This document shows, one piece after another, positions 1 to 64,000 of a stretch of DNA of 64,000 nucleotides (position 1 is the stretch's first letter; the number at the start of each line of letters is the position of its first letter). The notes below the pieces were generated by a model. The model saw nothing but the letters and a program-made list of their open reading frames with translations, had not been told where the DNA came from and did not search any database. A program made the translations under genes and the position numbers. Source of the DNA: Candidatus Levyibacteriota bacterium (lineage in GTDB: Bacteria; Patescibacteriota; Microgenomatia; Levybacterales; UBA12049). The DNA is taken from contig PLZJ01000002.1 in the NCBI GenBank assembly GCA_003152105.1, forward strand, positions 469,682 through 533,681, read 5' to 3'.

Positions 1-245
1 TTCTAATGCAAATCGATTCCATGTGTGCAATAACTATTTTAAGCACCGGTACAACGAATCAGTGGTCTTGGGCTAGCAATGAAGATGGAATAAGTAACAA
101 TAAAATCGTGCTTTATTTATCTTCTGGAGTGCACGAATTAACGCTTGCAAGTGGAGATACAAATGTAAGTATAGATGCATTATTATTTACACAGGACAAT
201 AAATGTCGTCCAATTGGGCTTGGTGGTAACTGCACTCCACAATAA
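1..245 (+). CDS. C-terminal fragment of a protein whose start lies upstream of the window (ORF open to position 1); unknown function
   Basis: ORF in frame from window edge, stop at 243-245; no recognisable motif. Confidence 0.3.
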   Translation, partial: LMQIDSMCAITILSTGTTNQWSWASNEDGISNNKIVLYLSSGVHELTLASGDTNVSIDALLFTQDNKCRPIGLGGNCTPQ

Positions 246-263
246 GTGCTATTCATAGATAAC

Positions 264-292
264 TTGCAAATCACACCATTTAGTTGTATAAT
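264..292 (+). promoter_or_regulatory. sigma70-like promoter TTGCAA-17-TGTATAAT (extended -10) upstream of marR-like gene
   Basis: TTGCAA at 264-269, 17-nt spacer, TATAAT at 287-292 preceded by TG. Confidence 0.45.
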
Positions 293-296
293 CAAA

Positions 297-315
297 TAGT
301 TAGATAGTCTAACTA
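297..315 (+). promoter_or_regulatory. Perfect 8-3-8 palindrome TAGTTAGA-TAG-TCTAACTA, candidate MarR operator
   Basis: Perfect inverted repeat between -10 box and start codon (321) of MarR-family gene. Confidence 0.45.
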
Positions 316-320
316 AATAT

Positions 321-770
321 ATGGCAAGCACAATTAACGAAACTCTCATTGATCAATTTTACTCTATATCTTCTTTAATTAAGCACAAGTCTTTGTTTTC
401 TCAAGCAGCGATGGAGTTAACATTACAGCAAATTCATGCTCTCTCTTTTATTCAAAAAAATAAAAGCGTAGCAATGCATCAAATAGCTGATTATTTCCAG
501 ATTACATTGCCTACTGCAACAATACTAGTTGATAAATTAATCGCACAAAAGTTGGTTACAAGAGTACATGATACGTCTGATAGACGTATAGTACGCATAG
601 CACTTTCTTCACACGGAGTGACATTACTGGAAAAGGCGAAAAAAATTAGGAATAAAAAAGTTAATCTTCTTTTATCTCATCTTTCGCTTTCAGAAAAAAA
701 AACCTTGCTAACTATATTTAAAATATTGCACAATAGAATGGAGGTAGAAATTGAAACAAAACAGTCATAA
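321..770 (+). CDS. MarR family transcriptional regulator
   Basis: Winged-helix MarR-like region (LTLQQIHALSFI...IADYFQITLPTATILVDKLI..RV.DTSDRR); first gene of efflux operon. Confidence 0.8.
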   Translation: MASTINETLIDQFYSISSLIKHKSLFSQAAMELTLQQIHALSFIQKNKSVAMHQIADYFQITLPTATILVDKLIAQKLVTRVHDTSDRRIVRIALSSHGVTLLEKAKKIRNKKVNLLLSHLSLSEKKTLLTIFKILHNRMEVEIETKQS

Positions 771-1863
771 AATTTTAAAGCCTATTTTTATTGGGATGCT
801 ACTTGGAATAGCACTACTACTTATAGGTAGTTTTTATTTTAGTACAAGCGATAAAATTGCCACATCAAGTGTTTCTTCACATATTGTTTCGAGCGTAATA
901 TCTGCAGATGGCCAAGTACAGTCTTCAAACGAAGCAATGTTGCACTTCCAAACTGGTGGGAAGCTTATTTATTTACCTTTAAAAGAAGGAGATAAGGTAT
1001 ACACAGGTGAAACAATAGGGCAACTTGATTCAACAGCTTTGCAGGATGAGCTTACGCAGGCAGTTAATACATATAAAACTAATCAAATTGCATTTCAACA
1101 AACCCTTCAAAATCAAAATGCTGGAGTTTTGTATGGACAAACACGTACTGGACTTGATACGACAACTGGACATAATGTTTCTTATTCGAATACGACCGAA
1201 GAGACAGTTATCTATAGTGAGGTTAATAACGCAATCCAACAAGGACAATTAAATTTGCAGAGTCAATCATTAAACGTAGATTTAGCAAAATATGCCTTAT
1301 CTCTTGCATCATTAACTAGTCCAATAAATGGTATTGTCTTGCATGAAGATGTAACTATTCCTGGTGTTAATGTTACACCATCAACAACCTTTACTGTCAT
1401 TGATCCTAGTGCTCTAATTTTTAAAGCAAATGTATCACAAAACGATATAGATTTTGTGAGCGTCGGAGCTTCAGCAACTGTAAGTATTGGGGAAGGGACA
1501 AAGCAAACAATTTCAGGTACTGTTACAAAAATTTATCCTGAACTCGTCACGCTTTCAGACGGCGAGCAAGTATATCAAGTCGATATAACAAGTAATGATC
1601 TTTCACAAATTGCAAGCTATGGACAAGCGGGGAATGCAGAGATAGCAAGTAGTGCTCAAGGAAACGTATTGCTTGTTCCCTATTGGACTATTATTTCTCA
1701 TGATTATATTTGGGTAAGTGATAATGGAAAAGCAGTGCTTAAGCAAGTTGTAGTTGGGAAAGTGCATGGGGATAAAATTGAAATACTCTCTGGCTTGCTT
1801 CCTACCGATAAAATCATAGTAGATCCAAAAACACTCGCAAAATTATCATATAGAATGCTATGA
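751..1863 (+). CDS. HlyD-family membrane fusion protein (efflux adaptor subunit)
   Basis: N-terminal TM anchor, long Q/N-rich coiled-coil region, beta-barrel C-terminus; operon context with MFS pumps. Confidence 0.65.
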   Translation: MKQNSHKILKPIFIGMLLGIALLLIGSFYFSTSDKIATSSVSSHIVSSVISADGQVQSSNEAMLHFQTGGKLIYLPLKEGDKVYTGETIGQLDSTALQDELTQAVNTYKTNQIAFQQTLQNQNAGVLYGQTRTGLDTTTGHNVSYSNTTEETVIYSEVNNAIQQGQLNLQSQSLNVDLAKYALSLASLTSPINGIVLHEDVTIPGVNVTPSTTFTVIDPSALIFKANVSQNDIDFVSVGASATVSIGEGTKQTISGTVTKIYPELVTLSDGEQVYQVDITSNDLSQIASYGQAGNAEIASSAQGNVLLVPYWTIISHDYIWVSDNGKAVLKQVVVGKVHGDKIEILSGLLPTDKIIVDPKTLAKLSYRML

Positions 1864-2498
1864 AAAAATTATTTTCAAAATTAAAAGATCCTAAAGTATA
1901 TTCAGTTGTTATTATTGTCTTTACTGCAGTTGTAATAATTATTCTTGCGTTATTCCTAGAAACCAGAGACGGGAGAGTATTTATCGATAACTCACTAATA
2001 GCTGCTCCAATTGCAACCATATCTCCAGATACTTCTGGCAAGCTTATTGAAATGGATGCATATGAAGGGGAAATGGTAAAAAAAGGAGATCCACTTGGTG
2101 TTGTTGGTACTGAAATAATAAGAGCAAATTCTGACGGTGAAGTGGTTGTGCAGCAAAATCAAATTGGCGGTATTGTTACACCGCAAACACCTCTTGTGCA
2201 AATCATAGATCCAACAATGCTTAGAGTATCTGGAACAATTGACGAGAATAAAGGTTTATCAGATATTAAAATTGGACAAGTTGCATCTTTTACTGTAGAT
2301 GCGCTTCCTGGTAAGACATTTTGGGGATATGTTGATGAGATTTCTCCAACTGCAAAACAAACTGCGCTTTCGTTTACCATTTCAACTGAAAGACCAGTAC
2401 AGCAGTTTTTAGTGTACGTAAAATTTGATGCGAATACGTATCCACAAATTAAAAATGGAATGTCTGCAAAACTAACTGTCTACACAAAAACCCATTAA
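1860..2498 (+). CDS. HlyD-family secretion/adaptor protein (biotin-lipoyl-like + beta-barrel)
   Basis: N-terminal TM, lipoyl-like hairpin (GEMVKKGDPLGVV), C-terminal HlyD_3-like barrel; 4-nt overlap with upstream gene. Confidence 0.6.
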   Translation: MKKLFSKLKDPKVYSVVIIVFTAVVIIILALFLETRDGRVFIDNSLIAAPIATISPDTSGKLIEMDAYEGEMVKKGDPLGVVGTEIIRANSDGEVVVQQNQIGGIVTPQTPLVQIIDPTMLRVSGTIDENKGLSDIKIGQVASFTVDALPGKTFWGYVDEISPTAKQTALSFTISTERPVQQFLVYVKFDANTYPQIKNGMSAKLTVYTKTH

Positions 2499-2501
2499 GT
2501 T

Positions 2502-4019
2502 ATGCCAAAAGGTAATAAAGCTGCGCAGGAAAATACTGGTATTTCCAGAAATCAGTGGATGATTCTATTAACACTTATGATTTCCTCATTTCTTGGAAGA
2601 CTAGATGGTTCTATTGTTAATCTTGCGTTGCCAAAAATTATTGAAACCTTTAGCATTAATGTTTCTCAAGCAAGTTGGATTGCGACTGCATATATAATTG
2701 CAAATGCAATTTTTGTTCCTGTTTTCGGAAAACTTGGCGACATGATAGGGAGAAAACCACTTTATTTAACAGGAATTATCGGATTTACGTTAACGTCAAT
2801 GCTTGCAGGACTTTCATTTAGTTTTCCATCTCTGATAGTTTTTCGAATTCTTCAAGCAATAACTGTTTCTATTGATTATCCAATTGCGCTTTCAATTATA
2901 GCTTACACTTTTGTAGGGAGGAAAAATCAGGCTATGGCAATGGGTATTTGGTCATCGGTTTTTGCCGCAGGTATTATTTTTGGTCCACTTATCGGAGGGC
3001 CGCTTATTGATAATTTTGGTTGGCGTTCAGTATTTTATGTGAATGTACCACTTGGAATACTGGGGACATTTATGGCGCTTCGATTTATTCAAGAACCGGT
3101 TAAAAAATTTATTGGACTTAAACATTTTGATTTTGAAGGTGCCATATTGCTTGGTGTATTTTTAGGAACTACAGTATTGGTACTCGATCAAGGGCAAACT
3201 TGGGGATGGACGAGTAACTATAGTGTCATTTGTTATATGGTTTCGCTTCTTTCGTTTATCGCGTTTCTTATTTTTGAAATTGTCCAAACAGAACCAATTA
3301 TTGATTTAAAATTTTTCAAAAACTTAACTTTTACCGCGTCAATAGTTACCTCTTTCATATCGTTTATGGGTTTGATTGGAGGTATCTTTTTAATTCCACT
3401 TTTTACGCAAATTTATCTTGGTTATTCAGTTACAAAAGCAGGATATGTGTTTATTCCAATGGCTGTTGGAATGATGCTTTCTGCCCAATCGAGTGCAAGA
3501 CTTTCACAAAAAATACCTGGTCGTTATTTAACAGCAATAGGAATGTTTTGGGCTTCATTTATCATGTTTTTGTTTACAGGGTTGGATATTAAGTGGGGAT
3601 TTTGGCATATTTCTTTACTATTAATGCTTTTGGCAATGGGACTTGGTGCGGGACTTCCTTCATTAACACAAGCAGCGACCGGTTCAGTGCCATTAGAGGA
3701 AGTTGGTATTGCAAGCTCAATACTTGCTTTGGCAAGAAATATTTCTGGAGCATTTGGTACTGCGATATTTGCAACTATTTTAACTAACAGTGTTTATACT
3801 AATCTTGAAAATATACAACGCTACTCTCAAATTCACACGACAAATCCAACACTTTTGGCAACCGTTACAGGACTTATGGAAGCCAAAGCAAATATTGCAG
3901 CATATGATACGGTTTTTTTCTGGGGTGCTGTCGTTACATTTATAGGTGCAATTTCTGCTCTTTTTGTAATCGATAGAAGAGGAGCGCATACTCCTCGACC
4001 AATGGTAGTTGTTGAGTAG
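2502..4019 (+). CDS. MFS transporter, DHA2 (EmrB/QacA-like, 14-TMS) drug:H+ antiporter
   Basis: MFS signature motifs (GRLDGSIVNLALP, GKLGDMIGRK), ~14 hydrophobic segments, 505 aa. Confidence 0.8.
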   Translation: MPKGNKAAQENTGISRNQWMILLTLMISSFLGRLDGSIVNLALPKIIETFSINVSQASWIATAYIIANAIFVPVFGKLGDMIGRKPLYLTGIIGFTLTSMLAGLSFSFPSLIVFRILQAITVSIDYPIALSIIAYTFVGRKNQAMAMGIWSSVFAAGIIFGPLIGGPLIDNFGWRSVFYVNVPLGILGTFMALRFIQEPVKKFIGLKHFDFEGAILLGVFLGTTVLVLDQGQTWGWTSNYSVICYMVSLLSFIAFLIFEIVQTEPIIDLKFFKNLTFTASIVTSFISFMGLIGGIFLIPLFTQIYLGYSVTKAGYVFIPMAVGMMLSAQSSARLSQKIPGRYLTAIGMFWASFIMFLFTGLDIKWGFWHISLLLMLLAMGLGAGLPSLTQAATGSVPLEEVGIASSILALARNISGAFGTAIFATILTNSVYTNLENIQRYSQIHTTNPTLLATVTGLMEAKANIAAYDTVFFWGAVVTFIGAISALFVIDRRGAHTPRPMVVVE

Positions 4020-4257
4020 AAATCCCTCTTGATTTCGTATTTGGAAAGAGTATACTTGAGTTGAAGACCGGAATATGAAACACGTTTCGCTTCATCAACA
4101 CATAGAGAAAAAAGTAACTGCTCATAGTTTATTACATAAACCACATAAAAAACACGTATCTCATTTCCAAACTATCTGTGTTAAGTGTCTTCGAATGATT
4201 GGAGATGCTTGCTGCGACACATTTTGTGTTCCAAAGGAACCAAACTAAAATATACAC

Positions 4258-5775
4258 GTGGAATATACTACAAAATCACTAGAAGGAAAATTAATTTTAT
4301 TTGCAACAATCCTTGCTTCTGGTATGGCGTTTTTAGATGGGTCAGTAGTTACCATTGCAATACCATCAATTCAAGAAAAGTTTCATGCGACAATCACAGG
4401 TATTCAATGGGTTGTTAATGGATACTCATTACTTCTTTGCGCGCTCATTTTAATTAGCGGTGCACTTGGGGATAGGTTTGGCAGAAAACGAATTTTTTCT
4501 TATGGAATATTACTTTTTGTGCTAGCTTCATTTCTTTGTAGTATTTCTCAGTCCATTACTGAGCTTGGTTTATTTAGAGCATTTCAAGGTATTGGCGGAG
4601 CCATGATGGTGCCTGGAAGCTTGAGTATAATAAATAGTGCATTTGCGCAAAACGTACGTGGCCGGGCAATCGGATTATGGTCAGGATTTGCAGGAGGAGT
4701 TTCAGCACTTGGACCATTTGTTGGTGGATATTTAGTTCAATATTTTGGATGGCAATCTATTTTTTATATTAATATCCCTCTTGGAATACTAGCTTTTATA
4801 ATTGCAATAAAATGTATTCCAGAAACGAAAAATCATGAATCTACTAAGATAGATTTTATTGGGGCTTTGCTTATATTTCTCTCACTTTTAGGAATTGCAT
4901 ATGGATTAATTTCAGTTTCAGATTATGGATGGTCGAATCCATTAATTCTTGCAAGCATACTTTTTGGAGTGATCTCGTTTATACTTTTTCTCTATGTTGA
5001 AAAAAAAGTCAAACAGCCGCTTGTTCCATTCCATATCTTTAAGTCATCGCTTGTTAGTGGTGCAAATATTGCTACTTTATTTCTCTATTTTGCTCTTTCA
5101 GGCGTTATATTTTTTCTTGTTTTAAATTTTCAGCAAATACAACATTATTCGCCAATTTATTCAGGACTTGGACTGCTGCCAACAATTCTTCTCATAACTT
5201 TTTTATCTGGCCCTGGAGGAACTATTGCAGATAAATATGGACCACGATTTTCAATGATAGTTGGTCCACTTATTGTATCAATTGGTATGTTTCTTCTTAT
5301 ACTGCCATCCGATCATGCAAATTACTTTATCTCATTTATGCCAGGACTTGTATTGTTTGGTGTAGGTATGGCACTTGTGATTGCACCACTTACAAAATCT
5401 GCACTCGCTGTAAAAGAAAATTACTCAGGTGCAGCGTCAGGGGTAAATAATGCAGTAGCCAGAATTGCAGGCCTTTTAGCAGTTGCGCTCCTTGGCGCAA
5501 TTATTGTATTTTTATTTCAACAAAGCTTAACAAAGCAAATTACTAATTCTGCAATAAAAAGGTCAGATAAAACACAGATTATTTCTCAGGAAAATAAACT
5601 TGCCGGAATTGATTTGCCAAAGACATTTTCTAAATCTGAAGTTACTATAGCGCAAACAGCTATTAATTCATCGTTTATATATGGGTTTCGCGTTATTATG
5701 AGTATTAATGCGTTCTTAGCATTTTTAAGTGCTGTTGTCGCATTTTTTACTATTCGAAACAAAGTAAAAACTTAA
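4258..5775 (+). CDS. MFS transporter, DHA2 family (second paralog)
   Basis: MFS motifs (LDGSVVTIAIPSI, GALGDRFGRK), 14 TMS, 505 aa; tandem with previous MFS. Confidence 0.8.
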   Translation: MEYTTKSLEGKLILFATILASGMAFLDGSVVTIAIPSIQEKFHATITGIQWVVNGYSLLLCALILISGALGDRFGRKRIFSYGILLFVLASFLCSISQSITELGLFRAFQGIGGAMMVPGSLSIINSAFAQNVRGRAIGLWSGFAGGVSALGPFVGGYLVQYFGWQSIFYINIPLGILAFIIAIKCIPETKNHESTKIDFIGALLIFLSLLGIAYGLISVSDYGWSNPLILASILFGVISFILFLYVEKKVKQPLVPFHIFKSSLVSGANIATLFLYFALSGVIFFLVLNFQQIQHYSPIYSGLGLLPTILLITFLSGPGGTIADKYGPRFSMIVGPLIVSIGMFLLILPSDHANYFISFMPGLVLFGVGMALVIAPLTKSALAVKENYSGAASGVNNAVARIAGLLAVALLGAIIVFLFQQSLTKQITNSAIKRSDKTQIISQENKLAGIDLPKTFSKSEVTIAQTAINSSFIYGFRVIMSINAFLAFLSAVVAFFTIRNKVKT

Positions 5776-5806
5776 TATGTATATGTAATTTGTTATAATC
5801 GGATAC

Positions 5807-6217
5807 ATGTATACGGTTGCAATTTGTTGTTCCAAAAAATTTAAAAAACAGGAAAGAATTTTTGCGAGAAAGCTACGTGAATTGGGATTAAATGTATACG
5901 AAGCTCCACTTCATAATGCTGCTAAATGGGATACGCTTTCTGAATCTGATAAAGTAACGTTTGCTGCAGGTGCTACTTATAGACATTTTCATAAGATTAG
6001 CAAATCTGATGCTATATTTGTTTTAAACGAAGGCGGCTATATTGGGGTAAGTGTTAATATGGAAATAGGGTACGCAGCAGCGTTGAATAAGAAAATATTT
6101 TTCAAAGAAAATGATTCGGAATATGCACGAAAAATACTTATTGACGGATACGCAAATACTGCAAAAGTGCTAATGAAACGAATTCATTCTGTTCAGACGC
6201 CAGATATTCTTGACTAA
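5807..6217 (+). CDS. Nucleoside 2-deoxyribosyltransferase-like (Rossmann-like) small protein
   Basis: C-terminal motif NMEIGYAAALNKKIF resembles the NDT active-site GMELGYALSQGK motif; weak. Confidence 0.35.
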   Translation: MYTVAICCSKKFKKQERIFARKLRELGLNVYEAPLHNAAKWDTLSESDKVTFAAGATYRHFHKISKSDAIFVLNEGGYIGVSVNMEIGYAAALNKKIFFKENDSEYARKILIDGYANTAKVLMKRIHSVQTPDILD

Positions 6218-6225
6218 CATTCGGA

Positions 6226-6627
6226 TTATAATTTGTGTTCCAGTATCGTTTTTTTGGTAAAGTGTTCAAGTGGAAGCACAAGTGCCTCTTGTGGGGTAAT
6301 CCAAATATAATCTTCCGCTTCGTCATTTAATGTTACTTTTTCGTCGTTTGTTTTGACCAAATAGTTTAAAAATAACATATGGCTTTTTTTGTAGTAACTT
6401 CCATTATCAATATATTCATAAATTGCAAGAAATGTTGGGTCATAAACAGTAAGTCCTGTTTCTTCCATTGCTTCTCTTTTGAGAGCTTGCTCTATGGTTT
6501 CTCCAAGCTCAATGTGTCCACCGGGTACACAATACAGATTATTCATCTTATGTGTTTTGATTAAGATAATTTCTTTCTTTTTATTTTGTATAAAAAGACC
6601 TGCGATAGGTTCGGGAAAGTGAGACAT
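6226..6627 (-). CDS. NUDIX hydrolase
   Basis: Canonical Nudix box GGHIELGETIEQALKREAMEETGL. Confidence 0.8.
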   Translation of the reverse strand: MSHFPEPIAGLFIQNKKKEIILIKTHKMNNLYCVPGGHIELGETIEQALKREAMEETGLTVYDPTFLAIYEYIDNGSYYKKSHMLFLNYLVKTNDEKVTLNDEAEDYIWITPQEALVLPLEHFTKKTILEHKL

Positions 6628-6668
6628 TTTATAGATTATACCATCTATAAAAATATAGAGAAGATATA

Positions 6669-7082
6669 TTATGCGGAATGATTTGTTCTATCAAATAATT
6701 CAATGTCAGGAAGCACAGTAAGGTTGGTTCTAACTAGTGCTTTTTCAACGCCTGTTACATTTCTTTTGTCTTTTCTGTTTCCTGCTATAACCCTTAATGT
6801 TTCAGATTGCTCAACTGGTATAGGTGTTATAGCTGTTGGATTTTCAAGTGGTGTCTTATCTTTATGAAAATGTTCACGAAGTTTGAGTACTGTTAAGCCT
6901 CCAATAATAGGTGCTGCAGTTACGACCCCTGCAATAATTGCTCCTTCAAAATTACTTTGATATGCTTCAAGTGAAGTTATTGCTACGCCTACCCCTTCAA
7001 GTGCTCCTACCATTGCAGCGCTAAATCCTCTTTCAGATACAGGTGGTTTTACTGGTATGCCAACATGATTTTCATGGCTCAT
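6669..7082 (-). CDS. Hypothetical protein with glycine-zipper hydrophobic segment
   Basis: ORF only; GxxxG-rich TM-like stretch. Confidence 0.35.
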   Translation of the reverse strand: MSHENHVGIPVKPPVSERGFSAAMVGALEGVGVAITSLEAYQSNFEGAIIAGVVTAAPIIGGLTVLKLREHFHKDKTPLENPTAITPIPVEQSETLRVIAGNRKDKRNVTGVEKALVRTNLTVLPDIELFDRTNHSA

Positions 7083-7203
7083 AGTATTGTATTATAGCAC
7101 AAAATACGATAACTGGTATATTTGTAGCCACTTTATGGCTATAAAATGAATTGGATTTAAGTCTTTTGACGATCTTGGGTTGTATGTAGATCGTAAAGTT
7201 AGG

Positions 7204-7719
7204 TTAAGGCATAAAACCTAAATCTACGAGTGTTTTGTGATTCCAATGATCGGGGTCAAGGACATTTGGTCTTCTTACCATAGCAAGCCTTTTATGATTT
7301 TGATTATGAGGCATTCTGTTAATGGGCGTTACTATTACCCTTCCAGCTTCTCGAGATGCGTGAACTACTCTAACTCCACGTTCTCCAACATGGGCAACTC
7401 CAACATGAATTTTTTTCTTATCCTTTATATCTTGAGGAACAAATCCCAGGACATCACCCGTTTGGATCGGAACATGAATTGGATCAATTGTTTGAAGCAC
7501 ATCGTCAGGATCGGTAAACCATTCTTCTGAGCGATAATAGTTTGGTACTTGTGTTCCCATAGATCTAACAACCAAAGAAGTGTAAAGCTGACAATTCATA
7601 CCTGGATCATTTTCTTTGACCGGTAGTTCTTTAGCAAGCACTGAATCAACGTCCCTTCTCGTTGGGCCAAGATGAACAGCGTATGGGATGTAGGGAATAT
7701 TTTCTTTTTTCAAAGGCAA
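7204..7719 (-). CDS. NlpC/P60 (C40) family cysteine peptidase-like protein
   Basis: Cys (MNCQLY) followed by GDVLGFVP...HVGVAHVGERG..VVHAS pattern typical of NlpC/P60 Cys-His-His core. Confidence 0.5.
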   Translation of the reverse strand: MPLKKENIPYIPYAVHLGPTRRDVDSVLAKELPVKENDPGMNCQLYTSLVVRSMGTQVPNYYRSEEWFTDPDDVLQTIDPIHVPIQTGDVLGFVPQDIKDKKKIHVGVAHVGERGVRVVHASREAGRVIVTPINRMPHNQNHKRLAMVRRPNVLDPDHWNHKTLVDLGFMP

Positions 7720-7759
7720 TTTTTGGCGATTCTATTTATATCGTGTAGGAGAAAATTTG

Positions 7760-8131
7760 TCAATTATTTTTTACTTTTGCCTTTTTAATAAGCTTTTCTT
7801 TATGCTCTTCGAGTTTTGCTTCTGTTAAATTTTCTGCATTAATAATACTGTTTCTTGCATGTTTTGAGGTATGTATGAGTTCATCTAATTTTAGGTTTAT
7901 GGCTGCTGCATCTCTATTCTGTTTATGTTGTATTAAAAAAAGTAATAAAAATGTTATGACAGATACTCCTAAATTAAAAATAGACTGCCAAAGAGAAGAG
8001 TATTTAAAGATAACACCGCTTACAAACCAGCCAAATACAAGAAGAACCGCAAAAAAGAAGGCAAGTGGAGAACCTATTGCTTTAACTGTGTGTTTTGAGA
8101 AATGTCGAAATAACTCATGTAACGAAGACAT
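7760..8131 (-). CDS. Low-affinity iron permease family membrane protein (PF04120-like)
   Basis: Motif FLIQHKQNRDAAAINLKLDELI; start chosen at internal Met (ORF extends to 8197 and would overlap sodA start). Confidence 0.6.
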   Translation of the reverse strand: MSSLHELFRHFSKHTVKAIGSPLAFFFAVLLVFGWFVSGVIFKYSSLWQSIFNLGVSVITFLLLFLIQHKQNRDAAAINLKLDELIHTSKHARNSIINAENLTEAKLEEHKEKLIKKAKVKNN

Positions 8132-8165
8132 GTAAGAAATTATAACAGAAGATTTTTTTATTGAC

Positions 8166-8807
8166 ATGTATTTAGTAGCGTTGTACACTATTTTCATGTT
8201 TACCCTCCCAGAACTTCCATATGATTATGATGCATTAGCTCCTTTTATTAGCGCAGATATTCAGCACTTACATCACAGTGCACATCATGCAGCGTATGTT
8301 AAAAACTTAAATACTGCTCTTGAGAAATATCCCGAATGGAAAGATAAATCAATCGAAGAAATTATTACGTCATTAGATAAATTGCCCTCAGATATTAAAA
8401 CAACTGTACGAAATAACGGAGGAGGTCACTATAATCATTCAATGTTTTGGGAAATGATGGCACCGCATAATGGCCAGGCTCCTTCTGGTACATTACTTGA
8501 TAAAATGCAGCATAGTTTTGGGGATGTAAAAACGTTCCAAGATCAATTTAGTCAGGCTGCAGTAAAGATTTTTGGAAGTGGTTGGCAATGGCTTGTATTT
8601 GATAAAGGAGAAGTATCTATGATGAGTACTCCTAATCAAGATTCTCCTTTTAGTCAAGGTAAAATTCCGCTGCTTGGTCTTGATGTATGGGAACATGCCT
8701 ATTATCTTCAATATTATAATAAAAGACCAGATTATGTTACGGCTTGGTGGAATATTGTGAATTGGGATGATGTAGCAAAACGATTAGACAGCGCGATAAA
8801 AACATAG
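8166..8807 (+). CDS. sodA: Superoxide dismutase (Fe/Mn)
   Basis: LPELPYDYDALAPFISADIQHLHHSAHHAAYV and DVWEHAYYLQYYNKRPDYV motifs. Confidence 0.9.
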   Translation: MYLVALYTIFMFTLPELPYDYDALAPFISADIQHLHHSAHHAAYVKNLNTALEKYPEWKDKSIEEIITSLDKLPSDIKTTVRNNGGGHYNHSMFWEMMAPHNGQAPSGTLLDKMQHSFGDVKTFQDQFSQAAVKIFGSGWQWLVFDKGEVSMMSTPNQDSPFSQGKIPLLGLDVWEHAYYLQYYNKRPDYVTAWWNIVNWDDVAKRLDSAIKT

Positions 8808-8862
8808 TTTTTAAAGCCAAGAACTCTTGACAAGTTCATAAGTTATATGGGATAGTTAAATT

Positions 8863-9552
8863 ATGGATCAACCAACTGCTCAAGAATCAACCGTACAATC
8901 TCCACCAGTATCTACCCCTCCAGCTCAGCCTGTTTCCACGCCACCTGTAGAAACTCCTTCAAACAACTCCGGAAATACCAGCTTTACTACAAAGAAGGTA
9001 CATATTCCAAGAATACTTCTTGTGTTATTCGCATGTCTTATTTCTGGAGTTTTATTTGGAGTGGCTGGATATTTTCTTGGACTAGGTCAAAGACCAGTTT
9101 TAGTGCCTATTACTCATTTAAGACCTGTGGTGACTCCATCAACTATCCCATCGCCATCAATCTCTCCAACTCCAAGTTCGTCCCCAAGTTCCATAACTCC
9201 AGCTTCGACGACACCTGGTCAAAGTAAACCATTAACCGTTTCATCAGTAAGTCCAGCAAGCATAGGTCCCAATGCAGGACCTGCAAAACTAACAGTAACG
9301 GGAACTAACTTTTTAGTTGGTGCAGGTATTTCAGTTGTCGGTCCATATGATCTTGCAACAGGAAATGCTGCGTCGGGAAGCACACTCAGTACTATTGCCG
9401 TTGGAAATGTAGTTTTTAATTCGGCCACAGAACTGTCCGGAACATTACCTTCAGGGTTGGTAAGTGGCTATTATAAAATAGTAGTTACAAATCCAGATGG
9501 CACATCAGCATCATCGGGTCTTTCTCTCCTTGTTAGTGGATCTTCGCAATAA
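8863..9552 (+). CDS. Membrane-anchored surface protein: Q/P/T-rich N-terminal tail, TM, PT-rich linker, C-terminal IPT/TIG-like Ig fold
   Basis: TM HIPRILLVLFACLISGVLFGVAGYF; PS/T linker; C-terminus ..VTGTNF..YKIVVTNPDGTSA typical of IPT/TIG. Confidence 0.5.
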   Translation: MDQPTAQESTVQSPPVSTPPAQPVSTPPVETPSNNSGNTSFTTKKVHIPRILLVLFACLISGVLFGVAGYFLGLGQRPVLVPITHLRPVVTPSTIPSPSISPTPSSSPSSITPASTTPGQSKPLTVSSVSPASIGPNAGPAKLTVTGTNFLVGAGISVVGPYDLATGNAASGSTLSTIAVGNVVFNSATELSGTLPSGLVSGYYKIVVTNPDGTSASSGLSLLVSGSSQ

Positions 9553-9577
9553 TACTAATTTTTAGTATACTTAACTC

Positions 9578-10567
9578 ATGAAATTTGATTTGCAAAAAGA
9601 TGATGCCTTTGCCGTTTTATCATCAACAAAACCTGTTGTTGAAAATCTTCATTTTGTAAGAATTCATAATGAAAAAATTGAAATGATTGCAAAACAATGT
9701 GAAGTTGAAATAAAGAAAGGATTTGGTAATGCAAATGATCATTTTGGAAACGCGAAAACGCTAGAGGATCATATGCAGTTGATTTTTCTTTTAGACTGTA
9801 TCAACTTTTGTTTTTGGGCAGAAAAAGATAAGCCAGTTTGGGAAGTTGCATTTCCGAAAAAAGAAGCACCTAACGGTGGCTGGTATGGATTAACAAAATG
9901 TTTTGCAAAAGCATTACATAATAAAATACCTTTGCTAGACGCAGCGTTTCTTTCAAAACTCACGCTGCCAAAAGCTCGTGAAATATTCGTTGGGCAAGAT
10001 AATGTCGAAATACCATTGCTTCCGGAAAGAGTAAGAAATTTAGTAGAAGCAGGAAAGGTGCTTTTGAAGAAATATGACGGAAAATTTATACGTGTTTTAG
10101 AAAAAGCTCAATATGACGTTTTAAATTTGGTACCACTATTATATAAAGACTTTTCATCATTTCGCGATTACTCGCTTTTTAATGGTGAGAAAGTATATTT
10201 TTTAAAGCGAGCGCAAATTTGCGCTCAAGATCTTTCATACCTTTCGACTATATACAAGGAATTTGAAATGAAACATTTAGATAGCGTGACTGCTTTTGCC
10301 GATTATAAAGTGCCACAAATGCTTAGATATTTTGGGGCAATTTCATATACCATTGATCTTGCAAATAAAATTGATACAAAAACGTTAATAAAAAAAGACA
10401 GTAGAGAAGAAATTGAAATAAGAGCAGCAACCATCTGGTGTGTTGAGAAAATGAGGCAAGTAAATGATGCGTATACTGCTGCGCAGCTTGATAATGCGTT
10501 ATGGCAAATATCTCAGAACAATATAGGTATTCTTCCCTATCATAGAACAAAAACGATATTTTATTAA
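9578..10567 (+). CDS. Queuosine salvage protein (DUF2419/Qng1-like)
   Basis: Motifs DCINFCFW, KRAQICAQDL, FADYKVPQMLRYFG characteristic of DUF2419. Confidence 0.55.
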   Translation: MKFDLQKDDAFAVLSSTKPVVENLHFVRIHNEKIEMIAKQCEVEIKKGFGNANDHFGNAKTLEDHMQLIFLLDCINFCFWAEKDKPVWEVAFPKKEAPNGGWYGLTKCFAKALHNKIPLLDAAFLSKLTLPKAREIFVGQDNVEIPLLPERVRNLVEAGKVLLKKYDGKFIRVLEKAQYDVLNLVPLLYKDFSSFRDYSLFNGEKVYFLKRAQICAQDLSYLSTIYKEFEMKHLDSVTAFADYKVPQMLRYFGAISYTIDLANKIDTKTLIKKDSREEIEIRAATIWCVEKMRQVNDAYTAAQLDNALWQISQNNIGILPYHRTKTIFY

Positions 10568-10653
10568 CGCCCTCCTCGAATCATAAGGATCCATAAGTTC
10601 ATAGATTCTTCTAATTGAAATAGCCATGGAATAAATGATACACTTTTGAACAT

Positions 10654-11409
10654 ATGCACTCGCCAAAAGTTGAAACTACGCAAGATGCATTTTTGAAAAA
10701 CGGGCTTCCATTTATAAAGAGTATTCAAAAAATTGATTGCAAAAAATCTACAATTGATGGAGTTTCGTTTATTTCTCCTACTCCTAATGAACTTGAAAAA
10801 TTAACGTTTTATTTAGCTATTCAAATCGAAGAATATGAAAAAAAATTGCAATCTTCAAGAAAATTTAATCATCCATTTTCATTTCAAAGAATAATAGCAG
10901 TAGGAACAGGTGGGTATACATTCGCAAAAAAATTAAAAGAACATCTCCATTTGCCACTTTCAGTCTTGGAAGCACGGTCTTATAAAGGATTAAAACGCGC
11001 AAGTAAAGTTGGTATTACGTTATCTCTTTCAAATTCTATTATAGGTGAACATGTATTATTGCTAGATGAGGTAAACGACAAAGGAGAAACATTAAAAGGA
11101 GTAAAGGCATATGTGAAAGCAATGGGGCCAAAATCTATTACGACTGCGACACTTTTTTATAAACCTAAATCAAAAACAAAATCTGATATTTATGCATATG
11201 AAACTTCTTCTTGGATTATTTTTCCTCATGAAACAAGTGAATTTATTGAAGAAAGATATGAGGCATGGAAAAAGACGTATACGGTTGCAAAAATGTATTC
11301 ACTTCTTGTTGACAAGATTGGTTTACCAAAAGAAGAAGTATCATATTATTTAACCCGTGCTATTCAAAATGAACATAAAGAAGCTGCGAATCACAAGAAA
11401 AAATCATAG
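10654..11409 (+). CDS. Phosphoribosyltransferase (type I PRTase fold)
   Basis: PRPP-binding loop VLLLDEVNDKGETL; RIIAVGTGGY. Confidence 0.6.
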   Translation: MHSPKVETTQDAFLKNGLPFIKSIQKIDCKKSTIDGVSFISPTPNELEKLTFYLAIQIEEYEKKLQSSRKFNHPFSFQRIIAVGTGGYTFAKKLKEHLHLPLSVLEARSYKGLKRASKVGITLSLSNSIIGEHVLLLDEVNDKGETLKGVKAYVKAMGPKSITTATLFYKPKSKTKSDIYAYETSSWIIFPHETSEFIEERYEAWKKTYTVAKMYSLLVDKIGLPKEEVSYYLTRAIQNEHKEAANHKKKS

Positions 11410-12577
11410 ATACGCACTTCGTGGTAAAATAATAAATGTGAGAAGAATTATTTATTATATTTTTATAGCAATTTTTTCCTCACTTCTTGGTTTTTATTTA
11501 TCAAATGTTCTTCTTTTTCATACAACATCATTTACACAACTATTGCCTGAAAAAAAAGAAGTCATAGGTTTTTTGCCATACGAAACTCTTAGTCGTGCAA
11601 AAACATACTACAGTGGCATTACAACGCTTGCATATTTTGCGTTAACAATTGGAGACGACGGAAATATCGTAAAACTACAAACACCTCAACAAGAAGATCC
11701 AGGTTGGTACGCGTTGTCATCTGGAAAAGTAAACCCATTTTTACAAAGTGCAAAAGCACATAATCAATCATTGGCGCTCGTTGTTTTTAGTGGCAATAAT
11801 GATGTAATTTCAAATCTCGTTTCTAATCCCTTGAAAAATGGGCAAACACTAGCACATGATCTTTTGCCAGTAATGCATAAATATGGGTTTACAAAACTTA
11901 ATATTGATATTGAAGCAACAGCAACTGCTTCATCTTCTTCACAAAAACAGTTTGGTCAATTTATAAAGTCACTTTCATCTGCCATGCAAAATGGAGGAAT
12001 AAATGAAATCTCTCTTGACATGAGTCCTTCGGATTTTGTCAAAAGTGATTTAATTGATCCTTCTCTTGTATCTCCAATGGTAAATCAAGTGGTTGTAATG
12101 GCTTATGATTATCATTCAACAAGCTCAATTGTGACAGGACCTGTAGCACCGCTTTCAGGAGCAGGGATTTCTTTGGAATATGATACAGAAGCGGCAGTAA
12201 AGAATGCATTGATGACAATTCCAAGCGATAAATTATTACTTGGTATGCCCCTTTATGGTTACGAGTGGGATACACTAACCACTGGAGATAGAATTGCTAG
12301 CATACCTGGTTCAGGGGTTGTTGCAAGTAATAAGAGAGCAGAAGCATTACTGTCAACATGTGCTAATTGTAAAAATAGCTATGACATGATCGATCAAGAA
12401 GAACATGTAAGTTATTTTGATCCGTCTGCTAATTTGTACCACGTATTATATTATCCGACAAAACAATCTACGCAGGCAAAAATTACCTTTGCAAAAGATA
12501 ATAATCTCGGAGGGGTTGCTTTATGGGCACTTGGTTTTGAGGGAAGTACTATACTTTCTCCACTTCAATCTTATTAA
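11357..12577 (+). CDS. Glycoside hydrolase family 18 (chitinase-like), N-terminal TM anchor; true start probably downstream of 11357
   Basis: GH18 catalytic motif LNIDIE, MAYDYH, GGVALWALG. Confidence 0.7.
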   Translation: MLFKMNIKKLRITRKNHRYALRGKIINVRRIIYYIFIAIFSSLLGFYLSNVLLFHTTSFTQLLPEKKEVIGFLPYETLSRAKTYYSGITTLAYFALTIGDDGNIVKLQTPQQEDPGWYALSSGKVNPFLQSAKAHNQSLALVVFSGNNDVISNLVSNPLKNGQTLAHDLLPVMHKYGFTKLNIDIEATATASSSSQKQFGQFIKSLSSAMQNGGINEISLDMSPSDFVKSDLIDPSLVSPMVNQVVVMAYDYHSTSSIVTGPVAPLSGAGISLEYDTEAAVKNALMTIPSDKLLLGMPLYGYEWDTLTTGDRIASIPGSGVVASNKRAEALLSTCANCKNSYDMIDQEEHVSYFDPSANLYHVLYYPTKQSTQAKITFAKDNNLGGVALWALGFEGSTILSPLQSY

Positions 12578-12578
12578 C

Positions 12579-13226
12579 CTATTCCAAATTACCTGTCAGA
12601 TTTGTTTGCGAAAATACAAATCGTTGCCCGGCTTTTAATGAAACTTGTTGACTCGTATCCGTAGAATCAGTATAGCCAATTGTCCCAGACCCGGATTTTT
12701 GTGAAATAGAAGTCGTATCATTATCAACAGAAATCGTTACTACAGAAGAAGTATTTCCCAGTTGCAGTAATAGATTATTTTGAATTAATGCAACTGGATA
12801 CGTTCCAGTTATATGGTATGTCGCAGTACCTGAATCTTGGGAATATACAAATGAAGATTGTAGAGCTTGAATAATGGAAACTTGTGTATTTTTGAGTAAA
12901 GAAATACTTGTACTGCTTGGAAATTCAATATTTGCTTGTCCATCCGTTTTAGTTAATACAAGTTCGCCCTGTACTAGAGGCTCCATACCAGTAAATTTTG
13001 CAGGTTGTGTGGCGATTCTCGTTTCTACTTCAACATCTCCACTGATTGCTGAGATTGTTCCCTGTATGCTTTGTTTTGGAGGATTTGCAATCGAAAATGA
13101 TGAAGTTATAGTTGGAGGTGATGCAAAAGGTGGTGTATGCGATACGGGAGTTGTAACTAGCGAATATGAAAATGCTATTCCTATACCAATAAGTAGAAAT
13201 ATAACAAAAGTAAAAAGATATTTCAT
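12579..13226 (-). CDS. Secreted/anchored hypothetical protein (N-terminal TM, S/T-rich)
   Basis: ORF with N-terminal hydrophobic anchor. Confidence 0.4.
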   Translation of the reverse strand: MKYLFTFVIFLLIGIGIAFSYSLVTTPVSHTPPFASPPTITSSFSIANPPKQSIQGTISAISGDVEVETRIATQPAKFTGMEPLVQGELVLTKTDGQANIEFPSSTSISLLKNTQVSIIQALQSSFVYSQDSGTATYHITGTYPVALIQNNLLLQLGNTSSVVTISVDNDTTSISQKSGSGTIGYTDSTDTSQQVSLKAGQRFVFSQTNLTGNLE

Positions 13227-13277
13227 TGATCTAGTGCAAGTATACTACACGATGCGTTTGGTAACAAAAAATAGCCC

Positions 13278-14513
13278 TTAGGCTTTCTTATAAACATAGA
13301 AGAAATCTTTTTGATATCCAGTTAAATATGCCCGTCCACCATTTACCATATTTTGCATCAAAGGTTGATACGTATATTGCCCGCTTCCTAATGGTTCGTA
13401 AACAACAAATCGTACCCAAGCGGCGTTAATATCTAGCTGCATAGCATTTACTGCACCTGCTGCAATTAAGGCTTTTGCGAGAGTTTGCGGTATTAATGAA
13501 TATCCTGCCGCATAAATAAGATTTCCATCTTTTGTAATACCAATGCCAGAACGCCATGTATACATGCTATTGGTTGTTGTAAGACCCCATGTTTGCATAT
13601 TCCAAAGCGATGACGAGGTGATATCTTTTCCATCTTGTACTAGCAGTGGTCCGTTTTGACGTGCACCTATAACATCTGGGGCAAGTGATTCACCAGCATA
13701 TTTTATAATTTGTGGACTTCTATCAGAGAACATCAGGAAAGTTGCATTTCCTGGTTTTAAAGGCAGGTATGTGTGTTTGCCAACAATCATTCCATATCCA
13801 CCATCTTTGTTTAAAAACCCTCCATTAAAGGCTGCAACAAGGTTATTATCTTGCTGTATGTCAAATGGAATTTTTCCTGGTCCAGGATCAGTTGGTCCTC
13901 CTGGTTGAATATATCCCGCAACAGGCAAAACGGATAAGTTAGTCATGTCCATTTTTACAAGAGCAACAACTGCATATGACCTATCCGGATCAGGGCGTAC
14001 AAATGTTCGTGCGATTTCCCATTTCTTTGTCCCAATTGTAATTGGTGTCCAAACACCTTCATTTGGTAAAAGAGTAAAGTGCGTAAGAGGAGGAATAGGA
14101 GTAAGAGTTAGGGTTGGAAGGTTTTGGAATTTAGCAATTTTTGGTAAGACGGTAAATACATGTGAGCTTGGATTTTGAAAATTATATTTAATTTTATTTG
14201 CCTGATCTTCAATTGCAAAAACTATTGATTCAACATTAATAGTTGCTTTATCTCCAATTAAAGGTCGAATAATATTATCAGTGGTATTTGCTAGAAAAAG
14301 AGGATTAACTTCGAGTTCTGTAAATAGAAGAAGTACTGCTAGGACAAAAAATATAATAATTAAAAGTATTGTGGCAGGTAGGGAAAATATATTTTTCAGT
14401 CTTATAATACTTGAATTAGGTAAGTTTTTTTGAGAATTTTGATTATGTTTTTTGTGAGATGTTTTTGTTTTTTCCTTTGTCTTTTTTGAAGAGTTAAGTT
14501 TAGATTTTTTCAT
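13278..14513 (-). CDS. Phosphodiester glycosidase family protein (DUF2233-like), membrane anchored, K-rich N-terminus
   Basis: C-terminal NAMQLD motif and GITKDGNLIYAAG resemble DUF2233/NAGPA-like family. Confidence 0.5.
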   Translation of the reverse strand: MKKSKLNSSKKTKEKTKTSHKKHNQNSQKNLPNSSIIRLKNIFSLPATILLIIIFFVLAVLLLFTELEVNPLFLANTTDNIIRPLIGDKATINVESIVFAIEDQANKIKYNFQNPSSHVFTVLPKIAKFQNLPTLTLTPIPPLTHFTLLPNEGVWTPITIGTKKWEIARTFVRPDPDRSYAVVALVKMDMTNLSVLPVAGYIQPGGPTDPGPGKIPFDIQQDNNLVAAFNGGFLNKDGGYGMIVGKHTYLPLKPGNATFLMFSDRSPQIIKYAGESLAPDVIGARQNGPLLVQDGKDITSSSLWNMQTWGLTTTNSMYTWRSGIGITKDGNLIYAAGYSLIPQTLAKALIAAGAVNAMQLDINAAWVRFVVYEPLGSGQYTYQPLMQNMVNGGRAYLTGYQKDFFYVYKKA

Positions 14514-14773
14514 TTTAAGTTAGTTAATAGTATATCAAAGAATAACTGATGTGAAAACCGGACTAATATTGGGAAATATTCAAATTCATGATTTATAGAA
14601 CCAGGAATAATTAGCTGAACTATTACTTGCATTTATAAAAATAATTTGATATATTTCAATCCGTTTAGCATTAGTAATGGTGAGTTTGGATAAATGAATA
14701 ATAACCCAATATCACCTGCCTATATTCCCCAATGTAATTATTTTTCGTTATGTTTTCAAAGAGGAGGTGAATT

Positions 14774-15097
14774 GTGAAGAAAACAATAATTCTTTTGTTT
14801 ATTGTAACTATTTTTTTAAGTGCACAACCTGCTTTTGCTGATAATGCAGATATTAATAAAGTTCAATCCTTTGTTCAAAGCGTTATTCAACTAATGGTAA
14901 CTCTTGCTGGATTGGTTGCATCTGGCTTTTTTGTTGTAGGAGGATTCCGTTATATAACAAGCTCTGGTAATCCACTGCAATTAGAAAAAGCAAAAAAAAC
15001 AATATTATATTCTGCGATTGGATTAGTGATAGTATTGGGAGCATTTGTTTTTAGTAACATCGTTACTAACCTAGGAACGCAAGCATTCGGTAAATAA
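14774..15097 (+). CDS. VirB2/TrbC-like T4SS pilin precursor (GTG start)
   Basis: Signal peptide + two TM hairpin (LAGLVASGFFVVGGFRYITSSGNP...LYSAIGLVIVLGAFVF); RBS AGAGGAGGTGA 5 nt upstream; precedes VirB6/VirB4 genes. Confidence 0.5.
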   Translation: MKKTIILLFIVTIFLSAQPAFADNADINKVQSFVQSVIQLMVTLAGLVASGFFVVGGFRYITSSGNPLQLEKAKKTILYSAIGLVIVLGAFVFSNIVTNLGTQAFGK

Positions 15098-15105
15098 ATC
15101 GAATA

Positions 15106-16368
15106 ATGAGAAAAGTTAATATATTAATTCTTGCACTAAGCTTGTTTTCAAGCTCGTCTTCTTATGCTTTTGCAAGCAATAATGAAATTCCCAATTTTAC
15201 GAATTCTACTATACATTTTGTTTCTGCTTTTGCAGCTTTATTGTTTATACTTTTCTTAATTAGGGGAGGTTATTATTATATTATTTCTAGTGGTAATGCT
15301 GAAAGATTAATTTCAGCCAAAAGAACAATACTAAATGCCAGTATAGGCTTACTAATTATTATAGCATCTACATTTATAAGTTCTTATCTTCAAAGTACAT
15401 TTAATTCAAATTTCAATACTCACACTGGTAATTCGATTATATTACCTAAAATTCAAGAATCAACATCTTCATCTGGTATTTCTCAAGCGTTAAATGATGC
15501 TATTTCTGGGTTTTTACAGGTGCTGATACAAAGCGCAACAAAACCAACAATTGATGGAATAATTGGATTTTTGTCGTCAACTCCAAGTTTAATACAAAAT
15601 CAAACAATTTTTCATTTTTGGTTAATTATGGTTGGGATCGCAGATTCATTATTTGTTCTTGTAATTGTGTTATTAGGATTGCAAATTATGAGCTCGGAAT
15701 CCTTGGGATTTGGTGAAGTAAATATTAGAAGTGTTATGCCTAAATTAATGATATCGTTTATAGGAATTCATTGTTCAATTTTTATATTACAATGGTTTAT
15801 TGACTTGTGTAATATATTATCAACCACGTTAGTGAATATAACAGGTGGGATTGATCATGCATGGATTATAGATGCTTTTTCTTCAGGCGCTATTTCTATT
15901 GGATCTGAACCGATTATTACTTTAATTTTTTTATTGTTATTTTTAATTTTATCAATAATTTTGCTTCTTTTTTATATCAGTCGTTTAATAATAATTGGTT
16001 TAATAGCTGTTTTATCACCGTTAATATTTTTAATTTGGCCAATTCCTAGATTTTCAGATTTTGCAGAAATCACATTAAAATCCTACCTAGTTACAATTTT
16101 TACGGTATTTATTCATTTGGTAATTATCGAACTTGCATCAGCAATGTTAACTGTTCCAGGTGAAAATGTACACGATAATACATTTATCTCAGTATTAATA
16201 GGTGTAGGCTTACTCTTCTTATTAATAAAAACGCCATCGGTAATGATGCAGTTTATTTTTTATACAAAAGGGGTAAATATAATGAAATCATTCGCTAATC
16301 AAGTTATTAATGTTGCAAGTTCAAGGAGAAGCGTTGGTACGGAATTAGTTAAACATAATGTTGTATGA
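15106..16368 (+). CDS. VirB6/TrbL-like polytopic membrane protein with N-terminal VirB2-pilin-like domain
   Basis: N-terminal ~100 aa paralogous to upstream pilin (FILFLIRGGYYYIISSGNAERLISAKRTILNASIGLLII); >=6 further TMS. Confidence 0.5.
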   Translation: MRKVNILILALSLFSSSSSYAFASNNEIPNFTNSTIHFVSAFAALLFILFLIRGGYYYIISSGNAERLISAKRTILNASIGLLIIIASTFISSYLQSTFNSNFNTHTGNSIILPKIQESTSSSGISQALNDAISGFLQVLIQSATKPTIDGIIGFLSSTPSLIQNQTIFHFWLIMVGIADSLFVLVIVLLGLQIMSSESLGFGEVNIRSVMPKLMISFIGIHCSIFILQWFIDLCNILSTTLVNITGGIDHAWIIDAFSSGAISIGSEPIITLIFLLLFLILSIILLLFYISRLIIIGLIAVLSPLIFLIWPIPRFSDFAEITLKSYLVTIFTVFIHLVIIELASAMLTVPGENVHDNTFISVLIGVGLLFLLIKTPSVMMQFIFYTKGVNIMKSFANQVINVASSRRSVGTELVKHNVV

Positions 16369-16856
16369 AAACTACTAGAATACCAGCTCAAATTACAACT
16401 ATAGAAGATACAGTGGCTGGCAAATTGACATTAAGACAACTTATTTTATTAATAATTCCAATTATTTTATCGATGATGATGTATATATTTATTCCTAAAT
16501 ATTTTAATTTCTCAACTCCAAAGATAATTATTTCTTCTTTCCTAATAATAATTTCATCTGTAGCATCTATTAATACTAAGAATAGATTGATAATAGATTG
16601 GATTGTGATCCTTATCAAATATATTTTTCGGCCCAAATATTTCGTCTACGAAAGATCTAGTATTACGTTTAAAGATAAATTGAAAATGAACTTAATAAAT
16701 AATAAAAATCATGAAAATATTAAGAATAAAATTGAAGAAAAAACCATTTCGACAATATTCAGTTACGGTAAAATTTCACTTAATCCAAAATTTTCTATTA
16801 GTTTTAAGCCTGTTAAAAAAGGAGGTATAAAAGTTGCTATATATAAAATATCGTAA
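16365..16856 (+). CDS. VirB3/PrgI-like small T4SS membrane protein
   Basis: Short N-terminal segment then TM (LTLRQLILLIIPIILSMMMYIFIP); position immediately upstream of VirB4. Confidence 0.35.
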   Translation: MKTTRIPAQITTIEDTVAGKLTLRQLILLIIPIILSMMMYIFIPKYFNFSTPKIIISSFLIIISSVASINTKNRLIIDWIVILIKYIFRPKYFVYERSSITFKDKLKMNLINNKNHENIKNKIEEKTISTIFSYGKISLNPKFSISFKPVKKGGIKVAIYKIS

Positions 16857-17424
16857 TAAAGGTAGTTCTGCAAACCAGATTAAAATTAAAGAAGTAAAAG
16901 ATGGGATATTATGTTTACCAAATAATTTATATAGTGGTATTTTGGAAACCTCTTCTGTTAACTTTGAGTTAAAGAGTATATCTGAACAAGAAATATTATT
17001 ATATTCATTTGAGACGTTTTTAAATTCGCTCCCGTGTCCGATACAGATTTTAGTTCGTACTCGCGAAGTAGTACTGGAAGAATATTTAGAAAGAATTGAT
17101 TCCTTAGGTTTGAAAGAGAATGAGATAATTTATAAAAAGCAATTGAAAAGTTACTCTGAATTTATAAGCAAACTAATTGTAGGAAATAAAATTCTTTCAA
17201 GAAAATTTTATGTGATATATTCATATAATTGTACAAGTGAATTTTCCGTAGTTAAGGAACACATGCAATTGCTGCAAAATATTCTAGTTTCTGGATTTGA
17301 AAGATTGTCTATGAAGGCAAATCCTCAGTCTTCATTGGATATTTTAAAAATCTTTTATACTTTTTATCAACCTGAAAGATCTAAAGTGCAAACCTTGACC
17401 AATGGACTGTTTGATAATATATGA
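16834..17424 (+). CDS. VirB4/TrbE/CagE-family ATPase, N-terminal fragment (separate ORF; either split gene or frameshift)
   Basis: N-terminal VirB4-like region (VNFELKSISEQEILLYSFETFLNSLPCPIQILVRTREV); ends in ATGA overlap with next ORF; 196+585 aa = typical VirB4 length. Confidence 0.5.
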   Translation: MLYIKYRNKGSSANQIKIKEVKDGILCLPNNLYSGILETSSVNFELKSISEQEILLYSFETFLNSLPCPIQILVRTREVVLEEYLERIDSLGLKENEIIYKKQLKSYSEFISKLIVGNKILSRKFYVIYSYNCTSEFSVVKEHMQLLQNILVSGFERLSMKANPQSSLDILKIFYTFYQPERSKVQTLTNGLFDNI

Positions 17425-19178
17425 TCAATTTTTTCAATTTTAATAGCTTTTTTAGAAAAGACACCCAAAATGGCGAAGGAAAAGCATATGATTTTTTGTT
17501 AAAAGATCAAAATGCTATTGATTTAATATCATATGATGGACTTGAAGAGAATAGTACATTTATAAGAATGGGTGATTCATATATTCGAACTCTATTTATT
17601 TCGGGTTATCCATATACAGCAAGTTCAGGATGGCTCTCGCATTTAATAAACTTTAATCAGAATGTAGATATATCTTTTCATATTGAAGAAGTTGATTCTC
17701 AATTAGCTTTACCGAAACTGAACAGAAAAATTACAGAACTTGAGTCTACAAGACGAGCAATGGAAAAACAGGGCAGATTTATAGGATCAGAAATTACAGA
17801 TCCTTTAGAATCTGCGATAGAGTTAAAAAATAAAATTCAAAGAGGACAACAAAAAATGTTTCAATTGTCAATATATATACTTTTGCATTCATCCACAATA
17901 GAGGAATTAAATAAATTAACTAGAATTCTAGAGACACTCTTGGCAACACGACTGTTTTTTTCAAAAATTTCTACATTTCAGCAAATTGAAGGCCTGCAAT
18001 CAATTTTGCCTAGAGGTGAGGATATATTAAAACATAAACGAAATCTTGATAGTGAATCGGCATCTTTAACTTTTCCTTTTATTTCTTCAGAGTTGGTTCA
18101 AGAATCCGGAATTTTATTTGGTATAAATAAATCTAATAATTCATTAGTAATTGTAGATCGATTTTCACTTACGAATGCTAATAGTATAATTTTTGCACAA
18201 TCAGGAAGTGGTAAGTCATATACCTCAAAAGTGGAGATTTTAAGACAACTTATGCACGGTACAGATGTGATAGTAATAGATCCAGAAGGTGAATATAGAC
18301 AACTGTGTAATTCAGTAAAAGGAACTTATATTTCATTATCTATTAATTCAAAAGAAAAAATTAATCCCTTCGACTTAAACGGAAGTTTAGTAAATTTTGA
18401 AGATAAAGTACAGCAATTAACTGAATTATTTTCATTAATGCTGGATGGATTTACCAGTAGAGAAAAAGCAATTATAGACAAAGCTATACTTAAAACTTAC
18501 AAGATATTTGGGTGGACGAGTAAAAAGAAAGGAATAGAATTTCCATTATTGAAAGATCTTTACAGTACTTTATTAAAAATGGAAGAATTTGATCTCAGTA
18601 ATAGGATAGAAAAATATGTTAATGGATCATTATCTAAATTGTTTAATAAACAAACTAATGTGGAATTAAAAAATAGGTTAATAGTATTTGAGATAAAACA
18701 TTTACCTGAGTCAATTAAATCAATTATGATGTTGGTATTAGCTTCACATATTAACGGGATTGTTAAAGTATATCCAAAACGGAGGCTATTAGTAATAGAT
18801 GAGGGGTGGAAATTGCTTGAAAATAAAGAAACAGCTAGATTCATGACAGACTTGGTCAGACGCGGAAGAAAATATTATTTGGGAGTAAATATTATCACAC
18901 AACAGGCAAACGATTTCCTTAACAATGAATATGGACGAGCTCTAGTTTCGCAATCTTCACTGAGGATTTTAATGAAACAAGATACAACCACAATTAAAAA
19001 AGTTGTGAATGAATTTGCTCTGTCAGAATATGAACGTAATTTTCTATTAACCTGTGATAAAGGTGAAGCTTTAATAATAGCTGATCAAAATCATGTATCT
19101 GTTCAAATTGTAACTTCCAAGTCTGAACATCCGCTGCTCACAACAGATCCTAAAGAACTGTTAAGAACAAGTGTATAA
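17421..19178 (+). CDS. VirB4/TrbE/CagE-family T4SS ATPase (central and C-terminal ATPase domain)
   Basis: Walker A SGSGKS, Walker B LLVIDEGW; VirB4-type flanking conservation. Confidence 0.85.
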   Translation: MINFFNFNSFFRKDTQNGEGKAYDFLLKDQNAIDLISYDGLEENSTFIRMGDSYIRTLFISGYPYTASSGWLSHLINFNQNVDISFHIEEVDSQLALPKLNRKITELESTRRAMEKQGRFIGSEITDPLESAIELKNKIQRGQQKMFQLSIYILLHSSTIEELNKLTRILETLLATRLFFSKISTFQQIEGLQSILPRGEDILKHKRNLDSESASLTFPFISSELVQESGILFGINKSNNSLVIVDRFSLTNANSIIFAQSGSGKSYTSKVEILRQLMHGTDVIVIDPEGEYRQLCNSVKGTYISLSINSKEKINPFDLNGSLVNFEDKVQQLTELFSLMLDGFTSREKAIIDKAILKTYKIFGWTSKKKGIEFPLLKDLYSTLLKMEEFDLSNRIEKYVNGSLSKLFNKQTNVELKNRLIVFEIKHLPESIKSIMMLVLASHINGIVKVYPKRRLLVIDEGWKLLENKETARFMTDLVRRGRKYYLGVNIITQQANDFLNNEYGRALVSQSSLRILMKQDTTTIKKVVNEFALSEYERNFLLTCDKGEALIIADQNHVSVQIVTSKSEHPLLTTDPKELLRTSV

Positions 19179-19773
19179 CAGATCATTTATTAATTTATAT
19201 AATTTTACTTTTGAGTTAAAAATATTATTATTACTTTTTTTAATAATATTGCTTCTTCCAATTATAGGAATATTTATATTAACTCAAGAAGGATTTAGTA
19301 AAGTTTCCAATTATTTGGTTAACAATACCGCTCATTCAATCAGATTAAATTATCCAGATGGCAAGCTTTACAAAATAATAAATATTCAAACAGTTTGGCC
19401 TTTACATGGCATAACTACTCTTGAATTTGGGCAAAATGATTTTCCATACCAACCATTTCATACTGGTATAGATATTGCAGGACCATTTGGTTTTCAAATA
19501 ATTTGTGCCATGAGCGGGAAAGTAGTTTATGCAGGAGAAATATCATGGGGTTATGGTAAGCATGTTATCGTAAATAACGATAACAATATTCAAACCGTTT
19601 ACGCACATCTCGATAGTATAGCTGTTAAGAATGGAGACGAATGTATAACGGGGAAAACAGTTATAGGTACCGAAGGTCAAACTGGTTGGGCGACAGGACC
19701 ACACTTGCATTTTGAGATTGATCTTTGGGGGATTCCGGTAAATCCAAGAAATTTTATTTATGGGAATCCTTAA
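19171..19773 (+). CDS. M23 (LytM-type) peptidoglycan endopeptidase, membrane anchored
   Basis: HTGIDIA ... GPHLHFEI M23 zinc motifs; overlaps virB4 stop; likely T4SS-associated cell-wall hydrolase. Confidence 0.8.
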   Translation: MYNRSFINLYNFTFELKILLLLFLIILLLPIIGIFILTQEGFSKVSNYLVNNTAHSIRLNYPDGKLYKIINIQTVWPLHGITTLEFGQNDFPYQPFHTGIDIAGPFGFQIICAMSGKVVYAGEISWGYGKHVIVNNDNNIQTVYAHLDSIAVKNGDECITGKTVIGTEGQTGWATGPHLHFEIDLWGIPVNPRNFIYGNP

Positions 19774-19818
19774 ATAATTATTTTAACAGTCCCAGATATG
19801 ATATATTAAGATTAGTAT

Positions 19819-20586
19819 ATGGTTAAATATATATTTTCATATCCATTTATAGTTCCATCAATTAAGGTATTGATTTTGGTTATTGTATGTTTCTTCCTTA
19901 ACATGTTTTTACGTTCTTTAGTGAAAGTGCCCCATAGATTAGATACTAGAAAAGGAAGAACGTATATTTCAGTTTTACGCAATCTCATAACACTTGTTAT
20001 CATTTATGCAGCTCTTCATGTTACATTTTTAATACTTGGTATAAATATTGTTCCATTGTTAGCATCAGCAGGCGTTTTGGGCATTATCATCGGTATAGGA
20101 TCGCGTTCCCTTTTTGAAGATCTAATTGCCGGTTTTTTCCTATTGTCTCAATCTCGTATCGCGCTTGGTGATTATATTAAGGTTGGCACAAATATTGAGG
20201 GTACCATAATAAATATTGGATTTAAAAATATAGAGCTTCGTAGTCCTGATGGGTCTTTGATAATTGTGCCAAATGGACAAATTAACTCACTTATTAACAC
20301 CTCGTATGGAAAAGCAGTAAATACCATTGATGTTCCGGTAAAATCTGGACAAAAAATTGATGTCGTACTTCACGTGTTTGAAGAAGTATTGGCGTCCCTT
20401 GAAAAAGATGATGAGATGCAAATATTTAAAGATTCAAAAGTATTTGGTATTGCAAATATACTCGCCGGTGCAGTTGTGATCCGTACCATAATTATTACTC
20501 CTACATCGCTTCGAGGAATAATTGATGAGGAATTTCGCCATAGATTACTTAAGGATTTTCAAAAGCATAAATTGCTCTTTGCGTAA
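19819..20586 (+). CDS. Small-conductance mechanosensitive channel (MscS family)
   Basis: MscS beta-domain motif IALGDYIKVGTNIEGTIINIGFKNIELRSPDGSLIIVPNGQI. Confidence 0.75.
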   Translation: MVKYIFSYPFIVPSIKVLILVIVCFFLNMFLRSLVKVPHRLDTRKGRTYISVLRNLITLVIIYAALHVTFLILGINIVPLLASAGVLGIIIGIGSRSLFEDLIAGFFLLSQSRIALGDYIKVGTNIEGTIINIGFKNIELRSPDGSLIIVPNGQINSLINTSYGKAVNTIDVPVKSGQKIDVVLHVFEEVLASLEKDDEMQIFKDSKVFGIANILAGAVVIRTIIITPTSLRGIIDEEFRHRLLKDFQKHKLLFA

Positions 20587-20631
20587 AACTACTTTTCTCT
20601 GTATTGCAAAATATGATATTATTGCAACCAT

Positions 20632-21198
20632 ATGTTTTCAATTAAACCAGTATCACTTTTCTACCATTATATTCCTCTTGTTCTTATCGCAACCATTACC
20701 TGCGGACTTGTCTATGTAACAGCACAACAAATTGTCCGTCAAGGTGCTAATGATCCACAAATCCAAATAGCAGAAGATGATGCGTCCGATCTTGCAACAG
20801 CTGGCCAATCAACACCACATCTTGTGCAAAGCATTAACCCAATACATAGCTTACAACCCTTTGTCATTCTCTATGACCAAAATGGCAATATCCTTTCCAC
20901 AAATGCAACAGATACCAATCTTTTGCAAATGCCAAAAAGCATTTTCTCAAACATCGAAAGTCGTGGTGAAGATAGATTTACCTGGGAACCACAAGACGGA
21001 CTTCGTTTTGCAGCAGTCATTGTTCGTGTTCCTTCAAAAAGTACCAAGGAGTATGTGCTTGTTGCCCGTTCTCTCCGTGAGGTAGAAATGAGAGAAAACG
21101 ATCTTCTTGTTTATGCTTGCCTTGCATGGATTGCAATGCTTACAACAACCCTTATTGCGCTTCTTTTAAAGCCACTATTTTTAGAAAAATATTTGTAG
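20632..21198 (+). CDS. Hypothetical membrane protein (N- and C-terminal TM)
   Basis: ORF, two hydrophobic segments. Confidence 0.35.
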   Translation: MFSIKPVSLFYHYIPLVLIATITCGLVYVTAQQIVRQGANDPQIQIAEDDASDLATAGQSTPHLVQSINPIHSLQPFVILYDQNGNILSTNATDTNLLQMPKSIFSNIESRGEDRFTWEPQDGLRFAAVIVRVPSKSTKEYVLVARSLREVEMRENDLLVYACLAWIAMLTTTLIALLLKPLFLEKYL

Positions 21199-21207
21199 TA
21201 AGTATAT

Positions 21208-22692
21208 TTGCAATCAGGATTGGTACTTGTTAGAATAAAATCCCAATTGACTTTGCCTATGCTGCCAACACGCGTTGCGTTTGTAGATATTGAAACAACA
21301 GGACTCCGATTTTTACGAGATCGTATTATTGAAATAGGGATAATACGAATGGAAGATGGGGTAGTGACAAAAACATACCAAACCTTAGTAAACCCAAACA
21401 CATATCTGCCTCCCGAAATATCACAACTTACTGGTATTGATAACGCGGTACTTGAAAACGCACCGTCTTTTTCTCATGTGGCAAAAGAAATTGCCGAAAT
21501 ACTATCAGACTGCGTGTTTGTAGCACACAATGCTCGTTTTGACTATTCATTTTTAAAACAAGCATTTTTTCAAGAAGAAATGACATTTTCGCCAAAGCAG
21601 CTTTGCACCGTTAAATTATTTAAATATTTTTACCCTCGTAAAAAAAGCCACAATTTAGATAGCGTCATGGAAACTTTTGCCATACCATGTAAGACGCGTC
21701 ACCGAGCATTTGATGACGCGTTAGTACTTGTCTCATTTTACGAAAAACTATTACAAACCGTGCCCCAGGAAGAACTTGAAAAAGCATATAATATCATTAC
21801 GAAAAAACCTTCCCTTCCTGTTGGATTATCGCAAGAAGATATCAAAGCATTGCCAAATAGTCCAGGGGTATATATTTTTTATGGCAGCGAAAATATCCCT
21901 TTGTACATTGGGAAAAGCGTTTCTATTCGAGACAGAGTCTTATCTCATTTTTCAAGTGACATTAAATCCCCATTTGAAATGAAAATTTCTCAACAAGTAA
22001 AGCGCATTGCGACGCTACAAACTAAAGGAGAACTTGGTGCACTCCTTAAAGAAGCAACGCTTATTAAGCAGTTGTCACCGCTTTATAACAAGAAACTTCG
22101 AAACGCAAAAAAACTTGTTGTTTTGTTAAAAACACAAAATGATAAAGGGTATGACATGGTAACACTTACACAGCTTGACCACATTTCAAAAGAAATACTT
22201 TCCTCAATTCTTGCACTCTTTTCTTCAAAGAAAAAAGCCACGGACTATTTACTGTTTGTTTCAAAAGAATATGACCTTTGCACAAAACTACTTGGGATTG
22301 AACACACAAAAGACGCGTGTTTTGCCTTTCGTTTGGGAAGATGCAAGGGAGCGTGTAAAGACAAAGAAAAAACAGTTGCATATAATTTCAGGTTTCAACA
22401 CGCATTTTTAAAAACAAAAATCCATCCGTGGCCATTTAACGGGCCTATTGCAATTTATGAAAAAAACACACTTGGAGCAGACGTATTTTATGTTGATAAC
22501 TGGTGTTTTCTTGGGAGTAACAGCGATCTGGATGAAACCATATCGCAGGAGTCATTGCAAAAGGGAAACTTTGAAGACAGTAGCTTTGATGTGGCAACAT
22601 ATAAGATACTTTCAAGTTATATTAAAAATCCTAAAAATCAACAACATATTATGCTCGTCTCACAACTTATCAAACAATCCCAAGCATTCTAA
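21208..22692 (+). CDS. DnaQ-like 3'-5' exonuclease (DEDDh) fused to GIY-YIG nuclease domain
   Basis: Exo I VAFVDIETTGL, Exo II/III (HNARFD, H..FDD); GIY-YIG GVYIFYG..PLYIGKS..R..H. Confidence 0.75.
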   Translation: MQSGLVLVRIKSQLTLPMLPTRVAFVDIETTGLRFLRDRIIEIGIIRMEDGVVTKTYQTLVNPNTYLPPEISQLTGIDNAVLENAPSFSHVAKEIAEILSDCVFVAHNARFDYSFLKQAFFQEEMTFSPKQLCTVKLFKYFYPRKKSHNLDSVMETFAIPCKTRHRAFDDALVLVSFYEKLLQTVPQEELEKAYNIITKKPSLPVGLSQEDIKALPNSPGVYIFYGSENIPLYIGKSVSIRDRVLSHFSSDIKSPFEMKISQQVKRIATLQTKGELGALLKEATLIKQLSPLYNKKLRNAKKLVVLLKTQNDKGYDMVTLTQLDHISKEILSSILALFSSKKKATDYLLFVSKEYDLCTKLLGIEHTKDACFAFRLGRCKGACKDKEKTVAYNFRFQHAFLKTKIHPWPFNGPIAIYEKNTLGADVFYVDNWCFLGSNSDLDETISQESLQKGNFEDSSFDVATYKILSSYIKNPKNQQHIMLVSQLIKQSQAF

Positions 22693-22850
22693 GTTCCGCT
22701 CTATTCTTGCAAGTTTCTTACTATATTATTGCTCATCTCTTATCCCTTGCGGATATGCTGTATATATGAGAGTAGGTAAAAAGAAGTTCTCAGCTAATTC
22801 TTGGTTAAGAATGTTACTCTTTAAAACACAATGAAAGGAGGTGAAGGAGA

Positions 22851-23021
22851 ATGAAAAGTAGAAGAGGATTCGCAGGAATGTCGATTGATAAGCAAAGACA
22901 AATCGCAAGTAAAGGAGGAAGAGCTGCTCATCAAAAAGGCACTGCTCATGAATGGAATAGTGAACAAGCAAGACTTGCAGGTGCTAAAGGAGGCAGAGCA
23001 CGCGCAAGGAATGCTGCGTAA
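22851..23021 (+). CDS. KGG-repeat general stress protein (56 aa), missed by the 60-aa ORF cutoff
   Basis: Repeats ASKGGRAAH / GAKGGRARA; strong RBS AAAGGAGGTGAAGGAGA 1-17 nt upstream. Confidence 0.6.
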   Translation: MKSRRGFAGMSIDKQRQIASKGGRAAHQKGTAHEWNSEQARLAGAKGGRARARNAA

Positions 23022-23208
23022 ATGTACTACTGGTGGGGTAGATTACACATACCAAACAAAACAAACGTACTCTGCCCCAACCAGATATAAAGGAGAAAAT
23101 TATGAATATATCAGATATTGTAACAGTCATTATAAAAACATACTCTCAAATGCTATTTATGTTATTTCACGCTCCGGTTGAATAACTCACCGCTTCGTAG
23201 GATAAAGA

Positions 23209-24417
23209 GTGGAAGCTCATTTTACAGGTCGGATACAATTTGCTAAAATTGCCCTTATGAAAAGGAACATGTTGCAAGTACTCTATATTTCTGCAATGCA
23301 GTTTTTAGAGCCATTAGGACCAGTGCAAACCTATACGGTTATTATTCGCGAAGCAAAAAAACTCGTTGCGTTTGATGAGGGTGTTATTTATGTAGAGCAA
23401 AAAGGAAGGCTACAAAACGTCTATAGTTCTAACCCAAAAGATAAAAGTACGCCTCAAAAAAAGGGAGCGTATCTTGCCTTTGCCAAAAAGAAAGTAATAA
23501 CGCTTTCGAAACAGGAAGTAGCATCGCTTCACCCAGGACTTTATTCCCAAGGCATTATTTCCATGCTTTTTATTCCTCTTATGTATAAAAATAAAGCAAT
23601 TGGCGTACTGTCGCTTCGATCGTCAAGCCAACAAGAAATATATACAAAAGATGACATTGCCGTCCTGCATATTTTTAGTTCTCTTGTTAGTTTAGCAATC
23701 CGAAAAATGCAACTTAATTACGAATCAAAACGCGCGCTTTCAATGAGAGATCAATTTATCTCTCTTGCCGCACATGAACTCAGAACGCCACTTACCTCAA
23801 TTCATGGGTATTTACAGCTTCTTGAAAAGAAAATTCCACAAACTGACACAACAAAAACAAAATGGGTAAAAGAAATGGCAAAAGAAACAATGAAACTTCG
23901 CTCACTTGTAACTTCGCTTTTGGAAGTACATAGTATTGAACGAGGAAAACAGCTCTATAGTTTTAGCCACGTTAGTATTGCAGTCATTGTAAAAAAAGCA
24001 ATAGAATACACAACGCTTTTATATCCACAGCATCAGATTGTCTTTGAAAACACGCTCGGAGAAGACGTTTCAATTATTGCTGACGAGCAAAAACTAGAGC
24101 AAGCAGTAACGAGTATTTTAGATAACGCTGCAAAGTTTTCAAATACAGAGGATATCTTACGTATTTCACTTGCAAAGCCAAAGAATAAAAAAAAATACAT
24201 ACAACTTATTATTTCAGATCAAGGAAAAGGGATAAGAGAATTTGATTTACCAAATATTTTTGAAGGGTTTTACAAAGGAGACAATAATCAATCAGCAGGA
24301 ATGGGTCTTGGACTCTTGCTTGCAAAACACATCATTGAGAAACATCACGGAAGTATTTCTTTAACGTCAAAACAAGGAAGAGGAACAAGTGTCACCATTT
24401 TGTTACCTATTGCTTAA
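23209..24417 (+). CDS. Sensor histidine kinase (GAF-like + HisKA + HATPase_c), cytoplasmic
   Basis: H-box HELRTPLTSIHGY; N, G boxes (ILDNAAKFS, DQGKGI, GMGLGL). Confidence 0.8.
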   Translation: MEAHFTGRIQFAKIALMKRNMLQVLYISAMQFLEPLGPVQTYTVIIREAKKLVAFDEGVIYVEQKGRLQNVYSSNPKDKSTPQKKGAYLAFAKKKVITLSKQEVASLHPGLYSQGIISMLFIPLMYKNKAIGVLSLRSSSQQEIYTKDDIAVLHIFSSLVSLAIRKMQLNYESKRALSMRDQFISLAAHELRTPLTSIHGYLQLLEKKIPQTDTTKTKWVKEMAKETMKLRSLVTSLLEVHSIERGKQLYSFSHVSIAVIVKKAIEYTTLLYPQHQIVFENTLGEDVSIIADEQKLEQAVTSILDNAAKFSNTEDILRISLAKPKNKKKYIQLIISDQGKGIREFDLPNIFEGFYKGDNNQSAGMGLGLLLAKHIIEKHHGSISLTSKQGRGTSVTILLPIA

Positions 24418-24423
24418 CCGATT

Positions 24424-25095
24424 TTATTCTTTAATCATGTAGCCAAAACCGCGCACTGATTGGAGTAATTTCTTTGGTTGTTTCCCATCAATTTTCTTTC
24501 GTAAATATCCCATATAGACATCCACAACGCGAGAATCAATGTCTGAAGAATAGAGCCATACTCTGTTTAAAATCATTTCGCGGGACAATATTCTTCCTTT
24601 ATTTGAAAGAAGATAATGAAGCAGTTCAAATTCCTTTGGTGTTAACTGAATTTTGGTATTTGCTCTTTTCACCTCAAGTGTTTGTGTATTTAATTCCAAA
24701 TCTCCTGCAGAAAGCATTGTTTTGCTTTCTCCTCTTTCCCGAACTCTTGCCTTAATGCGTGCCAAAAACTCATCAGCAATAAATGGTTTTGTCATATAAT
24801 CATCTGCCCCAAGAGATAACCCTTGTACAATATCAGTAATACTGTCTTTTGCGGTTAAAATAAGGATAGGTAAGTCTGGATAATTTTTTCGAATTTCAAT
24901 TGTTACGGTTTCCCCGCTCATGACAGGCAGTCCTAAATCAAGTACTACTAAATCTGGCACGCTTTTTTTAATAAGTTCAAGCGCCCCGATCCCATCATCT
25001 GCAAGCTGCACATTAAACCCTTGATCAAGGAGCAGTTCTTTGATATAGGTTTGGAGTCCTTTATCGTCTTCAACAACTAAAACCTTTTTTAGCAT
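24424..25095 (-). CDS. OmpR-family response regulator (REC + winged helix); start at internal Met MLKKVLVVEDD
   Basis: REC motifs VLVVEDD, DLVVLDLGLP, LTAKD; C-terminal winged-helix RVWLYSS..SRVVDVYMGYLRKKI. Confidence 0.85.
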   Translation of the reverse strand: MLKKVLVVEDDKGLQTYIKELLLDQGFNVQLADDGIGALELIKKSVPDLVVLDLGLPVMSGETVTIEIRKNYPDLPILILTAKDSITDIVQGLSLGADDYMTKPFIADEFLARIKARVRERGESKTMLSAGDLELNTQTLEVKRANTKIQLTPKEFELLHYLLSNKGRILSREMILNRVWLYSSDIDSRVVDVYMGYLRKKIDGKQPKKLLQSVRGFGYMIKE

Positions 25096-25189
25096 CGTCC
25101 TATTATAACAACATAGTCTCATTCTTACAATCATTGAACACGCACGAATTTCAATAGCTTAAGCCATTTTAATTTGCTATAATCCCAAC

Positions 25190-25522
25190 ATGATTACCTA
25201 TCAAGATTTTGAAAAAGTCGATATACGCGTTGGAAAAATACTAACAGTAAGTGAATATGTGGAAGCAAGAAAACCTTCATATAGGCTAACCATAAATCTA
25301 GGAAAAGAAATAGGAATAAAAAAATCTATTGGGCAATTTAGCACAAATTATACCAAAGAGGAGTTAGAAGGAAAGCTTGTTGCCTGTGTGGTAAATTTTC
25401 CTCCTCGTCAAATAGGCACTTGCGTATCTGAAGTACTTACCCTAGGTTTTCCTGACGAAAATGGGAATGCAGCACTTGTATCCCCTTCAAAAGATATACC
25501 ACTTGGAGGAAAGCTATTTTAA
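25190..25522 (+). CDS. tRNA-binding protein (CsaA/Trbp111-like OB fold)
   Basis: MITYQDFEKVDIRVGKIL...LVACVVNFPPRQIG typical of CsaA/EMAP-II-like tRNA-binding domain. Confidence 0.7.
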   Translation: MITYQDFEKVDIRVGKILTVSEYVEARKPSYRLTINLGKEIGIKKSIGQFSTNYTKEELEGKLVACVVNFPPRQIGTCVSEVLTLGFPDENGNAALVSPSKDIPLGGKLF

Positions 25523-25568
25523 ATAAAAAAAAGTTGACTTGTATAATCCGAACTCATAAAATACCACG

Positions 25569-26126
25569 GTGGGAAATCCAAAAGAGAGATTTTTAGAAGC
25601 ACGAAAGCGTTTAAACCCAGAGGGACTTGTGTTTAGTGCCTCTGCAAGCGCAACCTCACCCGCAATTTTACCTGCAGTTGGAGTCGGAACAACATATATT
25701 ATTCATGAACTTGCATCCATGACAAATCCCTCAGTTGTAAAAGTTGCATCCATTGCCATTCTTGGTGCATGTAATACCATTAGTATTAAAACTGAATCGA
25801 AAGCACTACAAAAAGACAACTATAGCGCAAGTCCCATATCCAGCACACTAAATGTGGTAACAGATAAACCTCTTGTTTCTTCCATTACCGGACATTTGAT
25901 AAATTTTATTCCTCTGTCTGTACTCAATCCCATAAACCTGTATGCAATTGCAACAAGAAACTATACACTACTTGCACAAAGTGAAGGTGCAGGTTCACTT
26001 GCGTTAACGACCTATTACACAACCTTAAATACGTTGATTTTAAAGGGAAAAACAGAACCTTTTATAAAAGGAGTTCGAAAAGTAAGAGATGTAATCAACC
26101 GTAAAATAACTGCTTTACAAAAATAA
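25569..26126 (+). CDS. Hypothetical protein
   Basis: ORF only. Confidence 0.3.
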   Translation: MGNPKERFLEARKRLNPEGLVFSASASATSPAILPAVGVGTTYIIHELASMTNPSVVKVASIAILGACNTISIKTESKALQKDNYSASPISSTLNVVTDKPLVSSITGHLINFIPLSVLNPINLYAIATRNYTLLAQSEGAGSLALTTYYTTLNTLILKGKTEPFIKGVRKVRDVINRKITALQK

Positions 26127-26148
26127 CATAAATCTCTACTATTGAGGT

Positions 26149-26874
26149 ATGCAGCAAAATCCAAATCAAAAACCAACATGGGGAAGTGCAACATTTGGCT
26201 CATTTAATCAGCCTGATCAAATAGCCTTTATACACCGTGTGTACGCATGGATGTGTGGGGGACTAGTGATTACCGCATTTATTGCGTATTGGGTCGGTAA
26301 TTCCGCAACGCTTAAACATTTTATCCTTGGCAACATGTTCATTTTTTATGGGCTCATGATCGTTGAACTAATAGCGGTTATTTTTTTAGCAAGTATGGTG
26401 CATAAAATATCAGCAACGCTAGCTGCTGTTGTATTTCTTCTCTATGCAGCTTTAAATGGATTTACGTTGTCAATTATTTTTCTGCTCTATACCATTTCTT
26501 CCATTGGTTCAGTTTTTATTATTACTGCCGGGATTTTTGGCGGCATGAGCATCTATGGGTATGTTACCAAAAAAGATTTAACCACTATTGGTAATTTTGC
26601 AATCATGGGACTTTTGGGACTTATTTTGGCAATGATTGTGAATATATTTTTACAAAACAATATGGTCAGTTTTATCCTCTCATGCATTGGTGTTGTCATT
26701 TTTGTGCTCCTTACTGCTTATGACACACAAAAATTAAAATGGTTATACAGCATTGGCCGAACAGAAGGAAATGACGGAGAAAAGAAAGAAGCAATAAACG
26801 GCGCACTGACGCTGTATCTTGATTTTATAAACCTCTTTTTGGATCTTCTTCGAATTCTTGGAAAAAGAAAGTAA
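26149..26874 (+). CDS. Bax inhibitor-1/YccA family membrane protein
   Basis: 7-TM; N-terminal and LTAYDTQKLK motifs typical of BI-1 family. Confidence 0.75.
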   Translation: MQQNPNQKPTWGSATFGSFNQPDQIAFIHRVYAWMCGGLVITAFIAYWVGNSATLKHFILGNMFIFYGLMIVELIAVIFLASMVHKISATLAAVVFLLYAALNGFTLSIIFLLYTISSIGSVFIITAGIFGGMSIYGYVTKKDLTTIGNFAIMGLLGLILAMIVNIFLQNNMVSFILSCIGVVIFVLLTAYDTQKLKWLYSIGRTEGNDGEKKEAINGALTLYLDFINLFLDLLRILGKRK

Positions 26875-26882
26875 AAGGAAGT

Positions 26883-27362
26883 TTACAGTGACATTTCCAG
26901 ACCTACATCAATTGGTGAAAAACCATGTTTTTCATAAAAGGAAATAGCTCCTTTATTGTTGAAATATGAATTCACATATATTTTTTCATACCCCTTTGCT
27001 TTTGCCCATGCTGTGCCTTTTTTCATAAGTAATGATCCAATACCTTTTGATTGATACGACGCTTCAACAAAAATATTTCCCACTTCACAATAGGAATATT
27101 TTTTCCAATCTTTTGGTTTTGGTGCAATAAGTATGTAACCTATTGCGCGACCACTGTCTTCTGCTAAGAAACAAATGGAATGGGGTTTGTTTAAAAAAGA
27201 AGAAAAGTATTTAATACCTGGCTTGCTTTCTGGCCAGTTCATTACCAAATCATGATCATATTGATAGTTATCTTTAAAAAGTAATGTGTCTAGGCTAATT
27301 ATTGTTTGTAGATCAGCCTTTGTTGCTTTTCTAATAGAAATCATACGACTAGTATAACGCAC
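26883..27362 (-). CDS. GNAT family N-acetyltransferase
   Basis: Acetyl-CoA binding motif QSKGIGSLLMKKGTAWAKAKGY. Confidence 0.7.
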   Translation of the reverse strand: MRYTSRMISIRKATKADLQTIISLDTLLFKDNYQYDHDLVMNWPESKPGIKYFSSFLNKPHSICFLAEDSGRAIGYILIAPKPKDWKKYSYCEVGNIFVEASYQSKGIGSLLMKKGTAWAKAKGYEKIYVNSYFNNKGAISFYEKHGFSPIDVGLEMSL

Positions 27363-27376
27363 ATTCTACCATATGC

Positions 27377-27562
27377 TTATTTTGCAAACCACGCATATAA
27401 ATGTCCTAGTACTGAAACAATTAAAAATGTTAGTCCCCATCTTACTGGATGAGATCCTGCAAAAGGAGAAGCAATTAAAATACCAATACCTATGCCGCCA
27501 ATGGCATGAACCATTGCATTATACATAGAATGCTTTTTCATATAAGCTATTGCTTTTTTCAT
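27377..27562 (-). CDS. Small hypothetical membrane protein
   Basis: 61-aa ORF with two hydrophobic segments. Confidence 0.3.
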   Translation of the reverse strand: MKKAIAYMKKHSMYNAMVHAIGGIGIGILIASPFAGSHPVRWGLTFLIVSVLGHLYAWFAK

Positions 27563-27638
27563 ACAACACCTCCCTTCTATCTCTAGCGTAATAAGAATGG
27601 TAGTGCTTGGTCAAGTAGTAGTTTTTACTTTGAAGATA

Positions 27639-28061
27639 TTATTTTCCAAATCCAACAAGAATTGCACCAGTTACCATAAGTGCAATGCCTAAAATAACAC
27701 TCAAATCTGCTTTTTCTTTTAAAATAAAGATAGAAAGAAGGAGAGTCAGTACAATACTTAATTTATCAATTGGTGCAACTTGAGAGGCGTTACCAAGTTG
27801 CAGCGCTCGAAAATAAAATAACCATGAAAGCCCAGTTGCAATGCCTGATAAGACAAGAAACAGAACGGTAAAAGAGGAGAGACTTCCAATTTGTTTTGTT
27901 GTTCCTTGAAAAAACACAATGCCCCAGGCAAAAAGCAAAATGACAACTGTTCTAATTGCTGTTGCTAAGTTTGAATCAATATTTTTAACGCCAATTTTTG
28001 CAAGTATTGCGGTTAGAGCTGCAAAAAAAGCTGATAACAGTGCATAGATTACCCAAGACAT
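27639..28061 (-). CDS. Small EamA/DMT-superfamily transporter (4-TMS); start at internal Met
   Basis: EamA-like domain AILAKIGVKNIDSNLATAIRTVVILLF; ORF extends to 28238 but N-terminal extension is non-hydrophobic. Confidence 0.5.
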   Translation of the reverse strand: MSWVIYALLSAFFAALTAILAKIGVKNIDSNLATAIRTVVILLFAWGIVFFQGTTKQIGSLSSFTVLFLVLSGIATGLSWLFYFRALQLGNASQVAPIDKLSIVLTLLLSIFILKEKADLSVILGIALMVTGAILVGFGK

Positions 28062-28393
28062 ATGAATATAGTATACCATTCCCCACTTATTGCTATTTGC
28101 GACAAATTGGTATTTACTATAGTTAGATGAAAGAGAAAGATAAGGAAAAAGAAACGTATAAATATAATTACAAAACAAAAATGAAACATGTAAATAGTGG
28201 TTCAAATGCCATTTATGGATGGGGGCTCGTTGCTGCATTGTTTTACTATTTGCAGCATGTCACAACCTATTGGGACGGCGTAATTGGTATTATAAAAGCA
28301 CTTTTGTGGCCAGCATTTCTCCTCTTTAAAGTATTTACCCTAATAAAAATGTAATATTTCTCTTTACAACAGGTTGTATAATAGAAAGACGCA

Positions 28394-28987
28394 ATGAGTA
28401 TAGACCTGACGCTTCAATCCCTTGATCCAAAAACAACCGCCCTTGTCATTATTGATTTGCAGCGTGGGATTGTTGCAATGCAAACAGAACCGTATCCAGC
28501 CGATATTGTAATTTCCCAAACAAAAAATCTCAAAGACGCATTCCAAAAAGCAGACGCACAAGTAATGTTAGTTCGCGTAAAAGGATCGTTAGATGGTAAA
28601 GATATGCTTAGCCCCAATGCTGATGAACCAATGGTAAGATCTGGGGAAATGCCAAAAGACTGGGCAGAAATTATTCCAGAGTTAACACCAGCGGATAATG
28701 ATTTGATAATTACAAAACGACAATGGGGTGCATTTTACGGAACAGAGCTTGATTTGGAACTTAGAAGACGAAATATAAAAACAATTGTGCTTTGTGGAAT
28801 TGCAACTAATTATGGTGTTGAATCAACTGCTCGAGATGCGTATGAACGTGGATATGACCTCATTTTTGCAGAAGACGCAATGGCTGCTCGCTCAAAAGAA
28901 GATCATGCATTTGCCATAACTCGTATTTTTCCTTGCATTGGTAAAATTCGAAAGTCTACACAAATCATAAAAGCTCTTTTGAAATAA
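28394..28987 (+). CDS. Isochorismatase-family cysteine hydrolase
   Basis: ALVIIDLQRGIV; catalytic Cys region IVLCGIATNYGVESTARDA. Confidence 0.75.
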   Translation: MSIDLTLQSLDPKTTALVIIDLQRGIVAMQTEPYPADIVISQTKNLKDAFQKADAQVMLVRVKGSLDGKDMLSPNADEPMVRSGEMPKDWAEIIPELTPADNDLIITKRQWGAFYGTELDLELRRRNIKTIVLCGIATNYGVESTARDAYERGYDLIFAEDAMAARSKEDHAFAITRIFPCIGKIRKSTQIIKALLK

Positions 28988-28996
28988 CAGGGTGTA

Positions 28997-29743
28997 TTAT
29001 TGATAAAACCCCAGGTTAATCTGTTCATTTGTCCAGGCAAGAAGAGATCTATTTTCAATAGCTCGACGCGCGTCAAATCCGTTGTCTCCGATCCATGTAG
29101 CTGCCTCTTCTATTAAATCTATGCCATCTTCTGGTGTCATTTCGTTTCCACGGTGATCTAAAACTGCTATTTCTCGCATTCTTTCCCTTTCATCTTGTTC
29201 GTTTCCTTTTGTATTATAAAACGCAAGTGAGTTGTGTTTTGGAAGGCCAAGGCGGAGTTGAAATGCATGTACTAGCTCTTCAACACACCCATTGCTATAT
29301 TCCCATTCATCAATCATATGAAGCACAGATGCTTTTTCTGCAATAATACCAAGCCATAAGGCTTGGAAATGTGGCTGTTCCCATGTTTGATCAATTGGAC
29401 CAAAATCTGAAGGGAAAATAATCGGACTATCACTCCTTTGTTCTACTTCTTTGAAGAACGTATAACTTTTTGTGTAATTTGTATTTATCACGCGTTCCAT
29501 TACTTGATGTGGAAATAAAGTGGGGTTGGTAAGAAACTGCTCATACTTGGTTTTTCCTGATGTGATTGGTGCACTCACATATGCCATACCTGTTGGATAA
29601 TGAATGCCTCTGACAACACGCATAATATTGTGTGCAGTAATTGCTTGCTCAGTTTGTTCAGGCCATACCTGTGTTTTATAACGATACCAAAGTGAATGTT
29701 CCTCAAGTGGGCCTGGAGTAGGTGCAAGCTGTTCTTTTCCCAT
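28997..29743 (-). CDS. Hypothetical protein (possible deviant P-loop APITSGKT)
   Basis: ORF; weak Walker-A-like AxxxxGKT. Confidence 0.3.
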   Translation of the reverse strand: MGKEQLAPTPGPLEEHSLWYRYKTQVWPEQTEQAITAHNIMRVVRGIHYPTGMAYVSAPITSGKTKYEQFLTNPTLFPHQVMERVINTNYTKSYTFFKEVEQRSDSPIIFPSDFGPIDQTWEQPHFQALWLGIIAEKASVLHMIDEWEYSNGCVEELVHAFQLRLGLPKHNSLAFYNTKGNEQDERERMREIAVLDHRGNEMTPEDGIDLIEEAATWIGDNGFDARRAIENRSLLAWTNEQINLGFYQ

Positions 29744-29785
29744 GGAGGCTGATTATATCACCATACAGTCGTAATGCAAGAAATA

Positions 29786-30991
29786 CTACCAATCTTTTTT
29801 GTAATATATTTTTCCTTTTAAATTCTCGGGCAAATACGACTGTTTGCTTTTTACTCCTGTCTCTTTTTCCTCTTTCCAGGCATAGCGAATATGTCCTTTT
29901 CCATAGCCTTGTTGTTTCATAACCTTATTTGAGGCATTTCGAAGATGAAGTGGAATAGGACCAAGTACTGTGTTTTCAATATCAGAAAGTGCTTCAAATA
30001 TCCCAACTGTTGAGGCAATGGATTTTTTGGAAGTTGCAAGATACGTTGCTGTTTGAGAAAGAATAAGTTGTGCTTCTGGCATGCCAATCATATGACAAGC
30101 TTGCATGGCTGCTGTTGCAAGCACCATTGCCGTTGGCTGCGCGTTGCCAATATCTTCAGATGCAAAAATGACCATGCGTCTTGCAATAAACAGTGGGTCT
30201 TCTCCAGCTTTTAACATACGTGCTAAGTAATGGAGCGTTGCATCTGGGTCACTGCCGCGCATTGATTTAATAAAGGCGGAAATAGTGTCATAATGCCAGT
30301 CACCTTTTTTATCATAATAAATTGCTTTTTGTTGTACTGCTTGTTCAGAAACTAAAAGTGTAACTTTTTTTGCAATACTTGCCGAAAGTTCAATAGCATT
30401 GATTACCGTTCTCCCGTCTCCATTTGCAAAATGAATAATGTGTGCGAGTGCTTCTTTTTCAAACATGTGTTTTGGAAATGTTGCTACTGCTTTTTCCACG
30501 ACCTTTTGTAAATCATCAGTACTGAGTGGCTTTAAAACATACACCTGTGAACGAGAAATAAGAGGAGCGTTAACACGAAATCCCGGGTTTTCTGTTGTTG
30601 CACCAATTAAACTAATTGTCCCATCTTCAACAACAGGTAAAAACCCGTCTTGCTGCGCTTTGTTAAATCGATGAATCTCGTCAACAAACAGTATTGTTTT
30701 TTTGTTTTCCTCGCTCTTTATAAGACGAGCTTCTTTTATTACTTTTCGTACATCTTCAACGCCACTTGTCACTGCAGAGAAAAAAACAAAATGTGATTTT
30801 GTAGAATGAGCGATAACATGCGCGAGTGTTGTTTTTCCACTTCCTGGAGGACCCCACAAAATCATTGAAGGAATATTGCCACTTTCAATAATTTTTCTGA
30901 TTGGTCCGTTTTTGCCAACTAAATGTTCTTGCCCAATATATTCGTCTAAATTTTTTGGTCGAAGAAGTTCTGCGAGAGGTTGATCTGCCAT
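29786..30991 (-). CDS. rarA: Replication-associated recombination protein A (AAA+ ATPase RarA/MgsA)
   Basis: Walker A GPPGSGKTTLA, Walker B ILFVDEIHRFNKAQQD, MgsA C-terminal domains. Confidence 0.9.
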   Translation of the reverse strand: MADQPLAELLRPKNLDEYIGQEHLVGKNGPIRKIIESGNIPSMILWGPPGSGKTTLAHVIAHSTKSHFVFFSAVTSGVEDVRKVIKEARLIKSEENKKTILFVDEIHRFNKAQQDGFLPVVEDGTISLIGATTENPGFRVNAPLISRSQVYVLKPLSTDDLQKVVEKAVATFPKHMFEKEALAHIIHFANGDGRTVINAIELSASIAKKVTLLVSEQAVQQKAIYYDKKGDWHYDTISAFIKSMRGSDPDATLHYLARMLKAGEDPLFIARRMVIFASEDIGNAQPTAMVLATAAMQACHMIGMPEAQLILSQTATYLATSKKSIASTVGIFEALSDIENTVLGPIPLHLRNASNKVMKQQGYGKGHIRYAWKEEKETGVKSKQSYLPENLKGKIYYKKDW

Positions 30992-31055
30992 GTGTCTATT
31001 CTACCACGCTACCGCAATCATAAAATGAAAGCAAAACTGGTGCTATAATCATTTA

Positions 31056-31604
31056 ATGCAACTTGTTGTCCCATCAATTACCTATCAGGAAAGTTTTCTC
31101 TCAGCAGTTGACGAATATCAAAAAGAACAAAAAAGCAGCATGCATATGAGAAATGAGCATTATAACTTACTGAATAAAGGCGAGCTAGTACATAATTTTC
31201 AAGCATATGTTGATCTTGTAAAATCTCGCTCAACTGGTCGAAATCTACCACCTGGATATGTTCCTGAATCAACTTTTTGGTATGTCGACAACAACACCTA
31301 TATTGGGAGAGTGTCGATTCGCCATACGTTAACAAAGCCTTTATTAGAAACTGGAGGTCATATTGGCTATGATATAAGACCAAGCCAAAGAGGCAAAGGA
31401 TATGGTAATAAGTTACTTTCTCTTGCTTTGGAAAAAGCAAAGGATCTTGGAATTACGAAAGTTCTGATTACGTGTAATGTAAATAATATACCTTCTAAAA
31501 AGGTAATAGAAGCAAACAAGGGAATATTTGAAAACCGTGTCAAAACACAAGAGGGAGAAAGTGACAAGCTTCGGTATTGGATTACGCTTGAAAATCAACC
31601 ATAA
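31056..31604 (+). CDS. GNAT family N-acetyltransferase
   Basis: RPSQRGKGYGNKLLSLALEKAKDLG. Confidence 0.7.
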   Translation: MQLVVPSITYQESFLSAVDEYQKEQKSSMHMRNEHYNLLNKGELVHNFQAYVDLVKSRSTGRNLPPGYVPESTFWYVDNNTYIGRVSIRHTLTKPLLETGGHIGYDIRPSQRGKGYGNKLLSLALEKAKDLGITKVLITCNVNNIPSKKVIEANKGIFENRVKTQEGESDKLRYWITLENQP

Positions 31605-31628
31605 ATTATTACTTCTGTTTCCAAACTA

Positions 31629-32726
31629 TTGACTTCATATCAATATTACCTCATCATTAAAAAGATGGAAACTGCTACGCCAATACAACCTACAACACAG
31701 CCTCCAGTGCAAGCACCCGTTACTCCGGGCGTTTCAAGCGTTACGCCAACTACTCCACAAATAGTCACCGAATCACTCCACGACAATTATGTTAAAGGAT
31801 CATTTAAACGAAGACTTGGAGCTTTTCTTATTGACTTTTTACTCTGCTACGCTGCGCTTGTAGTTGTGCGATTTTCAAATATCCCTTCACTCTATCTTTG
31901 GATAAGTATTGCAACCGTTGTTGTGGCACTCTGTTATGCGCCACTTTTTATCTGGAAATGGGGAGCAACACCGGGAAAAATGGTATGTAAACTTAAAGTT
32001 GTTAAAACTGATTACCAAAAAGTTGGTTTTTGGCGCGCTTTGCTTCGAGAAACATTTGCTAAATGGATTTCATCATTCTTTTTTAATCTTGGCTATTTTT
32101 GGATGTTTCTAAATAAGCAAAGAATGACGTGGCATGATGAGATTGCTCAAACAGTAGTTGTTGAAGTAGATTCTAATCGACAACTCATGCCTTCAACCAT
32201 TTCTCCAAAAGTTTCGGTTAAAAATATTATCTCTTTTTTCATAACTTATATATTATTTGGAACTCCATTTATCTTTTTAATACTCTACGTATTCTTTTTC
32301 CGTCCTTTTCAAGTAAATGGAATTTCCATGCAGCCAAATTACACAAATAAAGAATATTTTATAACCAAACTTATGTATGGCAGCGTAGAAAGAGGGGATG
32401 TGTTTGTATATAAGGCACCGGATTCACCAAGAAAAGATTATATTAAACGAGTTATTGGACTTCCAGGTGAAACAATAATGATTAGCACTGGCAAAGTATA
32501 TATCAATGGGCAATTACTTGATGAAACAAGTTACCTGGCAAGCACTGTCATAACTTCAGGAGGATCATATTTGCCAGATGGGAAAACTATTACTATTCCA
32601 AATGATTCGTATTTTATGCTTGGAGATAATAGATCACAAAGCATAGACTCAAGGCAGTACGGGCCGGTTGCAAAACAACTACTCATTGGAAAAGAATTAT
32701 TTTGCTATTTCAACTGCGCAAAGTAG
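31629..32726 (+). CDS. lepB: RDD-family membrane domain fused to signal peptidase I (S26)
   Basis: S26 motifs NGISMQPN (Ser), KRVIGLPGE (Lys), GDNRSQSIDSR; N-terminal RDD-like TMs. Confidence 0.7.
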   Translation: MTSYQYYLIIKKMETATPIQPTTQPPVQAPVTPGVSSVTPTTPQIVTESLHDNYVKGSFKRRLGAFLIDFLLCYAALVVVRFSNIPSLYLWISIATVVVALCYAPLFIWKWGATPGKMVCKLKVVKTDYQKVGFWRALLRETFAKWISSFFFNLGYFWMFLNKQRMTWHDEIAQTVVVEVDSNRQLMPSTISPKVSVKNIISFFITYILFGTPFIFLILYVFFFRPFQVNGISMQPNYTNKEYFITKLMYGSVERGDVFVYKAPDSPRKDYIKRVIGLPGETIMISTGKVYINGQLLDETSYLASTVITSGGSYLPDGKTITIPNDSYFMLGDNRSQSIDSRQYGPVAKQLLIGKELFCYFNCAK

Positions 32727-32750
32727 TAGCAATAAGATAAGTACAATAAG

Positions 32751-33398
32751 TTACACAGCTACGTATAGTGAACTAATTATCGGTAGTATATCTTTTATAT
32801 CAGACACAACAAACTCTGGATTACATTTTGCTATTTCGTTTTTGTGAAATCCATATGCTGCGCCAATTGTTTTTACTTTTGCATTTTTCCCAGCTTTGAT
32901 GTCAACATCAGTATCTCCTATCATTACCGCAGATTCTTTTGAGACACTTAAGAAACGCAGCGCTTTTTCTATTCCTTCTGGATCTGGTTTTTGTTTCAAG
33001 ACATCTTCACTCGTTAAAAGCAGATCTAAAAACGGAAAAATTCCAGCTCTTTTGAGGGTTGATGTTGCAGTTTTATTTGATCTTGTGGTGAGCGCAACAA
33101 TAAGAATGTGTTGTTTTTTTAGCGTTTCGAGAACTGAAAGTGTATTGGTAAAGGGAACAGATAGGAAAAGATGTTTTTTCTGGAAATCGCGGTGCAATGA
33201 AATAAGTTTTGATACATCTTTTTTTCCTGTTAAACCGATATAGCAATCTGCAAGTGGTTTTCCAATGTATGGACGAATTTGTTCTCTTGAAACATCTAAA
33301 AACCCTTCCTTTTTAAGGGTAAATGCAAATGCTTGAAAAATAAATTCAGTGGTATCCAGAAGCGTTCCGTCAACATCAAAAAGAACGAGTGTGATCAT
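32751..33398 (-). CDS. HAD-superfamily hydrolase (phosphatase); start at internal Met MITLVLFDVDGTL
   Basis: HAD motif I FDVDGTLLDT, motif IV GDTDVDIKAG; upstream ORF extension is low-probability. Confidence 0.7.
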   Translation of the reverse strand: MITLVLFDVDGTLLDTTEFIFQAFAFTLKKEGFLDVSREQIRPYIGKPLADCYIGLTGKKDVSKLISLHRDFQKKHLFLSVPFTNTLSVLETLKKQHILIVALTTRSNKTATSTLKRAGIFPFLDLLLTSEDVLKQKPDPEGIEKALRFLSVSKESAVMIGDTDVDIKAGKNAKVKTIGAAYGFHKNEIAKCNPEFVVSDIKDILPIISSLYVAV

Positions 33399-33558
33399 AC
33401 TCAGATTATAGCAAAATACAATACGAAGATTTGGGATTGAGTGCGGGCAAGTTGTTTGTTTTGAAGGTTTTCTCGATAGAGAAGAACGGTCATTGCAGAC
33501 AGAGCTTGCCTCGCGTGCACTCATTTTGTTGCGGGAATGTTATACATGCAGCCGTTGC

Positions 33559-33864
33559 TTATAGTGGTCTTCCATGGAGTGCATCATCGTAGCTTTGTGA
33601 TCTGATTGCTTCGCCTAAAGATTGAACGTCAGCATGCTTAACCTTTGTTAGTTCGGAGACTGAAACATTGATGCAGTCGGCGAAAATACCGGTTACGTAG
33701 TGTGGAGCACGTTCACCTCTTGAGATGACATGAAGTATGATTACTTGAACTTGACCTTTTTTGGTTTGTTCATCTAATACTGAAACGATTGATCGTTCGG
33801 CATGCTTCTCATTGTTTACGTTCCTTTCGAGAATGTAAATTTCGTCGACTTCGACTCTATCCAC
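33559..33864 (-). CDS. Hypothetical protein (GC-rich islet 1)
   Basis: ORF; local G+C visibly above window background. Confidence 0.3.
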   Translation of the reverse strand: MDRVEVDEIYILERNVNNEKHAERSIVSVLDEQTKKGQVQVIILHVISRGERAPHYVTGIFADCINVSVSELTKVKHADVQSLGEAIRSQSYDDALHGRPL

Positions 33865-33909
33865 AATAGTTCCTTTCTATGTTGTTAGTTGAATTTGAAA
33901 AAGATCTAT

Positions 33910-34233
33910 CTACAAATGCCAAACCAAATTTGCCAGTAGCACGAGTGTCACAAAGCAAATAACAGAACCGATGAGTGTCCACCATGACAGCTTCACTGTT
34001 CTTCTGTTCGTAGGATATCGACGGGTTTCTGGTGTACCTGCAATATAATTCAACAGCAAAAAGAATGCTGAAACGAGAATAAAGCAGGCGCAAACACAGG
34101 CTCCAAAAATGGCGACTATGTACTCGATTATGTTAATCATCGTCTTTCTCCTTCTGTTTGTATGTTGTGCTGCGAAGGCAAATCCTACGTACTCAGCTTT
34201 GCTTATGTTTGTATCGCGTATCCATCTGGCCAT
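33910..34233 (-). CDS. Small hypothetical membrane protein (GC-rich islet 1)
   Basis: Two TM segments; likely starts at internal Met MINIIEY. Confidence 0.3.
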   Translation of the reverse strand: MARWIRDTNISKAEYVGFAFAAQHTNRRRKTMINIIEYIVAIFGACVCACFILVSAFFLLLNYIAGTPETRRYPTNRRTVKLSWWTLIGSVICFVTLVLLANLVWHL

Positions 34234-34628
34234 CTCACATTGATCGTACCATCTCCTACTCTGAAGAAATCAAATACGTCCAATCCAAACAAGCCAACAG
34301 AGAGCGAGACTTTACATCCGGTGGTTGGGCACAGATCTACAGTAGAACTACAATCTATTCCAGAGCAGTCAACGTGGATCGTGTTTTCTCCATCGTATGT
34401 TATTGTGTAGGTTGTATCGTACTTATCTTGCGAACTTATGACGAGTTGTCCACCAACTGGTACATTGGCAAGGTTATTACCAACAATTGAAACGCCGCTT
34501 GACCTTGGTTGACAACTTTCTAGCCAAACGACAAGTCCGACAATAAGAACGATAGTAGATACGACGAGTCCAAAGGCAGAAATATAATAACGCATGCATT
34601 TCCTTTTGTTCTTTTTAGTAAGCGACAT
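34203..34628 (-). CDS. Membrane-anchored Cys-rich hypothetical secreted protein (GC-rich islet 1, first gene)
   Basis: N-terminal TM; 8 Cys in ectodomain. Confidence 0.35.
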   Translation of the reverse strand: MSLTKKNKRKCMRYYISAFGLVVSTIVLIVGLVVWLESCQPRSSGVSIVGNNLANVPVGGQLVISSQDKYDTTYTITYDGENTIHVDCSGIDCSSTVDLCPTTGCKVSLSVGLFGLDVFDFFRVGDGTINVRWPDGYAIQT

Positions 34629-34654
34629 ACTACGTATAGCTTTATACGCACAAT

Positions 34655-34798
34655 ATCACTTACTAAATGTGTATTTTTCCGCAACTTGTGAATGTGCAAA
34701 TGAAAAAAAACAAGATATAAAATGCTTATTTCTATAACTGTCTTTTAGCCATGGGAGTATAGCAGAATAAAGAGAGCACTTCAAGTGCTATAGGATTA
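34655..34798 (-). promoter_or_regulatory. Conserved repeat element copy 1: minus-strand promoter (TTGAAG-17-TATACT, TG-extended) plus conserved ~120-nt 5' leader
   Basis: 15-mer TTGTGAATGTGCAAA and blocks GGAGTATAGCA.AAT / CAAGTGCTATAGGATTA shared with 49433-49563; ATCACTTACTAA shared with 63134-63145. Confidence 0.5.
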
Positions 34799-34902
34799 TT
34801 TGCGTTATTATTTTTCGTACAATAACTTTTTATCCTTATATTACTCTTATATGTATATTTATTACTTGACTTACCGAAACAATTACATTGTAATTAATAC
34901 AT

Positions 34903-36030
34903 ATGCCAGAAGGAGTAGGTGGAATAGTAGAAGGACAAGCAAGAAATGTATTTGCCAGTAGAATGGCAGATGTAAAAACTTTAGAAAGTGAACAGCAGCC
35001 TCATCATTTTCCAAATCTGATAAAGTTTGTAAAAAACGTAGAGCATATGGGAAATAGTATGAATCAAGCAGATTCACTTAGAACTCTTCGAAACGCAGTT
35101 AAAAATGCAGTTGAGCGTTCAATAACGGGAGATACAGATAGGGAGTTAACACCCTCGGAACAGCAAAAATTACATGCCATATCGCAAATATTTATTGGCC
35201 CATTAGCACTCCAAAAAGAATCGTTAACCCAAGGCTTAAACGATTCACCTCAAATTTCAAAAGAAAAAGCAACACAAGAGAAATTACTTTCTGCGCAAAT
35301 CCAGCAAGGTTTGGTGCAAGGTATATTATATGCATCTAGTGACCGGGCGACAAAAGAAGAAGTTGAAGCGGTATTTTGGCACGTTGGTATGCTTGAGCTT
35401 TTAAGTGAAACACAAGTTGGCCAAAATATACACTTGAAAGACTGGCTTCGTGGAGTGCGAAATCATGCTGCAATGCTTAAGCTTTTTGAGGAACATGGAG
35501 ATGTTCTCGAAGTATTTATGCCAGATCCAGATGAACTAAGTGATGTAGAATTTCTTGATTTAAAAGGTATAGATGCTGTTGTGCTTCTTCGGGACAGAAC
35601 TGATAAAAAAGCAATGCATCTTGTTTGTGTTGATGCAAAATCTGGTGATCTGTTTGGTGTTTTGGATGCAAAAGTACCTGGAATTTCTAATCCAAAAACA
35701 CAAGAACTAATAGATGGAATTGCCAAAAAAGCGCAAGATGATTTGTTAAGTTCTGATATTACACTTACGCAATTTCCAAAAAAACTCGAAGTAAGAATTC
35801 CATCATTTCGTGCCAAAGGTTTGTTTTCAAATGAGGAATTGATCGATGTTGAAAAATCTGCAAAATATCATAAAGCAAGTCCTACGCTTGTACAGTCCAA
35901 TACACTCATGAAAGAACTTCAGAGTGGGAGTAAGGAAGAAATGAGTGCACGATTAGCAAGATTTGGAAGCTTGCCTGACGCAAGTGCAGATTTGGTGGTG
36001 TCAATGCTACATAATGTAATAGAATCATAA
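34903..36030 (+). CDS. Hypothetical cytoplasmic protein (375 aa), no recognisable domain
   Basis: ORF divergent from the repeat-element promoter region. Confidence 0.4.
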   Translation: MPEGVGGIVEGQARNVFASRMADVKTLESEQQPHHFPNLIKFVKNVEHMGNSMNQADSLRTLRNAVKNAVERSITGDTDRELTPSEQQKLHAISQIFIGPLALQKESLTQGLNDSPQISKEKATQEKLLSAQIQQGLVQGILYASSDRATKEEVEAVFWHVGMLELLSETQVGQNIHLKDWLRGVRNHAAMLKLFEEHGDVLEVFMPDPDELSDVEFLDLKGIDAVVLLRDRTDKKAMHLVCVDAKSGDLFGVLDAKVPGISNPKTQELIDGIAKKAQDDLLSSDITLTQFPKKLEVRIPSFRAKGLFSNEELIDVEKSAKYHKASPTLVQSNTLMKELQSGSKEEMSARLARFGSLPDASADLVVSMLHNVIES

Positions 36031-36031
36031 T

Positions 36032-36262
36032 ATGCCAAAAGAATTAAAACATCCCTTAGAACATAATGAGGGACCAAGGAGAAAAGAATCGTCTGTATAC
36101 CTGCTTTTTAGTAGAGCTTCTCATAGACTTGTTGATCTTTTTAATAGTCAAAATATCCCTTCAGATAGGCCTCATCCAAAGCAATTAACACAAGATCATA
36201 CAGATGAAATAGCAATGGAACTTGGAAAGCGTCCAGAAGAACAAAGAGATGTGAAAAAATGA
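36032..36262 (+). CDS. Small hypothetical protein (76 aa), 1 nt downstream of the 375-aa gene
   Basis: ORF. Confidence 0.3.
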   Translation: MPKELKHPLEHNEGPRRKESSVYLLFSRASHRLVDLFNSQNIPSDRPHPKQLTQDHTDEIAMELGKRPEEQRDVKK

Positions 36263-36590
36263 AATGAGAGAGAGTTTTGTCCTATAAGGAAGTAAAAGGG
36301 GTATGCAAGCTTTTGCACACGTTTTACATTCCCTAAGGAGAGGGTCTGTGGTAACACCACAGTATCACCACAGACCCTCATTCGGTTGTCGACCCAGGAT
36401 TACCCTAGATCAACATTCCACTTCTTGACTGAACGTTCAAGTCTTGCCCACGTGTTAGTAGACTCAACTCTATCGTACAGCTCAAGAACCGTACTGAGAA
36501 GAGAAAAAGCCTGTAGTAATTAAAAACATCATTATTTTAGCTATTAATTTTTCATAAAGGAAAGTGGAGTAAATGAAGGAAAAAAGAATT

Positions 36591-36670
36591 GGGGCTGAGT
36601 GATTTTGGATTAAGCTAAGAAGCTACGGCTGCTTACGCAGAAATAGATTTTTGCTTGGTCACTCAGCCCC
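36591..36670 (-). terminator. Hairpin (12-bp GC-rich stem GGGGCTGAGTGA / TCACTCAGCCCC) followed on minus strand by a T-rich run; candidate terminator of 36689..36973
   Basis: Perfect 12-bp inverted repeat with a ~56-nt loop; AATTCTTTTTTCC follows on the minus strand. Confidence 0.35.
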
Positions 36671-36688
36671 TACGTGTGTTACGAACGA

Positions 36689-36973
36689 TTAGAATTCAAA
36701 CTTGACAGATCCTTGTCGATCTTTGGTCGAAAAATGGACGCTGATATTCCCGAAATCGGCGTTGTAGCCATAAATCATCCAGGATTCTCCGCTGCCGTTT
36801 TCTCGATGGACTCCTTTGATATACATGATAAATCCGGTAACGTAAGTAGTTGTTTTAATGTCAAAATACATAAAACGCGTTCCAGACTCACCATCAAAAA
36901 GGTTGAGCATGAGATCGAACTTGGATGGGCCTGCAATGACGGGATACATCTGATCGGTCTGGATAAGAGACAT
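36689..36973 (-). CDS. Hypothetical protein (GC-rich islet 2)
   Basis: ORF. Confidence 0.35.
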   Translation of the reverse strand: MSLIQTDQMYPVIAGPSKFDLMLNLFDGESGTRFMYFDIKTTTYVTGFIMYIKGVHRENGSGESWMIYGYNADFGNISVHFSTKDRQGSVKFEF

Positions 36974-37091
36974 ACGTCCCTCCTTCTATGGCTAATCTGC
37001 GAAAACGGCAGAAGCGCTGTTGCACTGATATTCATCAGTACCACCTGAATTTCGATCCAGGAATTAAATGGTGCCCCTCAGTAGATTTCGA

Positions 37092-37472
37092 CTAGTTGCT
37101 ACTTGTCCACTGAATTTTGCCATCTCTTGTGATCACACAGGAAATGAATTCACCCTCGATCAGCAGTGCTGAGACTGATAGATCGTTTTGGGAAAGGTTA
37201 AAGCTTCGAGCACAAAGCGCAGCCCAGGTATGAGCTAACCAGGTTAACTGGTTCTCATAAAGACTGCGAAGCTGATTAAAGCCAGGGCTTCCCAAAAGCG
37301 GATTGACGAGCGTGACATTGTCGAGAAGAACCTTTCCTTGACCTTGAGGCAAATGAGCCCTGAAATCAGTGATGATCTCATCAGGCGCATGCTTCATATA
37401 GTCTTGGGCTTCAGGTCTCCACGAATCTCGGGCGATGAATCGATTGGTAAAACGAAACGAAGGTAATCGCAT
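37092..37472 (-). CDS. Hypothetical protein (GC-rich islet 2)
   Basis: ORF. Confidence 0.35.
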   Translation of the reverse strand: MRLPSFRFTNRFIARDSWRPEAQDYMKHAPDEIITDFRAHLPQGQGKVLLDNVTLVNPLLGSPGFNQLRSLYENQLTWLAHTWAALCARSFNLSQNDLSVSALLIEGEFISCVITRDGKIQWTSSN

Positions 37473-37707
37473 GGCAGCATCCTTTCTATAAAGTTTTATC
37501 TACTGAGGAGCATTCTAAACACAACATATGTTCACAATGCCACTCAGTAAATTAACACACGTACTATAAAAGAGCTACGAAAAGTTTGGATACGCAGCTT
37601 TTGCCTATCGTCCTTTTTCGTCTTGGAATTGTAGCAAAAAGAGGCACAACAGTCAACTACTACAGGATAAAAGAACCGTTACCACAAGGGGACAAGTAGT
37701 AGTAATA

Positions 37708-38898
37708 TTATTGTTTCCAGATAAGAATTGATACCCAAATTTCAGGAACTTGAGGATTACCGTTTTTTCCATACGCTTCATAAGGTACACTTTGATTTGC
37801 CGAAATCCCAATACCTATTTCATTATACTTTCCATCTTGCAAATATTTATATCTATCTTCATTTGGTTTTATAATGTTTTCCCAAATAGCATTTATAAGA
37901 CCAAGGGTAAATTTATTACCTCCTGCATCAGTATATGGGTGAGGCGCGCCATCATAAAATGCATTGATCCATGGAGACTGGGGTGCATGCGCATCAACTG
38001 CTTGAAGCGTTCTTGAGTCTTTCCAAGCTGGTGTAGTGCTTGCGCATGGTTTTGTATTTGGTGGCCATGGATTGTAAAAGCCGCGATATGGATAATCTTG
38101 TACATTATATTTTGACGGGTTTTGTGGCCATGGATTATCTGCTGGCCAAGGCCACGCAAATGCATAATGAGAAGAAGCAGTATATGGTTTTCCATCCACT
38201 TGTTTATTTGCAACATCACTTTTTTGTCTATGCATCCAATAATTAGCAGTTTTTAGGGCACAATTTGAAATTTGCGTATTTACTGATGCAAAAGGGGAAA
38301 CATTATGATTAGTTCTGTATGTATTTATTTGAGAAAGTAAATACTGTTCCATTAACTTAAACGGAATACCTGTTTGCGCACTTTGTGCGATCATCGATGC
38401 GCTAATAGTATTGCCAATGAGATTTGTTGTACTTTGTGAATTTATCGAAAAATTAGTACTACTGTTGTCATCAAACTGTTCATACACAAACTTTGACTCA
38501 TCTACTCCAAGATAACTATTTGCTAAAAGCCACGCATGTACAAGTGGCTCTGTATTTGCTTTTGTATCATTTGAGACAACGACAAATTGTTGTAAGTCGT
38601 TATCAAATGTAATCGTAAATGAATCAGTATCAATTGGCACATTTGAAAGTAGCGTTTGGAGCGTATTTTGTGGAATTGTTTTTGAAATAACTGGCGCAAC
38701 TGGTGTTTGTGCATGTTCTGATATTGTTTGATTTTGTGAAACAGCGACTATTGTAATGGGAAGCGCAAGAAGTATTGTAAATACAGCAAGAAGTGAATAC
38801 TTTGTGGTTTTAGGAATTGATGAGAATACATTTGTTTTACTACTATGCGAAGTACTTTCAGTTATCTTTGTATCGTCAGAAGAGGGGATCTCATCCAT
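37708..38898 (-). CDS. Membrane-anchored secreted protein with CAP/SCP/PR1-like domain and W/P-rich insert
   Basis: N-terminal TM; INTYRTNHNV..ANYWMHRQ...SHYAFAW...YNEIGIGIS resemble YkwD-type CAP motifs. Confidence 0.4.
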   Translation of the reverse strand: MDEIPSSDDTKITESTSHSSKTNVFSSIPKTTKYSLLAVFTILLALPITIVAVSQNQTISEHAQTPVAPVISKTIPQNTLQTLLSNVPIDTDSFTITFDNDLQQFVVVSNDTKANTEPLVHAWLLANSYLGVDESKFVYEQFDDNSSTNFSINSQSTTNLIGNTISASMIAQSAQTGIPFKLMEQYLLSQINTYRTNHNVSPFASVNTQISNCALKTANYWMHRQKSDVANKQVDGKPYTASSHYAFAWPWPADNPWPQNPSKYNVQDYPYRGFYNPWPPNTKPCASTTPAWKDSRTLQAVDAHAPQSPWINAFYDGAPHPYTDAGGNKFTLGLINAIWENIIKPNEDRYKYLQDGKYNEIGIGISANQSVPYEAYGKNGNPQVPEIWVSILIWKQ

Positions 38899-38984
38899 TG
38901 GTTATTTATTACATAGTAGTAATACAATGTCAAGCGTTGTAATAAATTAATTACAATAAGAGGACACTTTGCTATACTACAAGT

Positions 38985-39245
38985 ATGGAAGAGCTGGAAA
39001 AGCGAGTTGAAAAACTTGAACAAAGAAACAAGAGAGTAGAAATTGATAAAAAATGGGAAACTAGCTATACGAGACGAATCCTTATTATATTATTTACGTA
39101 TGTTACTATCTCAATCTACTTACAATTTATTGTTGGCATTAACCCATGGATAAATGCCATTGTTCCAACCGTTGGTTTTATACTCTCAACACAAACGCTC
39201 CCGTTTTTCAAACGTTTGTGGATAAAGCACATTCACCGTAAGTAA
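38985..39245 (+). CDS. Small membrane protein with N-terminal coiled coil
   Basis: ORF, 2 TMS. Confidence 0.3.
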   Translation: MEELEKRVEKLEQRNKRVEIDKKWETSYTRRILIILFTYVTISIYLQFIVGINPWINAIVPTVGFILSTQTLPFFKRLWIKHIHRK

Positions 39246-39326
39246 TTGGAAGTTTTTTCTGCTCTTTTATTCTTTATTGAGATACCTATGTAGTTTCCTT
39301 TATAATGAGAGTGAACATAACATTTC

Positions 39327-41144
39327 ATGCAACATGATAACGAGAAAGATTTAAAAAAAACGTCACAAGATAGTTTTTTTACGTCAATAAAACGCATGGA
39401 TTGGAAATTAAAACTGTCACTTCTTAGTATTATTCTTTTTCTCATCGCTCTACCAATTCTATTTGCTCTCCATAATCAAGCAACACTATTAGGACATGCA
39501 CAAGTTGATCAAAATGTTGATTATGACGCGGCACTTTCTTCTTTTACTATTCCAAATAACCAAACTTCCTTGTCACTATTTACGCCAAGTACCGATCTTT
39601 TGAATCAACCAATTACCAAACTTCCACAAGTATCGAGTCAATTACAATCAGCCATGCGTACATATCAAACACAACAAACAAATGCATCTCTTTTACAAAT
39701 GGTTACCCTTGCAAAAAACAGATATATTCTTTTAGAAAATGAAATAAATACAAATCCCTCATTATTTCTAAACAGTGTGCTGCCTGGTCAAATTCGACAA
39801 ACATTTCCAGAACAAGTACAACCATTCCTTGAACAAAATGTACAAATAACAGGAGACATACAGTATTCGCATGGCGATAATTTTACAACAAACACCGATA
39901 TTGATTTTTATAGTATTTGTCAAACAAACGGCACTTGTTACCGGTTACATTTTCCAGGAACAGTTCCTGATGACATAACACCGGACGAAAACATAACAAT
40001 ACAAAGCGTGGCAATAGGTGCAGATGTTTTACTGCCTGATTCTACAAATCAGGCTAGTACAACTGGATATGTCCAGTCTTATCATGTAAACAAATTACCC
40101 ACTTTTATAAAGCCTAAAAAAGACCAGAAACTTTTAGTTATTTTAATAGGTAATTTTAATTCGCCTGTTGTTGGAAATACAGGTCTCGATAGCTTTTGGA
40201 AAAAGGTAATGGATGAGGTTGTTTCATTTTATAAACAAAATTCATATGGAAAAGTTTCGATAACGTATGAATTAAAGGGTTGGTATAACACAACGTCTCA
40301 AATGAGCTGCAAGAGATCAAGTTGGTGGGATAATGTGACAGCAGGTTTTTCAGCAGACGCAAATGGAAGTCATGATTACCAAACAGGTGTAAACGCTTAT
40401 GTTGCGTATCAGAAAAAACATCATTTACCAGTGCCAAAAGATTATACTGGTATTATTGTTGTGTTTACGCCAACGTCAAAAGGAGCGTCTAAAGGAGATT
40501 GTGATTATGCAGGTATGTCATTTGGTATTGGCCCCCATGGTTCACCTCCACAGTTTCATAATATAATAACAGCAACTAATTTAACGGGATTTAAGGATGT
40601 TGACACAAAAAGTCAGGCAGTTGCGCACGAGATTGGACATGGGCTTGGGATAAATCATGCCTCAACACTTATTTGTAAAAAAATAAATGATTTTTCCAAC
40701 TGCGCGAGTGTGCATCTTGATGAATACGGAGACATACAAGATGTTATGGGAATGCCACAAATGCCAGAGCTTTATAATGTGGCACATAAAGTAGCACTTG
40801 GGTGGATAACTTCAAAACAAGTAAAAACAGTTACCACAAGCGGGGTTTATGATCTGCATCAATTTGACACGTTTGCAAATGAAACAATGGTACTTCGCAT
40901 AAAAAAATCAGACACATCAAACTTGTTTTATTATATTGAATACAGAAAATATCATGGCTTATTGCTCCATTTATGGAATGAAGAGGCACAGGCAAATACC
41001 GCACTTATCCCATGGGACTTAGATGGTGCAAATCCATTTATAACAATTGGAGAAAATATTACCGATAGCGTAAATCATATAAAAATAACACTAATTAGAT
41101 ATGATAAAGAAAAAAACACTGCGTATGTTGATGTTAAGATGTAA
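39327..41144 (+). CDS. Secreted metzincin-type zinc metalloprotease (HExxHxxGxxH), membrane anchored
   Basis: N-terminal TM; zinc motif VAHEIGHGLGINH. Confidence 0.6.
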   Translation: MQHDNEKDLKKTSQDSFFTSIKRMDWKLKLSLLSIILFLIALPILFALHNQATLLGHAQVDQNVDYDAALSSFTIPNNQTSLSLFTPSTDLLNQPITKLPQVSSQLQSAMRTYQTQQTNASLLQMVTLAKNRYILLENEINTNPSLFLNSVLPGQIRQTFPEQVQPFLEQNVQITGDIQYSHGDNFTTNTDIDFYSICQTNGTCYRLHFPGTVPDDITPDENITIQSVAIGADVLLPDSTNQASTTGYVQSYHVNKLPTFIKPKKDQKLLVILIGNFNSPVVGNTGLDSFWKKVMDEVVSFYKQNSYGKVSITYELKGWYNTTSQMSCKRSSWWDNVTAGFSADANGSHDYQTGVNAYVAYQKKHHLPVPKDYTGIIVVFTPTSKGASKGDCDYAGMSFGIGPHGSPPQFHNIITATNLTGFKDVDTKSQAVAHEIGHGLGINHASTLICKKINDFSNCASVHLDEYGDIQDVMGMPQMPELYNVAHKVALGWITSKQVKTVTTSGVYDLHQFDTFANETMVLRIKKSDTSNLFYYIEYRKYHGLLLHLWNEEAQANTALIPWDLDGANPFITIGENITDSVNHIKITLIRYDKEKNTAYVDVKM

Positions 41145-41158
41145 AGTAATGTAGCTAT

Positions 41159-41698
41159 TTAATTTTCTCCACTCACATCTATAATATTTCCTGTTGTTGC
41201 GTCATAAACTGTTTCACCATAGGTAAAAACAGGTATTTGTGTACCTGGAGGAAGTGGTACATTGTTTAATACAAATGGACCTTTTTCTTTAACAAACAGA
41301 ACAATATGATTATCATCAACGCCAACATCTTCTCCATTCATAAGTTGTGACGCGGTTTTTGCAGTAACAAATTGCATTGACTCAACTATCGGAACTTTTC
41401 CATTTACGCTGTCTCCTCCAACAAATGGATTGTGAAAAATGTACGTTTGCGCATCTGACAAAGAAAAGTTAACAGCATTACTGCTCAAGCTTGTATGAGT
41501 TGGTGCAATTGCAGGTAAGCCACTTTCAGGAACCCCAGCTGCTGCATGAGATTTTGTAAGCGGAAGCGTTGTCGTTTTAACAAATAACAAAATATACGTA
41601 AAAATACAACAACCGAATATGCCACTTACTATGACAACTAATTTTATTTTTTCGCTTTTTTGTATGGTTTTCATATTACTGAGTAATGCCTGTTTCAA
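41159..41698 (-). CDS. Membrane-anchored secreted hypothetical protein
   Basis: ORF, N-terminal TM. Confidence 0.35.
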   Translation of the reverse strand: MKQALLSNMKTIQKSEKIKLVVIVSGIFGCCIFTYILLFVKTTTLPLTKSHAAAGVPESGLPAIAPTHTSLSSNAVNFSLSDAQTYIFHNPFVGGDSVNGKVPIVESMQFVTAKTASQLMNGEDVGVDDNHIVLFVKEKGPFVLNNVPLPPGTQIPVFTYGETVYDATTGNIIDVSGEN

Positions 41699-42671
41699 TT
41701 ACGCCTCCGTGATTTGTTTGCGTTGGTTCTTTACCATTTTTCCATCGTACCCACGTTGGTGGATTTTTGGTATACATTATTTTTCCGTATTTTTTACTAT
41801 TTTCAATATACAACATCTCATTATTTTTTCTAAACATATTATTGCTAAAACTAACAAACTTTGACGTAGTAATGTTTCCTCCACCAACAAATTCTTCGCC
41901 AAGATCAATCTCGCTTCCTTCTTTTTTAATAAATGTTTCTAGATCGTTATTATTGGAATTACCTTTAAAATGAATATGATTTCCATCTATTTTTATGCGC
42001 CACGTATTTACATTTACATTATTGATATCTACCGTGATATCTTTTCCAAAATCATTTTTTGCAATTCTAGGACCTGGGTGAAAATGGTATCCGCTATGTT
42101 GACGAAAATCAGCAAAAAAAACATTGTTGTTAATAAGTACATGAGCTTTTGAAAAATGATTTAACGATTGATCACCAATCAGTGCCGCGTATCCAGAACC
42201 ATATCCAGCTTCTATCCAAAAATTTCCTTGTTTATCATTTATCCAGGTTTCCTGCGAAAAATGATTATTTTGATTTACTTTATATACAATAAGATTTTGC
42301 GGTGTGATTGTCGTTTTGTCTTCAAAAATTGGATACGTTGTTTGAAAATTTACTTCAGCATAACAGTGCTCCATAACACCTGGTGAATTAGGACAAAGAA
42401 TATATTTTTTTGTACTCTTTGTATCTTGAAGCGGTGTATCTTTTACAGAAAGAGAAGGGGTGATAGATGTAGCAGACGTTGTCGCACCAAGAACGCTTTG
42501 TGACTTGTTATAAACTTTAGCATATACCAGGAGTGCAAGTACGATAAAAATTGCACAAACAAAAAGCATTATGTAGAAAAGGACATCATGACTAAGTACA
42601 GAATATGTTAACAAATGTTTTTTCTTGTCAGATATATTGTTTTCCATACGCGTTGTACAATTATTATTCAT
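41676..42671 (-). CDS. Membrane-anchored secreted hypothetical protein (N/G-rich, possibly beta-rich fold)
   Basis: ORF, N-terminal TM. Confidence 0.35.
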   Translation of the reverse strand: MNNNCTTRMENNISDKKKHLLTYSVLSHDVLFYIMLFVCAIFIVLALLVYAKVYNKSQSVLGATTSATSITPSLSVKDTPLQDTKSTKKYILCPNSPGVMEHCYAEVNFQTTYPIFEDKTTITPQNLIVYKVNQNNHFSQETWINDKQGNFWIEAGYGSGYAALIGDQSLNHFSKAHVLINNNVFFADFRQHSGYHFHPGPRIAKNDFGKDITVDINNVNVNTWRIKIDGNHIHFKGNSNNNDLETFIKKEGSEIDLGEEFVGGGNITTSKFVSFSNNMFRKNNEMLYIENSKKYGKIMYTKNPPTWVRWKNGKEPTQTNHGGVIETGITQ

Positions 42672-42746
42672 TGTCCAAACAACCTTGTCAATGATTGGGT
42701 ATTACGAAAAAAAATGTATAACTCCTGTGTTATAATAATTTTTTAG

Positions 42747-43811
42747 TTGGGTGAAAAGATGTTAGTACCACTTGCTGAAAGGGAAGCCCCGTTAAATATT
42801 TATGCCGATTTAACTCCAAGTGAATATGGAGGTTGTGTTCAGGCTGCAAATATAAATACAAGAGCTGAAATGGTCGCTAATTTATCAGAATATTTTACGG
42901 AAAGTAGAATTGACCCTGCCAATGTTTGTTTTATCGTAACAGGAAGTGATGGGAAAAGTGAGCGACATGCAAAATCAATTACTGAAGTTGGTATATTAAC
43001 TAATGATCCCACTCTTTCTTTTATTGCAGAGGATTTTACCATGTGGTATAGCGGCGACCATATGGTAAAAAAAGATATTACAAGAACATTTGATGTCAAT
43101 CCACATACAGGTATACCAGATGTGAGACATGTGAGCACAGTTACTGGAAATCCATCAACACGAAGTGATACAGATGTGCTTTCTTATGCATTTGGAGATA
43201 GGAAACGTGTATATCCTGACAGAATTATTAACGCACAACATATATTTGGAAACGAGGAAATTCTACGCGATGCAAAAAGACAAGTATATGTTGAAGCGAC
43301 TACTCCGCCTACGGGAAAGCGTATTCGACAAGATATGAAAGTACAACTGAGAGATTATAAGCGATCATTAGCAGACGGAGGTGCGCAAGGGGTATATCAC
43401 CGCCAGCGAGCTTTTTCACTCGAGCCTGCGATGCAATATTATAGCGAAGACAAAAGTTATTATACGCTTGGATTTAAAATTCCAGCCCTAAGAACTATAC
43501 AGAGATCGCTTGATTTATACACTGTCGAATCAATTATGTCAGGAAAACTTACCATAGATGATGCGGTAACATTTCCAACAGATACTGTCGGGAGAATAGA
43601 CGCTTTGCAAAGAAGAGGACATATCCCGATTTACTCTGTAAATAGTAATGGACATATAGGGGAGGCGTATGATTGGTTTTTGCAGCAATATCACGCAGCA
43701 CAAAACGCAAATCATCGAAGCGGAAAAGCAGTTGCGATGCCATTTTCGCAGGAGGAATTTGTAACGCACCAACGAACTATCCTTTCTTTTTTACATGAGT
43801 TAAGAGGCTAA
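42747..43811 (+). CDS. Hypothetical cytoplasmic protein (354 aa)
   Basis: ORF; weak GS...D pattern (FIVTGSDGKSERHAKSITEV), not assignable. Confidence 0.35.
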   Translation: MGEKMLVPLAEREAPLNIYADLTPSEYGGCVQAANINTRAEMVANLSEYFTESRIDPANVCFIVTGSDGKSERHAKSITEVGILTNDPTLSFIAEDFTMWYSGDHMVKKDITRTFDVNPHTGIPDVRHVSTVTGNPSTRSDTDVLSYAFGDRKRVYPDRIINAQHIFGNEEILRDAKRQVYVEATTPPTGKRIRQDMKVQLRDYKRSLADGGAQGVYHRQRAFSLEPAMQYYSEDKSYYTLGFKIPALRTIQRSLDLYTVESIMSGKLTIDDAVTFPTDTVGRIDALQRRGHIPIYSVNSNGHIGEAYDWFLQQYHAAQNANHRSGKAVAMPFSQEEFVTHQRTILSFLHELRG

Positions 43812-43823
43812 CTTCTCTTTGTT

Positions 43824-45305
43824 TTATTTTGCCCTTAAACGCTCTAGATTTGCAGGATAAATAGTAATAATTTTGTATTTTGATCGGGAATTTGAAAACT
43901 CTAGAGGATTTTTGGTATCAGTATATTTTGCCGTAATATACCTTGTCCCTGCGTCAGAAAAAGCAGTGTGCCACGCATAATATGCCTTACCTTGATTATC
44001 CAAATACAGCTGTTTAATCACATCTCCTCGAAGATCAACTAGTGTTATTTTCCCATGCGTAACCGGTTGAGATGAAGAATCAGCTTTGATTGATAAGTAC
44101 ACAGTATAGCCGGTAAAAAGCGATGTTGTTGAGGTAGTAAGCGTTATTGTTGGACTTTTTTTAGCAGCCGGCCTTGTTGATTTAACTTGTAATTTTGGTG
44201 TTTGACTTACTTCTTGTATAAACTGCATGCCAACTGGTTTTAACACATTATTTGTTGTATAGAGTCCCCACGTTACATTCCCATCATTTCCTCCAAGTTT
44301 GTCATTCCATGCATACCAAATTGCAACAGGAATTTGCTCTTGTTCAAAATCAGTAAATAACTTGTGTAAATACGTTGCTTGCCACGATAGGTTTGGGTTT
44401 GCATTGTGTCCTATTTCAGTTACCCAAAGAGGCAATGGGTTTGAAGCTTTCTTATATGCTTGTAAAGAACTCGTTAAATTACCAGTGGACCCTTTCCAAA
44501 AAGATGGATCTGGTGTTTTACCATATGGATGTACACCAACTGCAGTTATTTGTTTTAGAGAATTCGGATACGTTGATCGAAGAACAGAGAATACTTGTTT
44601 TAGATAATTAGTATTTCCAGACGCTAAGCCTCCCATGATTATCTTAATGTGTGTATCATTATTTTCATTAAAGTTTGTAATAACAGCTGAAGACTTTGCC
44701 ACAAGTGTTGCATAAATATTCTCAGGAACTTTTGGACAATACCCTTTTTGACTTGGACAAATATCCTCCTCGTTCCAAAGTTCAATTGCATTTACCGAGT
44801 CGCTATTTGCAATCAGAAAGCTTTCAAGGTTTGGAATATAGTAATTTTCAATATATGCATTCCAAATCGAATTATTTCCAGATCCGAGTGGATTTTTGGA
44901 CAAATCAGTACTTGCAGGTTGTGTGCACGACTGATTATTTAAAATGGCAAGTACTTTTAGATTGCTTAATCCAAACTGTAGAGAGCTTTTACTAGGAAGT
45001 TGACAATCTCCGTAAACTACTGTTCTTATCCAGTCTGGCTTTAACTTTTGAAGTTGCCATTTGTTTGGATATGAATATGATTTTGGTCCTACGTTAACTT
45101 GTATGCCAAATTGTGTTGGATAAAGCGATACCGGTTGCGCTGCATGATTATAAAAATTTTGTGATGATTCAATGCCAAGAGGGATTGTTATCGTAATTAA
45201 AAGCAGTGCTAAAACAGTAATTTTTGTAGACGTTGGGATAGTTTCATAGAAGTTTTTTACTTTTTGAAATAACGTGTGTTTTTCATTTTGCTGTTTTCCT
45301 TCCAT
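43824..45305 (-). CDS. Clan GH-A glycoside hydrolase (GH5-like), membrane anchored, with C-terminal Ig-like domain
   Basis: Acid/base motif IELWNEE, H.Y (VGVHPYG), nucleophile WVTEIGH, WYAWN. Confidence 0.55.
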   Translation of the reverse strand: MEGKQQNEKHTLFQKVKNFYETIPTSTKITVLALLLITITIPLGIESSQNFYNHAAQPVSLYPTQFGIQVNVGPKSYSYPNKWQLQKLKPDWIRTVVYGDCQLPSKSSLQFGLSNLKVLAILNNQSCTQPASTDLSKNPLGSGNNSIWNAYIENYYIPNLESFLIANSDSVNAIELWNEEDICPSQKGYCPKVPENIYATLVAKSSAVITNFNENNDTHIKIIMGGLASGNTNYLKQVFSVLRSTYPNSLKQITAVGVHPYGKTPDPSFWKGSTGNLTSSLQAYKKASNPLPLWVTEIGHNANPNLSWQATYLHKLFTDFEQEQIPVAIWYAWNDKLGGNDGNVTWGLYTTNNVLKPVGMQFIQEVSQTPKLQVKSTRPAAKKSPTITLTTSTTSLFTGYTVYLSIKADSSSQPVTHGKITLVDLRGDVIKQLYLDNQGKAYYAWHTAFSDAGTRYITAKYTDTKNPLEFSNSRSKYKIITIYPANLERLRAK

Positions 45306-45399
45306 ACGTATATGTAGTATGAAAGTTTATTGTGTGGTGTGTCAAGTAACTGAAGATATGTTTAATAATAGTAAAATAAAATAATGCTATACTTTCTAT

Positions 45400-45810
45400 A
45401 TGCAGTATAAAAATTCACTTACCATGCAGGGAATTGCAATGCTTCTTATGCTGCTTTTGCAATATTTTCTTGGTATGTATACAAATCTCTATGTACAATT
45501 TCCAAATGGTCAACACGGAGATATTCTTTGGGAGTTTGCATGGAAGCAACTTCCCCTTGTGCTTCATATAATCCTTGGCATATTACTTATTGTTAATGCC
45601 ATTATTTTAATTATCCGTTCGTTCTTGCAAAAAAATAAAACGTGGATTAAGGCCTCTATCATTGGCTATGTTGGTATTCAAATCGCAGCACTTTCAGGAG
45701 CGGCATTTATTCCAACGCAAGTGGCAATATATTCATTTTCTATGTCTTTGTGTTTCCTCCTTGCGCTTCTTGCCTATGGATACGGCATTTATGCTTCGAA
45801 AGTAAAATGA
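45400..45810 (+). CDS. Hypothetical 4-TMS membrane protein
   Basis: ORF. Confidence 0.4.
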   Translation: MQYKNSLTMQGIAMLLMLLLQYFLGMYTNLYVQFPNGQHGDILWEFAWKQLPLVLHIILGILLIVNAIILIIRSFLQKNKTWIKASIIGYVGIQIAALSGAAFIPTQVAIYSFSMSLCFLLALLAYGYGIYASKVK

Positions 45811-46472
45811 AATTTATAGTTTCTGTTATCGTTATTGCATTTACCTCATTTATTGTTTATAAGGTTTGTTCAACATCAACAAAAACCAAAAAGAAGCAGA
45901 AATCAAAACACAAAAAAGCACTTATTGCCTCAATTGTGACTGCGCTTCTTTTGCTCGCTTTTCTTTTTTATGTTATGTATCAAGCGCAAACTGCCAAAGA
46001 TTTTCAGTGCAGTAATACACAAATTGTGTCTACAAAACTTCCGAGTAAACTGCAAACTGCACTGGATTATTTTTTGCTTGGAAATTATGCATATGATAGT
46101 GGAAACTGCCGACAAGCAATTGTCGACTATACAAAATCAATCCAAAAAAACCCAAATTATCCAGAAGTGTTTAATAACAGGGGATATACGTATATGCGAC
46201 TTAGAAATTATAAAGCCGCGCTTTTGGATCTAAACCGCGCAATTTTACTAAAACCAAATTATATTCAAGCGCTGATGAATAGAGGTGATATCTATAACTA
46301 TTATTATCAAATAAATAGACAAAAGGCTGTTTTAGATTATAAGAAAGTTATTTCACTTGGCGGAGGAAATAGCACAAGTGTATGTGGGCATTTGTTCTTG
46401 GCAGAAAACAACGGATGGCATATTGGTACGTTTTTACATCTTCCTTTTTTACTTTTTTCAAACTGCCGGTAA
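45807..46472 (+). CDS. TPR-repeat protein, N-terminal TM anchor, K-rich linker
   Basis: Tandem TPR motifs (A..Y..AI..NP.Y.....NRG); ATGA overlap with upstream gene. Confidence 0.6.
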   Translation: MKFIVSVIVIAFTSFIVYKVCSTSTKTKKKQKSKHKKALIASIVTALLLLAFLFYVMYQAQTAKDFQCSNTQIVSTKLPSKLQTALDYFLLGNYAYDSGNCRQAIVDYTKSIQKNPNYPEVFNNRGYTYMRLRNYKAALLDLNRAILLKPNYIQALMNRGDIYNYYYQINRQKAVLDYKKVISLGGGNSTSVCGHLFLAENNGWHIGTFLHLPFLLFSNCR

Positions 46473-46503
46473 TAACTCATGCATACCCTGTTATAATCTC
46501 TCT

Positions 46504-46908
46504 ATGAAAAAATTATATCCCTCAGACAAAATATATGTTGGCAAATCACATGTTGCAAAAAATGAACGTGGAGTTTTTGCAAAAAGAGCTATTAAAAAAA
46601 ATGAACTTATAGAAACGTGTCCGGTAATTGAAGTATCAAAACAAGATGCAAAAAACCTGCGAGAAAGTATTTTAATTACCTATTTTTATTATTTTGGGAA
46701 AAAGAAAGAACGATTCGTAACTGCTCTTGGATTTGGATCACTCTATAATCACACCTATTCACCTAATGCTGTGTATAGTGTTAACCATAAAACCCAAGTA
46801 CTTCAATTTAAAGCAATCAGAGATATTAAAAAAGATGAAGAAATAACCGTAAATTATATCTTTGCCTATCCTAATGCAAAAAGTCCTCTTTGGTTTGAAA
46901 ACGCTTAA
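46504..46908 (+). CDS. SET-domain protein (putative protein-lysine methyltransferase)
   Basis: RGVFAKRAIKKNELI, NHTYSPN (NHSCxPN-like), EEITVNY. Confidence 0.65.
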   Translation: MKKLYPSDKIYVGKSHVAKNERGVFAKRAIKKNELIETCPVIEVSKQDAKNLRESILITYFYYFGKKKERFVTALGFGSLYNHTYSPNAVYSVNHKTQVLQFKAIRDIKKDEEITVNYIFAYPNAKSPLWFENA

Positions 46909-46910
46909 AC

Positions 46911-47702
46911 CTATTTAGCTTTAGGAAATTGAAATGAATTTACCATTTGTGTAAATAGATTATCTTGGTTACTTGCGCTTTGAATATACATTTCATAGGT
47001 TGACCCATTGTAATAGGCATATGCTGCATCAGTTATTCCAGGAATAGACCCTTGTGTTAGAAGGAGTACGGGAACACCATTTACCGTAGTATCTGTTTGA
47101 TTTTTAAACGCTTTTGGACTTACGCTACTGTCGTTTGATGCATTTTCTAAAAAGGTCTTATAACTTTGATAAGAGCTAAAATTATTGTTTGCCTCAATTA
47201 AAATAGTAAGTTTTGAGCCTGTTAATACCACAACATGCACTGGATCCGCACTGTTTACCGTATAATCTGGCGACGTAAAATCATACCCATTTACTGATGA
47301 AACATCTTGATTGTTTGCTGATTCGACCCAGTTTGAAGGATAGTTAAGAGTAAAATGTAAGCTTGCATCACTATAATTTTTCCAATTAGTAGTTTGAGCA
47401 GAAGTTGAAGAAGCTGATGGGTTTTGTGCACCTGGTGGTTGTATAGTAACAGGAGGAATGCTTTTAGTTTTTACTATGGTTTGCACTGGATTTGAAGTAA
47501 TACTTAGTTGCCCTTGCGCTTTTCCAACCATATAGAAAATGACACCTGATACAAGTGCTGCAAGCAGACAACAGAGCAGAATTAGAATTACTCTTGGAAA
47601 ATGAAAATGCTTGGAAACAATTGGAGGTTCTTGCGTTGCAGGTTGTTGGGTAACAACAGGTTGCGGTTGTTGAACTGGCTGTTGTTGAACAGAATTATCC
47701 AT
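46911..47702 (-). CDS. Membrane-anchored surface protein with Q/P-rich N-terminal tail (paralogous anchor module to 8863..9552)
   Basis: HFPRVILILLCCLLAALVSGVIFYMVG matches HIPRILLVLFACLISGVLFGVAGYF. Confidence 0.4.
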   Translation of the reverse strand: MDNSVQQQPVQQPQPVVTQQPATQEPPIVSKHFHFPRVILILLCCLLAALVSGVIFYMVGKAQGQLSITSNPVQTIVKTKSIPPVTIQPPGAQNPSASSTSAQTTNWKNYSDASLHFTLNYPSNWVESANNQDVSSVNGYDFTSPDYTVNSADPVHVVVLTGSKLTILIEANNNFSSYQSYKTFLENASNDSSVSPKAFKNQTDTTVNGVPVLLLTQGSIPGITDAAYAYYNGSTYEMYIQSASNQDNLFTQMVNSFQFPKAK

Positions 47703-47897
47703 ATCTATACTATTCCATAGTTACCAGTATTAGTCAAGAAAAGCTCAAGGAGGTAGAGAATGTTAAAACAAGGATTCTAAGTTGTGGGTAATGTTTTAAG
47801 AATGGACGCGAAGGGTAGACTACAATATGTAGTAAAGGTCAATTGACCACTACCCAACGCGATGCGTCCACTCACAGAATGTGCTGCGGTTTTGCCG

Positions 47898-48266
47898 TTA
47901 GGCTTTTTGAAGAACCAGTCCCTTTACCCTTTCAGGTTCGAGAGTACTGCCTCCAGGTGGGAAGAAAACGCCACGTTCGCCGACGAATGCGACAGAAAAA
48001 GCGAGTCGATCGTCACTTATTACGTTGAAAGAGGTGACCATTAGGCTCGCAAAGTACCTGAGACGTTCTTCATCGGTGACAGCAAGCCAGTCAAAATCTT
48101 CTGTCGCCTCGGCGAGCCATTTGTAGGTTACGTAGAGGTACTGATTGTCCTCTTCGCCCTCGATCCATGCGCGCTCGACTTCTCCCCGAGTAACAGGTTC
48201 GCCAGAGCATTGTCTTTCGAGTTGTCCTCCTGCGTAGTGTGCGAGAACTTCGTTTGTGATTTTCAT
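47898..48266 (-). CDS. Hypothetical acidic protein (GC-rich islet 3, gene 3 of 3); start at internal Met with RBS
   Basis: ORF; GAAAGGAAAC RBS before MKITNEV. Confidence 0.3.
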   Translation of the reverse strand: MKITNEVLAHYAGGQLERQCSGEPVTRGEVERAWIEGEEDNQYLYVTYKWLAEATEDFDWLAVTDEERLRYFASLMVTSFNVISDDRLAFSVAFVGERGVFFPPGGSTLEPERVKGLVLQKA

Positions 48267-48297
48267 GTTGTTTCCTTTCGTATTCGACGTGTTGTTT

Positions 48298-48930
48298 TTA
48301 GTGTTGGTGTACAGCAAACGAATCAGGATCGAATGCTTCGACGGCTCGGTCGGGCGTGATGGTGACAGTCTTGGCTTGGGCATCTACAGCATTGATCGTG
48401 AAGATCTGTTGCTTGGTCTTGCCCAACTGGAAAGGTGGAGGCGTTGTTTGCTTTGGAAGAACCTCAGCTAGCATCGCCAGCACATATCCTTGGACGCTGA
48501 AAAGACTCGGAGTCAGGACGAAGGGAGCAAACGGATCTTCAAGAAACGCTATTCCTTCTCCTTCAATCTCAAGCTTAACGAGTGTCGAAGATTTGTCGCC
48601 TCCAAGCGGTTTGAGATAAATGGGATTTCCTTCGGAAACCACGAGTTGTCCCAGGTCTGAGGGCTCAAACTGAGTCCTTAAGTTTCCTGGACGAATAACT
48701 CGTTCGTTTCCGCATGAACAGCGTTTTTCGGAACCTTCCCGAACTGCATCCCAGCGAGGATCAGTAATTCCACTTCTTCCTCCTGGAAGTTCGACGTAGA
48801 CGTTCTGGGTCAAGTCTGCTCTCTGCTCAACGAGCAAATTGCAGGCCGCCAGATACAGTTCTTCGTCGAATTGAGTTCGGTCTGTCTGAACTCCACGAAC
48901 GTACGAAATTGCGTCTTGGACTGTTTCCAC
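48298..48930 (-). CDS. Hypothetical protein (GC-rich islet 3, gene 2)
   Basis: ORF. Confidence 0.35.
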   Translation of the reverse strand: METVQDAISYVRGVQTDRTQFDEELYLAACNLLVEQRADLTQNVYVELPGGRSGITDPRWDAVREGSEKRCSCGNERVIRPGNLRTQFEPSDLGQLVVSEGNPIYLKPLGGDKSSTLVKLEIEGEGIAFLEDPFAPFVLTPSLFSVQGYVLAMLAEVLPKQTTPPPFQLGKTKQQIFTINAVDAQAKTVTITPDRAVEAFDPDSFAVHQH

Positions 48931-48982
48931 TCTATTTCTCCTTTAAGATTCTGCTTGTTTCCCAGGTAAGGAAAGAGCAGGT

Positions 48983-49333
48983 TTATGCCTGTGAGTGAGC
49001 CTGTTCTGCGTGTCTTCTGATCGCAACTGCGATGCATGATCCTCTGGCAGCGAGACCTTCTCGGACCGCCGTCTGCATTGGTTGATCGTAGCCCCTTATA
49101 GTGAAGAGAGCATTGAACTTGGTATACAAGTCCTCAAATCTCTTCGTTAGGGCTCGCATCTTCAACGCCGTATCGTCGTCCACATGAGCAACGAGCTCTT
49201 GGGAGACTGGTTGGTCGGACGGAAGCAGAATTGCCAGTTGTGCCTCCACTTGGTCTAGCTCCACAAGGATTTCTCTGCCTTGTTGGCAAACCTCGTCGAA
49301 GTCATAACCGAGCTGTAGGTATTGTAGCTTCAT
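48983..49333 (-). CDS. Hypothetical protein (GC-rich islet 3, gene 1)
   Basis: ORF. Confidence 0.35.
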   Translation of the reverse strand: MKLQYLQLGYDFDEVCQQGREILVELDQVEAQLAILLPSDQPVSQELVAHVDDDTALKMRALTKRFEDLYTKFNALFTIRGYDQPMQTAVREGLAARGSCIAVAIRRHAEQAHSQA

Positions 49334-49432
49334 GAGTACTCCTTTTTATTGTTATTTGTTCTTTCCTTAACCTGGGAAAGAAAATAGGCATAAATACCCA
49401 CTTTCTTCCTCAGGCTAATTGGGAACAATGTA

Positions 49433-49563
49433 CCGCAACAAATTGTGAATGTGCAAAAATAACTAAAATTAGCACGAAATAAACTGCTTATGTCTAAATA
49501 TGCTAATTTTTAGTTAAAGGAGTATAGCAAAATTAAAGATCTCTAACAAGTGCTATAGGATTA
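49433..49563 (-). promoter_or_regulatory. Conserved repeat element copy 2: minus-strand promoter TTGTTA-17-TATACT (TG-extended) plus conserved leader with 13-bp-stem hairpin
   Basis: Shares ~80% identity over ~120 bp with 34679-34798; leader contains ACTAAAAATTAGCA ... TGCTAATTTTAGT inverted repeat. Confidence 0.5.
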
Positions 49564-49633
49564 GATTTAAGTTAAATGAAGCTTGCAGTAGTGGAAGATG
49601 TTAGAACCTTATTTTACTAAAGTTTTATTTTAA

Positions 49634-50335
49634 TTAAAGTATTGAAGTAGATAATTGTTCCCATTGTTTCTTTCTTAAAGTTAAGTCTGGATTAGTCTCT
49701 ATGATTTTCTTTGCCTTTTCCAAGTATTCCCTAGCTTTATTCTGGTCATCATTCTTTATTATATTTGCAATTCTCATATACCCTCCTGCTACCCAAACAT
49801 CTTTGCTGTATTTATTTGGTGCATCATCAGACGCTTTAAGTTCTTCCAAAGCTTTTTCAGCTCTTTCTAAAGCAGTTTTATCTCCAGCTTTATATTCACA
49901 AGTTGCTAGATGAACTTTCATATCTGCTAAAACTGAATTTCTTTTATGTGTTTCTGGAGGATTATTTTCCATGTTTTCCACTGCTTCTTTATATGATTTT
50001 ACCGCTTCATCAAATTCTCCTAAGTCTTCCTGTAGTTCTGCAAGATTATATAGTGGTATTCCAAGAGATTCTTTAATACCACTTTGCCTTGCTAAATCAA
50101 CAGAAGCTAGCATTTCATATTTTGCTAAAGTTAATATTCTTTTGCTTTTGTGCAAGCTGCCATAAACTCTTAGGGTTATAGAACGACAAGCAAGACCTTC
50201 TGAAAATCCTAAGTCATCATTTTCTTTGTCATAAGCAAATAATGCATCATCATTAAAGGTTAACGACTCTGTAAACTGCTCTTTTTCTCTCGCTTTTGCA
50301 GCATTACCATGTAATATTCTTCCTTTACTTTGCAT
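49634..50335 (-). CDS. TPR-like helical repeat protein
   Basis: Repeated A..Y...A...EAV / KA.E.L TPR-like helices. Confidence 0.45.
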   Translation of the reverse strand: MQSKGRILHGNAAKAREKEQFTESLTFNDDALFAYDKENDDLGFSEGLACRSITLRVYGSLHKSKRILTLAKYEMLASVDLARQSGIKESLGIPLYNLAELQEDLGEFDEAVKSYKEAVENMENNPPETHKRNSVLADMKVHLATCEYKAGDKTALERAEKALEELKASDDAPNKYSKDVWVAGGYMRIANIIKNDDQNKAREYLEKAKKIIETNPDLTLRKKQWEQLSTSIL

Positions 50336-50394
50336 ACTAAGATTATATCATCTACACATCCGGGGTTTACACTATTGTCTTTTTATCTTAGACT

Positions 50395-50660
50395 TTAGAT
50401 AAGGAGAAAGTAGCTGTAGTATTTCTTTTGTAGTTCTTCTAGTTTCCAGTCAGTAGGTTTTATGATTTTTCTACAGTTCTCTGATTTACAGTTACATTTA
50501 AATGTTTGTATGGTAGTTTCATAAGTAGCATACTCAACTACTATCTCTTCTCCCTTCTTAATGTCCTTCATTGCTACTAAAGTTACAGAGTCACATAATC
50601 CAGCATTTGGAATACATGAATGATTAAATGTAGCTGTTTCTTTAAGTTCATCTCTTGATG
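50395..50660 (-). pseudogene. Decayed SET-domain gene remnant (SET core frameshifted and interrupted by stops; intact post-SET Cys cluster)
   Basis: Frame A: ..TATFNHSCIPNAGLCDSVT then TAG TAG; frame B: MKDIKKGEEIVVEY...FKCNCKSENCRKII (post-SET C.C....C). Confidence 0.5.
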
Positions 50661-50896
50661 TTAGACTACTCTTATACGATTACTATTTGGCACAACTTTC
50701 TATATATGTGAAATACTCGGTGCCATTTTATTGCATTTGGGTTATGAAATCGGGTTATATATAGCCTCAATTTCTATGGTTGTGTTAATTGGCTATACAA
50801 TTACTGGAGCATGGTTTCTTGTTGTTGGTGTACAGGGAGAAAGAAAAGCGCGTTAGTTAAACGCTTGCACGGAATGAAATGAGAGCCTATTCTAGA

Positions 50897-51406
50897 TTAG
50901 ATCCATCGTCTCACTTTATTTTTGTAATCTACCCATTGCTTGCCAAATTGATGCTCAAGTTGTGCTTCTTCTCTTTTAATCATTAAATTAATAAGTGGTA
51001 AATGCAAAAAAGTAATAAGTATGCCAAAAATTGTACCAAGCAGTAGAGAAGCTCCTAGAAAAATAAAAAAGTTTCCTCCAAGATAAAGAGGATTTCTTGA
51101 ATATCTAAATGGACCTTGTGTAATAAGATGTTTTTGGGGTTTTAAGACAATGACTTTCATTTGCGCGCGGTAAAAGTAGTATGTTGCCCACACTCTAATA
51201 CTATATCCAATAACTAAAAATAGGATACCAATTGCAAAGAACAAGAATGAGTTAAATGGGGTTATTTTAAAGAGTAAATCTATTAGTGAACCAATAAATG
51301 CAATGATGAAACCAAAAAGTATTGCTGGTATATTATTAATTGCACTTTTTATAAGTATCACATTAAAAGTATACCATCTACTTACCATTGTTTTGTGGTT
51401 AAACAA
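50897..51406 (-). CDS. Isoprenylcysteine carboxyl methyltransferase (ICMT/PEMT)-family membrane methyltransferase
   Basis: RYSRNPLYLGGNFFIFLGASLLLG ... EEAQLEHQFGKQWVDY. Confidence 0.65.
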   Translation of the reverse strand: MFNHKTMVSRWYTFNVILIKSAINNIPAILFGFIIAFIGSLIDLLFKITPFNSFLFFAIGILFLVIGYSIRVWATYYFYRAQMKVIVLKPQKHLITQGPFRYSRNPLYLGGNFFIFLGASLLLGTIFGILITFLHLPLINLMIKREEAQLEHQFGKQWVDYKNKVRRWI

Positions 51407-51618
51407 GATTCCTCATTTAGACATGAGAAACAAGTGTTTAGCTGTATTTTTTGATATTTCTTGCACTATTCTTACTTTTTATTAACTCATCCCTTATGTG
51501 GTTTTTTTACCATATATACATGGAACTACTGATGGTAACAGGAAGCATGGTTGGTTTTATACTTTATTTCTCACAACGAAAACTTGGCTAGAACAATCTA
51601 TGAAAGGAGGTGTTAAAA

Positions 51619-51825
51619 ATGGCAACAGTAATTAATAATCCAACTCCAATGGAAACAAGCGACAGTAGTGGAAACGGATTCTTAGTAGGAATCGTATTGC
51701 TTTTACTTTTGGTTGTTGTATTTTTTGTGTATGCACTGCCTATGCTTCGATCAAGTATGCAAACAACTGCTCCACAGGTAAATATACCTGATCATGTAAA
51801 TGTAAACGTTCAGCATACTAAATAA
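51619..51825 (+). CDS. Small membrane protein (68 aa)
   Basis: RBS AAAGGAGG 8 nt upstream of ATG; one TM LLLLVVVFFVYALPML. Confidence 0.35.
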   Translation: MATVINNPTPMETSDSSGNGFLVGIVLLLLLVVVFFVYALPMLRSSMQTTAPQVNIPDHVNVNVQHTK

Positions 51826-51920
51826 GAAGAAGCAGGTCAGTCAAAGTATCTTTTAAACGTTCATTTTTGTCAAGGAACATGTTTGTTTTCTTTCTGTGAT
51901 ATAATCCAAAAAATATCTCT

Positions 51921-53810
51921 ATGAAAGAGCAACATTTAGACATTGACGACGACATGTACTTACAATTAGCTGCATGGGGAGATGTTGCTGGTATTGACAC
52001 GACACCTATTCAAAAACCCAAGACAGTAAACGAAACACTTTTATCAAAAAGAGAAGGAAAATCTCCAACGACTGTTTTTGAAGACTTGCGATCAAGGCTT
52101 TCCTTTAAGCAATCACGCTTTGCAAATCGAATAAAAGAAGATGTTATTGGTATGAAGCGAAGATTGCCTGATCGCGTGGAAACTTATTGGGATAAGCTAA
52201 CTGCAGGTTGGGCAAAAGGGTTAGATGAATCCGCAACTGATGGATTGGTCAGAGTTGGTGATCATGAAGCGTCGATTTTTGCAATGCACTGGAAATTTAT
52301 TGGTGGTTCATTAAGTGTTGCTTCAGCTCAGTCATTTCTTGATGCAGGGGATACTGCAGTGAAGAAAGACATCCCTTTTATAAGTTTTTATAGTTCAGGG
52401 GGAGTGAGGCAGCATGAAAATGGGGCAGGCTTGAAACAAATGCCTCGTCTTGTTAATGCAATGCGCCATTTTAAAGAACATACACGTAAACCACAAATTG
52501 CCGTGCTTGGAGCACAAGTATGGGGTGGTGTTTCTGCAAGTTCTCTTCCACATGCAGATGTGACAATTGCACTTTTGGGTACTGATTTTGGTTTTTCAGG
52601 TCCTCGTGTTATTAAAAGTTATGAACAACAAGACGTGCCTTTTGGAACACAAAGCGCAGAGGTACAAGCAGTGATTTACCGAAATTTAGATGTTATTGTT
52701 GAAGACAAAGATGAATTATTTGATTATTTAAAACGATTTTTAGATGTAACAGATAGTAAGCACGCAAAATTAACAGAGGAAACATTACCTGATTTTCATA
52801 TTGTTGGAAATCCACAAGCACTTCGATCTTTTGATTTCTCAAACGAAGGGATAGCAAATGCAACGACAACTCATCAGGTAGATACTGATTTTCAAGCAGG
52901 TGAAGAAGTAGTTTTTCAAAAAGAAGTAGCACCAGAGGATAAATTAATGCAAGAATATGAAGCAATAATTCGAAGTGCCAAGCGACCTGATGCAGCATTT
53001 TTTATGGAACATGGATTTTCAGAAGTAGTTCCGCTTTATAACAGCTATTCAGTTGAAGACCGGATGAACTACCCGGCAATAATTGCGTCAATTGGAAAAA
53101 TTGGTCCACAGCCGTTTTTACTTATTGGTACACAGCCTTCTTATCAAAAATCAGGTGAAACAGTCAGAAAAATTCCTTCGAGTCCTGAACCGAAAGATTT
53201 TCGCTATATGCAACGAATGCTTAAAATGGGCAAAAGACTTAAGCTACCCCTTGTGTTATTTACCGATACGCTTGGTGCAAGACCCTCGATAAAATCAGAA
53301 GAAGATGGGCAATCAAGAGAAATTGCGTATGCAATGTATGATGTAATTGATTATCCAGAAATTGTTCAAACGTATGATATTAATGCGATTGGGAGCGGCG
53401 GCGGTGAGGTAACAAATAATGGAGATTTTGTTGGAATGCTATCAAAAGCGCATATGTATGTTGCAGAACCACGATCAGCAGCGTCCATTATTTATGCTGC
53501 AAATCCTTCTGTTGAACAAGTGAGAGATACAATAAATTCTCTGCGTGTTACTGCAGATGACCAGTTAGATCTTGGATTAATTGACGCAGTAATACCTGAG
53601 TCTGATAATACTTTAGAAACAGTTAAAAACGTACATGATGCAATTGCGCAAAATTTTATTCGCCTTCAGAAAAAATCACAAAAACGAAGACTTTCTGAGA
53701 GAGATAAGAAAATTAGAGGATACAAAGGTTTTGAACTCGTAAAAACAAGACGGTTGCCATTTATACACAAAAGTAAGCAGCCTGAAACTAGTAGTCATCA
53801 AACATCCTAG
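51921..53810 (+). CDS. Fused acetyl-CoA carboxylase carboxyltransferase beta-alpha (AccD-AccA) homolog, divergent
   Basis: AccD-like ISFYSSGGVRQHENGAGLKQM, GGVSAS..GFSGPRVI; AccA-like LPLVLFTDTLGARPSIKSEEDGQSREIAYAM, IGSGGGEV; no AccD zinc finger. Confidence 0.7.
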   Translation: MKEQHLDIDDDMYLQLAAWGDVAGIDTTPIQKPKTVNETLLSKREGKSPTTVFEDLRSRLSFKQSRFANRIKEDVIGMKRRLPDRVETYWDKLTAGWAKGLDESATDGLVRVGDHEASIFAMHWKFIGGSLSVASAQSFLDAGDTAVKKDIPFISFYSSGGVRQHENGAGLKQMPRLVNAMRHFKEHTRKPQIAVLGAQVWGGVSASSLPHADVTIALLGTDFGFSGPRVIKSYEQQDVPFGTQSAEVQAVIYRNLDVIVEDKDELFDYLKRFLDVTDSKHAKLTEETLPDFHIVGNPQALRSFDFSNEGIANATTTHQVDTDFQAGEEVVFQKEVAPEDKLMQEYEAIIRSAKRPDAAFFMEHGFSEVVPLYNSYSVEDRMNYPAIIASIGKIGPQPFLLIGTQPSYQKSGETVRKIPSSPEPKDFRYMQRMLKMGKRLKLPLVLFTDTLGARPSIKSEEDGQSREIAYAMYDVIDYPEIVQTYDINAIGSGGGEVTNNGDFVGMLSKAHMYVAEPRSAASIIYAANPSVEQVRDTINSLRVTADDQLDLGLIDAVIPESDNTLETVKNVHDAIAQNFIRLQKKSQKRRLSERDKKIRGYKGFELVKTRRLPFIHKSKQPETSSHQTS

Positions 53811-54817
53811 TCATATCGTTCTTTAATTGCCAAAATAGCTTGTTTTGGTAAGACAAACGTTGTACTTTTTTCTGGAACTGATTGTGGCAATTCTACAACA
53901 GGAATATTTTGATTTCGAAACCAATCGAGTACTCGTTTTGTATACTTTTCAAGTACTGATGCGCCTGAAGTAATACCTATTGTGCGCATTCCTGGACGAA
54001 ACCACGTTGTATCAATTTCTTCTGGTGTATCAATAAGCACTGACGGCATAATCTCTTCTCCAATTTCTTTAAGTTCAGTTGAATTATGAGATGCAGGTGA
54101 GCCCACAACAAGTAAAAAATCAGACTTTAGGATCAGATCATCTACTGCTTGTTGCCTATTGTCTGTGGCATAGCAAATACTTGATCGATCAGGTATGTGA
54201 ATGTCTGGAAACCTTCTTTTTAATGTATCTTGTGCATCTTTTACCTCAGCAGTTGATAACGTAGTTTGTGAATAGACAACCGTTTCTTTTTCTTTTGGTA
54301 ACGCAATTTCATAAGCTGCGTTTTGTTCATCAATATCTAAAAATGTATAATTTTCCTCTTCTAGTTCTCCTAAAACTCCTATTGGTTCTGGATGATTCCT
54401 TGCTCCAATATACACGACGTGCTGATTTTCTGCTTGTGCTTTTACGACTTTTTTATGTACTTTTTCAACGAGCACGCAAGTTGTATCAACAACTAATGCA
54501 TTTTTTTGATCAAGAAGCGTTCGAACGTGTGGACTTATGCCATGTGCTGAGAGAAATACAATGGCACTTTGGGGGAGTTTATCAAAATCATTTTGTATAT
54601 TAATAAGTCCTCTTTCTTCTAAATCTTTCATCACCGGTGTGTTATGTACAATACTTCTATTTGTATAGACAGCCTCTCTTCCATCTACCAGATCCAATAC
54701 TTCAGATGCTGCAACAAATGCCATGTTTACGCCACCGCAAGGACCTCTATTTCCTGCAAGTAATACTTTAGATATGCTTTTTGGAAGCGCTACAAGAGCT
54801 GGTTGTTCAGGAGTCAT
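53807..54817 (-). CDS. ispH: 4-hydroxy-3-methylbut-2-enyl diphosphate reductase
   Basis: LAGNRGPCGGVNMA, VVDTTCVLVEKVH, SSICYATDNRQQAV match IspH Cys-ligand motifs. Confidence 0.85.
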   Translation of the reverse strand: MTPEQPALVALPKSISKVLLAGNRGPCGGVNMAFVAASEVLDLVDGREAVYTNRSIVHNTPVMKDLEERGLINIQNDFDKLPQSAIVFLSAHGISPHVRTLLDQKNALVVDTTCVLVEKVHKKVVKAQAENQHVVYIGARNHPEPIGVLGELEEENYTFLDIDEQNAAYEIALPKEKETVVYSQTTLSTAEVKDAQDTLKRRFPDIHIPDRSSICYATDNRQQAVDDLILKSDFLLVVGSPASHNSTELKEIGEEIMPSVLIDTPEEIDTTWFRPGMRTIGITSGASVLEKYTKRVLDWFRNQNIPVVELPQSVPEKSTTFVLPKQAILAIKERYD

Positions 54818-54893
54818 AAAACGTCTCTATTATATTGCTTTTCCAACCATTTGTCTTCTAAAGTGAAAACGAGGATAGTGATATAATCGAAAA

Positions 54894-55424
54894 ATGAAAC
54901 TTATCTTATTATACGGTCCACCTGCTGTTGGAAAATTAACCATAGCAACGCTTCTTAAGGAAAAGACACATTACAAACTTCTTCACAATCATTTATTGCA
55001 AAATCCAGTATCTGAAGTGTTTTCATTTGATAATCCGGCAAATACTTTGCTTGTTCGAGAATTTAGACTTCGAATCTTGTCCCATGCAACAGACAGTAAT
55101 ATAGATCTTATTGCAACGTTTGGGATATTTAGCAATAATCCGTTTTCTCATATTGAGCAGATAATTAAAACCGTTGAGGAAAAAGGTGGAACAGTTTGTC
55201 TAGTACAGTTAAAAGCAGATAAACAGATACTCTTAGAACGAGTTGAAATGCAGTCTAGAAAAGATCATGGCAAAACATTGAGCAAAGAAGACTTTCAATC
55301 GTTTCTAGAAAAAAACAATCATTTAAACGAAGCATATGAAAAAGCAAATCATTTGACAATTGATACAGGTATATTGACTCCAGAGGAATCTTTAGAAAAA
55401 ATACGCTCATACTATCATCTGTAA
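54894..55424 (+). CDS. P-loop kinase-like ATP-binding protein (AAA_33-like)
   Basis: Walker A GPPAVGKLT at N-terminus. Confidence 0.5.
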   Translation: MKLILLYGPPAVGKLTIATLLKEKTHYKLLHNHLLQNPVSEVFSFDNPANTLLVREFRLRILSHATDSNIDLIATFGIFSNNPFSHIEQIIKTVEEKGGTVCLVQLKADKQILLERVEMQSRKDHGKTLSKEDFQSFLEKNNHLNEAYEKANHLTIDTGILTPEESLEKIRSYYHL

Positions 55425-55428
55425 GACT

Positions 55429-56025
55429 ATGATTACGACCATTATCTTTGATTTATCAGAAGTATATATAAAAGGAATGATGGGAATTGAAAAAAAAATA
55501 GAAGGTAAGACGGGAATACATGTCGAAAGTGATTCATTTCATCAAACAGCGGAAGCAAAAGAGTTTTTTCACGGAAAAATAACTGAAGATGCGTTTTGGC
55601 AAAAACTTATTGCAAATTACAATCTACCAATTGACAAAGAATCTCTTAAGAATTTAGTTCGAGAACAAATGATCGAAGTTGAGGGTACAAGAGAGATTAT
55701 AGAAACGCTCAAGTCAAATGGCTATAAACTAGGGCTTTTATCAATTCATGCCAAGGAGTGGATTAATCATGTAGAAGGGCAATTTGATTTTCATAAGTTA
55801 TTCCATTCTGTTATGTATTCATTTGAAGTAGGCCTAAGTAAACCAGATGAAAAAGCATTTTCCCTTATACTAACAAAACTAGGTGTTTCACCTGATGAGT
55901 GTTTGTTTATCGATGATTTTATTGGAAACATTGAAGCAGCAGCAAAACTTGGGATGAAGACTATACAATTTATAAACGCAACGCAGCTTCGGCAAGATTT
56001 GAAAAAACTACAAATCAACGTATAA
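55429..56025 (+). CDS. HAD-superfamily hydrolase
   Basis: Motif I IIFDLSEVY (variant), motif IV LFIDDFIGNIEAAAKLGM. Confidence 0.55.
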   Translation: MITTIIFDLSEVYIKGMMGIEKKIEGKTGIHVESDSFHQTAEAKEFFHGKITEDAFWQKLIANYNLPIDKESLKNLVREQMIEVEGTREIIETLKSNGYKLGLLSIHAKEWINHVEGQFDFHKLFHSVMYSFEVGLSKPDEKAFSLILTKLGVSPDECLFIDDFIGNIEAAAKLGMKTIQFINATQLRQDLKKLQINV

Positions 56026-56036
56026 TCCTTACATCT

Positions 56037-57050
56037 TTATTTATTCAACCACCGAGAAAGCGAAAAAGAATCATATCCATACAGAAATATGCCAATTGCA
56101 ATACCAAAGAGTATAAAGTGTGGCCAAACTGCTTCGCCAAAGTAAAACAGCGATGCAGTAACAAAAAGCAGAAAGAAAATAGTATTCCACCGCATCAATA
56201 GTCCCAGCACATACAAGAGTCCTATGAGTGACTCAATAATTCCAGCACAAAGAACGGTTAAAAGCGGAGGAAATGGGAAGACGCTGGTTAAATGATATTT
56301 GGAAATTACTTGTAACGATAGTTCTGGATGAAGAAATTTAACATAGACAGCTGTATATATAAGAGACAAACCAAAGGTTATGCGAAGAATCGTAAATGCA
56401 TATTTTCTCCCAAATTCGTCAAGAGATTTTGCCATTTTGTGTTGTTCTTTAAATACCATTTGGTCAACGCTATATGTTTCACCACCTAAAAGAAAAAGAA
56501 CAAAAAATTCTCCAAAATAATTTATGTAGGTTACCATATATGCATGAAAGGTAAGTGCAGAAATTGCATACATAATAATCATCAGTGCTGCAAAAAATCG
56601 TGTATGAAGACCAAGTAAAAATGCTATACCGCATGTATACAATATAAAAATTAATACGGTTTCGCTACCTATTTGTGTTAATGGAAGTTCAGGTCCAAAA
56701 AAACTTTTATACGCTGCTGAGCAAATGAGTGAAATGCCAAGTACAAGACGTATGAGAAGAGTTGAATATGGTCGAAATTGCTCAATGGTACTTCCTAGTT
56801 TTTTGGAAAACGCCGCATTGCAGATAAGATATGAGGCAAAAAGCGCGACAATGATTCCTGAGAGAAAAAGAAGAAATAGCAAAAGATTTGAAGATGATGT
56901 AAGAATTGAAAACACGTTTATGTGTACTTTTAAATCATTTGTAATATCCGTTGAGCTAAGTACATACACCTCATGTGCGAAAACTTGTTTCGAATAAAAA
57001 AGATAAAAGATTGAAAGCAGAAGTGGTGCAATATATTTTTTACTCATCAA
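56037..57050 (-). CDS. Tandem DoxX-like polytopic membrane protein with signal peptide
   Basis: Two repeats of 4-TMS DoxX-like units. Confidence 0.45.
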   Translation of the reverse strand: MMSKKYIAPLLLSIFYLFYSKQVFAHEVYVLSSTDITNDLKVHINVFSILTSSSNLLLFLLFLSGIIVALFASYLICNAAFSKKLGSTIEQFRPYSTLLIRLVLGISLICSAAYKSFFGPELPLTQIGSETVLIFILYTCGIAFLLGLHTRFFAALMIIMYAISALTFHAYMVTYINYFGEFFVLFLLGGETYSVDQMVFKEQHKMAKSLDEFGRKYAFTILRITFGLSLIYTAVYVKFLHPELSLQVISKYHLTSVFPFPPLLTVLCAGIIESLIGLLYVLGLLMRWNTIFFLLFVTASLFYFGEAVWPHFILFGIAIGIFLYGYDSFSLSRWLNK

Positions 57051-57062
57051 TATTTATAATAC

Positions 57063-57566
57063 ATGAGTTGTGAGAAATTAAAAGTGGGTGTTTGTTATAA
57101 TAGCAACATGCTTTCAAATATTGAACAAGTTATTCGTGAATATTTACCAGGCGTTGTTCATATGTCTTTGGCAACAAGTAACAATAATGTGCCTTGGATA
57201 AGCGAACTTCATTTTATGTACGATGCTGATTTGCATATATATTTTCGTTCTCTTCCCTCAAGAAGACACAGCCTTGATATAAAAGAAAATCCAAATGTTT
57301 CTGGAAATGTCATAAAACAACATACCATAGGTGAAAAAGTAAGAGGGGTTTATTTTGAAGGCAAAGCTGAACTTATTGAGAATGTTACTATGCAATCGGA
57401 AAGTTACAAAGCGTTTACCAAGCGTTTTGGACCAAATAAAGATGTTCTAGAGGAAGCAAATACGGAAAACGGACACAAGTTCTATAAAATAACTGTTGAA
57501 AACTATTATGTATTTGATAGTATTTCTTCAAACCCTTCTAAGAAATATAAACTTTCTTGGCATTAG
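57063..57566 (+). CDS. Pyridoxamine 5'-phosphate oxidase-like FMN-binding split-barrel protein (general stress protein 26-like)
   Basis: VHMSLATSNNNVPWISELHFMYD...IYFRS...K..NP.VS. Confidence 0.5.
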   Translation: MSCEKLKVGVCYNSNMLSNIEQVIREYLPGVVHMSLATSNNNVPWISELHFMYDADLHIYFRSLPSRRHSLDIKENPNVSGNVIKQHTIGEKVRGVYFEGKAELIENVTMQSESYKAFTKRFGPNKDVLEEANTENGHKFYKITVENYYVFDSISSNPSKKYKLSWH

Positions 57567-58196
57567 TCACTTTATAAAATAGTAAATTGCCAAAAAGTGA
57601 CACATACTTCCAAAAAGAACAAACATATGCCAAACGGCATGATAAAACGATTTCCCACTTTTACTATAAAAATAGACACCAGAGGTATAAAACAAACCAC
57701 CTAAGAGTAGTAAGAGTAAAAGAAGTGGAGAGAGTAGGGAAGTAATTGTATATAAAACAAATACAATGCTCCAGCCAAGAAGAATATAGATTGCCAAAGA
57801 AAGTTTCTTATATTTATTGCCAAATACCGCTTTAAGTGTTATCCCAGTTATGGCGAATATCCACATCATGATAAGAAATATGATGGAAACTATATTTTGT
57901 GAGGATAATAAAAAAGGAGTATATGTTCCAACAATTAAAAGATAAATTGCACTATGATCAAGTATGCTAAATACTTTTTTTGCTTTTGTAAATGAAAGTG
58001 AGTGAAATAGCGTTGAGGTACAATAAGTAAGCAGTAGTGAGAAAAAATATACCCACACTGCAATAAGTGGTAAAACTTGGGTTACTTTTTTATGAAAGAG
58101 CAAAAAGATAACAATACCAATTAAAACAATAATAAAACCTACTCCATGCGTGATACTATTTGCTATCTCGCTAAGTATTGCTTTTTTCCTATTCAC
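57567..58196 (-). CDS. Hemolysin III / PAQR-family channel protein
   Basis: 7 TMS; C-terminal YHAVWHMFVLFGSMCHF motif. Confidence 0.75.
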   Translation of the reverse strand: MNRKKAILSEIANSITHGVGFIIVLIGIVIFLLFHKKVTQVLPLIAVWVYFFSLLLTYCTSTLFHSLSFTKAKKVFSILDHSAIYLLIVGTYTPFLLSSQNIVSIIFLIMMWIFAITGITLKAVFGNKYKKLSLAIYILLGWSIVFVLYTITSLLSPLLLLLLLLGGLFYTSGVYFYSKSGKSFYHAVWHMFVLFGSMCHFLAIYYFIK

Positions 58197-58225
58197 AACT
58201 CAAGTATACCAGAGAAAAACCCACT

Positions 58226-58266
58226 CTTATATAAGTATTGACTTATATAAGAAAATGATTTAGTAT
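58226..58266 (+). promoter_or_regulatory. Tandem 10-bp palindromes CTTATATAAG (x2) overlapping a -35 TTGACT / -10 TAGTAT promoter; candidate ArsR operator
   Basis: Self-complementary 10-mers at 58226-58235 and 58242-58251; TTGACT 58238-58243, 17-nt spacer, TAGTAT 58261-58266. Confidence 0.4.
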
Positions 58267-58273
58267 CTTCTTA

Positions 58274-58576
58274 ATGGACATTTTTTCAGCACTTGCAGAC
58301 CCAACAAGGCGTTCTATATTAACATTACTTGCCAAACAAGGAGGCCTAAGTGTAAATGAAATTTTCCATAAGTTTCCCATCAGTCAACCTGCCATTTCAC
58401 AACATCTTAAAGTACTTCGAAATGCAAAGCTAGTTGATGTAAGTAAAAACGAGCAAAAACATATTTATGCGATAAATACTTCTTCAATTGATTCATTACA
58501 AAACTGGGCTCAAGAAATGAAGCAATTATGGACGAGTCGATTAGATCGACTAGACGATGTGTTAAAAAAACTCTAA
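58274..58576 (+). CDS. ArsR/SmtB-family transcriptional regulator
   Basis: ADPTRRSILTLL...LSVNEIFHKFPISQPAISQHLKVL. Confidence 0.8.
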   Translation: MDIFSALADPTRRSILTLLAKQGGLSVNEIFHKFPISQPAISQHLKVLRNAKLVDVSKNEQKHIYAINTSSIDSLQNWAQEMKQLWTSRLDRLDDVLKKL

Positions 58577-58590
58577 AGAAAGGAGGTATT

Positions 58591-59070
58591 ATGTCAAATG
58601 CAATTAAAGAATTAACAATCACAAAAGAAATCGATGCACCTATTGAAAAAGTATGGAAAGCATGGACTGATCCAAAAATCATACAACAATGGTGGGGACC
58701 AGATGGTGTCACAAACCCTATTTGTGAATTTGATGCTACTCCAGGTGGAAAATTACATATTGAAATGCTAGCCGGAGAAGAACTAGGAGAATTAAAAGGA
58801 AGTAGATGGCCAATGAAAGGAGTTGTAACTGAAATTGAAAAGCCAACTAAACTCATTTTTACATCAACTGCTTTTGAAGACGAAGATGGTAAGACAAATC
58901 TCGAAAATCTCGTAACGGTAACGTTTTCTCAAAATGGAGATAAAACAAAAATGATAATCCATATTGAAGTAACAAAAGCAACTGAAAAAACGAAAATGGC
59001 GCTCAAAGGTATGGATATGGGTTGGAATCAGCAGATAAACAAACTAGAAAAAATGCTTGCACAAAAATAA
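58591..59070 (+). CDS. SRPBCC (AHSA1/Aha1-like) domain protein; start at internal Met with RBS AAAGGAGGT
   Basis: EIDAPIEKVWKAWTDPKIIQQWWGP; typical ArsR partner. Confidence 0.7.
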   Translation: MSNAIKELTITKEIDAPIEKVWKAWTDPKIIQQWWGPDGVTNPICEFDATPGGKLHIEMLAGEELGELKGSRWPMKGVVTEIEKPTKLIFTSTAFEDEDGKTNLENLVTVTFSQNGDKTKMIIHIEVTKATEKTKMALKGMDMGWNQQINKLEKMLAQK

Positions 59071-59350
59071 CGTGCGTATTTTTTCATTTGAGAGGGGAAA
59101 ACTATTTTTTTGGGGTATGCACAATTTTTGCAAATGGTAGTTCAAAGTTTTTTGGTAAAACGCCACTTGCCATAAACGATTGTACAGGGGTATCTTTTCC
59201 GTGACTTGGATGTTTTTCTGAAACAGTTACACTACTTATTGCAAGAGCAGCAATGGCAACTTTTGAGATAAATCGTCTTCCCTTTTCCATGTAGCAAAGC
59301 ATACAGATGAGTAAGCTATATTTCAAGTGGCAAAATGACGAAGCGCAAAC

Positions 59351-60028
59351 TTAGTTTGTACGCTCAAAGGTGAAGTTTATGCTATAAACACTTGACTCAT
59401 CTCCATATTGATTTTTATATTGTAGCTGGAGTGTATTTGCTCCATTTGGCGGTGAATAACAAAGTGTTGAAAACGCTTGATAATCATTCCATCCTGCGTT
59501 ATTAATATTTTGTTTTCTCATAAGTCCACTCGTATCTCCACCTCCTGGTGCGTCAACAACACAAAATGTTTGTGAAGAATTCATGCTAATTGATTGACCG
59601 TTTGTTGGATAGGTAATATTCATTTGAGGAGGATTAGAAGTATGTGGAGATGAAGTAGGAGTTGGGGTAACTGTTGGCGTAGGAGAGAGTGAAGGTGTTG
59701 GAGTTAGGGTAACTGTTGGAACTTGTGTTGGACTTGATTGTTGTATTTGATTACTTGTTTGCGAATCGGGTACTGGTGTATCTGTTGGTGCCTCTGTAAT
59801 GCTTGGTGCTTCGGTAGTTTGGGAACTTGTCTTACCTCCTCCTTTACTACCAAAAATATATGTTGCTCCAGAAAATACAAGCACGATTGCAAGCAAAACA
59901 AGAGATACAATACTTTTGTTATGTTTTAACCACACAACATATTTATTTTGAAAACTGAGTTGTTTTAAAAGTGGTGTATTATCTAGTTCGACTTTCTCGT
60001 TTTGATCTTCTTGAGGGGAATCTTTCAT
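59351..60028 (-). CDS. Membrane-anchored surface protein, PT-rich linker, unknown C-terminal domain
   Basis: N-terminal tail + TM (SIVSLVLLAIVLVFSGATYIFG) + TPTP linker. Confidence 0.4.
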   Translation of the reverse strand: MKDSPQEDQNEKVELDNTPLLKQLSFQNKYVVWLKHNKSIVSLVLLAIVLVFSGATYIFGSKGGGKTSSQTTEAPSITEAPTDTPVPDSQTSNQIQQSSPTQVPTVTLTPTPSLSPTPTVTPTPTSSPHTSNPPQMNITYPTNGQSISMNSSQTFCVVDAPGGGDTSGLMRKQNINNAGWNDYQAFSTLCYSPPNGANTLQLQYKNQYGDESSVYSINFTFERTN

Positions 60029-60076
60029 TCCTATACTATTCCATATAGTGCCTAGTATGTCAATATATTGGTAGCT

Positions 60077-60838
60077 TTATGCTTCAACATCCTTTTTAGT
60101 AATAGTCATAAAGACTACTAAAAGAAAAATAACTATTGTTAACACAATGCTCACTTTTCCCGTTCCATAATTTAATCCGTTTAGGCTTTGTGGTTTGCCC
60201 ATCCAGTCGGAAAAAGATGCACCAAGCGGTCTGGTAATAATATAGGCAAACCAAAAACAAAAAATAGAGAAATTCTTCCATACTATATAGATAAAAAGGG
60301 GAATCAATATCACAACAAAAAATACAATACCAGAAGTTAAATAACCAAGTCCAAATGTCACGGCAGTCATATCTCCAACAGCAGTACCAAGTGCAAATGT
60401 TGCAAGCACAGTGATCCAGTAAAATATTTCCCTGCGGTACGTGGTAATGCTGTGGATAGATAATGTTTTTTCAAAGGAAAACCATACAACAAAGGTTATG
60501 ATAAGAACGAGTGAGAAAAAGATGGAAGAAATATAATAGGGAATCCCAAATCCAATATGAAGTACATCAGCTGCCATAGTACCAAATACTGCAACCATCG
60601 AAGCTGCAAACCAATATACAAAAGGGATATATTTTTTGACTATAAACTGAAGGAATAGCGCAATAAGAAGACCCAATGCTCCAATTCCTACCGCAATAAC
60701 GGGATTTAACTGATGTACCATAAAATCTGACGTTGTTTCACCCATGGCAGTTGTTAATAATTTAATAATCCAAAAATAGATAGTTATTTGCGGTACTTTT
60801 CTCAAATGAGTTGATGTGAGTATTTTGGACAATTGCAT
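60077..60838 (-). CDS. Hypothetical polytopic membrane protein (~8 TMS)
   Basis: ORF. Confidence 0.4.
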   Translation of the reverse strand: MQLSKILTSTHLRKVPQITIYFWIIKLLTTAMGETTSDFMVHQLNPVIAVGIGALGLLIALFLQFIVKKYIPFVYWFAASMVAVFGTMAADVLHIGFGIPYYISSIFFSLVLIITFVVWFSFEKTLSIHSITTYRREIFYWITVLATFALGTAVGDMTAVTFGLGYLTSGIVFFVVILIPLFIYIVWKNFSIFCFWFAYIITRPLGASFSDWMGKPQSLNGLNYGTGKVSIVLTIVIFLLVVFMTITKKDVEA

Positions 60839-61015
60839 AAATTCTAGTGTAACGAATAAATGTTACACTACTTTTCTCCTTCGAACTACTATAACACTGA
60901 CAATAATAAAATCAGCAATGACAATATATACGGCGTACGTGAGACTTGTCCAATTGTAAGTGCTTAGCGCTAAGATTGCAAAAACACCACCAATACTACT
61001 TAATAAATACGCTGA

Positions 61016-61432
61016 CTAGGTTTCTTCTTTAGGATTTATCCATGAATGGCGAATGGTAGGAATAGTTGCAAACGCATCAATGAGAACTGAGGCAATAACT
61101 GCAGCTGCCGGACTATTGAATAAATACCAAAATAGAAATCCTGAGAGTGCTCCGATTTGACAAAAAACGTCAAAAAGTGAATATTTTGCGTAACCATATT
61201 TTAGGCCAAGAATAACAATTGCACTTGTTTCAAGAAACACAGAGCCAGTAAATATCGCAGTAATATATTCATGACCTGCAAATTCTGCAATGGTAGCAAT
61301 CCCTGTAATGAGGGACCATGTTATCCAAGAAGTAATATTTGGTTTGGTTTTCCCTTTTAAAATATCTCGTATGTAGGGGATTACTGTGCTAAGCGTAATT
61401 AGCGAAGCAATGATCAAGAAGAGGACATGCAT
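61016..61432 (-). CDS. Hypothetical 4-TMS membrane protein
   Basis: ORF. Confidence 0.35.
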   Translation of the reverse strand: MHVLFLIIASLITLSTVIPYIRDILKGKTKPNITSWITWSLITGIATIAEFAGHEYITAIFTGSVFLETSAIVILGLKYGYAKYSLFDVFCQIGALSGFLFWYLFNSPAAAVIASVLIDAFATIPTIRHSWINPKEET

Positions 61433-61591
61433 TAGGATAATTATAACAAAATAAAAAACTAAGATAGGTATGGTGGAAATTGAGTAAGTAGAGTGATAAT
61501 GCTTGAGTGCATAAATCGCCTCCTTTTCAAAGATTTTACTCTTTTTCCACCAAACCCTGGCATCTTATTCTTCTTATAGATCCCTCCTATA

Positions 61592-62116
61592 CTAGTTTCT
61601 AGACATTGCATCTGGTGGTCGAAGATTGAGACCTTCGCTGACCAAATACAGAAATGTATAAAGATCGTAATCTTTTCCAATTTCTGCCGAGAACCTTTTG
61701 GGGTTCTTGCAATAAGGTCCAAAGCACCAGTTTCTAGGAAAACCTTCAAAGTAAATTGGCGAAATTCTTTCTTCTCTGTCGATGAGTTGGAAGAAGTTGT
61801 CCGGCACAGGCCTGTTAGACTTGATACTCAACTTCCAGTTATAGAAGTTATACCGAAGTCGTACTTCTATTCCTCCAAAGGCAAGACTGTATACGGGAAG
61901 GAGAACCGATTTTGATCGATGTGTTCCAACGACTCGTACTGGATTTGCCTTCCAATCTTCAAAGGTCACCGAGAATAATCTTGAAAGATCATCTCGAACA
62001 AAAAGAAATTGATGTTCGAATCCCTTGTGCCAAAGAAGATCATTGTTTGGTTGATGTTCGTTTGCCCAATCTTGCAGTTGTGGAGAGTCTTCTCTTTTCT
62101 TTGTGACAGAGGTCAT
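61592..62116 (-). CDS. Hypothetical protein (GC-rich islet 4, gene 3)
   Basis: ORF. Confidence 0.3.
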   Translation of the reverse strand: MTSVTKKREDSPQLQDWANEHQPNNDLLWHKGFEHQFLFVRDDLSRLFSVTFEDWKANPVRVVGTHRSKSVLLPVYSLAFGGIEVRLRYNFYNWKLSIKSNRPVPDNFFQLIDREERISPIYFEGFPRNWCFGPYCKNPKRFSAEIGKDYDLYTFLYLVSEGLNLRPPDAMSRN

Positions 62117-62160
62117 GTTCGAATCCTTCCAAGTTGTATTAGTTCGTCAAAAAAGTCCAG

Positions 62161-62568
62161 CTAACGTTCGAACTGAAACCGATCGAATTGCATAGATACC
62201 ATTGTGGAAAAAGGAAGGAACGCTTTGAACTGGGGAAGAGAAAATTCCAAATAGTCACTTTCCTTGTCTTTTCCCGTTTCAATCTCGATCCAACACCCTT
62301 GGTAAATATCGCCGTACAAGAGTACTAGTTTTGCACGGTATAACAGATTGTCGTCATTGTTCCTGAATTGAAGACGAATGTGATCTTCGTCGCCACCAGG
62401 AAGCACCAGAACGTGCATGCGGTGAGTGAATATGTGTTTTTCTAACTCATTCGCCAGTTCTTCTCGTAGAGATCCTGTTCTGGCATGTGAAAGCCACTTT
62501 GCAAAATCTTCTGGTTTGATCGGATTCCACTTTTCCAAAGTACTGGTTGCAACTGCTGTTTTTGGCAT
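62161..62568 (-). CDS. Hypothetical protein (GC-rich islet 4, gene 2)
   Basis: ORF. Confidence 0.3.
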   Translation of the reverse strand: MPKTAVATSTLEKWNPIKPEDFAKWLSHARTGSLREELANELEKHIFTHRMHVLVLPGGDEDHIRLQFRNNDDNLLYRAKLVLLYGDIYQGCWIEIETGKDKESDYLEFSLPQFKAFLPFSTMVSMQFDRFQFER

Positions 62569-62600
62569 TTTTATTTTCCTTTCAGTGTTTTGGTGTTGAT

Positions 62601-63059
62601 TTACAGTCTATCTAGCGTACGTTCGTCACAGTCGATAACCATTCCTTCTCCGTAATATAAATCTGGAGAGCGCCAAATCAAGCCGAATTCGCGTTTTCCG
62701 AAGTAGGAAGGAAATTCCATTCCATACTCCATGTGAGTGACGAGAATAAGGATGTCACCTTCATCTGCTTTATCTTTAACAAGCCCAAGAGCTGCAGGAA
62801 GATTTTCGGGATGGTTGTCTTCAGCCCAGAGTACCTCATGTTGCTCGAAGTCGTCTTCTGTCCAGCCGAACATTTCGCACAGTACTTTGGCGCTGTCAAC
62901 GGCTCGAGGAGCAGTAGAGGAGAGAAGGAAGAAAGTATCTCTATCTCCGGCAAGTGCTTCAATTTTTTCACCTGCTTGCTCCATTTGCTCTCGTCCCTCT
63001 TCGCTTATCCGCCTATCGTAACCGTGTTTTCCGTGACGCAGGATAACCAATTTTTTCAT
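62601..63059 (-). CDS. Histidine phosphatase family protein (SixA/phosphoglycerate-mutase-like), islet 4 gene 1
   Basis: RHG motif VILRHGK at N-terminus; ILILVTHMEYG (His) later. Confidence 0.55.
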   Translation of the reverse strand: MKKLVILRHGKHGYDRRISEEGREQMEQAGEKIEALAGDRDTFFLLSSTAPRAVDSAKVLCEMFGWTEDDFEQHEVLWAEDNHPENLPAALGLVKDKADEGDILILVTHMEYGMEFPSYFGKREFGLIWRSPDLYYGEGMVIDCDERTLDRL

Positions 63060-63133
63060 TGTTTTTCGTTCTCCGTTTTGTTGAGTTCACTAAGTAAGTG
63101 ACACGCTGAGTACCAACATATGATACACAATGC

Positions 63134-63290
63134 ATCACTTACTAATGTTTATTCTATAAGAAGTTATTAAGGTGCAAAATGCTCGAAACACCACAATACA
63201 ATGCTAGTATGTATGTTTGTTTTTGAGCTTGTGGATTATATAACAAGACGGACTATATTGCGAACTGCAAATAAATAATATAAAGGTTAC
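63134..63290 (-). promoter_or_regulatory. Conserved repeat element copy 3 (more diverged), upstream of islet-4 operon
   Basis: ATCACTTACTAA(A)TGT, GTGCAAA and AATGCT blocks in the same order and spacing as copy 1; candidate minus-strand promoter TTCGCA-18-TATAAT. Confidence 0.4.
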
Positions 63291-63862
63291 CAGATATAGG
63301 GTATAAGTGCTTTTGTTTTGTTCATATAATCTACATATTCTTTTGGAAATTTTTGACGCATATGTTTTTCTTCTATTTTCACACTATATATGAAATAGAA
63401 GAGCATAATGGCAAGTGGTATAAGCCAAAATAAACCAATCGTTACCGTTGAACCTAACATAGCAAGGAGAAGACCTGAATATATAGGATGTCTGATATAG
63501 GCATAGGGACCTGATTGTATGAGTTCTGGCTTTTCTCTTTGCGACATTGGCATTCCCCAATTACTGCCAAGATAATATCTTGCCCAAATAGCTATTCCAA
63601 TACCAGCTGCGCAAAGCAACACACCCAAAAAGGATATGAATGGATTAAAAAACAAGTTTGAAGTCTGTTTATGCCACATAAATTGACTAAACAGTGGTGT
63701 GCGGATTTCAAGTATCACAAGTAGTATTATAACTATGCGAACAAATCTTTCTGCTAACCAATTACCACCTTTAATGCTTTTCTTAACATGAAAACTAGAA
63801 ATAAACCAATACAATATAAAAATAACCCACAAAAAAGGTATTATTTCGACGAATATAGGCAT
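63287..63862 (-). CDS. ICMT/PEMT-family membrane methyltransferase (second paralog)
   Basis: YAYIRHPIYSGLLLAMLGSTVTIG ... EEKHMRQKFPKEYVDY. Confidence 0.65.
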   Translation of the reverse strand: MPIFVEIIPFLWVIFILYWFISSFHVKKSIKGGNWLAERFVRIVIILLVILEIRTPLFSQFMWHKQTSNLFFNPFISFLGVLLCAAGIGIAIWARYYLGSNWGMPMSQREKPELIQSGPYAYIRHPIYSGLLLAMLGSTVTIGLFWLIPLAIMLFYFIYSVKIEEKHMRQKFPKEYVDYMNKTKALIPYIW

Positions 63863-64000
63863 GTGATTATTGTAGCACGGTTAGTATGCCGGTGTATTAA
63901 AACAAATTACTTCAAAATATATGAAAAGTAGAGAAAATTTTATATGGAAAAGTCACACGTATTAGTAACAAAATTTCTTACCTTGTGGGAGTAATGCCAG

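Follow-up and report, generated by a model that had tools for sequence, protein, structure and literature searches.

Gene content and layout

The window, i.e., the whole stretch of 64,000 nt of DNA that was analyzed, carries at 14774–19773 on the forward strand a cassette of six co-directional genes, which overlap or abut one another with junctions of +8, -4, -23, -4, and -8 nt, in that order (Table 1). The public gene calls for the source contig are identical to all six ORFs. An earlier note on this DNA had placed six ORFs here and read them as a minimal Gram-positive-style type IV secretion system (T4SS); the ORFs are present where it put them, on the forward strand, and the reading proved correct. 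The VirB2, VirB3, VirB4, VirB6, and M23 assignments were all upheld by HMM search, two of them also by fold comparison. The six genes are probably a single operon transcribed from the candidate promoter described below, and their overlapping stop and start codons would allow translational coupling.

Table 1 Features of the T4SS cassette and its upstream region. aa, amino acids.
Feature	Position	Strand	Size	Domains or basis
ORF1, VirB2-like T4SS pilin	14774–15097	+	107 aa	PF18895, PF04956
ORF2, pilin-VirB6/TrbL-like fusion	15106–16368	+	420 aa	TrbL_4, T4SS_pilin
ORF3, PrgI/VirB3-like small membrane protein	16365–16856	+	163 aa	PF12666
ORF4, TrsD-like, VirB4 N-terminal domain as its own gene	16834–17424	+	196 aa	CD1110 profile
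ORF5, VirB4 ATPase of the monoderm CD1110/MPF-FATA type, without N-terminal domain	17421–19178	+	585 aa	
ORF6, membrane-anchored M23 (LytM-type) metallopeptidase	19171–19773	+	200 aa	PF01551
Candidate sigma-70-type promoter	14627–14655	+		read from sequence
5' leader with CTGCC and Shine-Dalgarno	14656–14773	+		sequence, ortholog comparison

Promoter and leader

In the 260-bp gap upstream of ORF1 (14514–14773), the sequence TTGCAT-17-TATATT is found exactly as the earlier note described it, with a -35 element TTGCAT (14627–14632), a 17-nt spacer, and an extended -10 element TGaTATATT (14647–14655), the extension being the TG at 14647–14648. A simple consensus promoter scan, the total count of which was at chance level, did not list this site, because its -35 element matches the consensus at three of six positions only. 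The pattern TTGNNN-N13-16-TGnTA[TC]AN[TA], which was defined post hoc with the sequences already seen, occurs within the 220 nt 5' of the first pilin gene at 8 of 13 orthologous loci (7 of the 12 related ones), as compared with 0.015 occurrences expected per 220 nt.

The leader contains the conserved pentamer CTGCC (14716–14720), inside CACCTGCC (14713–14720), and a strong Shine-Dalgarno sequence, GAGGAGGTG, at 14761–14769, 4 nt 5' of the GTG start of ORF1. CTGCC is present at most 110 nt 5' of the pilin start in all 10 M23-type loci, versus 20 of 288 upstream regions of other ORFs; as a pattern seen by sequence comparison, it is one of two small additions made here to published knowledge. The predicted minimum-energy fold of the leader pairs CACCTGCC with the Shine-Dalgarno GAGGAGGTG; shuffled sequence folds just as stably (z = 0.06), and an Rfam search of the leader gave no match.

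The pilin and the pilin-VirB6 fusion

ORF1 matches T4SS_pilin (PF18895; 44.1 bits, cutoff 26.6), TrbC/VirB2 (PF04956; 40.1 bits, cutoff 27.9), and the NCBIfam Mbov_0395 pilin-like family (42.4 bits, cutoff 40). It has a signal peptide (…QPAFA/DNAD) followed by a two-helix hydrophobic hairpin, with hydrophobic segments at residues 4–22, 33–51, and 76–94; orthologues, 51–71% identical, stand first in the cassette in 12 loci. A local pilin HMM matched only ORF1 and ORF2 within the window.

ORF2 had been described as a VirB6-like polytopic protein. Its TrbL_4 match agrees with this, but the protein is not a VirB6 alone, as a VirB2-like pilin domain is fused to it N-terminally. The layout comprises a signal peptide, a VirB2-like pilin hairpin (~26–100), a disordered Ser/Asn-rich linker (101–123), and a VirB6/TrbL-like polytopic domain (~125–410), with five hydrophobic segments after the pilin domain. 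The pilin part matches PF18895 at residues 26–95 with 25.3 bits, slightly under the cutoff of 26.6 (E 1.6e-5); the polytopic part matches TrbL_4 at residues 133–409 with a marginal 27.4 bits (cutoff 27.0), and TrbL_3 is given in the precomputed annotation. An AlphaFold2 model (pLDDT 70) shows a helical hairpin at 27–100 and six long helices, and the top four Foldseek matches in the PDB are all TrwI/VirB6 of R388, although weak (E 0.15–0.5, TM 0.28–0.40); a profile of the ORF2 family gave no match among PDB sequences. The VirB6 assignment of this putative channel protein is hence marginal by Pfam and weak by fold. Judged from its homologues, of which 755 were found, the fusion is widespread: among the 120 matches listed, lengths are 409–460 aa and PF18895 is found in 117.

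PrgI, TrsD, VirB4, and the M23 peptidase

ORF3 matches PrgI (PF12666; 35 bits, cutoff 27; residues 5–94), has two transmembrane segments (hydrophobic at 26–44 and 49–67) and a C-terminal tail of ~70 aa with no recognized fold, and is kept at the same position in 13 loci.

ORF4 gave no match above threshold in the local Pfam library. It aligns to positions 5–172 of the 752-position CD1110 VirB4 profile (E 6.9e-9) and ORF5 to positions 165–733, so that together they tile the full-length VirB4 profile; the AlphaFold2 model of ORF4 (pLDDT 75.7) has as its top 13 Foldseek matches in the PDB exclusively TrwK/VirB4 chains of R388 (probability 0.93–1.00). ORF5 scores 352 bits against the NCBIfam conju_CD1110 VirB4 equivalog (cutoff 325), matches P-loop_TraG, AAA_10, and DUF87 in Pfam, and aligns to the VirB4 C-terminal domain of PDB 4ag5 with E 2e-38. 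Its Walker A (AQSGSGKS, residue 259) and Walker B (LLVIDE, residue 456) motifs are intact. The closest plasmid-borne relatives are VirB4 proteins of Firmicutes and Actinobacteria (29–35% identity), and diderm VirB4/TrbE/TraC models score far under their cutoffs.

The 'two-piece VirB4' of the earlier note thus holds insofar as two ORFs make up a VirB4, and is refined to a conserved pair of genes, TrsD-like and VirB4, characteristic of Patescibacteria. The stop of ORF4 and the start of virB4 overlap in the sequence ATGA. The same split, with a 4–11 nt overlap and a change of frame, is kept in 14 of the 14 loci examined, which rules out a frameshift; stand-alone TrsD homologues number hundreds, and the best 120 are all stand-alone proteins of 196–240 aa. 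A VirB4 lying in two frames, with an ORF4 that Pfam does not recognize above threshold, is what one would see if the cassette were a pseudogene or leftover with a frameshifted virB4 and small ORFs arising by chance. This reading we give a negligible probability and regard as refuted by the conservation data: besides the retained split and the stand-alone homologues, the catalytic motifs are intact, the first gene is preceded by a strong Shine-Dalgarno sequence, and each of the six proteins shares 31–71% identity with orthologues that are arranged likewise.

ORF6 is a Peptidase_M23 protein (PF01551; 90 bits) with intact HxxxD (HTGID, residue 97) and HxH (HLH, residue 178) motifs and one N-terminal hydrophobic segment (18–36). 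An M23 gene lies directly 3' of virB4 in 11 loci, and a gene for a CHAP-domain hydrolase fills this slot in three others (L009–L011). ORF6 presumably serves the system as its cell-wall hydrolase and would in this be analogous, but not homologous, to VirB1.

Conservation and genomic context

The six-gene order is identical in at least 11 other species-level genomes and partial in three more loci; its recurrence in 11 related loci means that the arrangement is not due to chance. VirB4 is 61–67% identical across the 11 genomes with the same order, and the flanking genes differ. The closest genome matches to VirB4 (54–67% identity) include Levybacteria, Daviesbacteria, and 'Patescibacteria group' records, and the relatives bearing the cassette likewise include named Levybacteria and Daviesbacteria; both belong to the class Microgenomatia, of which we know of no cultured member. 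The best-hit families and these named relatives are consistent with a place for this VirB4 in the published monophyletic Patescibacteria clade, nested in MPF-FATA.

The source contig is 1.14 Mb long, and the ~84 kb around the cassette hold housekeeping genes. Pfam searches of these ~84 kb found no type IV coupling protein (T4CP), relaxase, integrase, or transposase, in keeping with the absence of VirD4 and relaxase noted earlier, and no complete conjugative element surrounds the locus within this region. The window gave no tblastn match to the Replic_Relax and T4CP-like proteins of three relatives (loci L002, L006, and L015) and no tRNA, and no convincing flanking repeats were seen at the cassette. 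No VirB8- or PrgL-like Pfam match was obtained in the cassette or the surrounding 84 kb.

These observations bear on a rival reading of the cassette as the part of an integrative and conjugative element (ICE) that forms mating pairs, or as a decaying remnant of an ICE, transferring DNA with a T4CP and relaxase encoded elsewhere. Its machinery is homologous to monoderm conjugation systems; in the three relatives just named, a T4CP-like ATPase (TrwB_AAD_bind, TraG-D_C, T4SS-DNA_transf) and a Replic_Relax protein are encoded 1–5 kb upstream of the same cassette; and restriction-modification, OLD-like, and AbiEii-like genes flank it in L006, L015, and L018. The T4CP family of these relatives is highly conserved (60–67% identity among the 120 matches listed), and the lack of a coupling protein nearby does not imply that it is lacking from the genome. 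In a published dataset of 3,035 genomes (Quinonero-Coronel et al. 2025, PMC12102498), 2,918 Patescibacteria genomes have T4CP homologues, for the most part well away from virB4. The conserved T4CP and its neighborhood in the three relatives thus leave some room for DNA transfer with parts encoded elsewhere. The GC content of the cassette (0.29) is also lower than that of its neighbors (0.36), but the first and second codon positions account for the difference, as a result of amino-acid composition, and GC3 is close (0.198 vs. 0.252 ± 0.051). Set against an ICE are further the ~84 kb devoid of mobility genes and flanking repeats, the persistence of the cassette as a conserved single-copy feature across diverged genomes, and the vertical inheritance within classes, with relaxases in 103 of 3,035 genomes (PMC12102498). 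We therefore consider an ICE or its remnant improbable, and the locus is most probably a chromosomal core module of the Patescibacteria-clade T4SS, descended from monoderm (MPF-FATA) conjugation machinery.

Proposed function

In such a module, the VirB4 ATPase and its separately encoded TrsD-like N-terminal domain would dock at the membrane via the PrgI/VirB3-like protein and energize a channel made of the VirB6-like polytopic protein, with the membrane-anchored M23 peptidase opening the peptidoglycan locally. The free VirB2-like pilin would be pulled from the membrane and polymerized into a pilus, for which the pilin domain attached covalently to VirB6 may serve as base or nucleus. The machine would serve host-cell contact or exchange through a pilus-bearing channel, whether to adhere, to export proteins, or to take in host material, and not conjugation of the classical kind.

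By analogy with Saccharibacteria, such contact or exchange with a host cell is the most likely role. In that group, Tn-seq showed that epibiotic growth requires the T4SS, pilins included, and its cluster has no recognizable relaxase or coupling protein (Wang et al. 2023, PMC10633639). A possible role other than conjugation, which the earlier note put forward as protein delivery or adhesion, matches the published hypothesis. The system could also import DNA, nucleotides, or other host molecules to feed an auxotrophic cell, in the manner of archaeal Ced or Helicobacter ComB. Importers based on VirB4 exist, and a weak NCBIfam CedD match is present (E 4e-8, 32 bits against a cutoff of 600); comF, recG, and radA are co-located in the ABY1 class (PMC12102498), and a review has speculated on the pilus as a conduit for uptake from the host (PMC12857230). 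At this locus, no competence or recombination genes adjoin the cassette (ComEC, ComF, DprA, RadA, and RecG were all absent from the 84 kb), and the sequence gives no sign of transport direction. In Saccharibacteria, deletion of comEC abolished competence and left viability intact, although the T4SS is essential (PMC10633639, as cited in PMC12857230); as far as that citation goes, T4SS essentiality does not run through ComEC. Import as the dedicated function is unlikely, if somewhat less so than an ICE, and host contact or exchange in the wider sense remains our preferred reading.

Comparison with known systems

The kind of system described here is already published (Wang et al. 2023; Quinonero-Coronel et al. 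2025), including TrsD, PrgI, VirB2, the lack of relaxases, and the non-conjugative view. It was recorded in 2,417 Patescibacteria genomes, with TrsD, PrgI, VirB2, VirB6, and few relaxases; VirB8 was rarely found in the phylum and is thus not a strict requirement there (PMC12102498). The pilin domain fused to the channel protein is a detail that we did not find in the published work: the papers on the Patescibacteria T4SS that were consulted make no mention of it. The Levybacteria assemblies in the 2025 census have two 'VirB2' genes and no VirB6 or VirB3 (PMC12102498), whereas Pfam TrbL_3/4 and PrgI detect both at this locus. The census appears to have counted the fusion as VirB2, which would explain why VirB6 seemed scarce and two-gene 'VirB2 arrays' abundant in Microgenomatia. 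Tentatively, and with the odds rather against it, the pilin domain joined covalently to VirB6 may provide, in this lineage and a broad range of related ones, a built-in first layer or anchor for a pilus made of the free pilin, and would then substitute for the missing VirB5/VirB8 parts of a monoderm T4SS employed in host interaction.

The Patescibacteria T4SS is one of a small number of machines without which, as has been demonstrated, these uncultured ultrasmall bacteria cannot live as epibionts. As one more example, the locus adds little by itself on substrate or transport direction. It does offer a clean, compact six-gene reference arrangement for Microgenomatia-type relatives, in which VirB6 and VirB3 are present and detectable, and the fusion gives a concrete, testable idea for pilus nucleation on a monoderm T4SS channel.

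With the VirB-type systems of R388 and Agrobacterium (MPF-T), the locus shares structural counterparts of VirB2, VirB3, the VirB4 N-terminal domain, and VirB6 folds; unlike them, it lacks VirB5, VirB7, VirB8, VirB9, VirB10, and VirB11, and the cell is monoderm. R388 has VirB6 and VirB2 as two polypeptides, with VirB5 capping a pentamer of VirB6, whereas the VirB6 of this locus is joined to a VirB2-like domain. Mycoplasma ICEs, from a lineage likewise wall-less or monoderm, have a VirB2-like protein beside a FATA-type VirB4, and both the Mbov_0395 pilin and the Mbov_0397 VirB4 (277 bits) families match; ORF5 stays under the Mbov_0397 cutoff of 590, and the mycoplasma genes are carried by mobile ICEs that have a DDE transposase, a kind of element not found here. 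The CD1110/CTn2 subclass of MPF-FATA (plasmids and ICEs of Firmicutes and Actinobacteria) resembles the locus in its VirB4 family, PrgI-type VirB3, polytopic VirB6/TrbL, and dedicated cell-wall hydrolase, but has a relaxase, T4CP, and oriT, is generally without VirB2 pilins, and usually has VirB4 as one polypeptide; its hydrolase is typically SLT/CHAP instead of a small M23 peptidase.

The T4SS of Patescibacteria (PMC12102498; Southlakia epibionticum SEML1_0006-0019, PMC10633639), reviewed as a pilus-bearing monoderm T4SS (PMC12857230), shares with the locus an MPF-FATA-like VirB4 with a separate TrsD-like gene 5' of it, PrgI/VirB3, VirB2-like pilin(s), a VirB6-like protein, and a peptidase directly 3' of virB4; both are chromosomal, without an outer-membrane core and with no relaxase or coupling protein in the cluster. 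The locus differs in not lying beside dnaA/dnaN, an adjacency common in Microgenomatia (PMC12102498), and in being a compact set of six genes with one free pilin and one fused pilin domain, where the cluster of Saccharibacteria encodes six pilins in an array.

Gene content and protein identities

The cassette is almost certainly the core module of a type IV secretion system (T4SS) of the Patescibacteria type. ORF calling placed all six genes on the plus strand where the earlier note had put them, and the same six are called publicly on the source contig, the 1.14-Mb WOOD18-1 scaffold_5 of ENA metagenome assembly ERZ28653421; successive junctions from ORF1 to ORF6 are +8, -4, -23, -4, and -8 nt.

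Features of the T4SS cassette and of related loci. L numbers denote loci from other genomes carrying a VirB4 relative; coordinates without an L number are those of the window. T4CP, type IV coupling protein (VirD4).
Feature	Position	Strand	Remark
Candidate promoter	14627-14655		TTGCAT-17-TATATT
CTGCC leader motif	14713-14720		CACCTGCC
Shine-Dalgarno sequence of ORF1	14761-14769		GAGGAGGTG
ORF1, pilin	14774-15097	+	passes curated Pfam cutoffs of T4SS_pilin and TrbC/VirB2
ORF2, pilin-VirB6	15106-16368	+	T4SS_pilin and TrbL_4 matches
ORF3, PrgI/VirB3-type	16365-16856	+	passes PrgI cutoff
ORF4, TrsD-like	16834-17424	+	CD1110-family VirB4 profile positions 5-172
ORF5, VirB4	17421-19178	+	CD1110-family VirB4 profile positions 165-733
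ORF6, M23 peptidase	19171-19773	+	M23 motifs intact
CHAP hydrolase	L009:11707-12246; L010:11692-12234; L011, same position		replaces M23
T4CP-like ATPase and Replic_Relax protein	L006:2557-6059; L002:1-2260; L015:1-1663
PLD-like gene (examples)	L002:20206-20697; L008:14356-14796; L018:16424-16906	opposite to cassette	PLDc_2, HKD motif
Defence-type genes	L006:12373-15183, 17879-19612; L015:15661-18633; L018:2117-5101, 12351-15951

The proposed VirB2 was borne out by the Pfam matches of ORF1, which also exceeds the cutoff of the NCBIfam Mbov_0395 pilin-like family and combines a signal peptide with two hydrophobic helices. ORF3, read earlier as VirB3-like, matches PrgI (VirB3-type) above cutoff, and the M23 assignment of ORF6 holds, with its HxxxD and HxH motifs intact and a membrane anchor at the N-terminus. 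Past its PrgI domain ORF3 carries a C-terminal extension of ~70 residues (residues ~95-163), with at most a weak, sub-threshold SoxZ-like match.

The two-piece VirB4 is a real gene split. TrsD-like gene (VirB4 N-terminal domain) and virB4 are separate in 14/14 related loci with both parts visible, where the two genes use different reading frames with an overlap of 4-11 nt, and the 120 best ORF4 homologues in the database are all stand-alone proteins of 196-240 aa. ORF4 (E 6.9e-9) and ORF5 (352 bits, cutoff 325) jointly tile the VirB4 profile of the CD1110 family. The 13 best PDB matches of the ORF4 model (pLDDT 75.7) are R388 TrwK/VirB4 chains (probability 0.93-1.00); both Walker motifs (A and B) are intact in ORF5, which matches 4ag5, a solved VirB4 C-terminal domain, at E 2e-38. 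The closest plasmid-borne relatives of ORF5 are VirB4 proteins of Firmicutes and Actinobacteria (identity 29-35%). Among T4SS features of Patescibacteria, the TrsD-plus-VirB4 arrangement is described as the commonest (Quinonero-Coronel et al. 2025, PMC12102498).

Pilin-VirB6 fusion

The description of ORF2 as VirB6-like stood for its larger part, a TrbL_4 match at residues 133-409 (27.4 bits, Pfam cutoff 27.0), but the protein is not simply VirB6-like, with T4SS_pilin matched at residues 26-95; precomputed annotation of the exact protein records TrbL_3. The AlphaFold2 model (44 homologues as input; pLDDT 70, pTM 0.62) has a helix-loop-helix hairpin (27-100), a disordered linker (101-123), and six long helices. 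R388 TrwI/VirB6 takes the top four places among PDB matches of the model, at weak E values of 0.15-0.5; the fold match is specific but not strong.

Fusion is the rule among relatives. A total of 755 ORF2 homologues were found, the best 120 of which measure 409-460 aa, with PF18895 in 117/120. The VirB6 domain alone was also searched against 1.84 billion cluster representatives, and pilin matches were scored with a local HMM made from free pilins: in full-length representatives to E ~1e-17 a pilin match lies N-terminal of the VirB6 match in all but three (P0122, P0141, P0173), whose sequences start at or near the VirB6 domain. Remoter VirB6-domain relatives are Ala/Arg/Pro-rich and have no pilin domain; the sole named one is from an actinomycete. 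Full-text literature searches found no pilin-VirB6 fusion, two papers on the T4SS using "fusion" for VirB3-VirB4 only, and the architecture may be new. In R388, VirB6 forms a pentameric base at which pilin subunits are thought to load; by analogy, the pilus could be nucleated by the pilin domain that VirB6 carries here.

In the published census, VirB2 was called by PF18895 and VirB6 by CONJScan profiles; VirB6 is scarce and VirB2 arrays are abundant in Microgenomatia, and the table entries for Levybacteria assemblies give two adjacent "VirB2" genes, no VirB6, and no VirB3 (PMC12102498). Such entries would fit a census that scored the fusion as a pilin.

Conservation across relatives

The conservation scan, with one genome per GTDB species, yielded 17 loci with a related VirB4. 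The order pilin, pilin-VirB6, PrgI, TrsD, VirB4, hydrolase is kept in 11/17, at 61-67% VirB4 identity. L009-L011 form a more distant subgroup, in which a membrane-anchored CHAP-domain hydrolase directly follows virB4 in the M23 slot (Table); L011 has no separately called PrgI gene. The CHAP gene fills the M23 position without being orthologous, which supports a cell-wall-opening role for the hydrolase position.

Named relatives from the VirB4 scan include Levybacteria and Daviesbacteria, and some ORF2 homologues bear the names Woykebacteria and Levybacteria; Levybacteria and Woesebacteria assemblies are filed under class Microgenomatia in a published dataset (PMC12102498). Cassette-bearing contigs also occur in metagenome-assembled genomes titled Methylococcaceae, Pseudomonadales, Gammaproteobacteria, Limisphaerales, and Woesearchaeota (L004, L005, L007, L008, L013, L015, L017, L018); two of these contigs are large, at 230 kb for L008 and 350 kb for L013. 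Mis-binning or mislabelled records probably account for such cases, rather than transfer.

Genomic neighbourhood and a possible role in DNA transfer

Ordinary chromosomal genes surround the cassette, with no integrase or transposase in ~84 kb. The tRNA scan and an Rfam search at gathering thresholds of the whole window returned no match, and flanking repeats were at chance level (best, 34 nt at 74% identity). Cassette GC is 0.29, against 0.36 +/- 0.03 in neighbours; GC3 is 0.198 against 0.252 +/- 0.051, about 1 sd. Low GC was rejected as a mark of recent transfer, since the deficit sits in the first two codon positions while GC3 stays within about 1 sd of the neighbours; the low GC comes from proteins rich in Ile, Lys, Asn, and Phe, not from a foreign origin.

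The flanking genes differ from genome to genome. The GH18 protein, phosphodiester glycosidase, 215-aa secreted protein, MscS, and 188-aa protein of the window were considered as parts and rejected, standing beside the cassette in no relative; GH18, phosphodiester glycosidase, MscS, and the other window neighbours therefore lie outside the system. Further along the window, at 34200-50400, precomputed Pfam matches are all but absent from a run of ~20 genes; direct scans gave only sub-threshold metallopeptidase-like matches for a 605-aa protein and an Ig-like (Big_3_5) domain below cutoff in a 493-aa protein. The run is typical uncharacterised Patescibacteria content, possibly surface proteins.

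Nine related loci carry, 1-9 genes past the hydrolase, a small PLD-like nuclease-type gene (146-163 aa), adjoined by an XRE-type HTH gene in 3/9; the window holds no homologue of the PLD-like gene. Type I restriction R subunit, Eco57I-like methylase-endonuclease, OLD-family and AbiEii-like ATPase, and UvrD-like helicase genes flank the cassette in L006, L015, and L018, which suggests a variable genomic neighbourhood there; no restriction, OLD, AbiEii, or UvrD-like defence gene was found in the window.

In L002, L006, and L015 a T4CP-like ATPase and a Replic_Relax (PF13814) protein are encoded 1-5 kb upstream of the same cassette. The L006 ATPase (866 aa) matches TrwB_AAD_bind, TraG-D_C, and T4SS-DNA_transf; the L002 and L015 copies are incomplete, since the fetched loci begin within them. 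This ATPase family is highly conserved in many Patescibacteria, with 60-67% identity among the at least 120 matches listed. The system may accordingly have a DNA-related role, with T4CP and Replic_Relax protein encoded elsewhere in the genome; against this, and as the earlier note had said of the vicinity, no VirD4 or relaxase occurs in ~84 kb around the cassette (contig 674,816-758,357), and neither protein found in the relatives is present in the window. On balance we lean slightly towards a non-conjugative function in host interaction.

Promoter and leader

The promoter proposed earlier is present exactly as described, in the 260-bp upstream gap, and a TG before its TATATT gives an extended -10 element. 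A consensus promoter and terminator scan returned chance-level counts and missed this site; comparison across loci was used instead. In 8/13 loci the pattern TTGNNN, 13-16 nt, TGnTA[TC]AN[TA] stands 80-147 nt ahead of the first pilin gene; chance expectation is 0.015 per 220 nt. The pattern was drawn up after the sequences were seen, so that the nominal probability makes the case look stronger than it is. Even so, the comparison supports the site as a candidate promoter.

A strong Shine-Dalgarno sequence precedes the GTG start of ORF1 by 4 nt. In 10/10 M23-type loci (the window, L002, L003, L005, L006, L007, L008, L013, L015, L018) the pentamer CTGCC stands no more than 110 nt ahead of the first pilin gene, against 20/288 (7%) upstream regions of other ORFs; the motif is real. 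No Rfam family corresponds to this leader. Several loci have a hairpin with CTGCC as its 5' arm; this hairpin either pairs with the Shine-Dalgarno sequence or precedes a T-run, and resembles an attenuator. L009-L011 have an ACTCCT...AGGAGT hairpin over the Shine-Dalgarno sequence instead. For the window, a sequestering hairpin was rejected: it is the minimum-energy fold, but has z = 0.06 versus shuffles and is missing from the centroid.

Comparison with known systems

The reading of the locus as a minimal T4SS is supported and agrees with the published view of the Patescibacteria system. The Saccharibacteria counterpart, pilins included, is essential for epibiotic growth by Tn-seq (Wang et al. 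2023, PMC10633639), and no coupling or relaxase protein is recognisable in that cluster (PMC10633639). In the census of 3,035 genomes, Patescibacteria VirB4 proteins form a monophyletic clade nested in MPF-FATA; relaxases were found in only 103 genomes, and T4CP homologues in 2,918, rarely near virB4 (PMC12102498). A 2025 review describes a pilus-bearing monoderm T4SS of unknown substrate (PMC12857230). Systems of the Patescibacteria clade likewise have TrsD, PrgI/VirB3, VirB6, and VirB2, with peptidases downstream of virB4 (PMC12102498); the kind of system is already described, and the present locus adds one member to it.

Follow-up and report, generated by a model that had tools for sequence, protein, structure and literature searches.

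A recurrent promoter-leader element with a candidate leader-trailer helix at the head of foreign-gene cassettes in a Candidatus Levyibacteriota genome

The DNA analysed in this work is a stretch of 64,000 nucleotides from a Candidatus Levyibacteriota bacterium (contig PLZJ01000002.1; hereafter the window), and all positions are counted from its first letter. Four copies of a non-coding element lie on its minus strand, each at the head of a small gene cassette (Table 1). Read in the direction of the genes, a copy comprises a predicted sigma70-like promoter, a two-tier hairpin (HP1), a box of ~25 nt and a long hairpin (HP2), after which come a ribosome-binding site (RBS) and one to three unrelated orphan open reading frames (ORFs). 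At a distance of 3-85 nt from the last stop codon comes the trailer, closely followed by a terminator-like hairpin and U tract. The first gene after copy 1 probably starts at the ATG at 34595 rather than at 34628, and the second ORF of that cassette (33910-34233) overlaps an alternative ORF call.

Table 1. Positions in the window of the predicted parts of the four element copies and their cassettes.
Feature	Position	Strand	Description
Copy 1 promoter	34756..34798	-	Upstream block TAATCCTATAGCAC; -35 TTGAAG (34784-34779), 17-nt spacer, TGn and -10 TATACT (34761-34756)
Copy 1 HP1	34703..34749	-	5' RCNAAAA run, two-tier stem, apical loop AUAAGCA
Copy 1 box	34677..34701	-	AUUUGCACAUUCACAAGUUGCGGAA; between HP1 and HP2; proposed leader strand of leader-trailer helix
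Copy 1 HP2	34614..34667	-	25-nt arms, 80% complementary as DNA (more with G-U), 12 nt upstream of RBS
Cassette 1 cargo	33559..34595	-	Up to three called orphan ORFs, foreign codon usage
Cassette 1 trailer	33509..33553	-	Inverted partial box CCGCAAC..GUGCAC, 24 nt after last stop; weak, 13/53 controls as high
Copy 2 promoter	49521..49563	-	TAATCCTATAGCAC; -35 TTGTTA, 17 nt, TGn and TATACT
Copy 2 HP1 and box	49431..49511	-	Perfect 12-bp outer stem, loop AUAAGCA; box UUUGCACAUUCACAAUUUGUUGCGGUA at 49457-49431
Copy 2 HP2	49371..49415	-	Sequence unrelated to copy 1 HP2
Cassette 2 cargo	47898..49333	-	116-aa, 210-aa and 122/161-aa ORFs; GC ~0.50
Cassette 2 trailer	47862..47897	-	ACCGCAGCACAUUCUGUGAGUG; 7 nt after stop; weak box match, 6/53 controls
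Copy 3 promoter-like site	63235..63264	-	TTCGCA-18-TATAAT (scanner)
Copy 3 HP1 and box	63155..63228	-	Loop UAGCAUU; variant box UUUGCACCUUAAUAACUUCUUAUA
Copy 3 HP2	63093..63143	-	Arms homologous to copy 1 HP2 arms (ATCACTTACTAA block)
Cassette 3 cargo	61592..63059	-	SixA/His_Phos-like 152-aa ORF and two orphan ORFs
Cassette 3 trailer	61542..61581	-	UCUAUAAGAAG..AAUAAGAUGC; complement of own box variant, 11 nt after stop; 0/53 controls
Cassette 3 terminator-like compound hairpin	61445..61557	-	With U-rich tract; after trailer
Copy 4	37543..37672	-	Promoter, HP1, variant box GCUCUUUUAUAGUACGUGUGUUA; absent from initial annotation
Copy 4 promoter	37656-37628	-	TTGACT-17-TACAAT with TG
Copy 4 HP2	37495..37555	-	27-nt arms
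Cassette 4 cargo	36689..37472	-	126-aa ORF and second ORF; GC ~0.45
Cassette 4 trailer	36661..36687	-	UAACACACGUA; 11/11 complement of own box variant, 7 nt after stop; 0/53 controls
Cassette 4 terminator-like stem	36580..36670	-	12-bp G+C stem, then AAUUCUUUUUUCC, directly after trailer

An initial annotation of the window had described three copies of a non-coding repeat, and both the repeat and the sequence blocks named there are present. Exact occurrences of TTGTGAATGTGCAAA lie at 34686 and 49443, and one with three mismatches lies at 63164; CAAGTGCTATAGGATTA is found exactly at 34782 and 49547 (0.18 expected). Copies 1 and 2 were aligned locally at z=24 against shuffles and by blastn with 73% identity over 126 columns (E=1e-15); the homology proposed for this pair stands, and the identity, put earlier at ~80%, lies between 73 and 80% because gap counting varies. 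Copy 1 against copy 3 was weaker (z=8.3, blastn E=2e-4), and pairwise alignment of copies 2 and 3 gave no significance. A three-sequence profile found copy 3 at E=2e-4 and, at E=3e-4, the fourth copy (37669-37590), which had been missed. Judged by sequence, copies 1 and 2 are clearly homologous and copy 3 is a divergent member. Covariance-model matches span 34749-34677 in copy 1 and 37622-37543 in copy 4. The block ATCACTTACTAA, cited earlier as shared by copies 1 and 3, is common to both, but it is an HP2 arm and lies outside the common core. Further copies were sought elsewhere, as the annotation had advised, and three were found in two other metagenomic genomes (L005/L006 and L129) that have no other DNA in common with the window, bringing the total to seven. 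GCGG(A/U)A marks an abrupt boundary between the conserved and the variable portion of the leader, and 80-100 nt separate the conserved portion from the start codons, instead of the 50-230 bp first stated.

Two exact core patterns had no match among GTDB species representatives, a scan that diverged copies would escape because exact matches were required. In IMG/VR, the 15-mer alone gave at least 120 chance matches, none with an adjoining GCGG; a 22-base pattern gave none, and a degenerate box pattern gave 13, apparently all in coding sequence (judged by eye) and without HP1. A viral origin is therefore unsupported.

The cargo is foreign in composition. GC3 of the cassette genes is 0.34-0.54 against 0.18-0.30 for the host, with foreign codon usage, and no pair of cassette proteins was matched better than E=0.08 in an all-against-all BLASTP; the earlier description of accessory operons of above-background G+C thus holds, and the genes are mutually unrelated. 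Flanking genes also differ between cassettes. No Pfam or PHROG assignment was obtained for the cargo proteins, no common metabolic theme was found among the genes, and the predicted fold of the 210-aa protein (pLDDT 80) had no PDB match better than E=0.1. For one cargo ORF, other genomes encode protein homologues of ~50% identity. Elsewhere, loci of the 210-aa protein mostly lack the element, a diverged copy being present only in L129, and it is absent from the loci of SixA-like homologues. In other genomes one cargo family adjoins tRNA genes, together with an att-like tRNA fragment. The best homologue of the flanking ICMT gene is 52% identical, and synteny with close relatives was not obtained in this way.

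A promoter scanner found a TG-extended sigma70-like match in the same register in every copy, in agreement with the TG-bearing TTGAAG-17-TATACT and TTGTTA-17-TATACT promoters assigned earlier to copies 1 and 2. We infer from these matches that the cassettes are transcribed from the predicted promoters. A search by eye for transcription-factor palindromes (CRP, ArgR, CIRCE-like) yielded a single palindrome, AGCACTTGAAGTGCT, in copy 1, which copy 2 lacks.

The first ~45 nt of the proposed RNA form HP1, a two-tier hairpin with a conserved AGC loop (A-AGC apical). RNAalifold, applied to an unsupervised alignment, placed two helices in HP1 with compensatory changes at 8/11 pairs; 83% of HP1 cells are paired, compared with 39-47% in slid controls, and the covariation score of 0.485 (0.27 in shuffles) was reached by 0/500 shuffles. 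Covariation events are few because only seven copies are known. The sense strand also folds far better than the antisense strand (sense/antisense energies of -40/-25, -53/-38, -42/-33, -49/-31 and -81/-49 kcal/mol). The compensatory changes, a check that had been recommended, together with the strand bias and the same-register promoters, support the earlier proposal of a sigma70-type promoter followed by a conserved transcribed leader acting as a shared cis-acting RNA.

HP2, which follows the box, varies in sequence between cassettes and is exceptionally stable: the 110-nt stretches that precede the four first cassette genes fold at -29 to -39 kcal/mol, compared with -15.0 +/- 5.1 (minimum -23.9) for the same length upstream of 54 other genes. 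The sequence after HP2 is A-rich or mixed and contains no U tract, and 10-25 nt separate HP2 from the RBS, which is unpaired. A riboswitch sensing a ligand or tRNA, a transcription attenuator or a leader-peptide (uORF) attenuator would account for a structured, conserved leader in which the 3' arm of HP2 can alternatively pair with a segment after ORF1, and one frame is open through the box in five copies, copy 2 carrying an in-frame 3-nt insertion. That frame, however, has no Shine-Dalgarno sequence and, in copies 2 and 5, lacks a start codon, and the unconserved sequence of HP2, its missing U tract, the exposed RBS and the lack of a metabolic theme in the cargo all speak against such sensing. 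Rfam 15 gave no match across the whole window at the gathering threshold; at E up to 10, copies 1 and 2 retrieved only chance eukaryotic snoRNA and miRNA matches far below gathering, and related loci gave tRNAs only. The element therefore remains outside the described RNA families, as had been claimed, while the riboswitch and attenuator options raised at the same time match no aptamer family, are not supported and are very improbable.

The box, UUGCACnUUmAyAA-N0-3-UUGCGGAA, is predicted to be single-stranded between HP1 and HP2, and a 25-nt stretch of it is shared unchanged by two genomes with nothing else in common. A further feature, new relative to the initial annotation and read from the sequence, is that the box appears complementary to the trailer of its own cassette. 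In a pre-specified comparison of the box window with the trailer window against 53 control trailers, own complementarity exceeded that of all controls in 5/7 cassettes (combined p ~2e-5); the matches of copies 1 and 2 are at chance level. When own and other trailers were exchanged, the observed sum was reached by 3/720 permutations, and each diverged box (copies 3, 4, c6 and L129) finds its complement in the trailer of its own cassette, either perfectly over 11-12 nt or at 84% over 19 nt. Where broad flanks of 150 x 100 nt were compared, the inverted matches or duplex energies of ordinary genes were equally good; such windows do not discriminate, and reliance is therefore placed on the pre-specified box-against-trailer comparison alone.

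Pairing between box and trailer shows no sense-strand (G-U) bias (3 against 3), and the inverted repeat could therefore have its meaning in the DNA. The inverted box copies would then be DNA sites: they might bound mobile insertion cassettes that lack a transposase, or serve recombination by which cassettes are exchanged or inverted, promoterless foreign genes being inserted behind a resident promoter-leader in an integron-like or pdif-module-like manner. We consider this reading unlikely. It would fit inverted repeats that bracket HP2 and the genes in 5/7 cassettes, arms that begin TG...CA, a duplex without RNA-strand bias, the sharp end of the conserved leader, foreign cargo that differs at each copy, and the tRNA-adjacent cargo family. 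Yet no target-site duplications or direct repeats were found in the flanks of six cassettes, and conservation reaches ~110 nt (promoter and HP1) past the left arm, while the sequences on the far side of the right arms are unrelated; the distal ends of the islands share no sequence likeness except an ordinary host promoter. Copies 3 and 4, which belong to the same genome, carry quite different arms, each matching its own partner, so that a single recombinase or transposase would not recognise them, and the neighbouring ORFs tested revealed neither enzyme. In other samples, eight independent short-read contigs, a limited sampling, are 100% identical and collinear, with neither an inversion nor an empty site.

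Phage morons are small independent units of atypical composition with their own promoter and terminator, and mobile insertion cassettes of the MIC231 type are small units, also of atypical composition, bounded by inverted repeats and lacking a transposase. The cassettes described here resemble both in being small and in having a composition unlike that of their surroundings. They differ from morons in the absence of phage context, PHROG matches and IMG/VR copies, and from mobile insertion cassettes and MITEs in that the inverted repeat lies within the conserved left end, its arms are unconserved between copies, those of copies 3 and 4 differing from those of copies 1 and 2, and target-site duplications are lacking. 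Invertons and shufflons differ too: only one orientation was seen here, all seven cassettes being co-oriented with their own promoter and the eight contigs collinear (within that limited sampling), and the neighbouring ORFs tested include no recombinase.

Alternatively, the element might be a mere duplicated ('mobile') promoter, a good promoter copied with its adjacent sequence before silent foreign genes; the leader would then be conserved because the copies descend from a recent common ancestor, and the hairpins would merely stabilise the 5' end in a generic way, no specific regulator being involved. Prokaryotes commonly have families of homologous upstream regions that precede non-homologous genes (PMC3488235, PMC3575422), the -10 region TTTTGCTATA(A/C)T is like ordinary promoters of this genome, and long 5'-UTR hairpins also precede related genes in genomes without the element. 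On the other hand, HP1 pairing is kept through compensatory changes, the box is the same in two otherwise unrelated genomes and diverged boxes are tracked by their own trailers, which point to selection acting on the RNA, or on sequence outside the promoter, and make simple promoter duplication quite doubtful. Putative mobile promoters were delimited by Matus-Garcia, Nijveen & van Passel (2012) with a strict cut-off of at least 50 nt at no less than 80% identity, or as a relaxed 'extended family' at E<1e-4 (PMC3488235). The element is like them in placing homologous upstream regions between non-homologous downstream and upstream genes, within and across genomes. Copies 1 and 2 fall below the strict cut-off (73% over 126 columns, with no 50-nt stretch at 80% and a best ungapped 56 nt of ~71% identity by manual count) and fit only under the relaxed rule. 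It also differs in being mostly transcribed leader with RNA covariation, and in having a partner sequence at the 3' end.

We favour, with about even confidence, a reading in which the element is the 5' control module of self-contained expression cassettes carrying horizontally acquired genes. That it works as a cis-acting leader RNA with a leader-trailer helix, which stabilises, processes or antiterminates the foreign-gene transcripts, is a proposal of equally balanced standing. The RNA would start at the TG-extended sigma70-type promoter, its 5' end of ~45 nt would fold into HP1 with the A-AGC apical loop, and the single-stranded box, the cassette-specific HP2, the RBS and the one to three foreign ORFs would follow. 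The box and the bases just after it would pair with the trailer 3' of the last stop codon; given their complementarity, the finished transcript could close into a leader-trailer helix with the whole message looped out, as in pre-rRNA. Acting at the RNA level, HP1 and the box may recruit a protein, while the helix and HP2 may offer double-stranded sites for RNase III-type processing or stabilisation, the combined effect being processive, stable transcripts of poorly adapted, G+C-rich foreign genes. The arrival of the same module before unrelated cargo is left unexplained by this model.

The proposed arrangement has counterparts. In the icaR mRNA of Staphylococcus aureus, part of the 3' UTR can pair with the 5' UTR, where it covers the Shine-Dalgarno sequence and gives a possible RNase III substrate (PMC3868564). 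The likeness lies in a 3' UTR segment complementary to the 5' UTR of its own mRNA; icaR is a single gene, whereas in the present cassettes the 3' segment would pair with a conserved box far 5' of the RBS, in a recurring family with unrelated cargo. The leader of rRNA operons (rrn) carries a hairpin, a linear box and a leader strand that meets a trailer strand, combining boxB-boxA-boxC antitermination with a leader-trailer helix (PMC10250234), and boxA leaders also stand before suhB and CRISPR arrays (PMC5725501, PMC7665894). The element has the same order directly after the promoter, from hairpin and linear box to a leader strand pairing with a trailer beyond the unit: HP1, with its compensatory changes, is the stem-loop between promoter and box, and leader strand and trailer are complementary in 5/7 cassettes, the matches of copies 1 and 2 being weak. 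The predicted helices have 21-29 pairs, internal loops included, compared with >17 bp needed for 16S. Measured against GYTCTTTAANA, the gamma-proteobacterial boxA consensus bound by NusB-S10, which may not be that of the host, the box agrees at 7-9/10 positions in the seven copies, with C4, T6 and T7 invariant; in this A+T-rich window, boxA-like sites with three mismatches or fewer number 60 against 44 expected, and the likeness of any single copy is at chance level. Unlike rrn and CRISPR leaders, the element encloses foreign protein-coding mRNA (ORFs with RBSs), not rRNA or a CRISPR array.

A bolder and rather unlikely extension is that the lineage has co-opted the architecture of the rRNA-operon leader for foreign protein-coding genes as a 'xenogene expression platform', in which a promoter, a boxB-like hairpin and a leader-trailer helix would be combined with a box that resembles boxA and binds NusB-S10. 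RNA polymerase would then be made resistant to termination across acquired genes that are G+C-rich, poorly translated and otherwise Rho-prone, the helix would mark the transcript for RNase III processing, and cassettes bearing the module might be exchanged between related genomes.

Should the leader RNA reading be true, the element would represent a new family of structured leader RNAs that Rfam lacks and the first family-wide leader-trailer helix around mRNAs rather than rRNA, and its covariance model R1 would serve as a sequence tag for accessory cassettes in related uncultivated bacteria. It raises the testable question of whether Nus/boxA-type antitermination or RNase III processing protects acquired genes from silencing. 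For the organism, it would mean that a very small, A+T-rich genome expresses foreign genes in spite of their mismatched composition, a reusable frame of promoter, leader and trailer taking the place of promoter evolution gene by gene.

The repeated promoter-leader element is real and larger than first reported, with seven copies over three genomes, four of them in the window. The sequence blocks from which the initial annotation had built three copies were present in all three named regions: TTGTGAATGTGCAAA and CAAGTGCTATAGGATTA (0.18 expected for the latter) each occur exactly in copies 1 and 2, and ATCACTTACTAA is common to copies 1 and 3. Homology of copies 1 and 2 is beyond doubt, with z = 24 in local alignment against shuffles and 73% over 126 columns by blastn (E = 1e-15). 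Copy 3 held up as a distant member: it aligned with copy 1 (z = 8), gave nothing against copy 2, and was recovered at E = 2e-4 by a profile of copies 1, 2 and one outside copy. The same profile located a previously unlisted copy 4 (E = 3e-4). All four lie on the minus strand, each directly upstream of a raised-G+C island.

The window derives from a 1.14-1.15-Mb scaffold (35% G+C) of a decaying-wood metagenome, and Patescibacteria-type MAGs are among the best matches of one flanking protein, at only ~50% identity. The exact two-block pattern was absent from GTDB species representatives and matched one organism in JGI metagenomes (loci L005 and L006), which shares no nucleotide similarity with the window besides the element. 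Its copy c5 (promoter TTGACC-17-TATACT) has a 25-nt box, the linear segment after leader hairpin HP1, identical to that of copy 1, and again stands upstream of G+C-rich orphan genes, adjoining ruvAB; c6, a second, diverged copy, lies on the opposite strand of L006 upstream of another G+C-rich gene. The best non-training match of R1, a covariance model of the leader, was in a third genome (L129; GCA_964525245.1), at a site bordered precisely by a TTGACT-17-TATCAT promoter on one side and, on the other, the 5'-UTR hairpin of a gene homologous to that for the island-2 210-aa protein. Searches of IMG/VR turned up no bona fide copy.

Locations of element copies, associated repeats and neighbouring features (window coordinates unless prefixed with a locus name)
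Feature	Location	Detail
Exact block TTGTGAATGTGCAAA	34686; 49443	copies 1 and 2
Exact block CAAGTGCTATAGGATTA	34782; 49547	copies 1 and 2
Copy 4	37669-37590	minus strand
Raised-G+C islands	33.3-34.6 kb; 36.7-37.5 kb; 47.8-49.35 kb; 61.5-63.1 kb	downstream of the four copies
Open frame through box	34677-34740; 49431-49500; 63155-63215; L006 230-315; L006 4035-4100	five copies
Nested inverted repeats around ORF1 alone	37498-37512 with 37072-37086	cassette 4
Nested inverted repeats around ORF1 alone	49357-49405 with 48955-48990	cassette 2
Box-trailer inverted repeat, c5		19 nt at 84%
Box-trailer inverted repeats, c6		19 nt at 84%; 14 nt at 93%
Box-trailer inverted repeat, L129		12/12
3'-end domains	L006 1238-1320 (+); L006 3241-3170 (-)	three hairpins, cloverleaf-like
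5'-UTR hairpins	L128 5893-5943; L129 5897-5949; L138 ~2930-2985	near-perfect, 22-24 bp
tRNA-Lys 3'-end partial duplicate	L128 5704-5850	~40 nt downstream of tRNA
A+T-rich region	14700-19800	GC 0.26-0.30
TrbL-like protein	15106-16368	
VirB4/TraG-like ATPase	17421-19178	
Direct repeat, 38 nt	47682-47719; 60008-60045	76% identical
Q/P/T-rich secreted proteins	46911-47702; 59351-60028	
SET-domain and TPR-repeat proteins	46357-46908; 45750-46472; 49634-50335	between cassettes
Raised-G+C, non-coding-looking stretch	36260-36660	between cassette 4 and 34903-36262 genes
Perfect 13-bp hairpin GAGGGTCTGTGGT...ACCACAGACCCTC	~36340-36380	within the preceding stretch

Each cassette (an element copy with its cargo) carries one to three ORFs with good RBSs, and cargo GC3 is 0.34-0.54 vs 0.18-0.30 in 30 other genes. 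Cargo proteins of different cassettes are mutually unrelated and received no Pfam or PHROG assignment, save a weak SixA/His_Phos similarity. Homologues of the island-2 210-aa protein are ~50% identical and come from genomes of 44-55% G+C in which their gene is likewise ~50% G+C, consistent with acquisition from genomes of this kind. The fold predicted for the 210-aa protein (pLDDT 80) has no match in PDB. Adjoining the homologue at metagenomic locus L128, the tRNA-Lys fragment forms an att-like scar, which suggests integrase-mediated insertion.

Elsewhere in the window, the A+T-rich region has the look of a module for conjugation or type IV secretion and may belong to an integrated element. 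The 38-nt direct repeat covers a TG-extended -10 (AATAGT) ending ~7 nt before the ATG of the two secreted proteins, and appears to be another duplicated promoter, one that probably yields leaderless mRNAs. SET and TPR are eukaryote-like domains, often seen in host-associated bacteria. The non-coding-looking stretch next to cassette 4 has no convincing ORF.

Within the element, sigma70-like -35/-10 matches with a 17-nt spacer (18 in copy 3) stand in the same register in all copies, with TGn before the -10 in all but copy 3, and an upstream block CCTATAG/A is common to copies across genomes. The predicted transcript starts RCNAAAA and continues into the two-tier hairpin HP1, whose apical loop contains AGC in every copy. 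From six copies aligned without supervision by MAFFT, RNAalifold predicted 11 HP1 pairs, 8 of them with compensatory changes. Paired cells amounted to 83% (70% shuffled, 39-47% with the partner slid) and the covariation score to 0.485 (0.27 shuffled, 0.12-0.17 slid), values that none of 500 shuffles reached.

The box reads UUGCACnUUmAyAA-(0-3 nt)-UUGCGGAA. It is predicted to be single-stranded and is best conserved in copies 1 and 2. It is followed by HP2, a long hairpin before the RBS that varies in sequence among copies, with arms common to copies 1 and 3. The 110 nt upstream of the first gene in each of the four window cassettes folded at -29 to -39 kcal/mol vs -15.0 +/- 5.1 kcal/mol for 54 other window genes, none below -23.9. 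In all five leaders tested the sense strand folded much more stably than the antisense, a signature of G-U pairs and therefore of selection on RNA. Since no U tract follows HP2 and the RBS is left free, HP2 was rejected both as a terminator and as a sequestering hairpin. The HP2 3' arm of cassettes 2 and 4 can pair, in competition with the 5' arm, with a segment lying a few nt past the stop of ORF1; these repeats could form a processing stem or switch. Long hairpins also lie just upstream of small-gene RBSs in unrelated metagenomic genomes and may be a general feature of such transferable genes.

The frame open through the box encodes the motif F/I-C-T-F/L-T/I-x-C-G, with an in-frame 3-nt insertion in copy 2; copies 2 and 5 lack a start codon there and none has a Shine-Dalgarno. 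That the leader acts as a riboswitch, attenuator or leader peptide is very improbable, given the lack of an Rfam match, of terminator or SD-sequestering logic and of a consistent start codon.

An unexpected new feature is complementarity between the box and a trailer after the last stop codon. A heptamer search found inverted copies of GTTGCGG just past the last gene of several islands; for c5, c6 and L129, long-range inverted repeats were borne out by a repeat finder. Copies 3 and 4 have off-consensus boxes; for each, a perfect 11-nt complement of its own variant lies 7-11 nt past the last stop codon. In a pre-specified test, a 32-nt box window was compared with the 100 nt after the last stop, with the same box against 100 nt after 53 other genes as the null. 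Five of seven cassettes beat every control (combined p ~2e-5); copies 1 and 2 did not rise above chance. Own-trailer pairing was better than all but 3 of 720 permutations among others' trailers. When broad flanks (150 x 100 nt) were compared, ordinary genes equalled cassettes in inverted matches and duplex energies, so the trailer evidence lies in where the match falls, not in raw complementarity. Predicted leader-trailer duplexes comprise 21-29 pairs including internal loops, with no strand bias. A terminator-like hairpin and U tract follow the trailer in 6/7 cassettes, which places it inside the predicted transcription unit. Both L006 cassettes end in cloverleaf-like domains with GNRA/UUCG loops and a long closing stem before the U tract; these domains are more complex than typical terminators and had no match with ARAGORN or Rfam.

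Inverted repeats, varied foreign cargo and the abrupt loss of conservation at GCGGAA would also suit DNA-level ends of mobile cassettes or recombinase-mediated exchange. We consider this unlikely: no target duplications were seen, nor any recombinase in the adjacent ORFs that were tested, the left repeat has the conserved promoter and HP1 on its outer side, right flanks are unrelated, repeat sequences are unlike among cassettes of one genome, and eight contigs from other samples show the same sequence in collinear order. Somewhat less probable still is a plain duplicated promoter, an instance of the putative mobile promoters described generally (PMC3488235); the copies are more diverged than the strict identity criterion of that work allows, and HP1 covariation and trailers would go unexplained. 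HP1 pairing conservation, sense-strand fold bias and trailers that track their own box are not expected of a merely copied promoter, and argue for selection on the transcript.

In rrn operons, boxB, boxA and boxC follow the promoter, and a leader-trailer helix of >17 bp encloses 16S rRNA and carries an RNase III site (PMC10250234). The cassettes follow the same plan: after the promoter come a hairpin, a conserved linear box and a leader strand, and the enclosed unit is closed off by a trailer strand and a terminator. Against the boxA consensus GYTCTTTAANA (PMC5725501), which is gamma-proteobacterial and may not be the host's, the box agrees at 7-9 of 10 positions, with C4, T6 and T7 invariant. 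Sites matching this well occur in the A+T-rich window about as often as chance predicts (60 found, 44 expected), so the boxA/Nus idea is a lead, not a result.

The element is a structured, covarying leader outside the described RNA families, and its copies and the horizontally acquired cassettes correspond one to one. We would class it as a variant combining a propagated promoter-leader with leader-trailer architecture, both kinds already known. A specifically Nus-dependent antitermination is doubtful; to the broader RNA-level model we give about an even chance, namely that a cis-acting leader RNA and its leader-trailer helix would stabilise, process or antiterminate the transcripts of foreign genes.

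Follow-up and report, generated by a model that had tools for sequence, protein, structure and literature searches.

Prophage morons are add-on transcription units of atypical base composition, and the PmrA-controlled effectors of Legionella and Coxiella are horizontally acquired genes that have a binding site of ~20 bp in common. In T4-type phages, a sigma-70-like promoter with stem-loops is repeated in the PeSL cassettes, which are clustered in a plastic region and adjoin ORFan genes (PMC2839356, PMC4122927).

The locus described here, islet 3, is a G+C-rich block of three genes (A, B and C) that an uncultured bacterium with a small genome carries in its chromosome, known from a scaffold of ~1.14 Mb with 36% G+C (ENA ERZ28653421, WOOD18-1 scaffold_5). 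It was analyzed within a stretch of 64 kb, referred to as the window, and several searches were extended to 84 kb by adding 20 kb fetched past the window's ends. Islet 3 resembles a moron in that it is a small foreign block, with its own predicted promoter and a 3′ hairpin, inserted between resident genes and carrying accessory genes, and its core gene B occurs elsewhere as a promoter-gene-terminator unit. It differs from a moron in lying outside a prophage: PHROGs gave no match, the surrounding genes are not those of phages, and no relatives turned up in phage or IMG/VR collections. Its hairpin also lacks a U tract and is not a canonical terminator. This organization is best explained as that of a moron-like add-on transcription unit, unlike that of a classical tRNA/integrase island. 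As in the PmrA regulons, unrelated foreign genes are found under one regulatory signature, but here the homology extends over ~130-240 nt of promoter and structured leader instead of a ~20 bp binding site.

We consider islet 3 to be, probably, a moron-like transcription unit that was acquired horizontally not long ago and is expressed from one of several paralogous promoter-leaders. Some 1.55 kb of foreign DNA would recently have entered the chromosome of a 36% G+C bacterium, and we infer both the direction and the recency of this transfer. Transcription from a sigma-70-type promoter would yield a single tricistronic mRNA, A-B-C, with promoter activity and co-transcription both being predicted. 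Transcription would then proceed into a 5′ leader of ~190 nt that is structured and A+T-rich and may have a regulatory role. Counting that of islet 3, the genome would have at least four paralogous modules of promoter and leader, and a different G+C-enriched, mostly ORFan gene set would be driven by each. An islet of horizontally acquired ORFans is an ordinary kind of acquisition; four unrelated foreign gene sets with one homologous promoter and covarying 5′ leader raise the question of how small-genome bacteria wire new genes into expression.

Foreign composition and intact assembly of islet 3

The raised G+C content noted in the sequence-only reading is confirmed by sliding windows. Among all 1500-nt windows of the 64 kb (mean G+C 0.357, s.d. 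0.034), the highest value of 0.499 is found at 47801-49300, corresponding to z ~ +4. When followed in 100-nt steps, the G+C-rich block extends from ~47800, where there is a drop, to ~49340; it begins at the start codon of gene A and stops ~100 nt past the stop codon of gene C. Codon usage, which the same reading had named as a check, deviates as well, with GC3 values of 0.54, 0.45 and 0.52 for A, B and C, respectively, versus 0.267 ± 0.081 for the 82 ORFs of the window. The three genes are the strongest GC3 outliers among these ORFs, and no native gene with a GC3 near 0.45-0.54 is present in the 84 kb. Horizontal acquisition is therefore well supported, with G+C and GC3 being 3-4 s.d. above those of the host and the homologues of B being host-like at 51-66% G+C.

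It is very unlikely that these are native genes whose odd composition merely reflects, for example, the amino acids they encode, the level of their expression or the structure of their RNA. In favor of a native origin, secondary structure in the mRNA region is unusually strong (z = -5.3), and GC1 and GC2 of the three genes are partly set by their acidic, Ala/Gly/Arg-rich proteins. However, GC3 is free of protein constraint, and it is GC3 that lies at 0.45-0.54 versus 0.27. In hosts of 51-66% G+C, the homologues of B have a GC3 within ~1 s.d. of that of neighboring genes and are thus host-like, so nothing inherent to the family calls for 50% G+C. Homologues do stand out by GC3 in the three hosts of lowest G+C, and B is compositionally foreign in two genomes besides that of islet 3 (GC3 z-scores of +3.0 in L003 and +5.0 in L004).

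Islet 3 is bordered by genes for TPR, SET, ICMT, LytB and ACC proteins. It has the atypical base composition that is one criterion for a genomic island (G+C z ~ +4, and GC3), but the other criteria have no counterpart within the scope searched. There is no tRNA/tmRNA site, with no tRNA gene anywhere in the 64-kb window, and no direct repeats flank the islet. Integrase and transposase families are absent from the precomputed Pfam assignments of the genes called in two parts of the window (~38.3-64 kb and 1-10.4 kb) and in the flanking 20 kb past its ends. Exact-protein look-ups returned only 100% identical copies and no related genome with an empty site; because such a site was never seen, insertion is read from composition only.

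As the source is a metagenome scaffold, a mis-assembly joining the DNA of two organisms has to be considered, and two short-read contigs do stop at 47756 and 47776, in the spacer between gene C and the adjacent 263-aa gene. Against this, contigs from six Logan runs and one JGI contig match at 100% identity and span both junctions. One contig from a different run (L002; 3121 bp) covers 46543-49663, including both junctions, at 100% identity, and four others (L016, L020, L022 and the JGI contig L021) cross the 3′ junction. The context of islet 3 is also the same in scaffolds of >1 Mb. Since both junctions are reproduced by independent assemblies, islet 3 is not a chimera, and mis-assembly is refuted for practical purposes.

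The three genes and the family of gene B

The three minus-strand ORFs described from the sequence alone, of 116, 210 and 122 aa, were all reproduced together with their spacing of 52 nt between A and B and 31 nt between B and C. Gene A (48983-49333, minus strand) encodes 116 aa with a pI of 5.1 and starts with ATG, preceded by the ribosome-binding site AAAGGAG at 49339-49345. Gene B (48298-48930, minus strand) encodes 210 aa with a pI of 4.7 and starts with GTG, with AAAGGAG at 48938-48944, whereas gene C (47898-48266, minus strand) encodes 122 aa with a pI of 4.6 and starts with ATG, with GGAAA 9 nt ahead of it. All three are co-oriented, each with its own ribosome-binding site, and all show a codon-position bias typical of coding sequence, GC1 being well above GC2 (p ≤ 0.0005 versus random stop-free ORFs). 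The GC1-GC2 difference by the same comparison is 0.31 in gene A (p < 0.0005) and 0.25 in gene C (p = 0.0005), and the same 122-aa gene C is called in the ENA, JGI and Logan assemblies. The description of the last gene as very acidic agrees with the pI of C (4.56) but is overstated, since the pI is also low for A (5.07) and B (4.71).

The three genes had also been called an orphan operon, which is accurate for A and C, neither of which has a homologue, but not for B, which has a large family. A search of 5.8 billion proteins with A returned only the self-match, as did a search of the protein collection with C, and both are thus strict ORFans. Family, PDB, phage and plasmid searches with A were empty, the single-sequence AlphaFold model of C is unusable (pLDDT 38), and neither protein shows kinship with the N-terminal extensions of fused B proteins. 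A and C are best explained as lineage-specific passengers or partners. The absence of recognizable domains holds for all three, with only noise in Pfam, PHROGs, PADLOC and NCBIfam at E ≤ 1; the other islet proteins and the fused homologues of B gave no match in these collections either. By tblastn, there were zero matches to A, B or C in phage and plasmid collections.

B is a member of an unannotated protein family that comprises at least 150 clusters by profile search, 85 of them at E ≤ 1e-10. Eight homologues were found at 47-58% identity, seven of which (P0001-P0007) align over 88-98% of the length, the eighth (P0008) being a 117-aa fragment that covers 52%. No donor can be named, as the nearest homologue is merely ~55% identical. 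The family signature W...CxCGxxR...PxGG...DPFAP...D...E contains nearly invariant columns, all of which are present in B, where the motifs are W60, C71-x-C73-G74-x2-R77, P81, R85, P108-x-G110, P133, D183, D194 and E198. The AlphaFold model of B (pLDDT 79.7, pTM 0.71) consists of an N-terminal three-helix part and a β-rich body, and Foldseek comparison of this model with PDB and BFVD gave nothing at E ≤ 0.001. When A, C, the B profile and three fusion proteins were compared with the sequences in PDB, the only match, which is uninformative, aligned 26 residues of the C-terminal β motif of B with a 'flagellin hook IN motif' chain at E = 0.004. By inspection, no signal peptide is predicted and B is therefore presumably cytoplasmic. 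With low confidence, we would guess that it is a Cys-dependent enzyme or a metal- or ligand-binding accessory protein.

B occurs alone elsewhere, as a gene equipped with a promoter and a terminator of its own. It is solitary in L003, L004, L007, L009, L010, L011, L100 and L103, which present unrelated neighborhoods, and tblastn of 2.5 kb on each side of six homologues revealed no A-like or C-like ORF. Genome contigs scanned with one peptide pattern gave three loci only. Genes for NAD or nucleoside salvage are present at 2-3 of ~9 loci. In L003 and L004, B lies just 3′ of tRNA-Lys and tRNA-Asn, and the sequence common to both loci is the B gene, a leader of ~100 nt and a 40-nt terminator, with nothing more. 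These two are the only homologues with a leader in common, and it is unrelated to that of the window. In L007, exact 35-bp direct repeats are found on either side of B, and in L100 a PhdYeFM/PIN pair lies two genes downstream of it, on the far side of an isochorismatase gene. From these sequence comparisons, B is a repeated target of transfer, and its distribution is patchy.

Sites adjacent to a tRNA gene or near a PhdYeFM/PIN pair are the kind of place where defense genes accumulate. Islet 3 could accordingly be viewed as a toxin-antitoxin, toxin/immunity or small anti-phage defense module, with one product being toxic or a sensor-effector that a small acidic partner neutralizes. The three genes lie on foreign DNA, and their small size, close spacing and acidic products resemble those of type II toxin-antitoxin and toxin/immunity pairs, and B does move as a small unit, to sites such as those of L003/L004 and L100. 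Nonetheless, we regard this as unlikely. No match at E ≤ 1 was obtained in PADLOC, Pfam, PHROGs or NCBIfam, and by Pfam A, B and C carry neither a DNA-binding domain of antitoxins nor a toxin domain of the nuclease, kinase or NTase kind. PADLOC found no defense system among A, B, C and the homologues of B, a match of P0026 to SspG at 14 bits being noise. Relatives of B are also absent from sequenced phages and plasmids, and its profile found none in IMG/VR contigs. Finally, B is solitary in all other genomes examined, which argues against an obligate toxin-antidote pair, whose partners would stay together. The toxin/immunity or defense/effector suggestion of the sequence-only reading thus finds no support, and the gene-neighborhood comparison it proposed gives no conserved module.

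Promoter-leaders of the four islets

The conserved leader element reported ahead of gene A is real, with homologous copies at 34.6, 37.5 and 63.1 kb. Upstream of gene A, all on the minus strand, a conserved box, TAATCCTATAGCACTTG (49547..49563), ends with 3 nt that form the start of the -35 hexamer of a predicted sigma-70-type promoter. This promoter (49521..49549), identified by consensus scan, has the layout TTGTTA-17 nt-TATACT with an extended -10 TG and would start transcription near 49514. It is followed by a 5′ leader of ~187 nt (49334..49520), which contains hairpin 1 (arms 49501-49515 and 49461-49474), a conserved box, TTTGCACATTCACAA (49443-49457), the long hairpin 2 (49371-49414) and the ribosome-binding site. 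The leader has a host-like G+C of 0.25-0.37.

The homologous leaders are located at 34595-34805, 37473-37680 and 63060-63285, and share the layout TTGnnn-17-TATACT/TACAAT/TATAAT. The 17-mer TAATCCTATAGCACTTG recurs identically at 34782-34798, ahead of the 34.6-kb islet (2 matches versus 0.25 expected), and the 133 nt upstream of islet 3 are 75% identical to the upstream region of that islet (z = 25 versus shuffles). Pairwise z-scores of the leaders are 25, 8.9 and 5.5, the copies at 63.1 and 37.5 kb being transitively related to that of islet 3. A consensus structure of 30 pairs has 88% of cells paired, and 13 pairs are changed on both sides (shuffles, 5.1 ± 1.8; slid controls, 0-3), as tested on a structure predicted from the same alignment of four copies from one genome. 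No Rfam family reaches its gathering score in the window, and nothing meaningful is found at E ≤ 1 in 47700-49650 or 63040-63310.

The four leaders share one orientation and fall within 30 kb of sequence, and each precedes a G+C-enriched, mostly ORFan gene set. The islets are 3-13 kb apart with housekeeping genes between them, and in all four the G+C content rises by at least 10 points at the start codon. The 84 kb contain four leader copies and no further ones, no leader without G+C-enriched cargo and no islet without a leader. No homology was detected between the cargo proteins of the four islets, nor any conserved 3′ element among them.

Gene A is flanked on both sides by an imperfect inverted repeat of 26 nt, in which 23/26 positions are identical with one gap. 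Its inner copy, in the A-B spacer (48955..48979, minus strand), is an inverted copy of leader positions 49357-49382. The repeat scores 36 versus 13.6 ± 2.3 for 2000 shuffles, and its pairing is absent from the minimum-energy fold of the mRNA.

These features bring to mind a leader that is itself a recombination substrate, either a landing pad or a mobile regulatory cassette, at which foreign ORFs would be captured, exchanged or deleted in the manner of PeSL cassettes. The ~240-nt promoter-leader would then be a chromosomal 'expression and capture platform' that recruits ORFs by mutual recombination and shuffles them. A foreign ORF would be fused at its start codon to a ready promoter, 5′ UTR and ribosome-binding site, and the inverted leader fragment around gene A would be the scar of such an event. 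The arrangement of four same-orientation leaders within 30 kb with unrelated cargo, the strict pairing of leader and islet, the G+C jump at each start codon and the scar-like repeat are all in keeping with this idea, for which the PeSL cassettes of T4-type phages provide a precedent (PMC2839356). As in those cassettes, homologous units of promoter and covarying stem-loops precede G+C-enriched ORFs, four times here. Unlike those cassettes, the leader resides in a bacterial chromosome and is ~240 nt long, and no recombination between its copies was observed in the one clonal sequence available. Its stem-loops follow the promoter, within the 5′ UTR, and lack a U tract, and in this they are unlike the terminators formed by the PeSL stem-loops.

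If the leader does capture or shuffle genes, bacterial chromosomes would have a novel way of acquiring them, equivalent to the PeSL cassettes of phages or to a system that works like an integron but has none. We nevertheless consider such shuffling rather improbable and would put forward the platform only as an outside chance. All recovered contigs are identical, with no sign in them of polymorphism, of an empty site or of a circular junction; no recombinase was found nearby, and a conserved 3′ element is lacking. The leader was not found in other metagenome or viral contigs: three matches of its 17-mer in IMG/VR are all due to chance, and of 77 matches of a degenerate leader pattern in metagenome contigs, none (0/77) has homology beyond the pattern. 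Shared regulation following duplication of a promoter region is a simpler account of the same data.

The 3′ hairpin

Islet 3 resembles integron cassettes in having short, mostly ORFan foreign ORFs behind a resident promoter and an imperfect 3′ palindrome, but the islets are dispersed, each with its own copy of the promoter, and there is no attI array and no integrase was seen. The palindrome is an imperfect 66-nt hairpin, GGACGCatcGCGTTGGGTAG ... CTACCCttCGCGTCC (47804..47869, minus strand), that closes the G+C-rich block on its 3′ side. Judged by sequence, one arm carries GTTGGGT and no matching core is seen in the other arm, and a proper R″/R′ core pair as in attC is not apparent. It has no U tract, and a terminator consensus scan called no canonical terminator after gene C, this hairpin included. 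The region 47703-47900 folds with an energy of -45.9 kcal/mol (z = -2.3), and the hairpin is possibly a transcript-end or stabilizing structure.

Composition, coding status and assembly of islet 3

Islet 3 is a G+C-rich block that carries three tightly spaced minus-strand genes, referred to as A, B and C in reading order. Gene A (48983-49333; 116 aa) is separated by 52 nt from gene B (48298-48930; 210 aa, GTG start), which is followed after 31 nt by gene C (47898-48266; 122 aa). The motif AAAGGAG precedes the start codons of A and B, whereas GGAAA precedes that of C. Measured in 100-nt steps, the G+C content between 47.8 and 49.34 kb is 0.45-0.58 against a window mean of 35.7%, and as a single 1500-nt window the islet reaches 0.499, higher than any other such window (mean 0.357, sd 0.034). 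The coordinates, spacing and raised G+C described in the sequence-only reading thus agree with both the ORF calls and the computed composition. Third-position G+C (GC3) is 0.54 in A, 0.45 in B and 0.52 in C, the three most extreme values compared with 0.267 ± 0.081 across 82 ORFs. This foreign G+C and GC3 support the horizontal acquisition that had been suspected, and the same GC3 data argue against native genes of merely odd composition, a reading that we consider very unlikely.

All three ORFs behave as coding DNA, in which G+C at the first codon position typically far exceeds that at the second. The GC1-GC2 difference is 0.31 for A, 0.23 for B and 0.25 for C, while random stop-free ORFs matched in composition (n = 2000) give an expected 0.02 ± 0.05-0.07 (p<=0.0005 for all three). 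Given this bias, translation of A and C is probable despite their lack of relatives: each matched only itself among 5.8 billion proteins, and neither had a match in PDB sequences, phage genomes or plasmids. Pfam, PHROGs, PADLOC and NCBIfam likewise returned nothing for A, B or C, consistent with the earlier statement that no domain is recognizable. The last gene had been singled out as very acidic; the product of C is indeed acidic, but the distinction was overstated because all three products have a pI of 4.6-5.1.

The window derives from a 1.14-Mb metagenome scaffold, and a foreign-looking block could in principle be produced by mis-assembly. The region was also recovered in six independent Logan run assemblies and in one JGI contig; these contigs match the window at 100% identity and jointly cross both ends of the islet, with one of them (L002) spanning 46543-49663. 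A chimeric assembly is therefore excluded, and mis-assembly in general is extremely improbable. The islet is flanked by ordinary chromosomal genes (TPR, SET-domain, ICMT/PEMT-like, LytB and acetyl-CoA carboxylase carboxyltransferase), with MFS, HlyD, GH18, MgsA, histidine kinase and VirB4/TraG-like ATPase genes farther away.

A promoter-leader family upstream of four islets

A sigma-70-type promoter is predicted on the minus strand at 49549-49521 (TTGTTA-17-TATACT, with an extended -10 TG), followed by a leader of ~187 nt upstream of A. Over 133 nt, from the box TAATCCTATAGCACTTG to TTTGCACATTCACAA..TTG.GG, this region is 75% identical to the region upstream of an islet at 34.6 kb (z=25). The 34.6-kb copy is in turn related to a copy at 63.1 kb (z=8.9), and the latter to one at 37.5 kb (z=5.5). 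Within the window, an HMM recovers these four copies of the homologous promoter and structured leader and no other, all on the minus strand (34595-34805, 37473-37680, 49334-49570 and 63060-63285); the 20 kb of scaffold past the window ends add no fifth (84 kb in total). All four share a common plan of promoter, short hairpin, ~20-bp long hairpin, 10-35 nt and ribosome-binding site. In an alignment of the four sequences, from which the structure was itself predicted, 88% of cells are paired and compensatory changes occur in 13 of the 30 pairs, compared with 5.1 ± 1.8 in column shuffles (0/500 reach 13) and 0-3 in slid controls. The leader has no match in Rfam and was not found in the viral and metagenome collections searched. 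The 5' hairpins presumably have a regulatory or stabilizing role.

What follows the leaders differs from copy to copy. The cargo sets at 33.56-34.6, 36.69-37.47 and 61.59-63.06 kb and in islet 3 are G+C-enriched and mostly ORFan; no homology among their proteins and no 3' element common to the four islets was found. GC3 is raised in the genes after every leader (0.34-0.54), and in each islet the G+C jumps by at least 10 points at the start codon. We propose that ~1.55 kb was acquired by horizontal transfer from an unsampled donor of ~50% G+C, and that A, B and C would now be co-transcribed from a promoter-leader module that the host genome uses for several acquired gene sets. The transfer was probably recent, since islet 3 is the least ameliorated of the four.

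Gene A is also bracketed by a 26-nt imperfect inverted repeat (49357-49382 and 48955-48979; 23/26 identical), which scores 36 against 13.6 ± 2.3 in shuffles (z about 10). The first arm overlaps the leader's long hairpin on its 3' side, and the second lies in the A-B spacer. The repeat could be a scar left by recombination or a long-range stem of the RNase III type; the predicted minimum-energy mRNA fold does not contain this pairing. The leader and A mRNA as a whole (48915-49515, minus) folds at -186 kcal/mol (z=-5.3 versus dinucleotide shuffles).

The inverted copy of part of the leader, together with the strict association of leaders with islets and a composition break falling at the start codon, would also fit leaders that serve as recombination substrates capturing or shuffling ORFs, in the manner of the promoter-stem-loop (PeSL) cassettes found in T4-type phages (PMC2839356). 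In composition and context the leaders are PeSL-like, but they are longer, chromosomal and situated within the 5' UTR. No polymorphism was seen and no recombinase was found nearby in what is a single genome, and we regard such capture, which could operate alongside simple acquisition, as unlikely.

Two PEMT/ICMT-family paralogues (50897-51406 and 63287-63862, minus) are found upstream of two of the four leaders with their islets and may record a segmental duplication by which the leader spread. A second, shorter promoter motif, unrelated to the islet leader, is repeated at 47682-47719 and 60008-60045 (plus strand, TATACTATTCCATA; read in the direction of the genes, TATGGAATAGTATA), where the promoter regions of two minus-strand genes lie, one of 263 aa (46911-47702) and one of 225 aa (59351-60028).

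The B family and its occurrence in other genomes

A word-indexed search returned eight homologues of B at 47-58% identity, and a profile search of 1.84 billion representatives extended the family to at least 150 clusters, with E<=1e-10 for 85. Stand-alone proteins of 200-230 aa make up most of the family; a few members are tandem duplications, and in a few others the B domain forms the C terminus of a 450-720-aa protein whose extra parts have no Pfam or PDB match. In a 55-sequence alignment, W60, S67, C71, C73, G74, R77, P81, R85, P108, G110, P133, D183, D194 and E198 are conserved at 82-98%. B thus belongs to a real, conserved and unannotated family. The invariant CxC, arginine and acidic residues prompt the weak guess that it could be a thiol-dependent enzyme or bind a metal or ligand. 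Toward its C terminus (residues ~158-201; 48328-48459), B has a β motif, IFxINAVD....TVTITxDxxVE, that resembles a 44-residue repeat present in 16 copies in a 3021-aa surface protein (P0095) and, weakly, a chain annotated 'flagellin hook IN motif' (6xi1; E=0.004). It is probably a common β-hairpin motif, uninformative on function.

Relatives of B occur in Candidatus Sungbacteria, Candidatus Saccharibacteria and Candidatus Binatia MAGs and on other metagenome contigs; none was found in sequenced phages, plasmids or IMG/VR contigs. In every examined case the homologue is solitary, with its own predicted promoter and terminator and in unrelated neighborhoods, and the six loci tested contain neither an A-like nor a C-like ORF within 2.5 kb of it. 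The toxin/immunity or small defense/effector module suggested earlier finds no backing here: a toxin-antitoxin, immunity or defense reading fails every available test, with neither a model match nor a conserved partnership, and is quite unlikely.

In hosts of 51-66% G+C the composition of B is host-like (GC3 z -0.5 to +1.2), whereas its GC3 is foreign in two mid-G+C hosts (L003, z=+3.0; L004, z=+5.0), as in the window (z=+2.6). The DNA of these two loci is similar only in the B gene, a structured leader of ~100 nt (L003 7893-8003, L004 7898-8003) and a 40-nt terminator (L003 8666-8703, L004 8853-8892). Their leader reads GGATAGCT...AGCTATCC with a compensatory A/G-T/C change, then CACACGgAGTGTG, and matches no Rfam family. 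The unit sits directly downstream of a tRNA gene, tRNA-Lys in L003, where the tRNA 3' end is duplicated at 7826-7846, and tRNA-Asn in L004. In a third locus, L007, exact 35-bp direct repeats (7898-7932 and 8735-8769) of the terminator ACCATTCTCATTCTGAGAGTGGTTTTTTCTTTTCG bracket the homologue P0006, an arrangement that suggests recent insertion or duplication of this single gene at a terminator, where an NAD-biosynthesis/salvage cluster ends. Judged from the foreign GC3, the tRNA-adjacent units and these repeats, B is a small unit that appears to have been transferred repeatedly.

Salvage genes near some homologues include NAPRTase, NAD synthase, purine nucleoside phosphorylase and nucleoside hydrolase. 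The NAD cluster lies in L007 1-7913, an isochorismatase/nicotinamidase-like gene (6816-7328) adjoins the homologue in L100, and a NUDIX gene lies upstream of 6001 in L011. Such NAD/nucleoside salvage neighbors, at 2-3 of about 9 loci, are a weak functional lead and may reflect chance.

Relation to known mobile systems

Islet 3 is a known kind of object, a small acquired accessory islet. It is organized like a moron but lies outside any prophage. Unlike a classical island it has no flanking direct repeats and no tRNA site, the 64-kb window containing no tRNA gene, and no integrase appears among the Pfam hits of the genes called at about 1-10.4 and 38.3-64 kb and in the 20 kb past the window ends. 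As in an integron cassette, a foreign ORFan set is combined with a resident promoter and a 3' palindrome; however, the islets here are dispersed and have separate promoters, and neither an integrase nor a proper attC core was seen. What is unusual is the structured promoter-leader common to several islets; one gene of islet 3, B, comes from an uncharacterized, mobile family. Elsewhere in the window, a block at ~14000-19500 has a low G+C (0.24-0.30 versus 0.357) and contains the VirB4/TraG-like P-loop ATPase gene (17421-19178). This block, whose composition deviates in the opposite direction, may likewise be acquired or mobile.

Follow-up and report, generated by a model that had tools for sequence, protein, structure and literature searches.

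The window, as we call the whole stretch of 64 kb that was analyzed, carries on its minus strand a set of three small genes that stands apart from its surroundings in base composition. The genes lie at 48983-49333 (116 aa), 48298-48930 (210 aa) and 47898-48266 (122 aa), and all three are called genes on the source scaffold, which is metagenomic and ~1.14-1.15 Mb long. A first-pass annotation had described them as a GC-rich operon behind the second copy of a conserved leader element. That description of the genes stands, with a GC content of 0.50-0.51 against 0.357 for the window and a GC3 of 0.45-0.54. The product of the first gene is an ORFan, which matched only itself and one partial sequence among 1.8 billion representatives. 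The second belongs to a family of 8 homologues that has neither a Pfam nor a structural match (an AlphaFold model with a pLDDT of 80 found nothing in the PDB), and the third falls into no family. On the upstream side, ~70 nt separate the end of the TPR gene (49634) from the start of the conserved element. We refer to the three genes as the cargo of unit 2, and to the conserved sequences at their two ends as its frame.

The front end of unit 2, at 49432-49563 of the minus strand, consists of a sigma-70-type promoter, a bulged hairpin of 13 bp and a box, TTTGCACATTCACAA..GTTGCGG. The promoter (49521-49549), located by a promoter scan, has the -35 element TTGTTA, a 17-nt spacer and the TG-extended -10 element TATACT. 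An upstream box, TAATCCTATAGCAC (49550-49563), lies 1-4 nt 5' of the -35 element and has the form CCyrTAG; it is identical in copy 1, and related boxes (CCTGTAG, CCCATAG and CCTATAA) precede the -35 element in all related units. The outermost conserved block (49521-49563) is thus promoter and not RNA, so that the transcribed leader is predicted to begin at ~49514-49520. The earlier idea that the whole repeat is a leader therefore holds for the hairpin and the box and fails for this outermost block, while conservation of the predicted transcript itself gains support from a promoter at the equivalent position in both window copies.

The 5' stem-loop (49461-49515) begins at the predicted transcription start or a few nt from it, and has two tiers. 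The arms ACTAAAAATTAGCA and TGCTAATTTTAGT form an outer stem of 13 bp around a 26-nt loop, as first described, with one bulged A, and a 5-bp inner stem presents the loop AUAAGCA. The outer stem is rich in A-U and G-U pairs, and a U-rich linker is present. With RNAfold the leader folds at -19.5 kcal/mol (z = -3.7), a stability equalled by none of 200 shuffles. The box past the linker, which we call D (TTTGCACATTCACAATTTGTTGCGGT, 49432-49457), is the 5' partner of a predicted long-range helix, with 19 of its 26 nt paired to the 3' partner D' in the global fold. The 27-mer TTTTTGCACATTCACAATTTGTTGCGG at 49433-49459 occurs once in the window, with 0 occurrences expected by chance. Closer to the genes are another hairpin, GGAAGAAAG..CUUUCUUUCC (49375-49409), which differs between units and shows no conservation, and the Shine-Dalgarno sequence AAGGAG with the ATG of the first cargo gene (49331-49347).

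Searches for more familiar elements in this leader came back empty. The terminator scan called no terminator-like site at 49200-49800, and the promoter scan found neither a second promoter between hairpin and operon nor a plus-strand (antisense) promoter or small RNA in the leader. Rfam 15 at its gathering thresholds returned no match, and hence no tRNA, rRNA or other known RNA, anywhere in the 64-kb window. Permissive scans of both window leaders gave noise alone (miRNA and snoRNA models, E >= 0.47), and none of the related loci L010, L011, L013 and L014 matched at E <= 0.1. An aptamer-like multi-helix core with invariant unpaired nucleotides, as expected of a riboswitch, is absent; each leader has just one hairpin, its loop varies from unit to unit, and the genes behind it are unrelated. 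A leader peptide running through D was also considered and dropped when inspection by eye showed no conserved ORF.

The leader turned out to be only the front half of the frame. An imperfect inverted copy of D, the D' box ACCGCAGCACATTCTGTGAGTG (47869-47890), lies directly after the cargo genes, 8 nt past the last stop codon, and is the best partner for D of all windows scanned (-26.8 kcal/mol). It abuts a structured, terminator-like domain (47798-47873, z = -3.4), in which a stem GAGUGGACGC..GCGUCCAUUC followed by UU encloses two hairpins. The leader-only reading of this locus thus keeps its hairpin and loses its completeness, given that box D is predicted to pair with the 3' UTR. In all units D' sits 8-25 nt past the last stop codon, against a GC-rich terminator-like domain. 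The consensus there is CCGCAAC..GUGGAUGUGCA, followed by a GC-rich multi-hairpin domain with a U-rich tail; several units have GNRA-capped hairpins in this 3' domain, which is itself a recognizable family.

The same window holds two further units, both on the minus strand. Unit 1, the first copy, was recovered at ~34644-34807 by a relaxed blastn self-search (69% identity, E = 1e-16), and shares with unit 2 four exact blocks, TAATCCTATAGCACTTG, TGCTATACTCC, ATAAGCA and TTTGCACATTCACAA (17, 11, 7 and 15 nt), that are unique to the two sites. Its box and promoter (34756-34798), hairpin (34700-34752) and D (34679-34700) follow in the same order; the hairpin has the topology of that in unit 2 with a weaker stem (z = -0.6 with RNAfold). 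Its cargo (33559-34628, GC3 0.34-0.45) encodes a membrane-anchored protein of 141 aa, a two-helix membrane protein of 107 aa and a protein of 101 aa, and is followed by D' (CCGCAACAAAATGAGTGCA, 33516-33534) and a 3' domain (33426-33522).

Unit 3 (36580-37666) is more diverged, was picked up by a pattern for the promoter class, and appears to have been missed in the earlier two-copy description. It has a CCTGTAG box with the promoter TTGACT-17-TACAAT (37628-37666), an A/U-armed hairpin (37577-37621) and the D-equivalent TACGTGTGTTA (37553-37563), and its cargo (36689-37472) encodes ORFans of 126 and 94 aa (GC3 0.46 and 0.48). Its D' TAACACACGTA (36671-36681) is a perfect 11-bp complement. The 3' domain beyond, GGGGCUGAGUGA..CUGCGUAAGCAG..UCACUCAGCCCC with a U-run (unit 3 D' and 3' domain together, 36580-36681), is matched by the covariance model R1 at E = 4e-27 and is close to the domains of L010, L013 and L014. 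A genome can hold several units: three lie within 16 kb of the window, two are in tandem in L011, and two are on L009. The second unit in L011 (~1-740, minus strand) has a D-like box, GGCACATTAACA, and at L009 the 3' end of the second unit (1-430, plus strand) has the D' sequence UCGCAACAAUGUGG and matches model R1 at E = 0.011. We also noticed that the CCyrTAG box of units 2 and 1 (49550-49563 and 34785-34798) resembles the extreme end of the 3' domain in other units, for example CACCCUAUAA. The flanks of the three window units show short matches of unequal length (5, 6 and 7 nt) by eye, which may be chance in AT-rich DNA or the trace of an insertion.

Outside the window, a metagenome scan for TTTGCACATTCACAA(0-3)GTTGCGG found six contigs that reduce to four distinct sequences, from four other metagenomic organisms. 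Each of the four has a promoter preceded, right before the -35 element, by a CCyrTAG box, and then a hairpin of two tiers whose 5' arm is rich in A and whose 3' arm is rich in U, a U-rich linker and the box used in the scan, while the stems themselves are very different. The original claim depended on whether the hairpin is conserved in other copies and genomes, and it recurs, with differing stems, in every related locus. Plain MAFFT alignment with RNAalifold missed it because the stem sequences cannot be aligned. A covariance model made from two of the relatives was used in place of these programs, and recovered all six box-bearing leaders as well as the diverged leader of L017.

The resulting alignment of seven leaders bears out the suggestion that the stems vary in ways that preserve structure. 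Given that the alignment was fitted to the model structure, the scores should be read with this caveat: the share of cells that pair is 83%, compared with 64% in shuffles, both sides have changed in 15 of 20 pairs, none of 500 shuffles reaches the observed values, and the covariation score is 0.44 for the hairpin against <= 0.13 for slid controls. Sense-strand folds are also more stable than antisense folds (in 7 of 8 units, and -118.7 versus -86.7 kcal/mol when summed), a sign that the structure is one of RNA and not of DNA. Every unit has a hairpin that folds; by itself it is no more stable than shuffles in L011 (z = 0) and unit 1 (z = -0.6).

The family is small, with about ten units. Box D is identical over 22 nt across organisms in which promoters and hairpins have diverged, an invariance that is partly by design because six of the units were found by exact match to D. 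It is also more conserved than D', and pairing alone gives no account of this difference. Since an invariance of 22 nt exceeds what pairing needs, D probably contacts a protein or another RNA as well.

Scans of other collections added little. In the genome collection of species representatives, the pattern GCTATAMT..TGCACATTCACAA, which is too strict on the -10 element, had only 3 matches (Campylobacterota, Clostridia), taken for chance uninspected. Among viral contigs a 14-mer had 120 matches, all chance-like with the best one inside a capsid gene, and the 3' motif had none. In phage and plasmid collections nothing matched the leader at the DNA level or the 210-aa cargo at the protein level.

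The most informative property of the frame is the complementarity of its two ends. When RNAduplex was used to scan from -3 to +5 kb, D:D' was the top duplex in 7 of 7 well-defined units and always fell at the end of the cargo. Cofolds of the 5' and 3' ends form D:D' with a ddG of -12 to -19.5 kcal/mol. In the global minimum free energy folds of the full predicted transcripts (0.9-1.7 kb), the helix spans 0.7-1.6 kb and forms in all seven, with 11-20 nt paired; of 36 random window segments of similar length, 34 had no such pairing, and the highest value was 8 nt, so that all stayed below 11. The mismatches in D' are mostly compatible with G-U pairs on the sense strand, where the duplex is the more stable one in 5 of 6 units.

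The sequence of the helix is not fixed. Most units pair GUUGCGG+UGCACAUUCAC with CCGCAAC+GUGGAUGUGCA. Unit 3 pairs UACGUGUGUUA with UAACACACGUA, 8 nt past the last stop codon; this duplex ranks first of 2605 windows, and all 11 nt pair in the global fold. L017 pairs UACGGAAAGU with ACUUUCCGUA in its 3' UTR, a duplex that ranks only fourth in the scan, and in L140, where the leader has diverged, the D' partner is weak and not the top-ranked duplex. The same two positions are thus taken by three unrelated helix sequences, of which two occur in one genome. That different D/D' pairs occur at these positions argues for RNA pairing over a DNA site recognized by protein, and neither a single site-specific recombinase nor a single transcription factor would tolerate such differences. 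The 3' half of D' has, in several units, an alternative partner in the tail of the 3' domain, so that D:D' may be one of two states and not a constitutive clamp. A long-range antitermination scheme, in which D and the terminator tail compete for D', was considered in this connection; it fits L010, L011, L014 and units 1 and 2, and was not taken as a general mechanism because unit 3 and L013 do not fit.

Our reading, held with slightly better than even confidence, is that each unit is self-contained and has a two-part RNA frame, a panhandle joining 5' UTR and 3' UTR that would control the stability or processing of the mRNA. The structural claim, namely pairing of D with D' in the RNA as predicted from the folds, is one in which we have high confidence. 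The functional claim of control over mRNA stability or processing, reached by analogy with the systems discussed below, would merit moderate confidence. In this model, the sigma-70-type promoter with its CCyrTAG box just 5' of the -35 element would start the transcript, and the first 55-65 nt would fold into the two-tier stem-loop at the extreme 5' end. After a short U-rich linker, D would pair over 0.7-1.6 kb with D', which lies 8-25 nt past the last stop codon and directly against the GC-rich terminator-like domain. With the 5' stem-loop, the D:D' helix and the terminator domain in place, the mature mRNA is predicted to be a closed panhandle with both of its ends in helices. The frame would then set the lifetime or processing of the mRNA, either by blocking decay that depends on the 5' end and exonucleolytic decay from the 3' end, or by offering a double-stranded site of the RNase III type. 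Under either option, the expression of small genes gained by horizontal transfer would be controlled.

Pairing between the two UTRs of one bacterial transcript has precedents, and it is because of hbs, icaR and RNAIII that mRNA stability or processing was chosen as the mechanism. In the hbs mRNA of Bacillus subtilis, a 14-bp pairing of the 5' UTR with the 3' UTR inhibits cleavage by RNase Y within the leader (Braun, Durand and Condon 2017, PMC5737220). There, as is predicted here with 11-22 bp, part of a structured 5' UTR pairs with the transcript's own 3' UTR near the terminator. Unlike the frame, which is a multi-copy module with a shared promoter and 5' hairpin around unrelated foreign genes, the hbs arrangement belongs to a single housekeeping gene. 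The icaR transcript of S. aureus and RNAIII also have 5'-3' pairing within one transcript, and the icaR pairing creates an RNase III substrate (PMC7821165). The long-range helix joining both UTRs of one transcript is the common feature, predicted in our case. The two differ in that in icaR it is the ribosome-binding site with which the 3' UTR pairs, so that translation is blocked, whereas D keeps a distance of 50-100 nt, on the upstream side, from the Shine-Dalgarno sequence and leaves it uncovered. Complementary 5'- and 3'-UTR segments that are predicted to pair, as in the hbs and icaR type, were thus found in 7 of 7 units, with pairing in the global fold of all seven and of 0 of 36 controls. 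Another relative in form is the type I toxin mRNA of the hok/sok type, in which an fbi-tac 5'-3' fold-back closes the full-length mRNA. End pairing is again shared, and L011 and unit 1 do encode small membrane peptides; unit 2, in contrast, encodes soluble proteins of 116, 210 and 122 aa and has no antisense promoter in its leader, so that only the fold-back is in common.

Among the alternatives, the one that survives best is a cis-regulatory attenuator, in which the 5' hairpin and U-run terminate transcription unless a protein, small RNA or ligand binds D, and the 3' complement is incidental or secondary. We consider it improbable. The run of A-rich 5' arm, U-rich 3' arm and U-rich linker in every hairpin is what such a device might look like, and so is a box kept invariant beyond the needs of its pairing partner, but the terminator scan passes over the 5' hairpin, with its loops of > 8 nt and too few G-C pairs. 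The loops are not conserved, no aptamer-like core is present, and Rfam is empty even at permissive E-values; above all, attenuation leaves the covarying 3' partner unexplained.

A DNA-level reading is less probable still. Here D and D' would be the inverted repeats of an invertible or exchangeable cassette (inverton, integron-like or MITE-like), and a recombinase would move or flip the GC-rich cargo. Inverted repeats around compositionally foreign, non-homologous genes, several times per genome, would suit such a cassette, as would the position of some homologous cargo beside tRNA genes, once with a partial tRNA duplication. The geometry argues otherwise, since promoter and hairpin lie outside the repeats, which are therefore not terminal, and conservation runs ~115 nt upstream of D and ~100 nt beyond D', unlike in a MITE or IS element. 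An inverton would be expected to have identical repeats that one enzyme can use, and both orientations in a population; the repeats observed are inverted but imperfect, with G-U-type mismatches and indels between the arms, the sense strand gives the better fold, and the repeats of units 1 and 2 are unrelated to those of unit 3 in the same genome, which a single recombinase would not tolerate. Integron cassettes, in arrays or scattered, carry small ORFs that are unrelated and of odd composition, and behind each lies attC, a structured imperfect palindrome. Conserved shape with variable sequence is a shared trait, and CCGCAAC/GTTGCGG loosely recall the RYYYAAC/GTTRRRY boxes, but each unit here has its own promoter, and the boxes flank the ORFs, where those of an integron sit inside a single attC, and vary within a genome. 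All of the ~ten cargos are in sense orientation, the larger neighboring genes that were scanned include no integrase, transposase or other recombinase, no consistent target-site duplication was seen, and the plasmid and phage collections hold no match.

Putative mobile promoters are highly similar promoter regions found, in one genome or across several, ahead of genes that are not homologous (Matus-Garcia et al. 2012, PMC3488235), and the units do have such regions, with the exact blocks of 17, 11 and 15 nt in units 1 and 2 and the frame in four other organisms. It is very doubtful that the frame is nothing else, that is, a passively propagated promoter whose hairpin and box have no function at the RNA level. 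Unlike in a mobile promoter, the shared module runs on into a structured leader with a matching partner in the 3' UTR of every unit, which a passive copy would not be expected to have, and pairing is kept while the stems diverge. Last, a separate small RNA of ~65 nt, made from the promoter, hairpin and U-run ahead of independently transcribed genes, has the order of parts of a small RNA gene in its favor and is highly unlikely, because there is no second promoter between hairpin and operon, D as the most conserved block lies past the U-run, and the terminator scan passes over the hairpin. None of these alternatives accounts for the covarying partner D' as well as the mRNA frame does.

Returning to the panhandle frame, what it encloses is varied. 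The proteins inside the frames show no similarity to one another on mutual comparison. With the exception of an ACP-like PP-binding domain in L010, none has a significant Pfam, PHROGs or PADLOC match. Besides this ACP-like protein there are small membrane peptides (L011 and unit 1) and several ORFans, and in unit 2 and several others the products are soluble, acidic and 90-210 aa long. Cargo GC3 in the window is 0.34-0.54 against 0.19-0.25 in neighboring genes, and a local rise in GC at the cargo is also seen in other loci. That the cargo is uniformly richer in GC than the host is one feature that the frame model leaves unexplained. Nor is the frame tied to the 210-aa gene family, because only some homologues carry it: it is diverged but present at L140 and L017/L018, and absent at L015, L016, L019 and L141. 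This family has a conserved gene-proximal hairpin of its own (..CCACACG-GNRA-like-GUGUG..) before the ribosome-binding site (L140 450-520; L016/L017 3900-3990), which is independent of the frame.

Neither Rfam nor the literature, both of which were searched, holds a family or a paper describing such a two-ended frame. Interaction of a 5' UTR with a 3' UTR is known, as is the mobile promoter concept; the new part is a shared multi-copy frame with two ends, having its own promoter, 5' stem-loop and structured terminator, around unrelated foreign genes. It wraps unrelated, compositionally foreign ORFan sets three times in the window and also occurs in several uncultured lineages. We put forward, as a tentative extension that falls well short of probable, that this may be an undescribed modular element: a portable expression frame that captures or travels with foreign small genes and spreads among uncultured bacteria with reduced genomes, several per genome, with D as the point of contact for a dedicated factor that binds or processes RNA. 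If the frame model is true, it would show how bacteria with small genomes install and control horizontally acquired genes. It would also add a pair of RNA motifs, now searchable with covariance models, to the catalogue, and provide a compact natural expression cassette in which simple compensatory mutations would suffice to test the 5'-3' clamp.

The units are set among housekeeping genes (a HAD hydrolase gene, ruvAB, riboflavin genes and PBP1A). Homologues of the 210-aa gene adjoin tRNA genes at L016 (3700-4000), L017 (3640-3760) and L140 (1340-1430), and L016 has a partial duplicate of the tRNA 3' end of a kind typical of integrated elements. Downstream of unit 2 is a gene of 263 aa with no homologue beyond itself. 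The host genes beside the units (~33390-33420 and 47700-47745, minus strand) look leaderless: the HAD hydrolase gene has TGCTATAAT followed 6 nt on by ATGATCACACTCG (MITLVLFDVDG), and the 263-aa gene has TAGTATAGAT immediately 5' of its ATG. The cargo genes, unlike these adjoining host genes, have long structured leaders and AGGAG ribosome-binding sites. A mechanically called ORF of 257 aa for the HAD hydrolase (32751-33524, minus strand) overlaps the 3' domain of unit 1. Translation probably begins instead at the ATG further downstream, which yields MITLVLFDVDG, in which case annotation by the longest ORF would hide the RNA element.

Elsewhere in the window, a direct repeat of 38 nt (47682-47719 and 60008-60045, 76% identity) contains a promoter-like stretch and a start-codon region (..CTATACTATTCCATA, plus strand), and may be another shared promoter or a leaderless start motif. 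Many large ORFs in the window have no Pfam domain, and SET, ICMT/PEMT, TPR and CAP-like domains are present; this gene content suggests a host-associated bacterium with a reduced genome.
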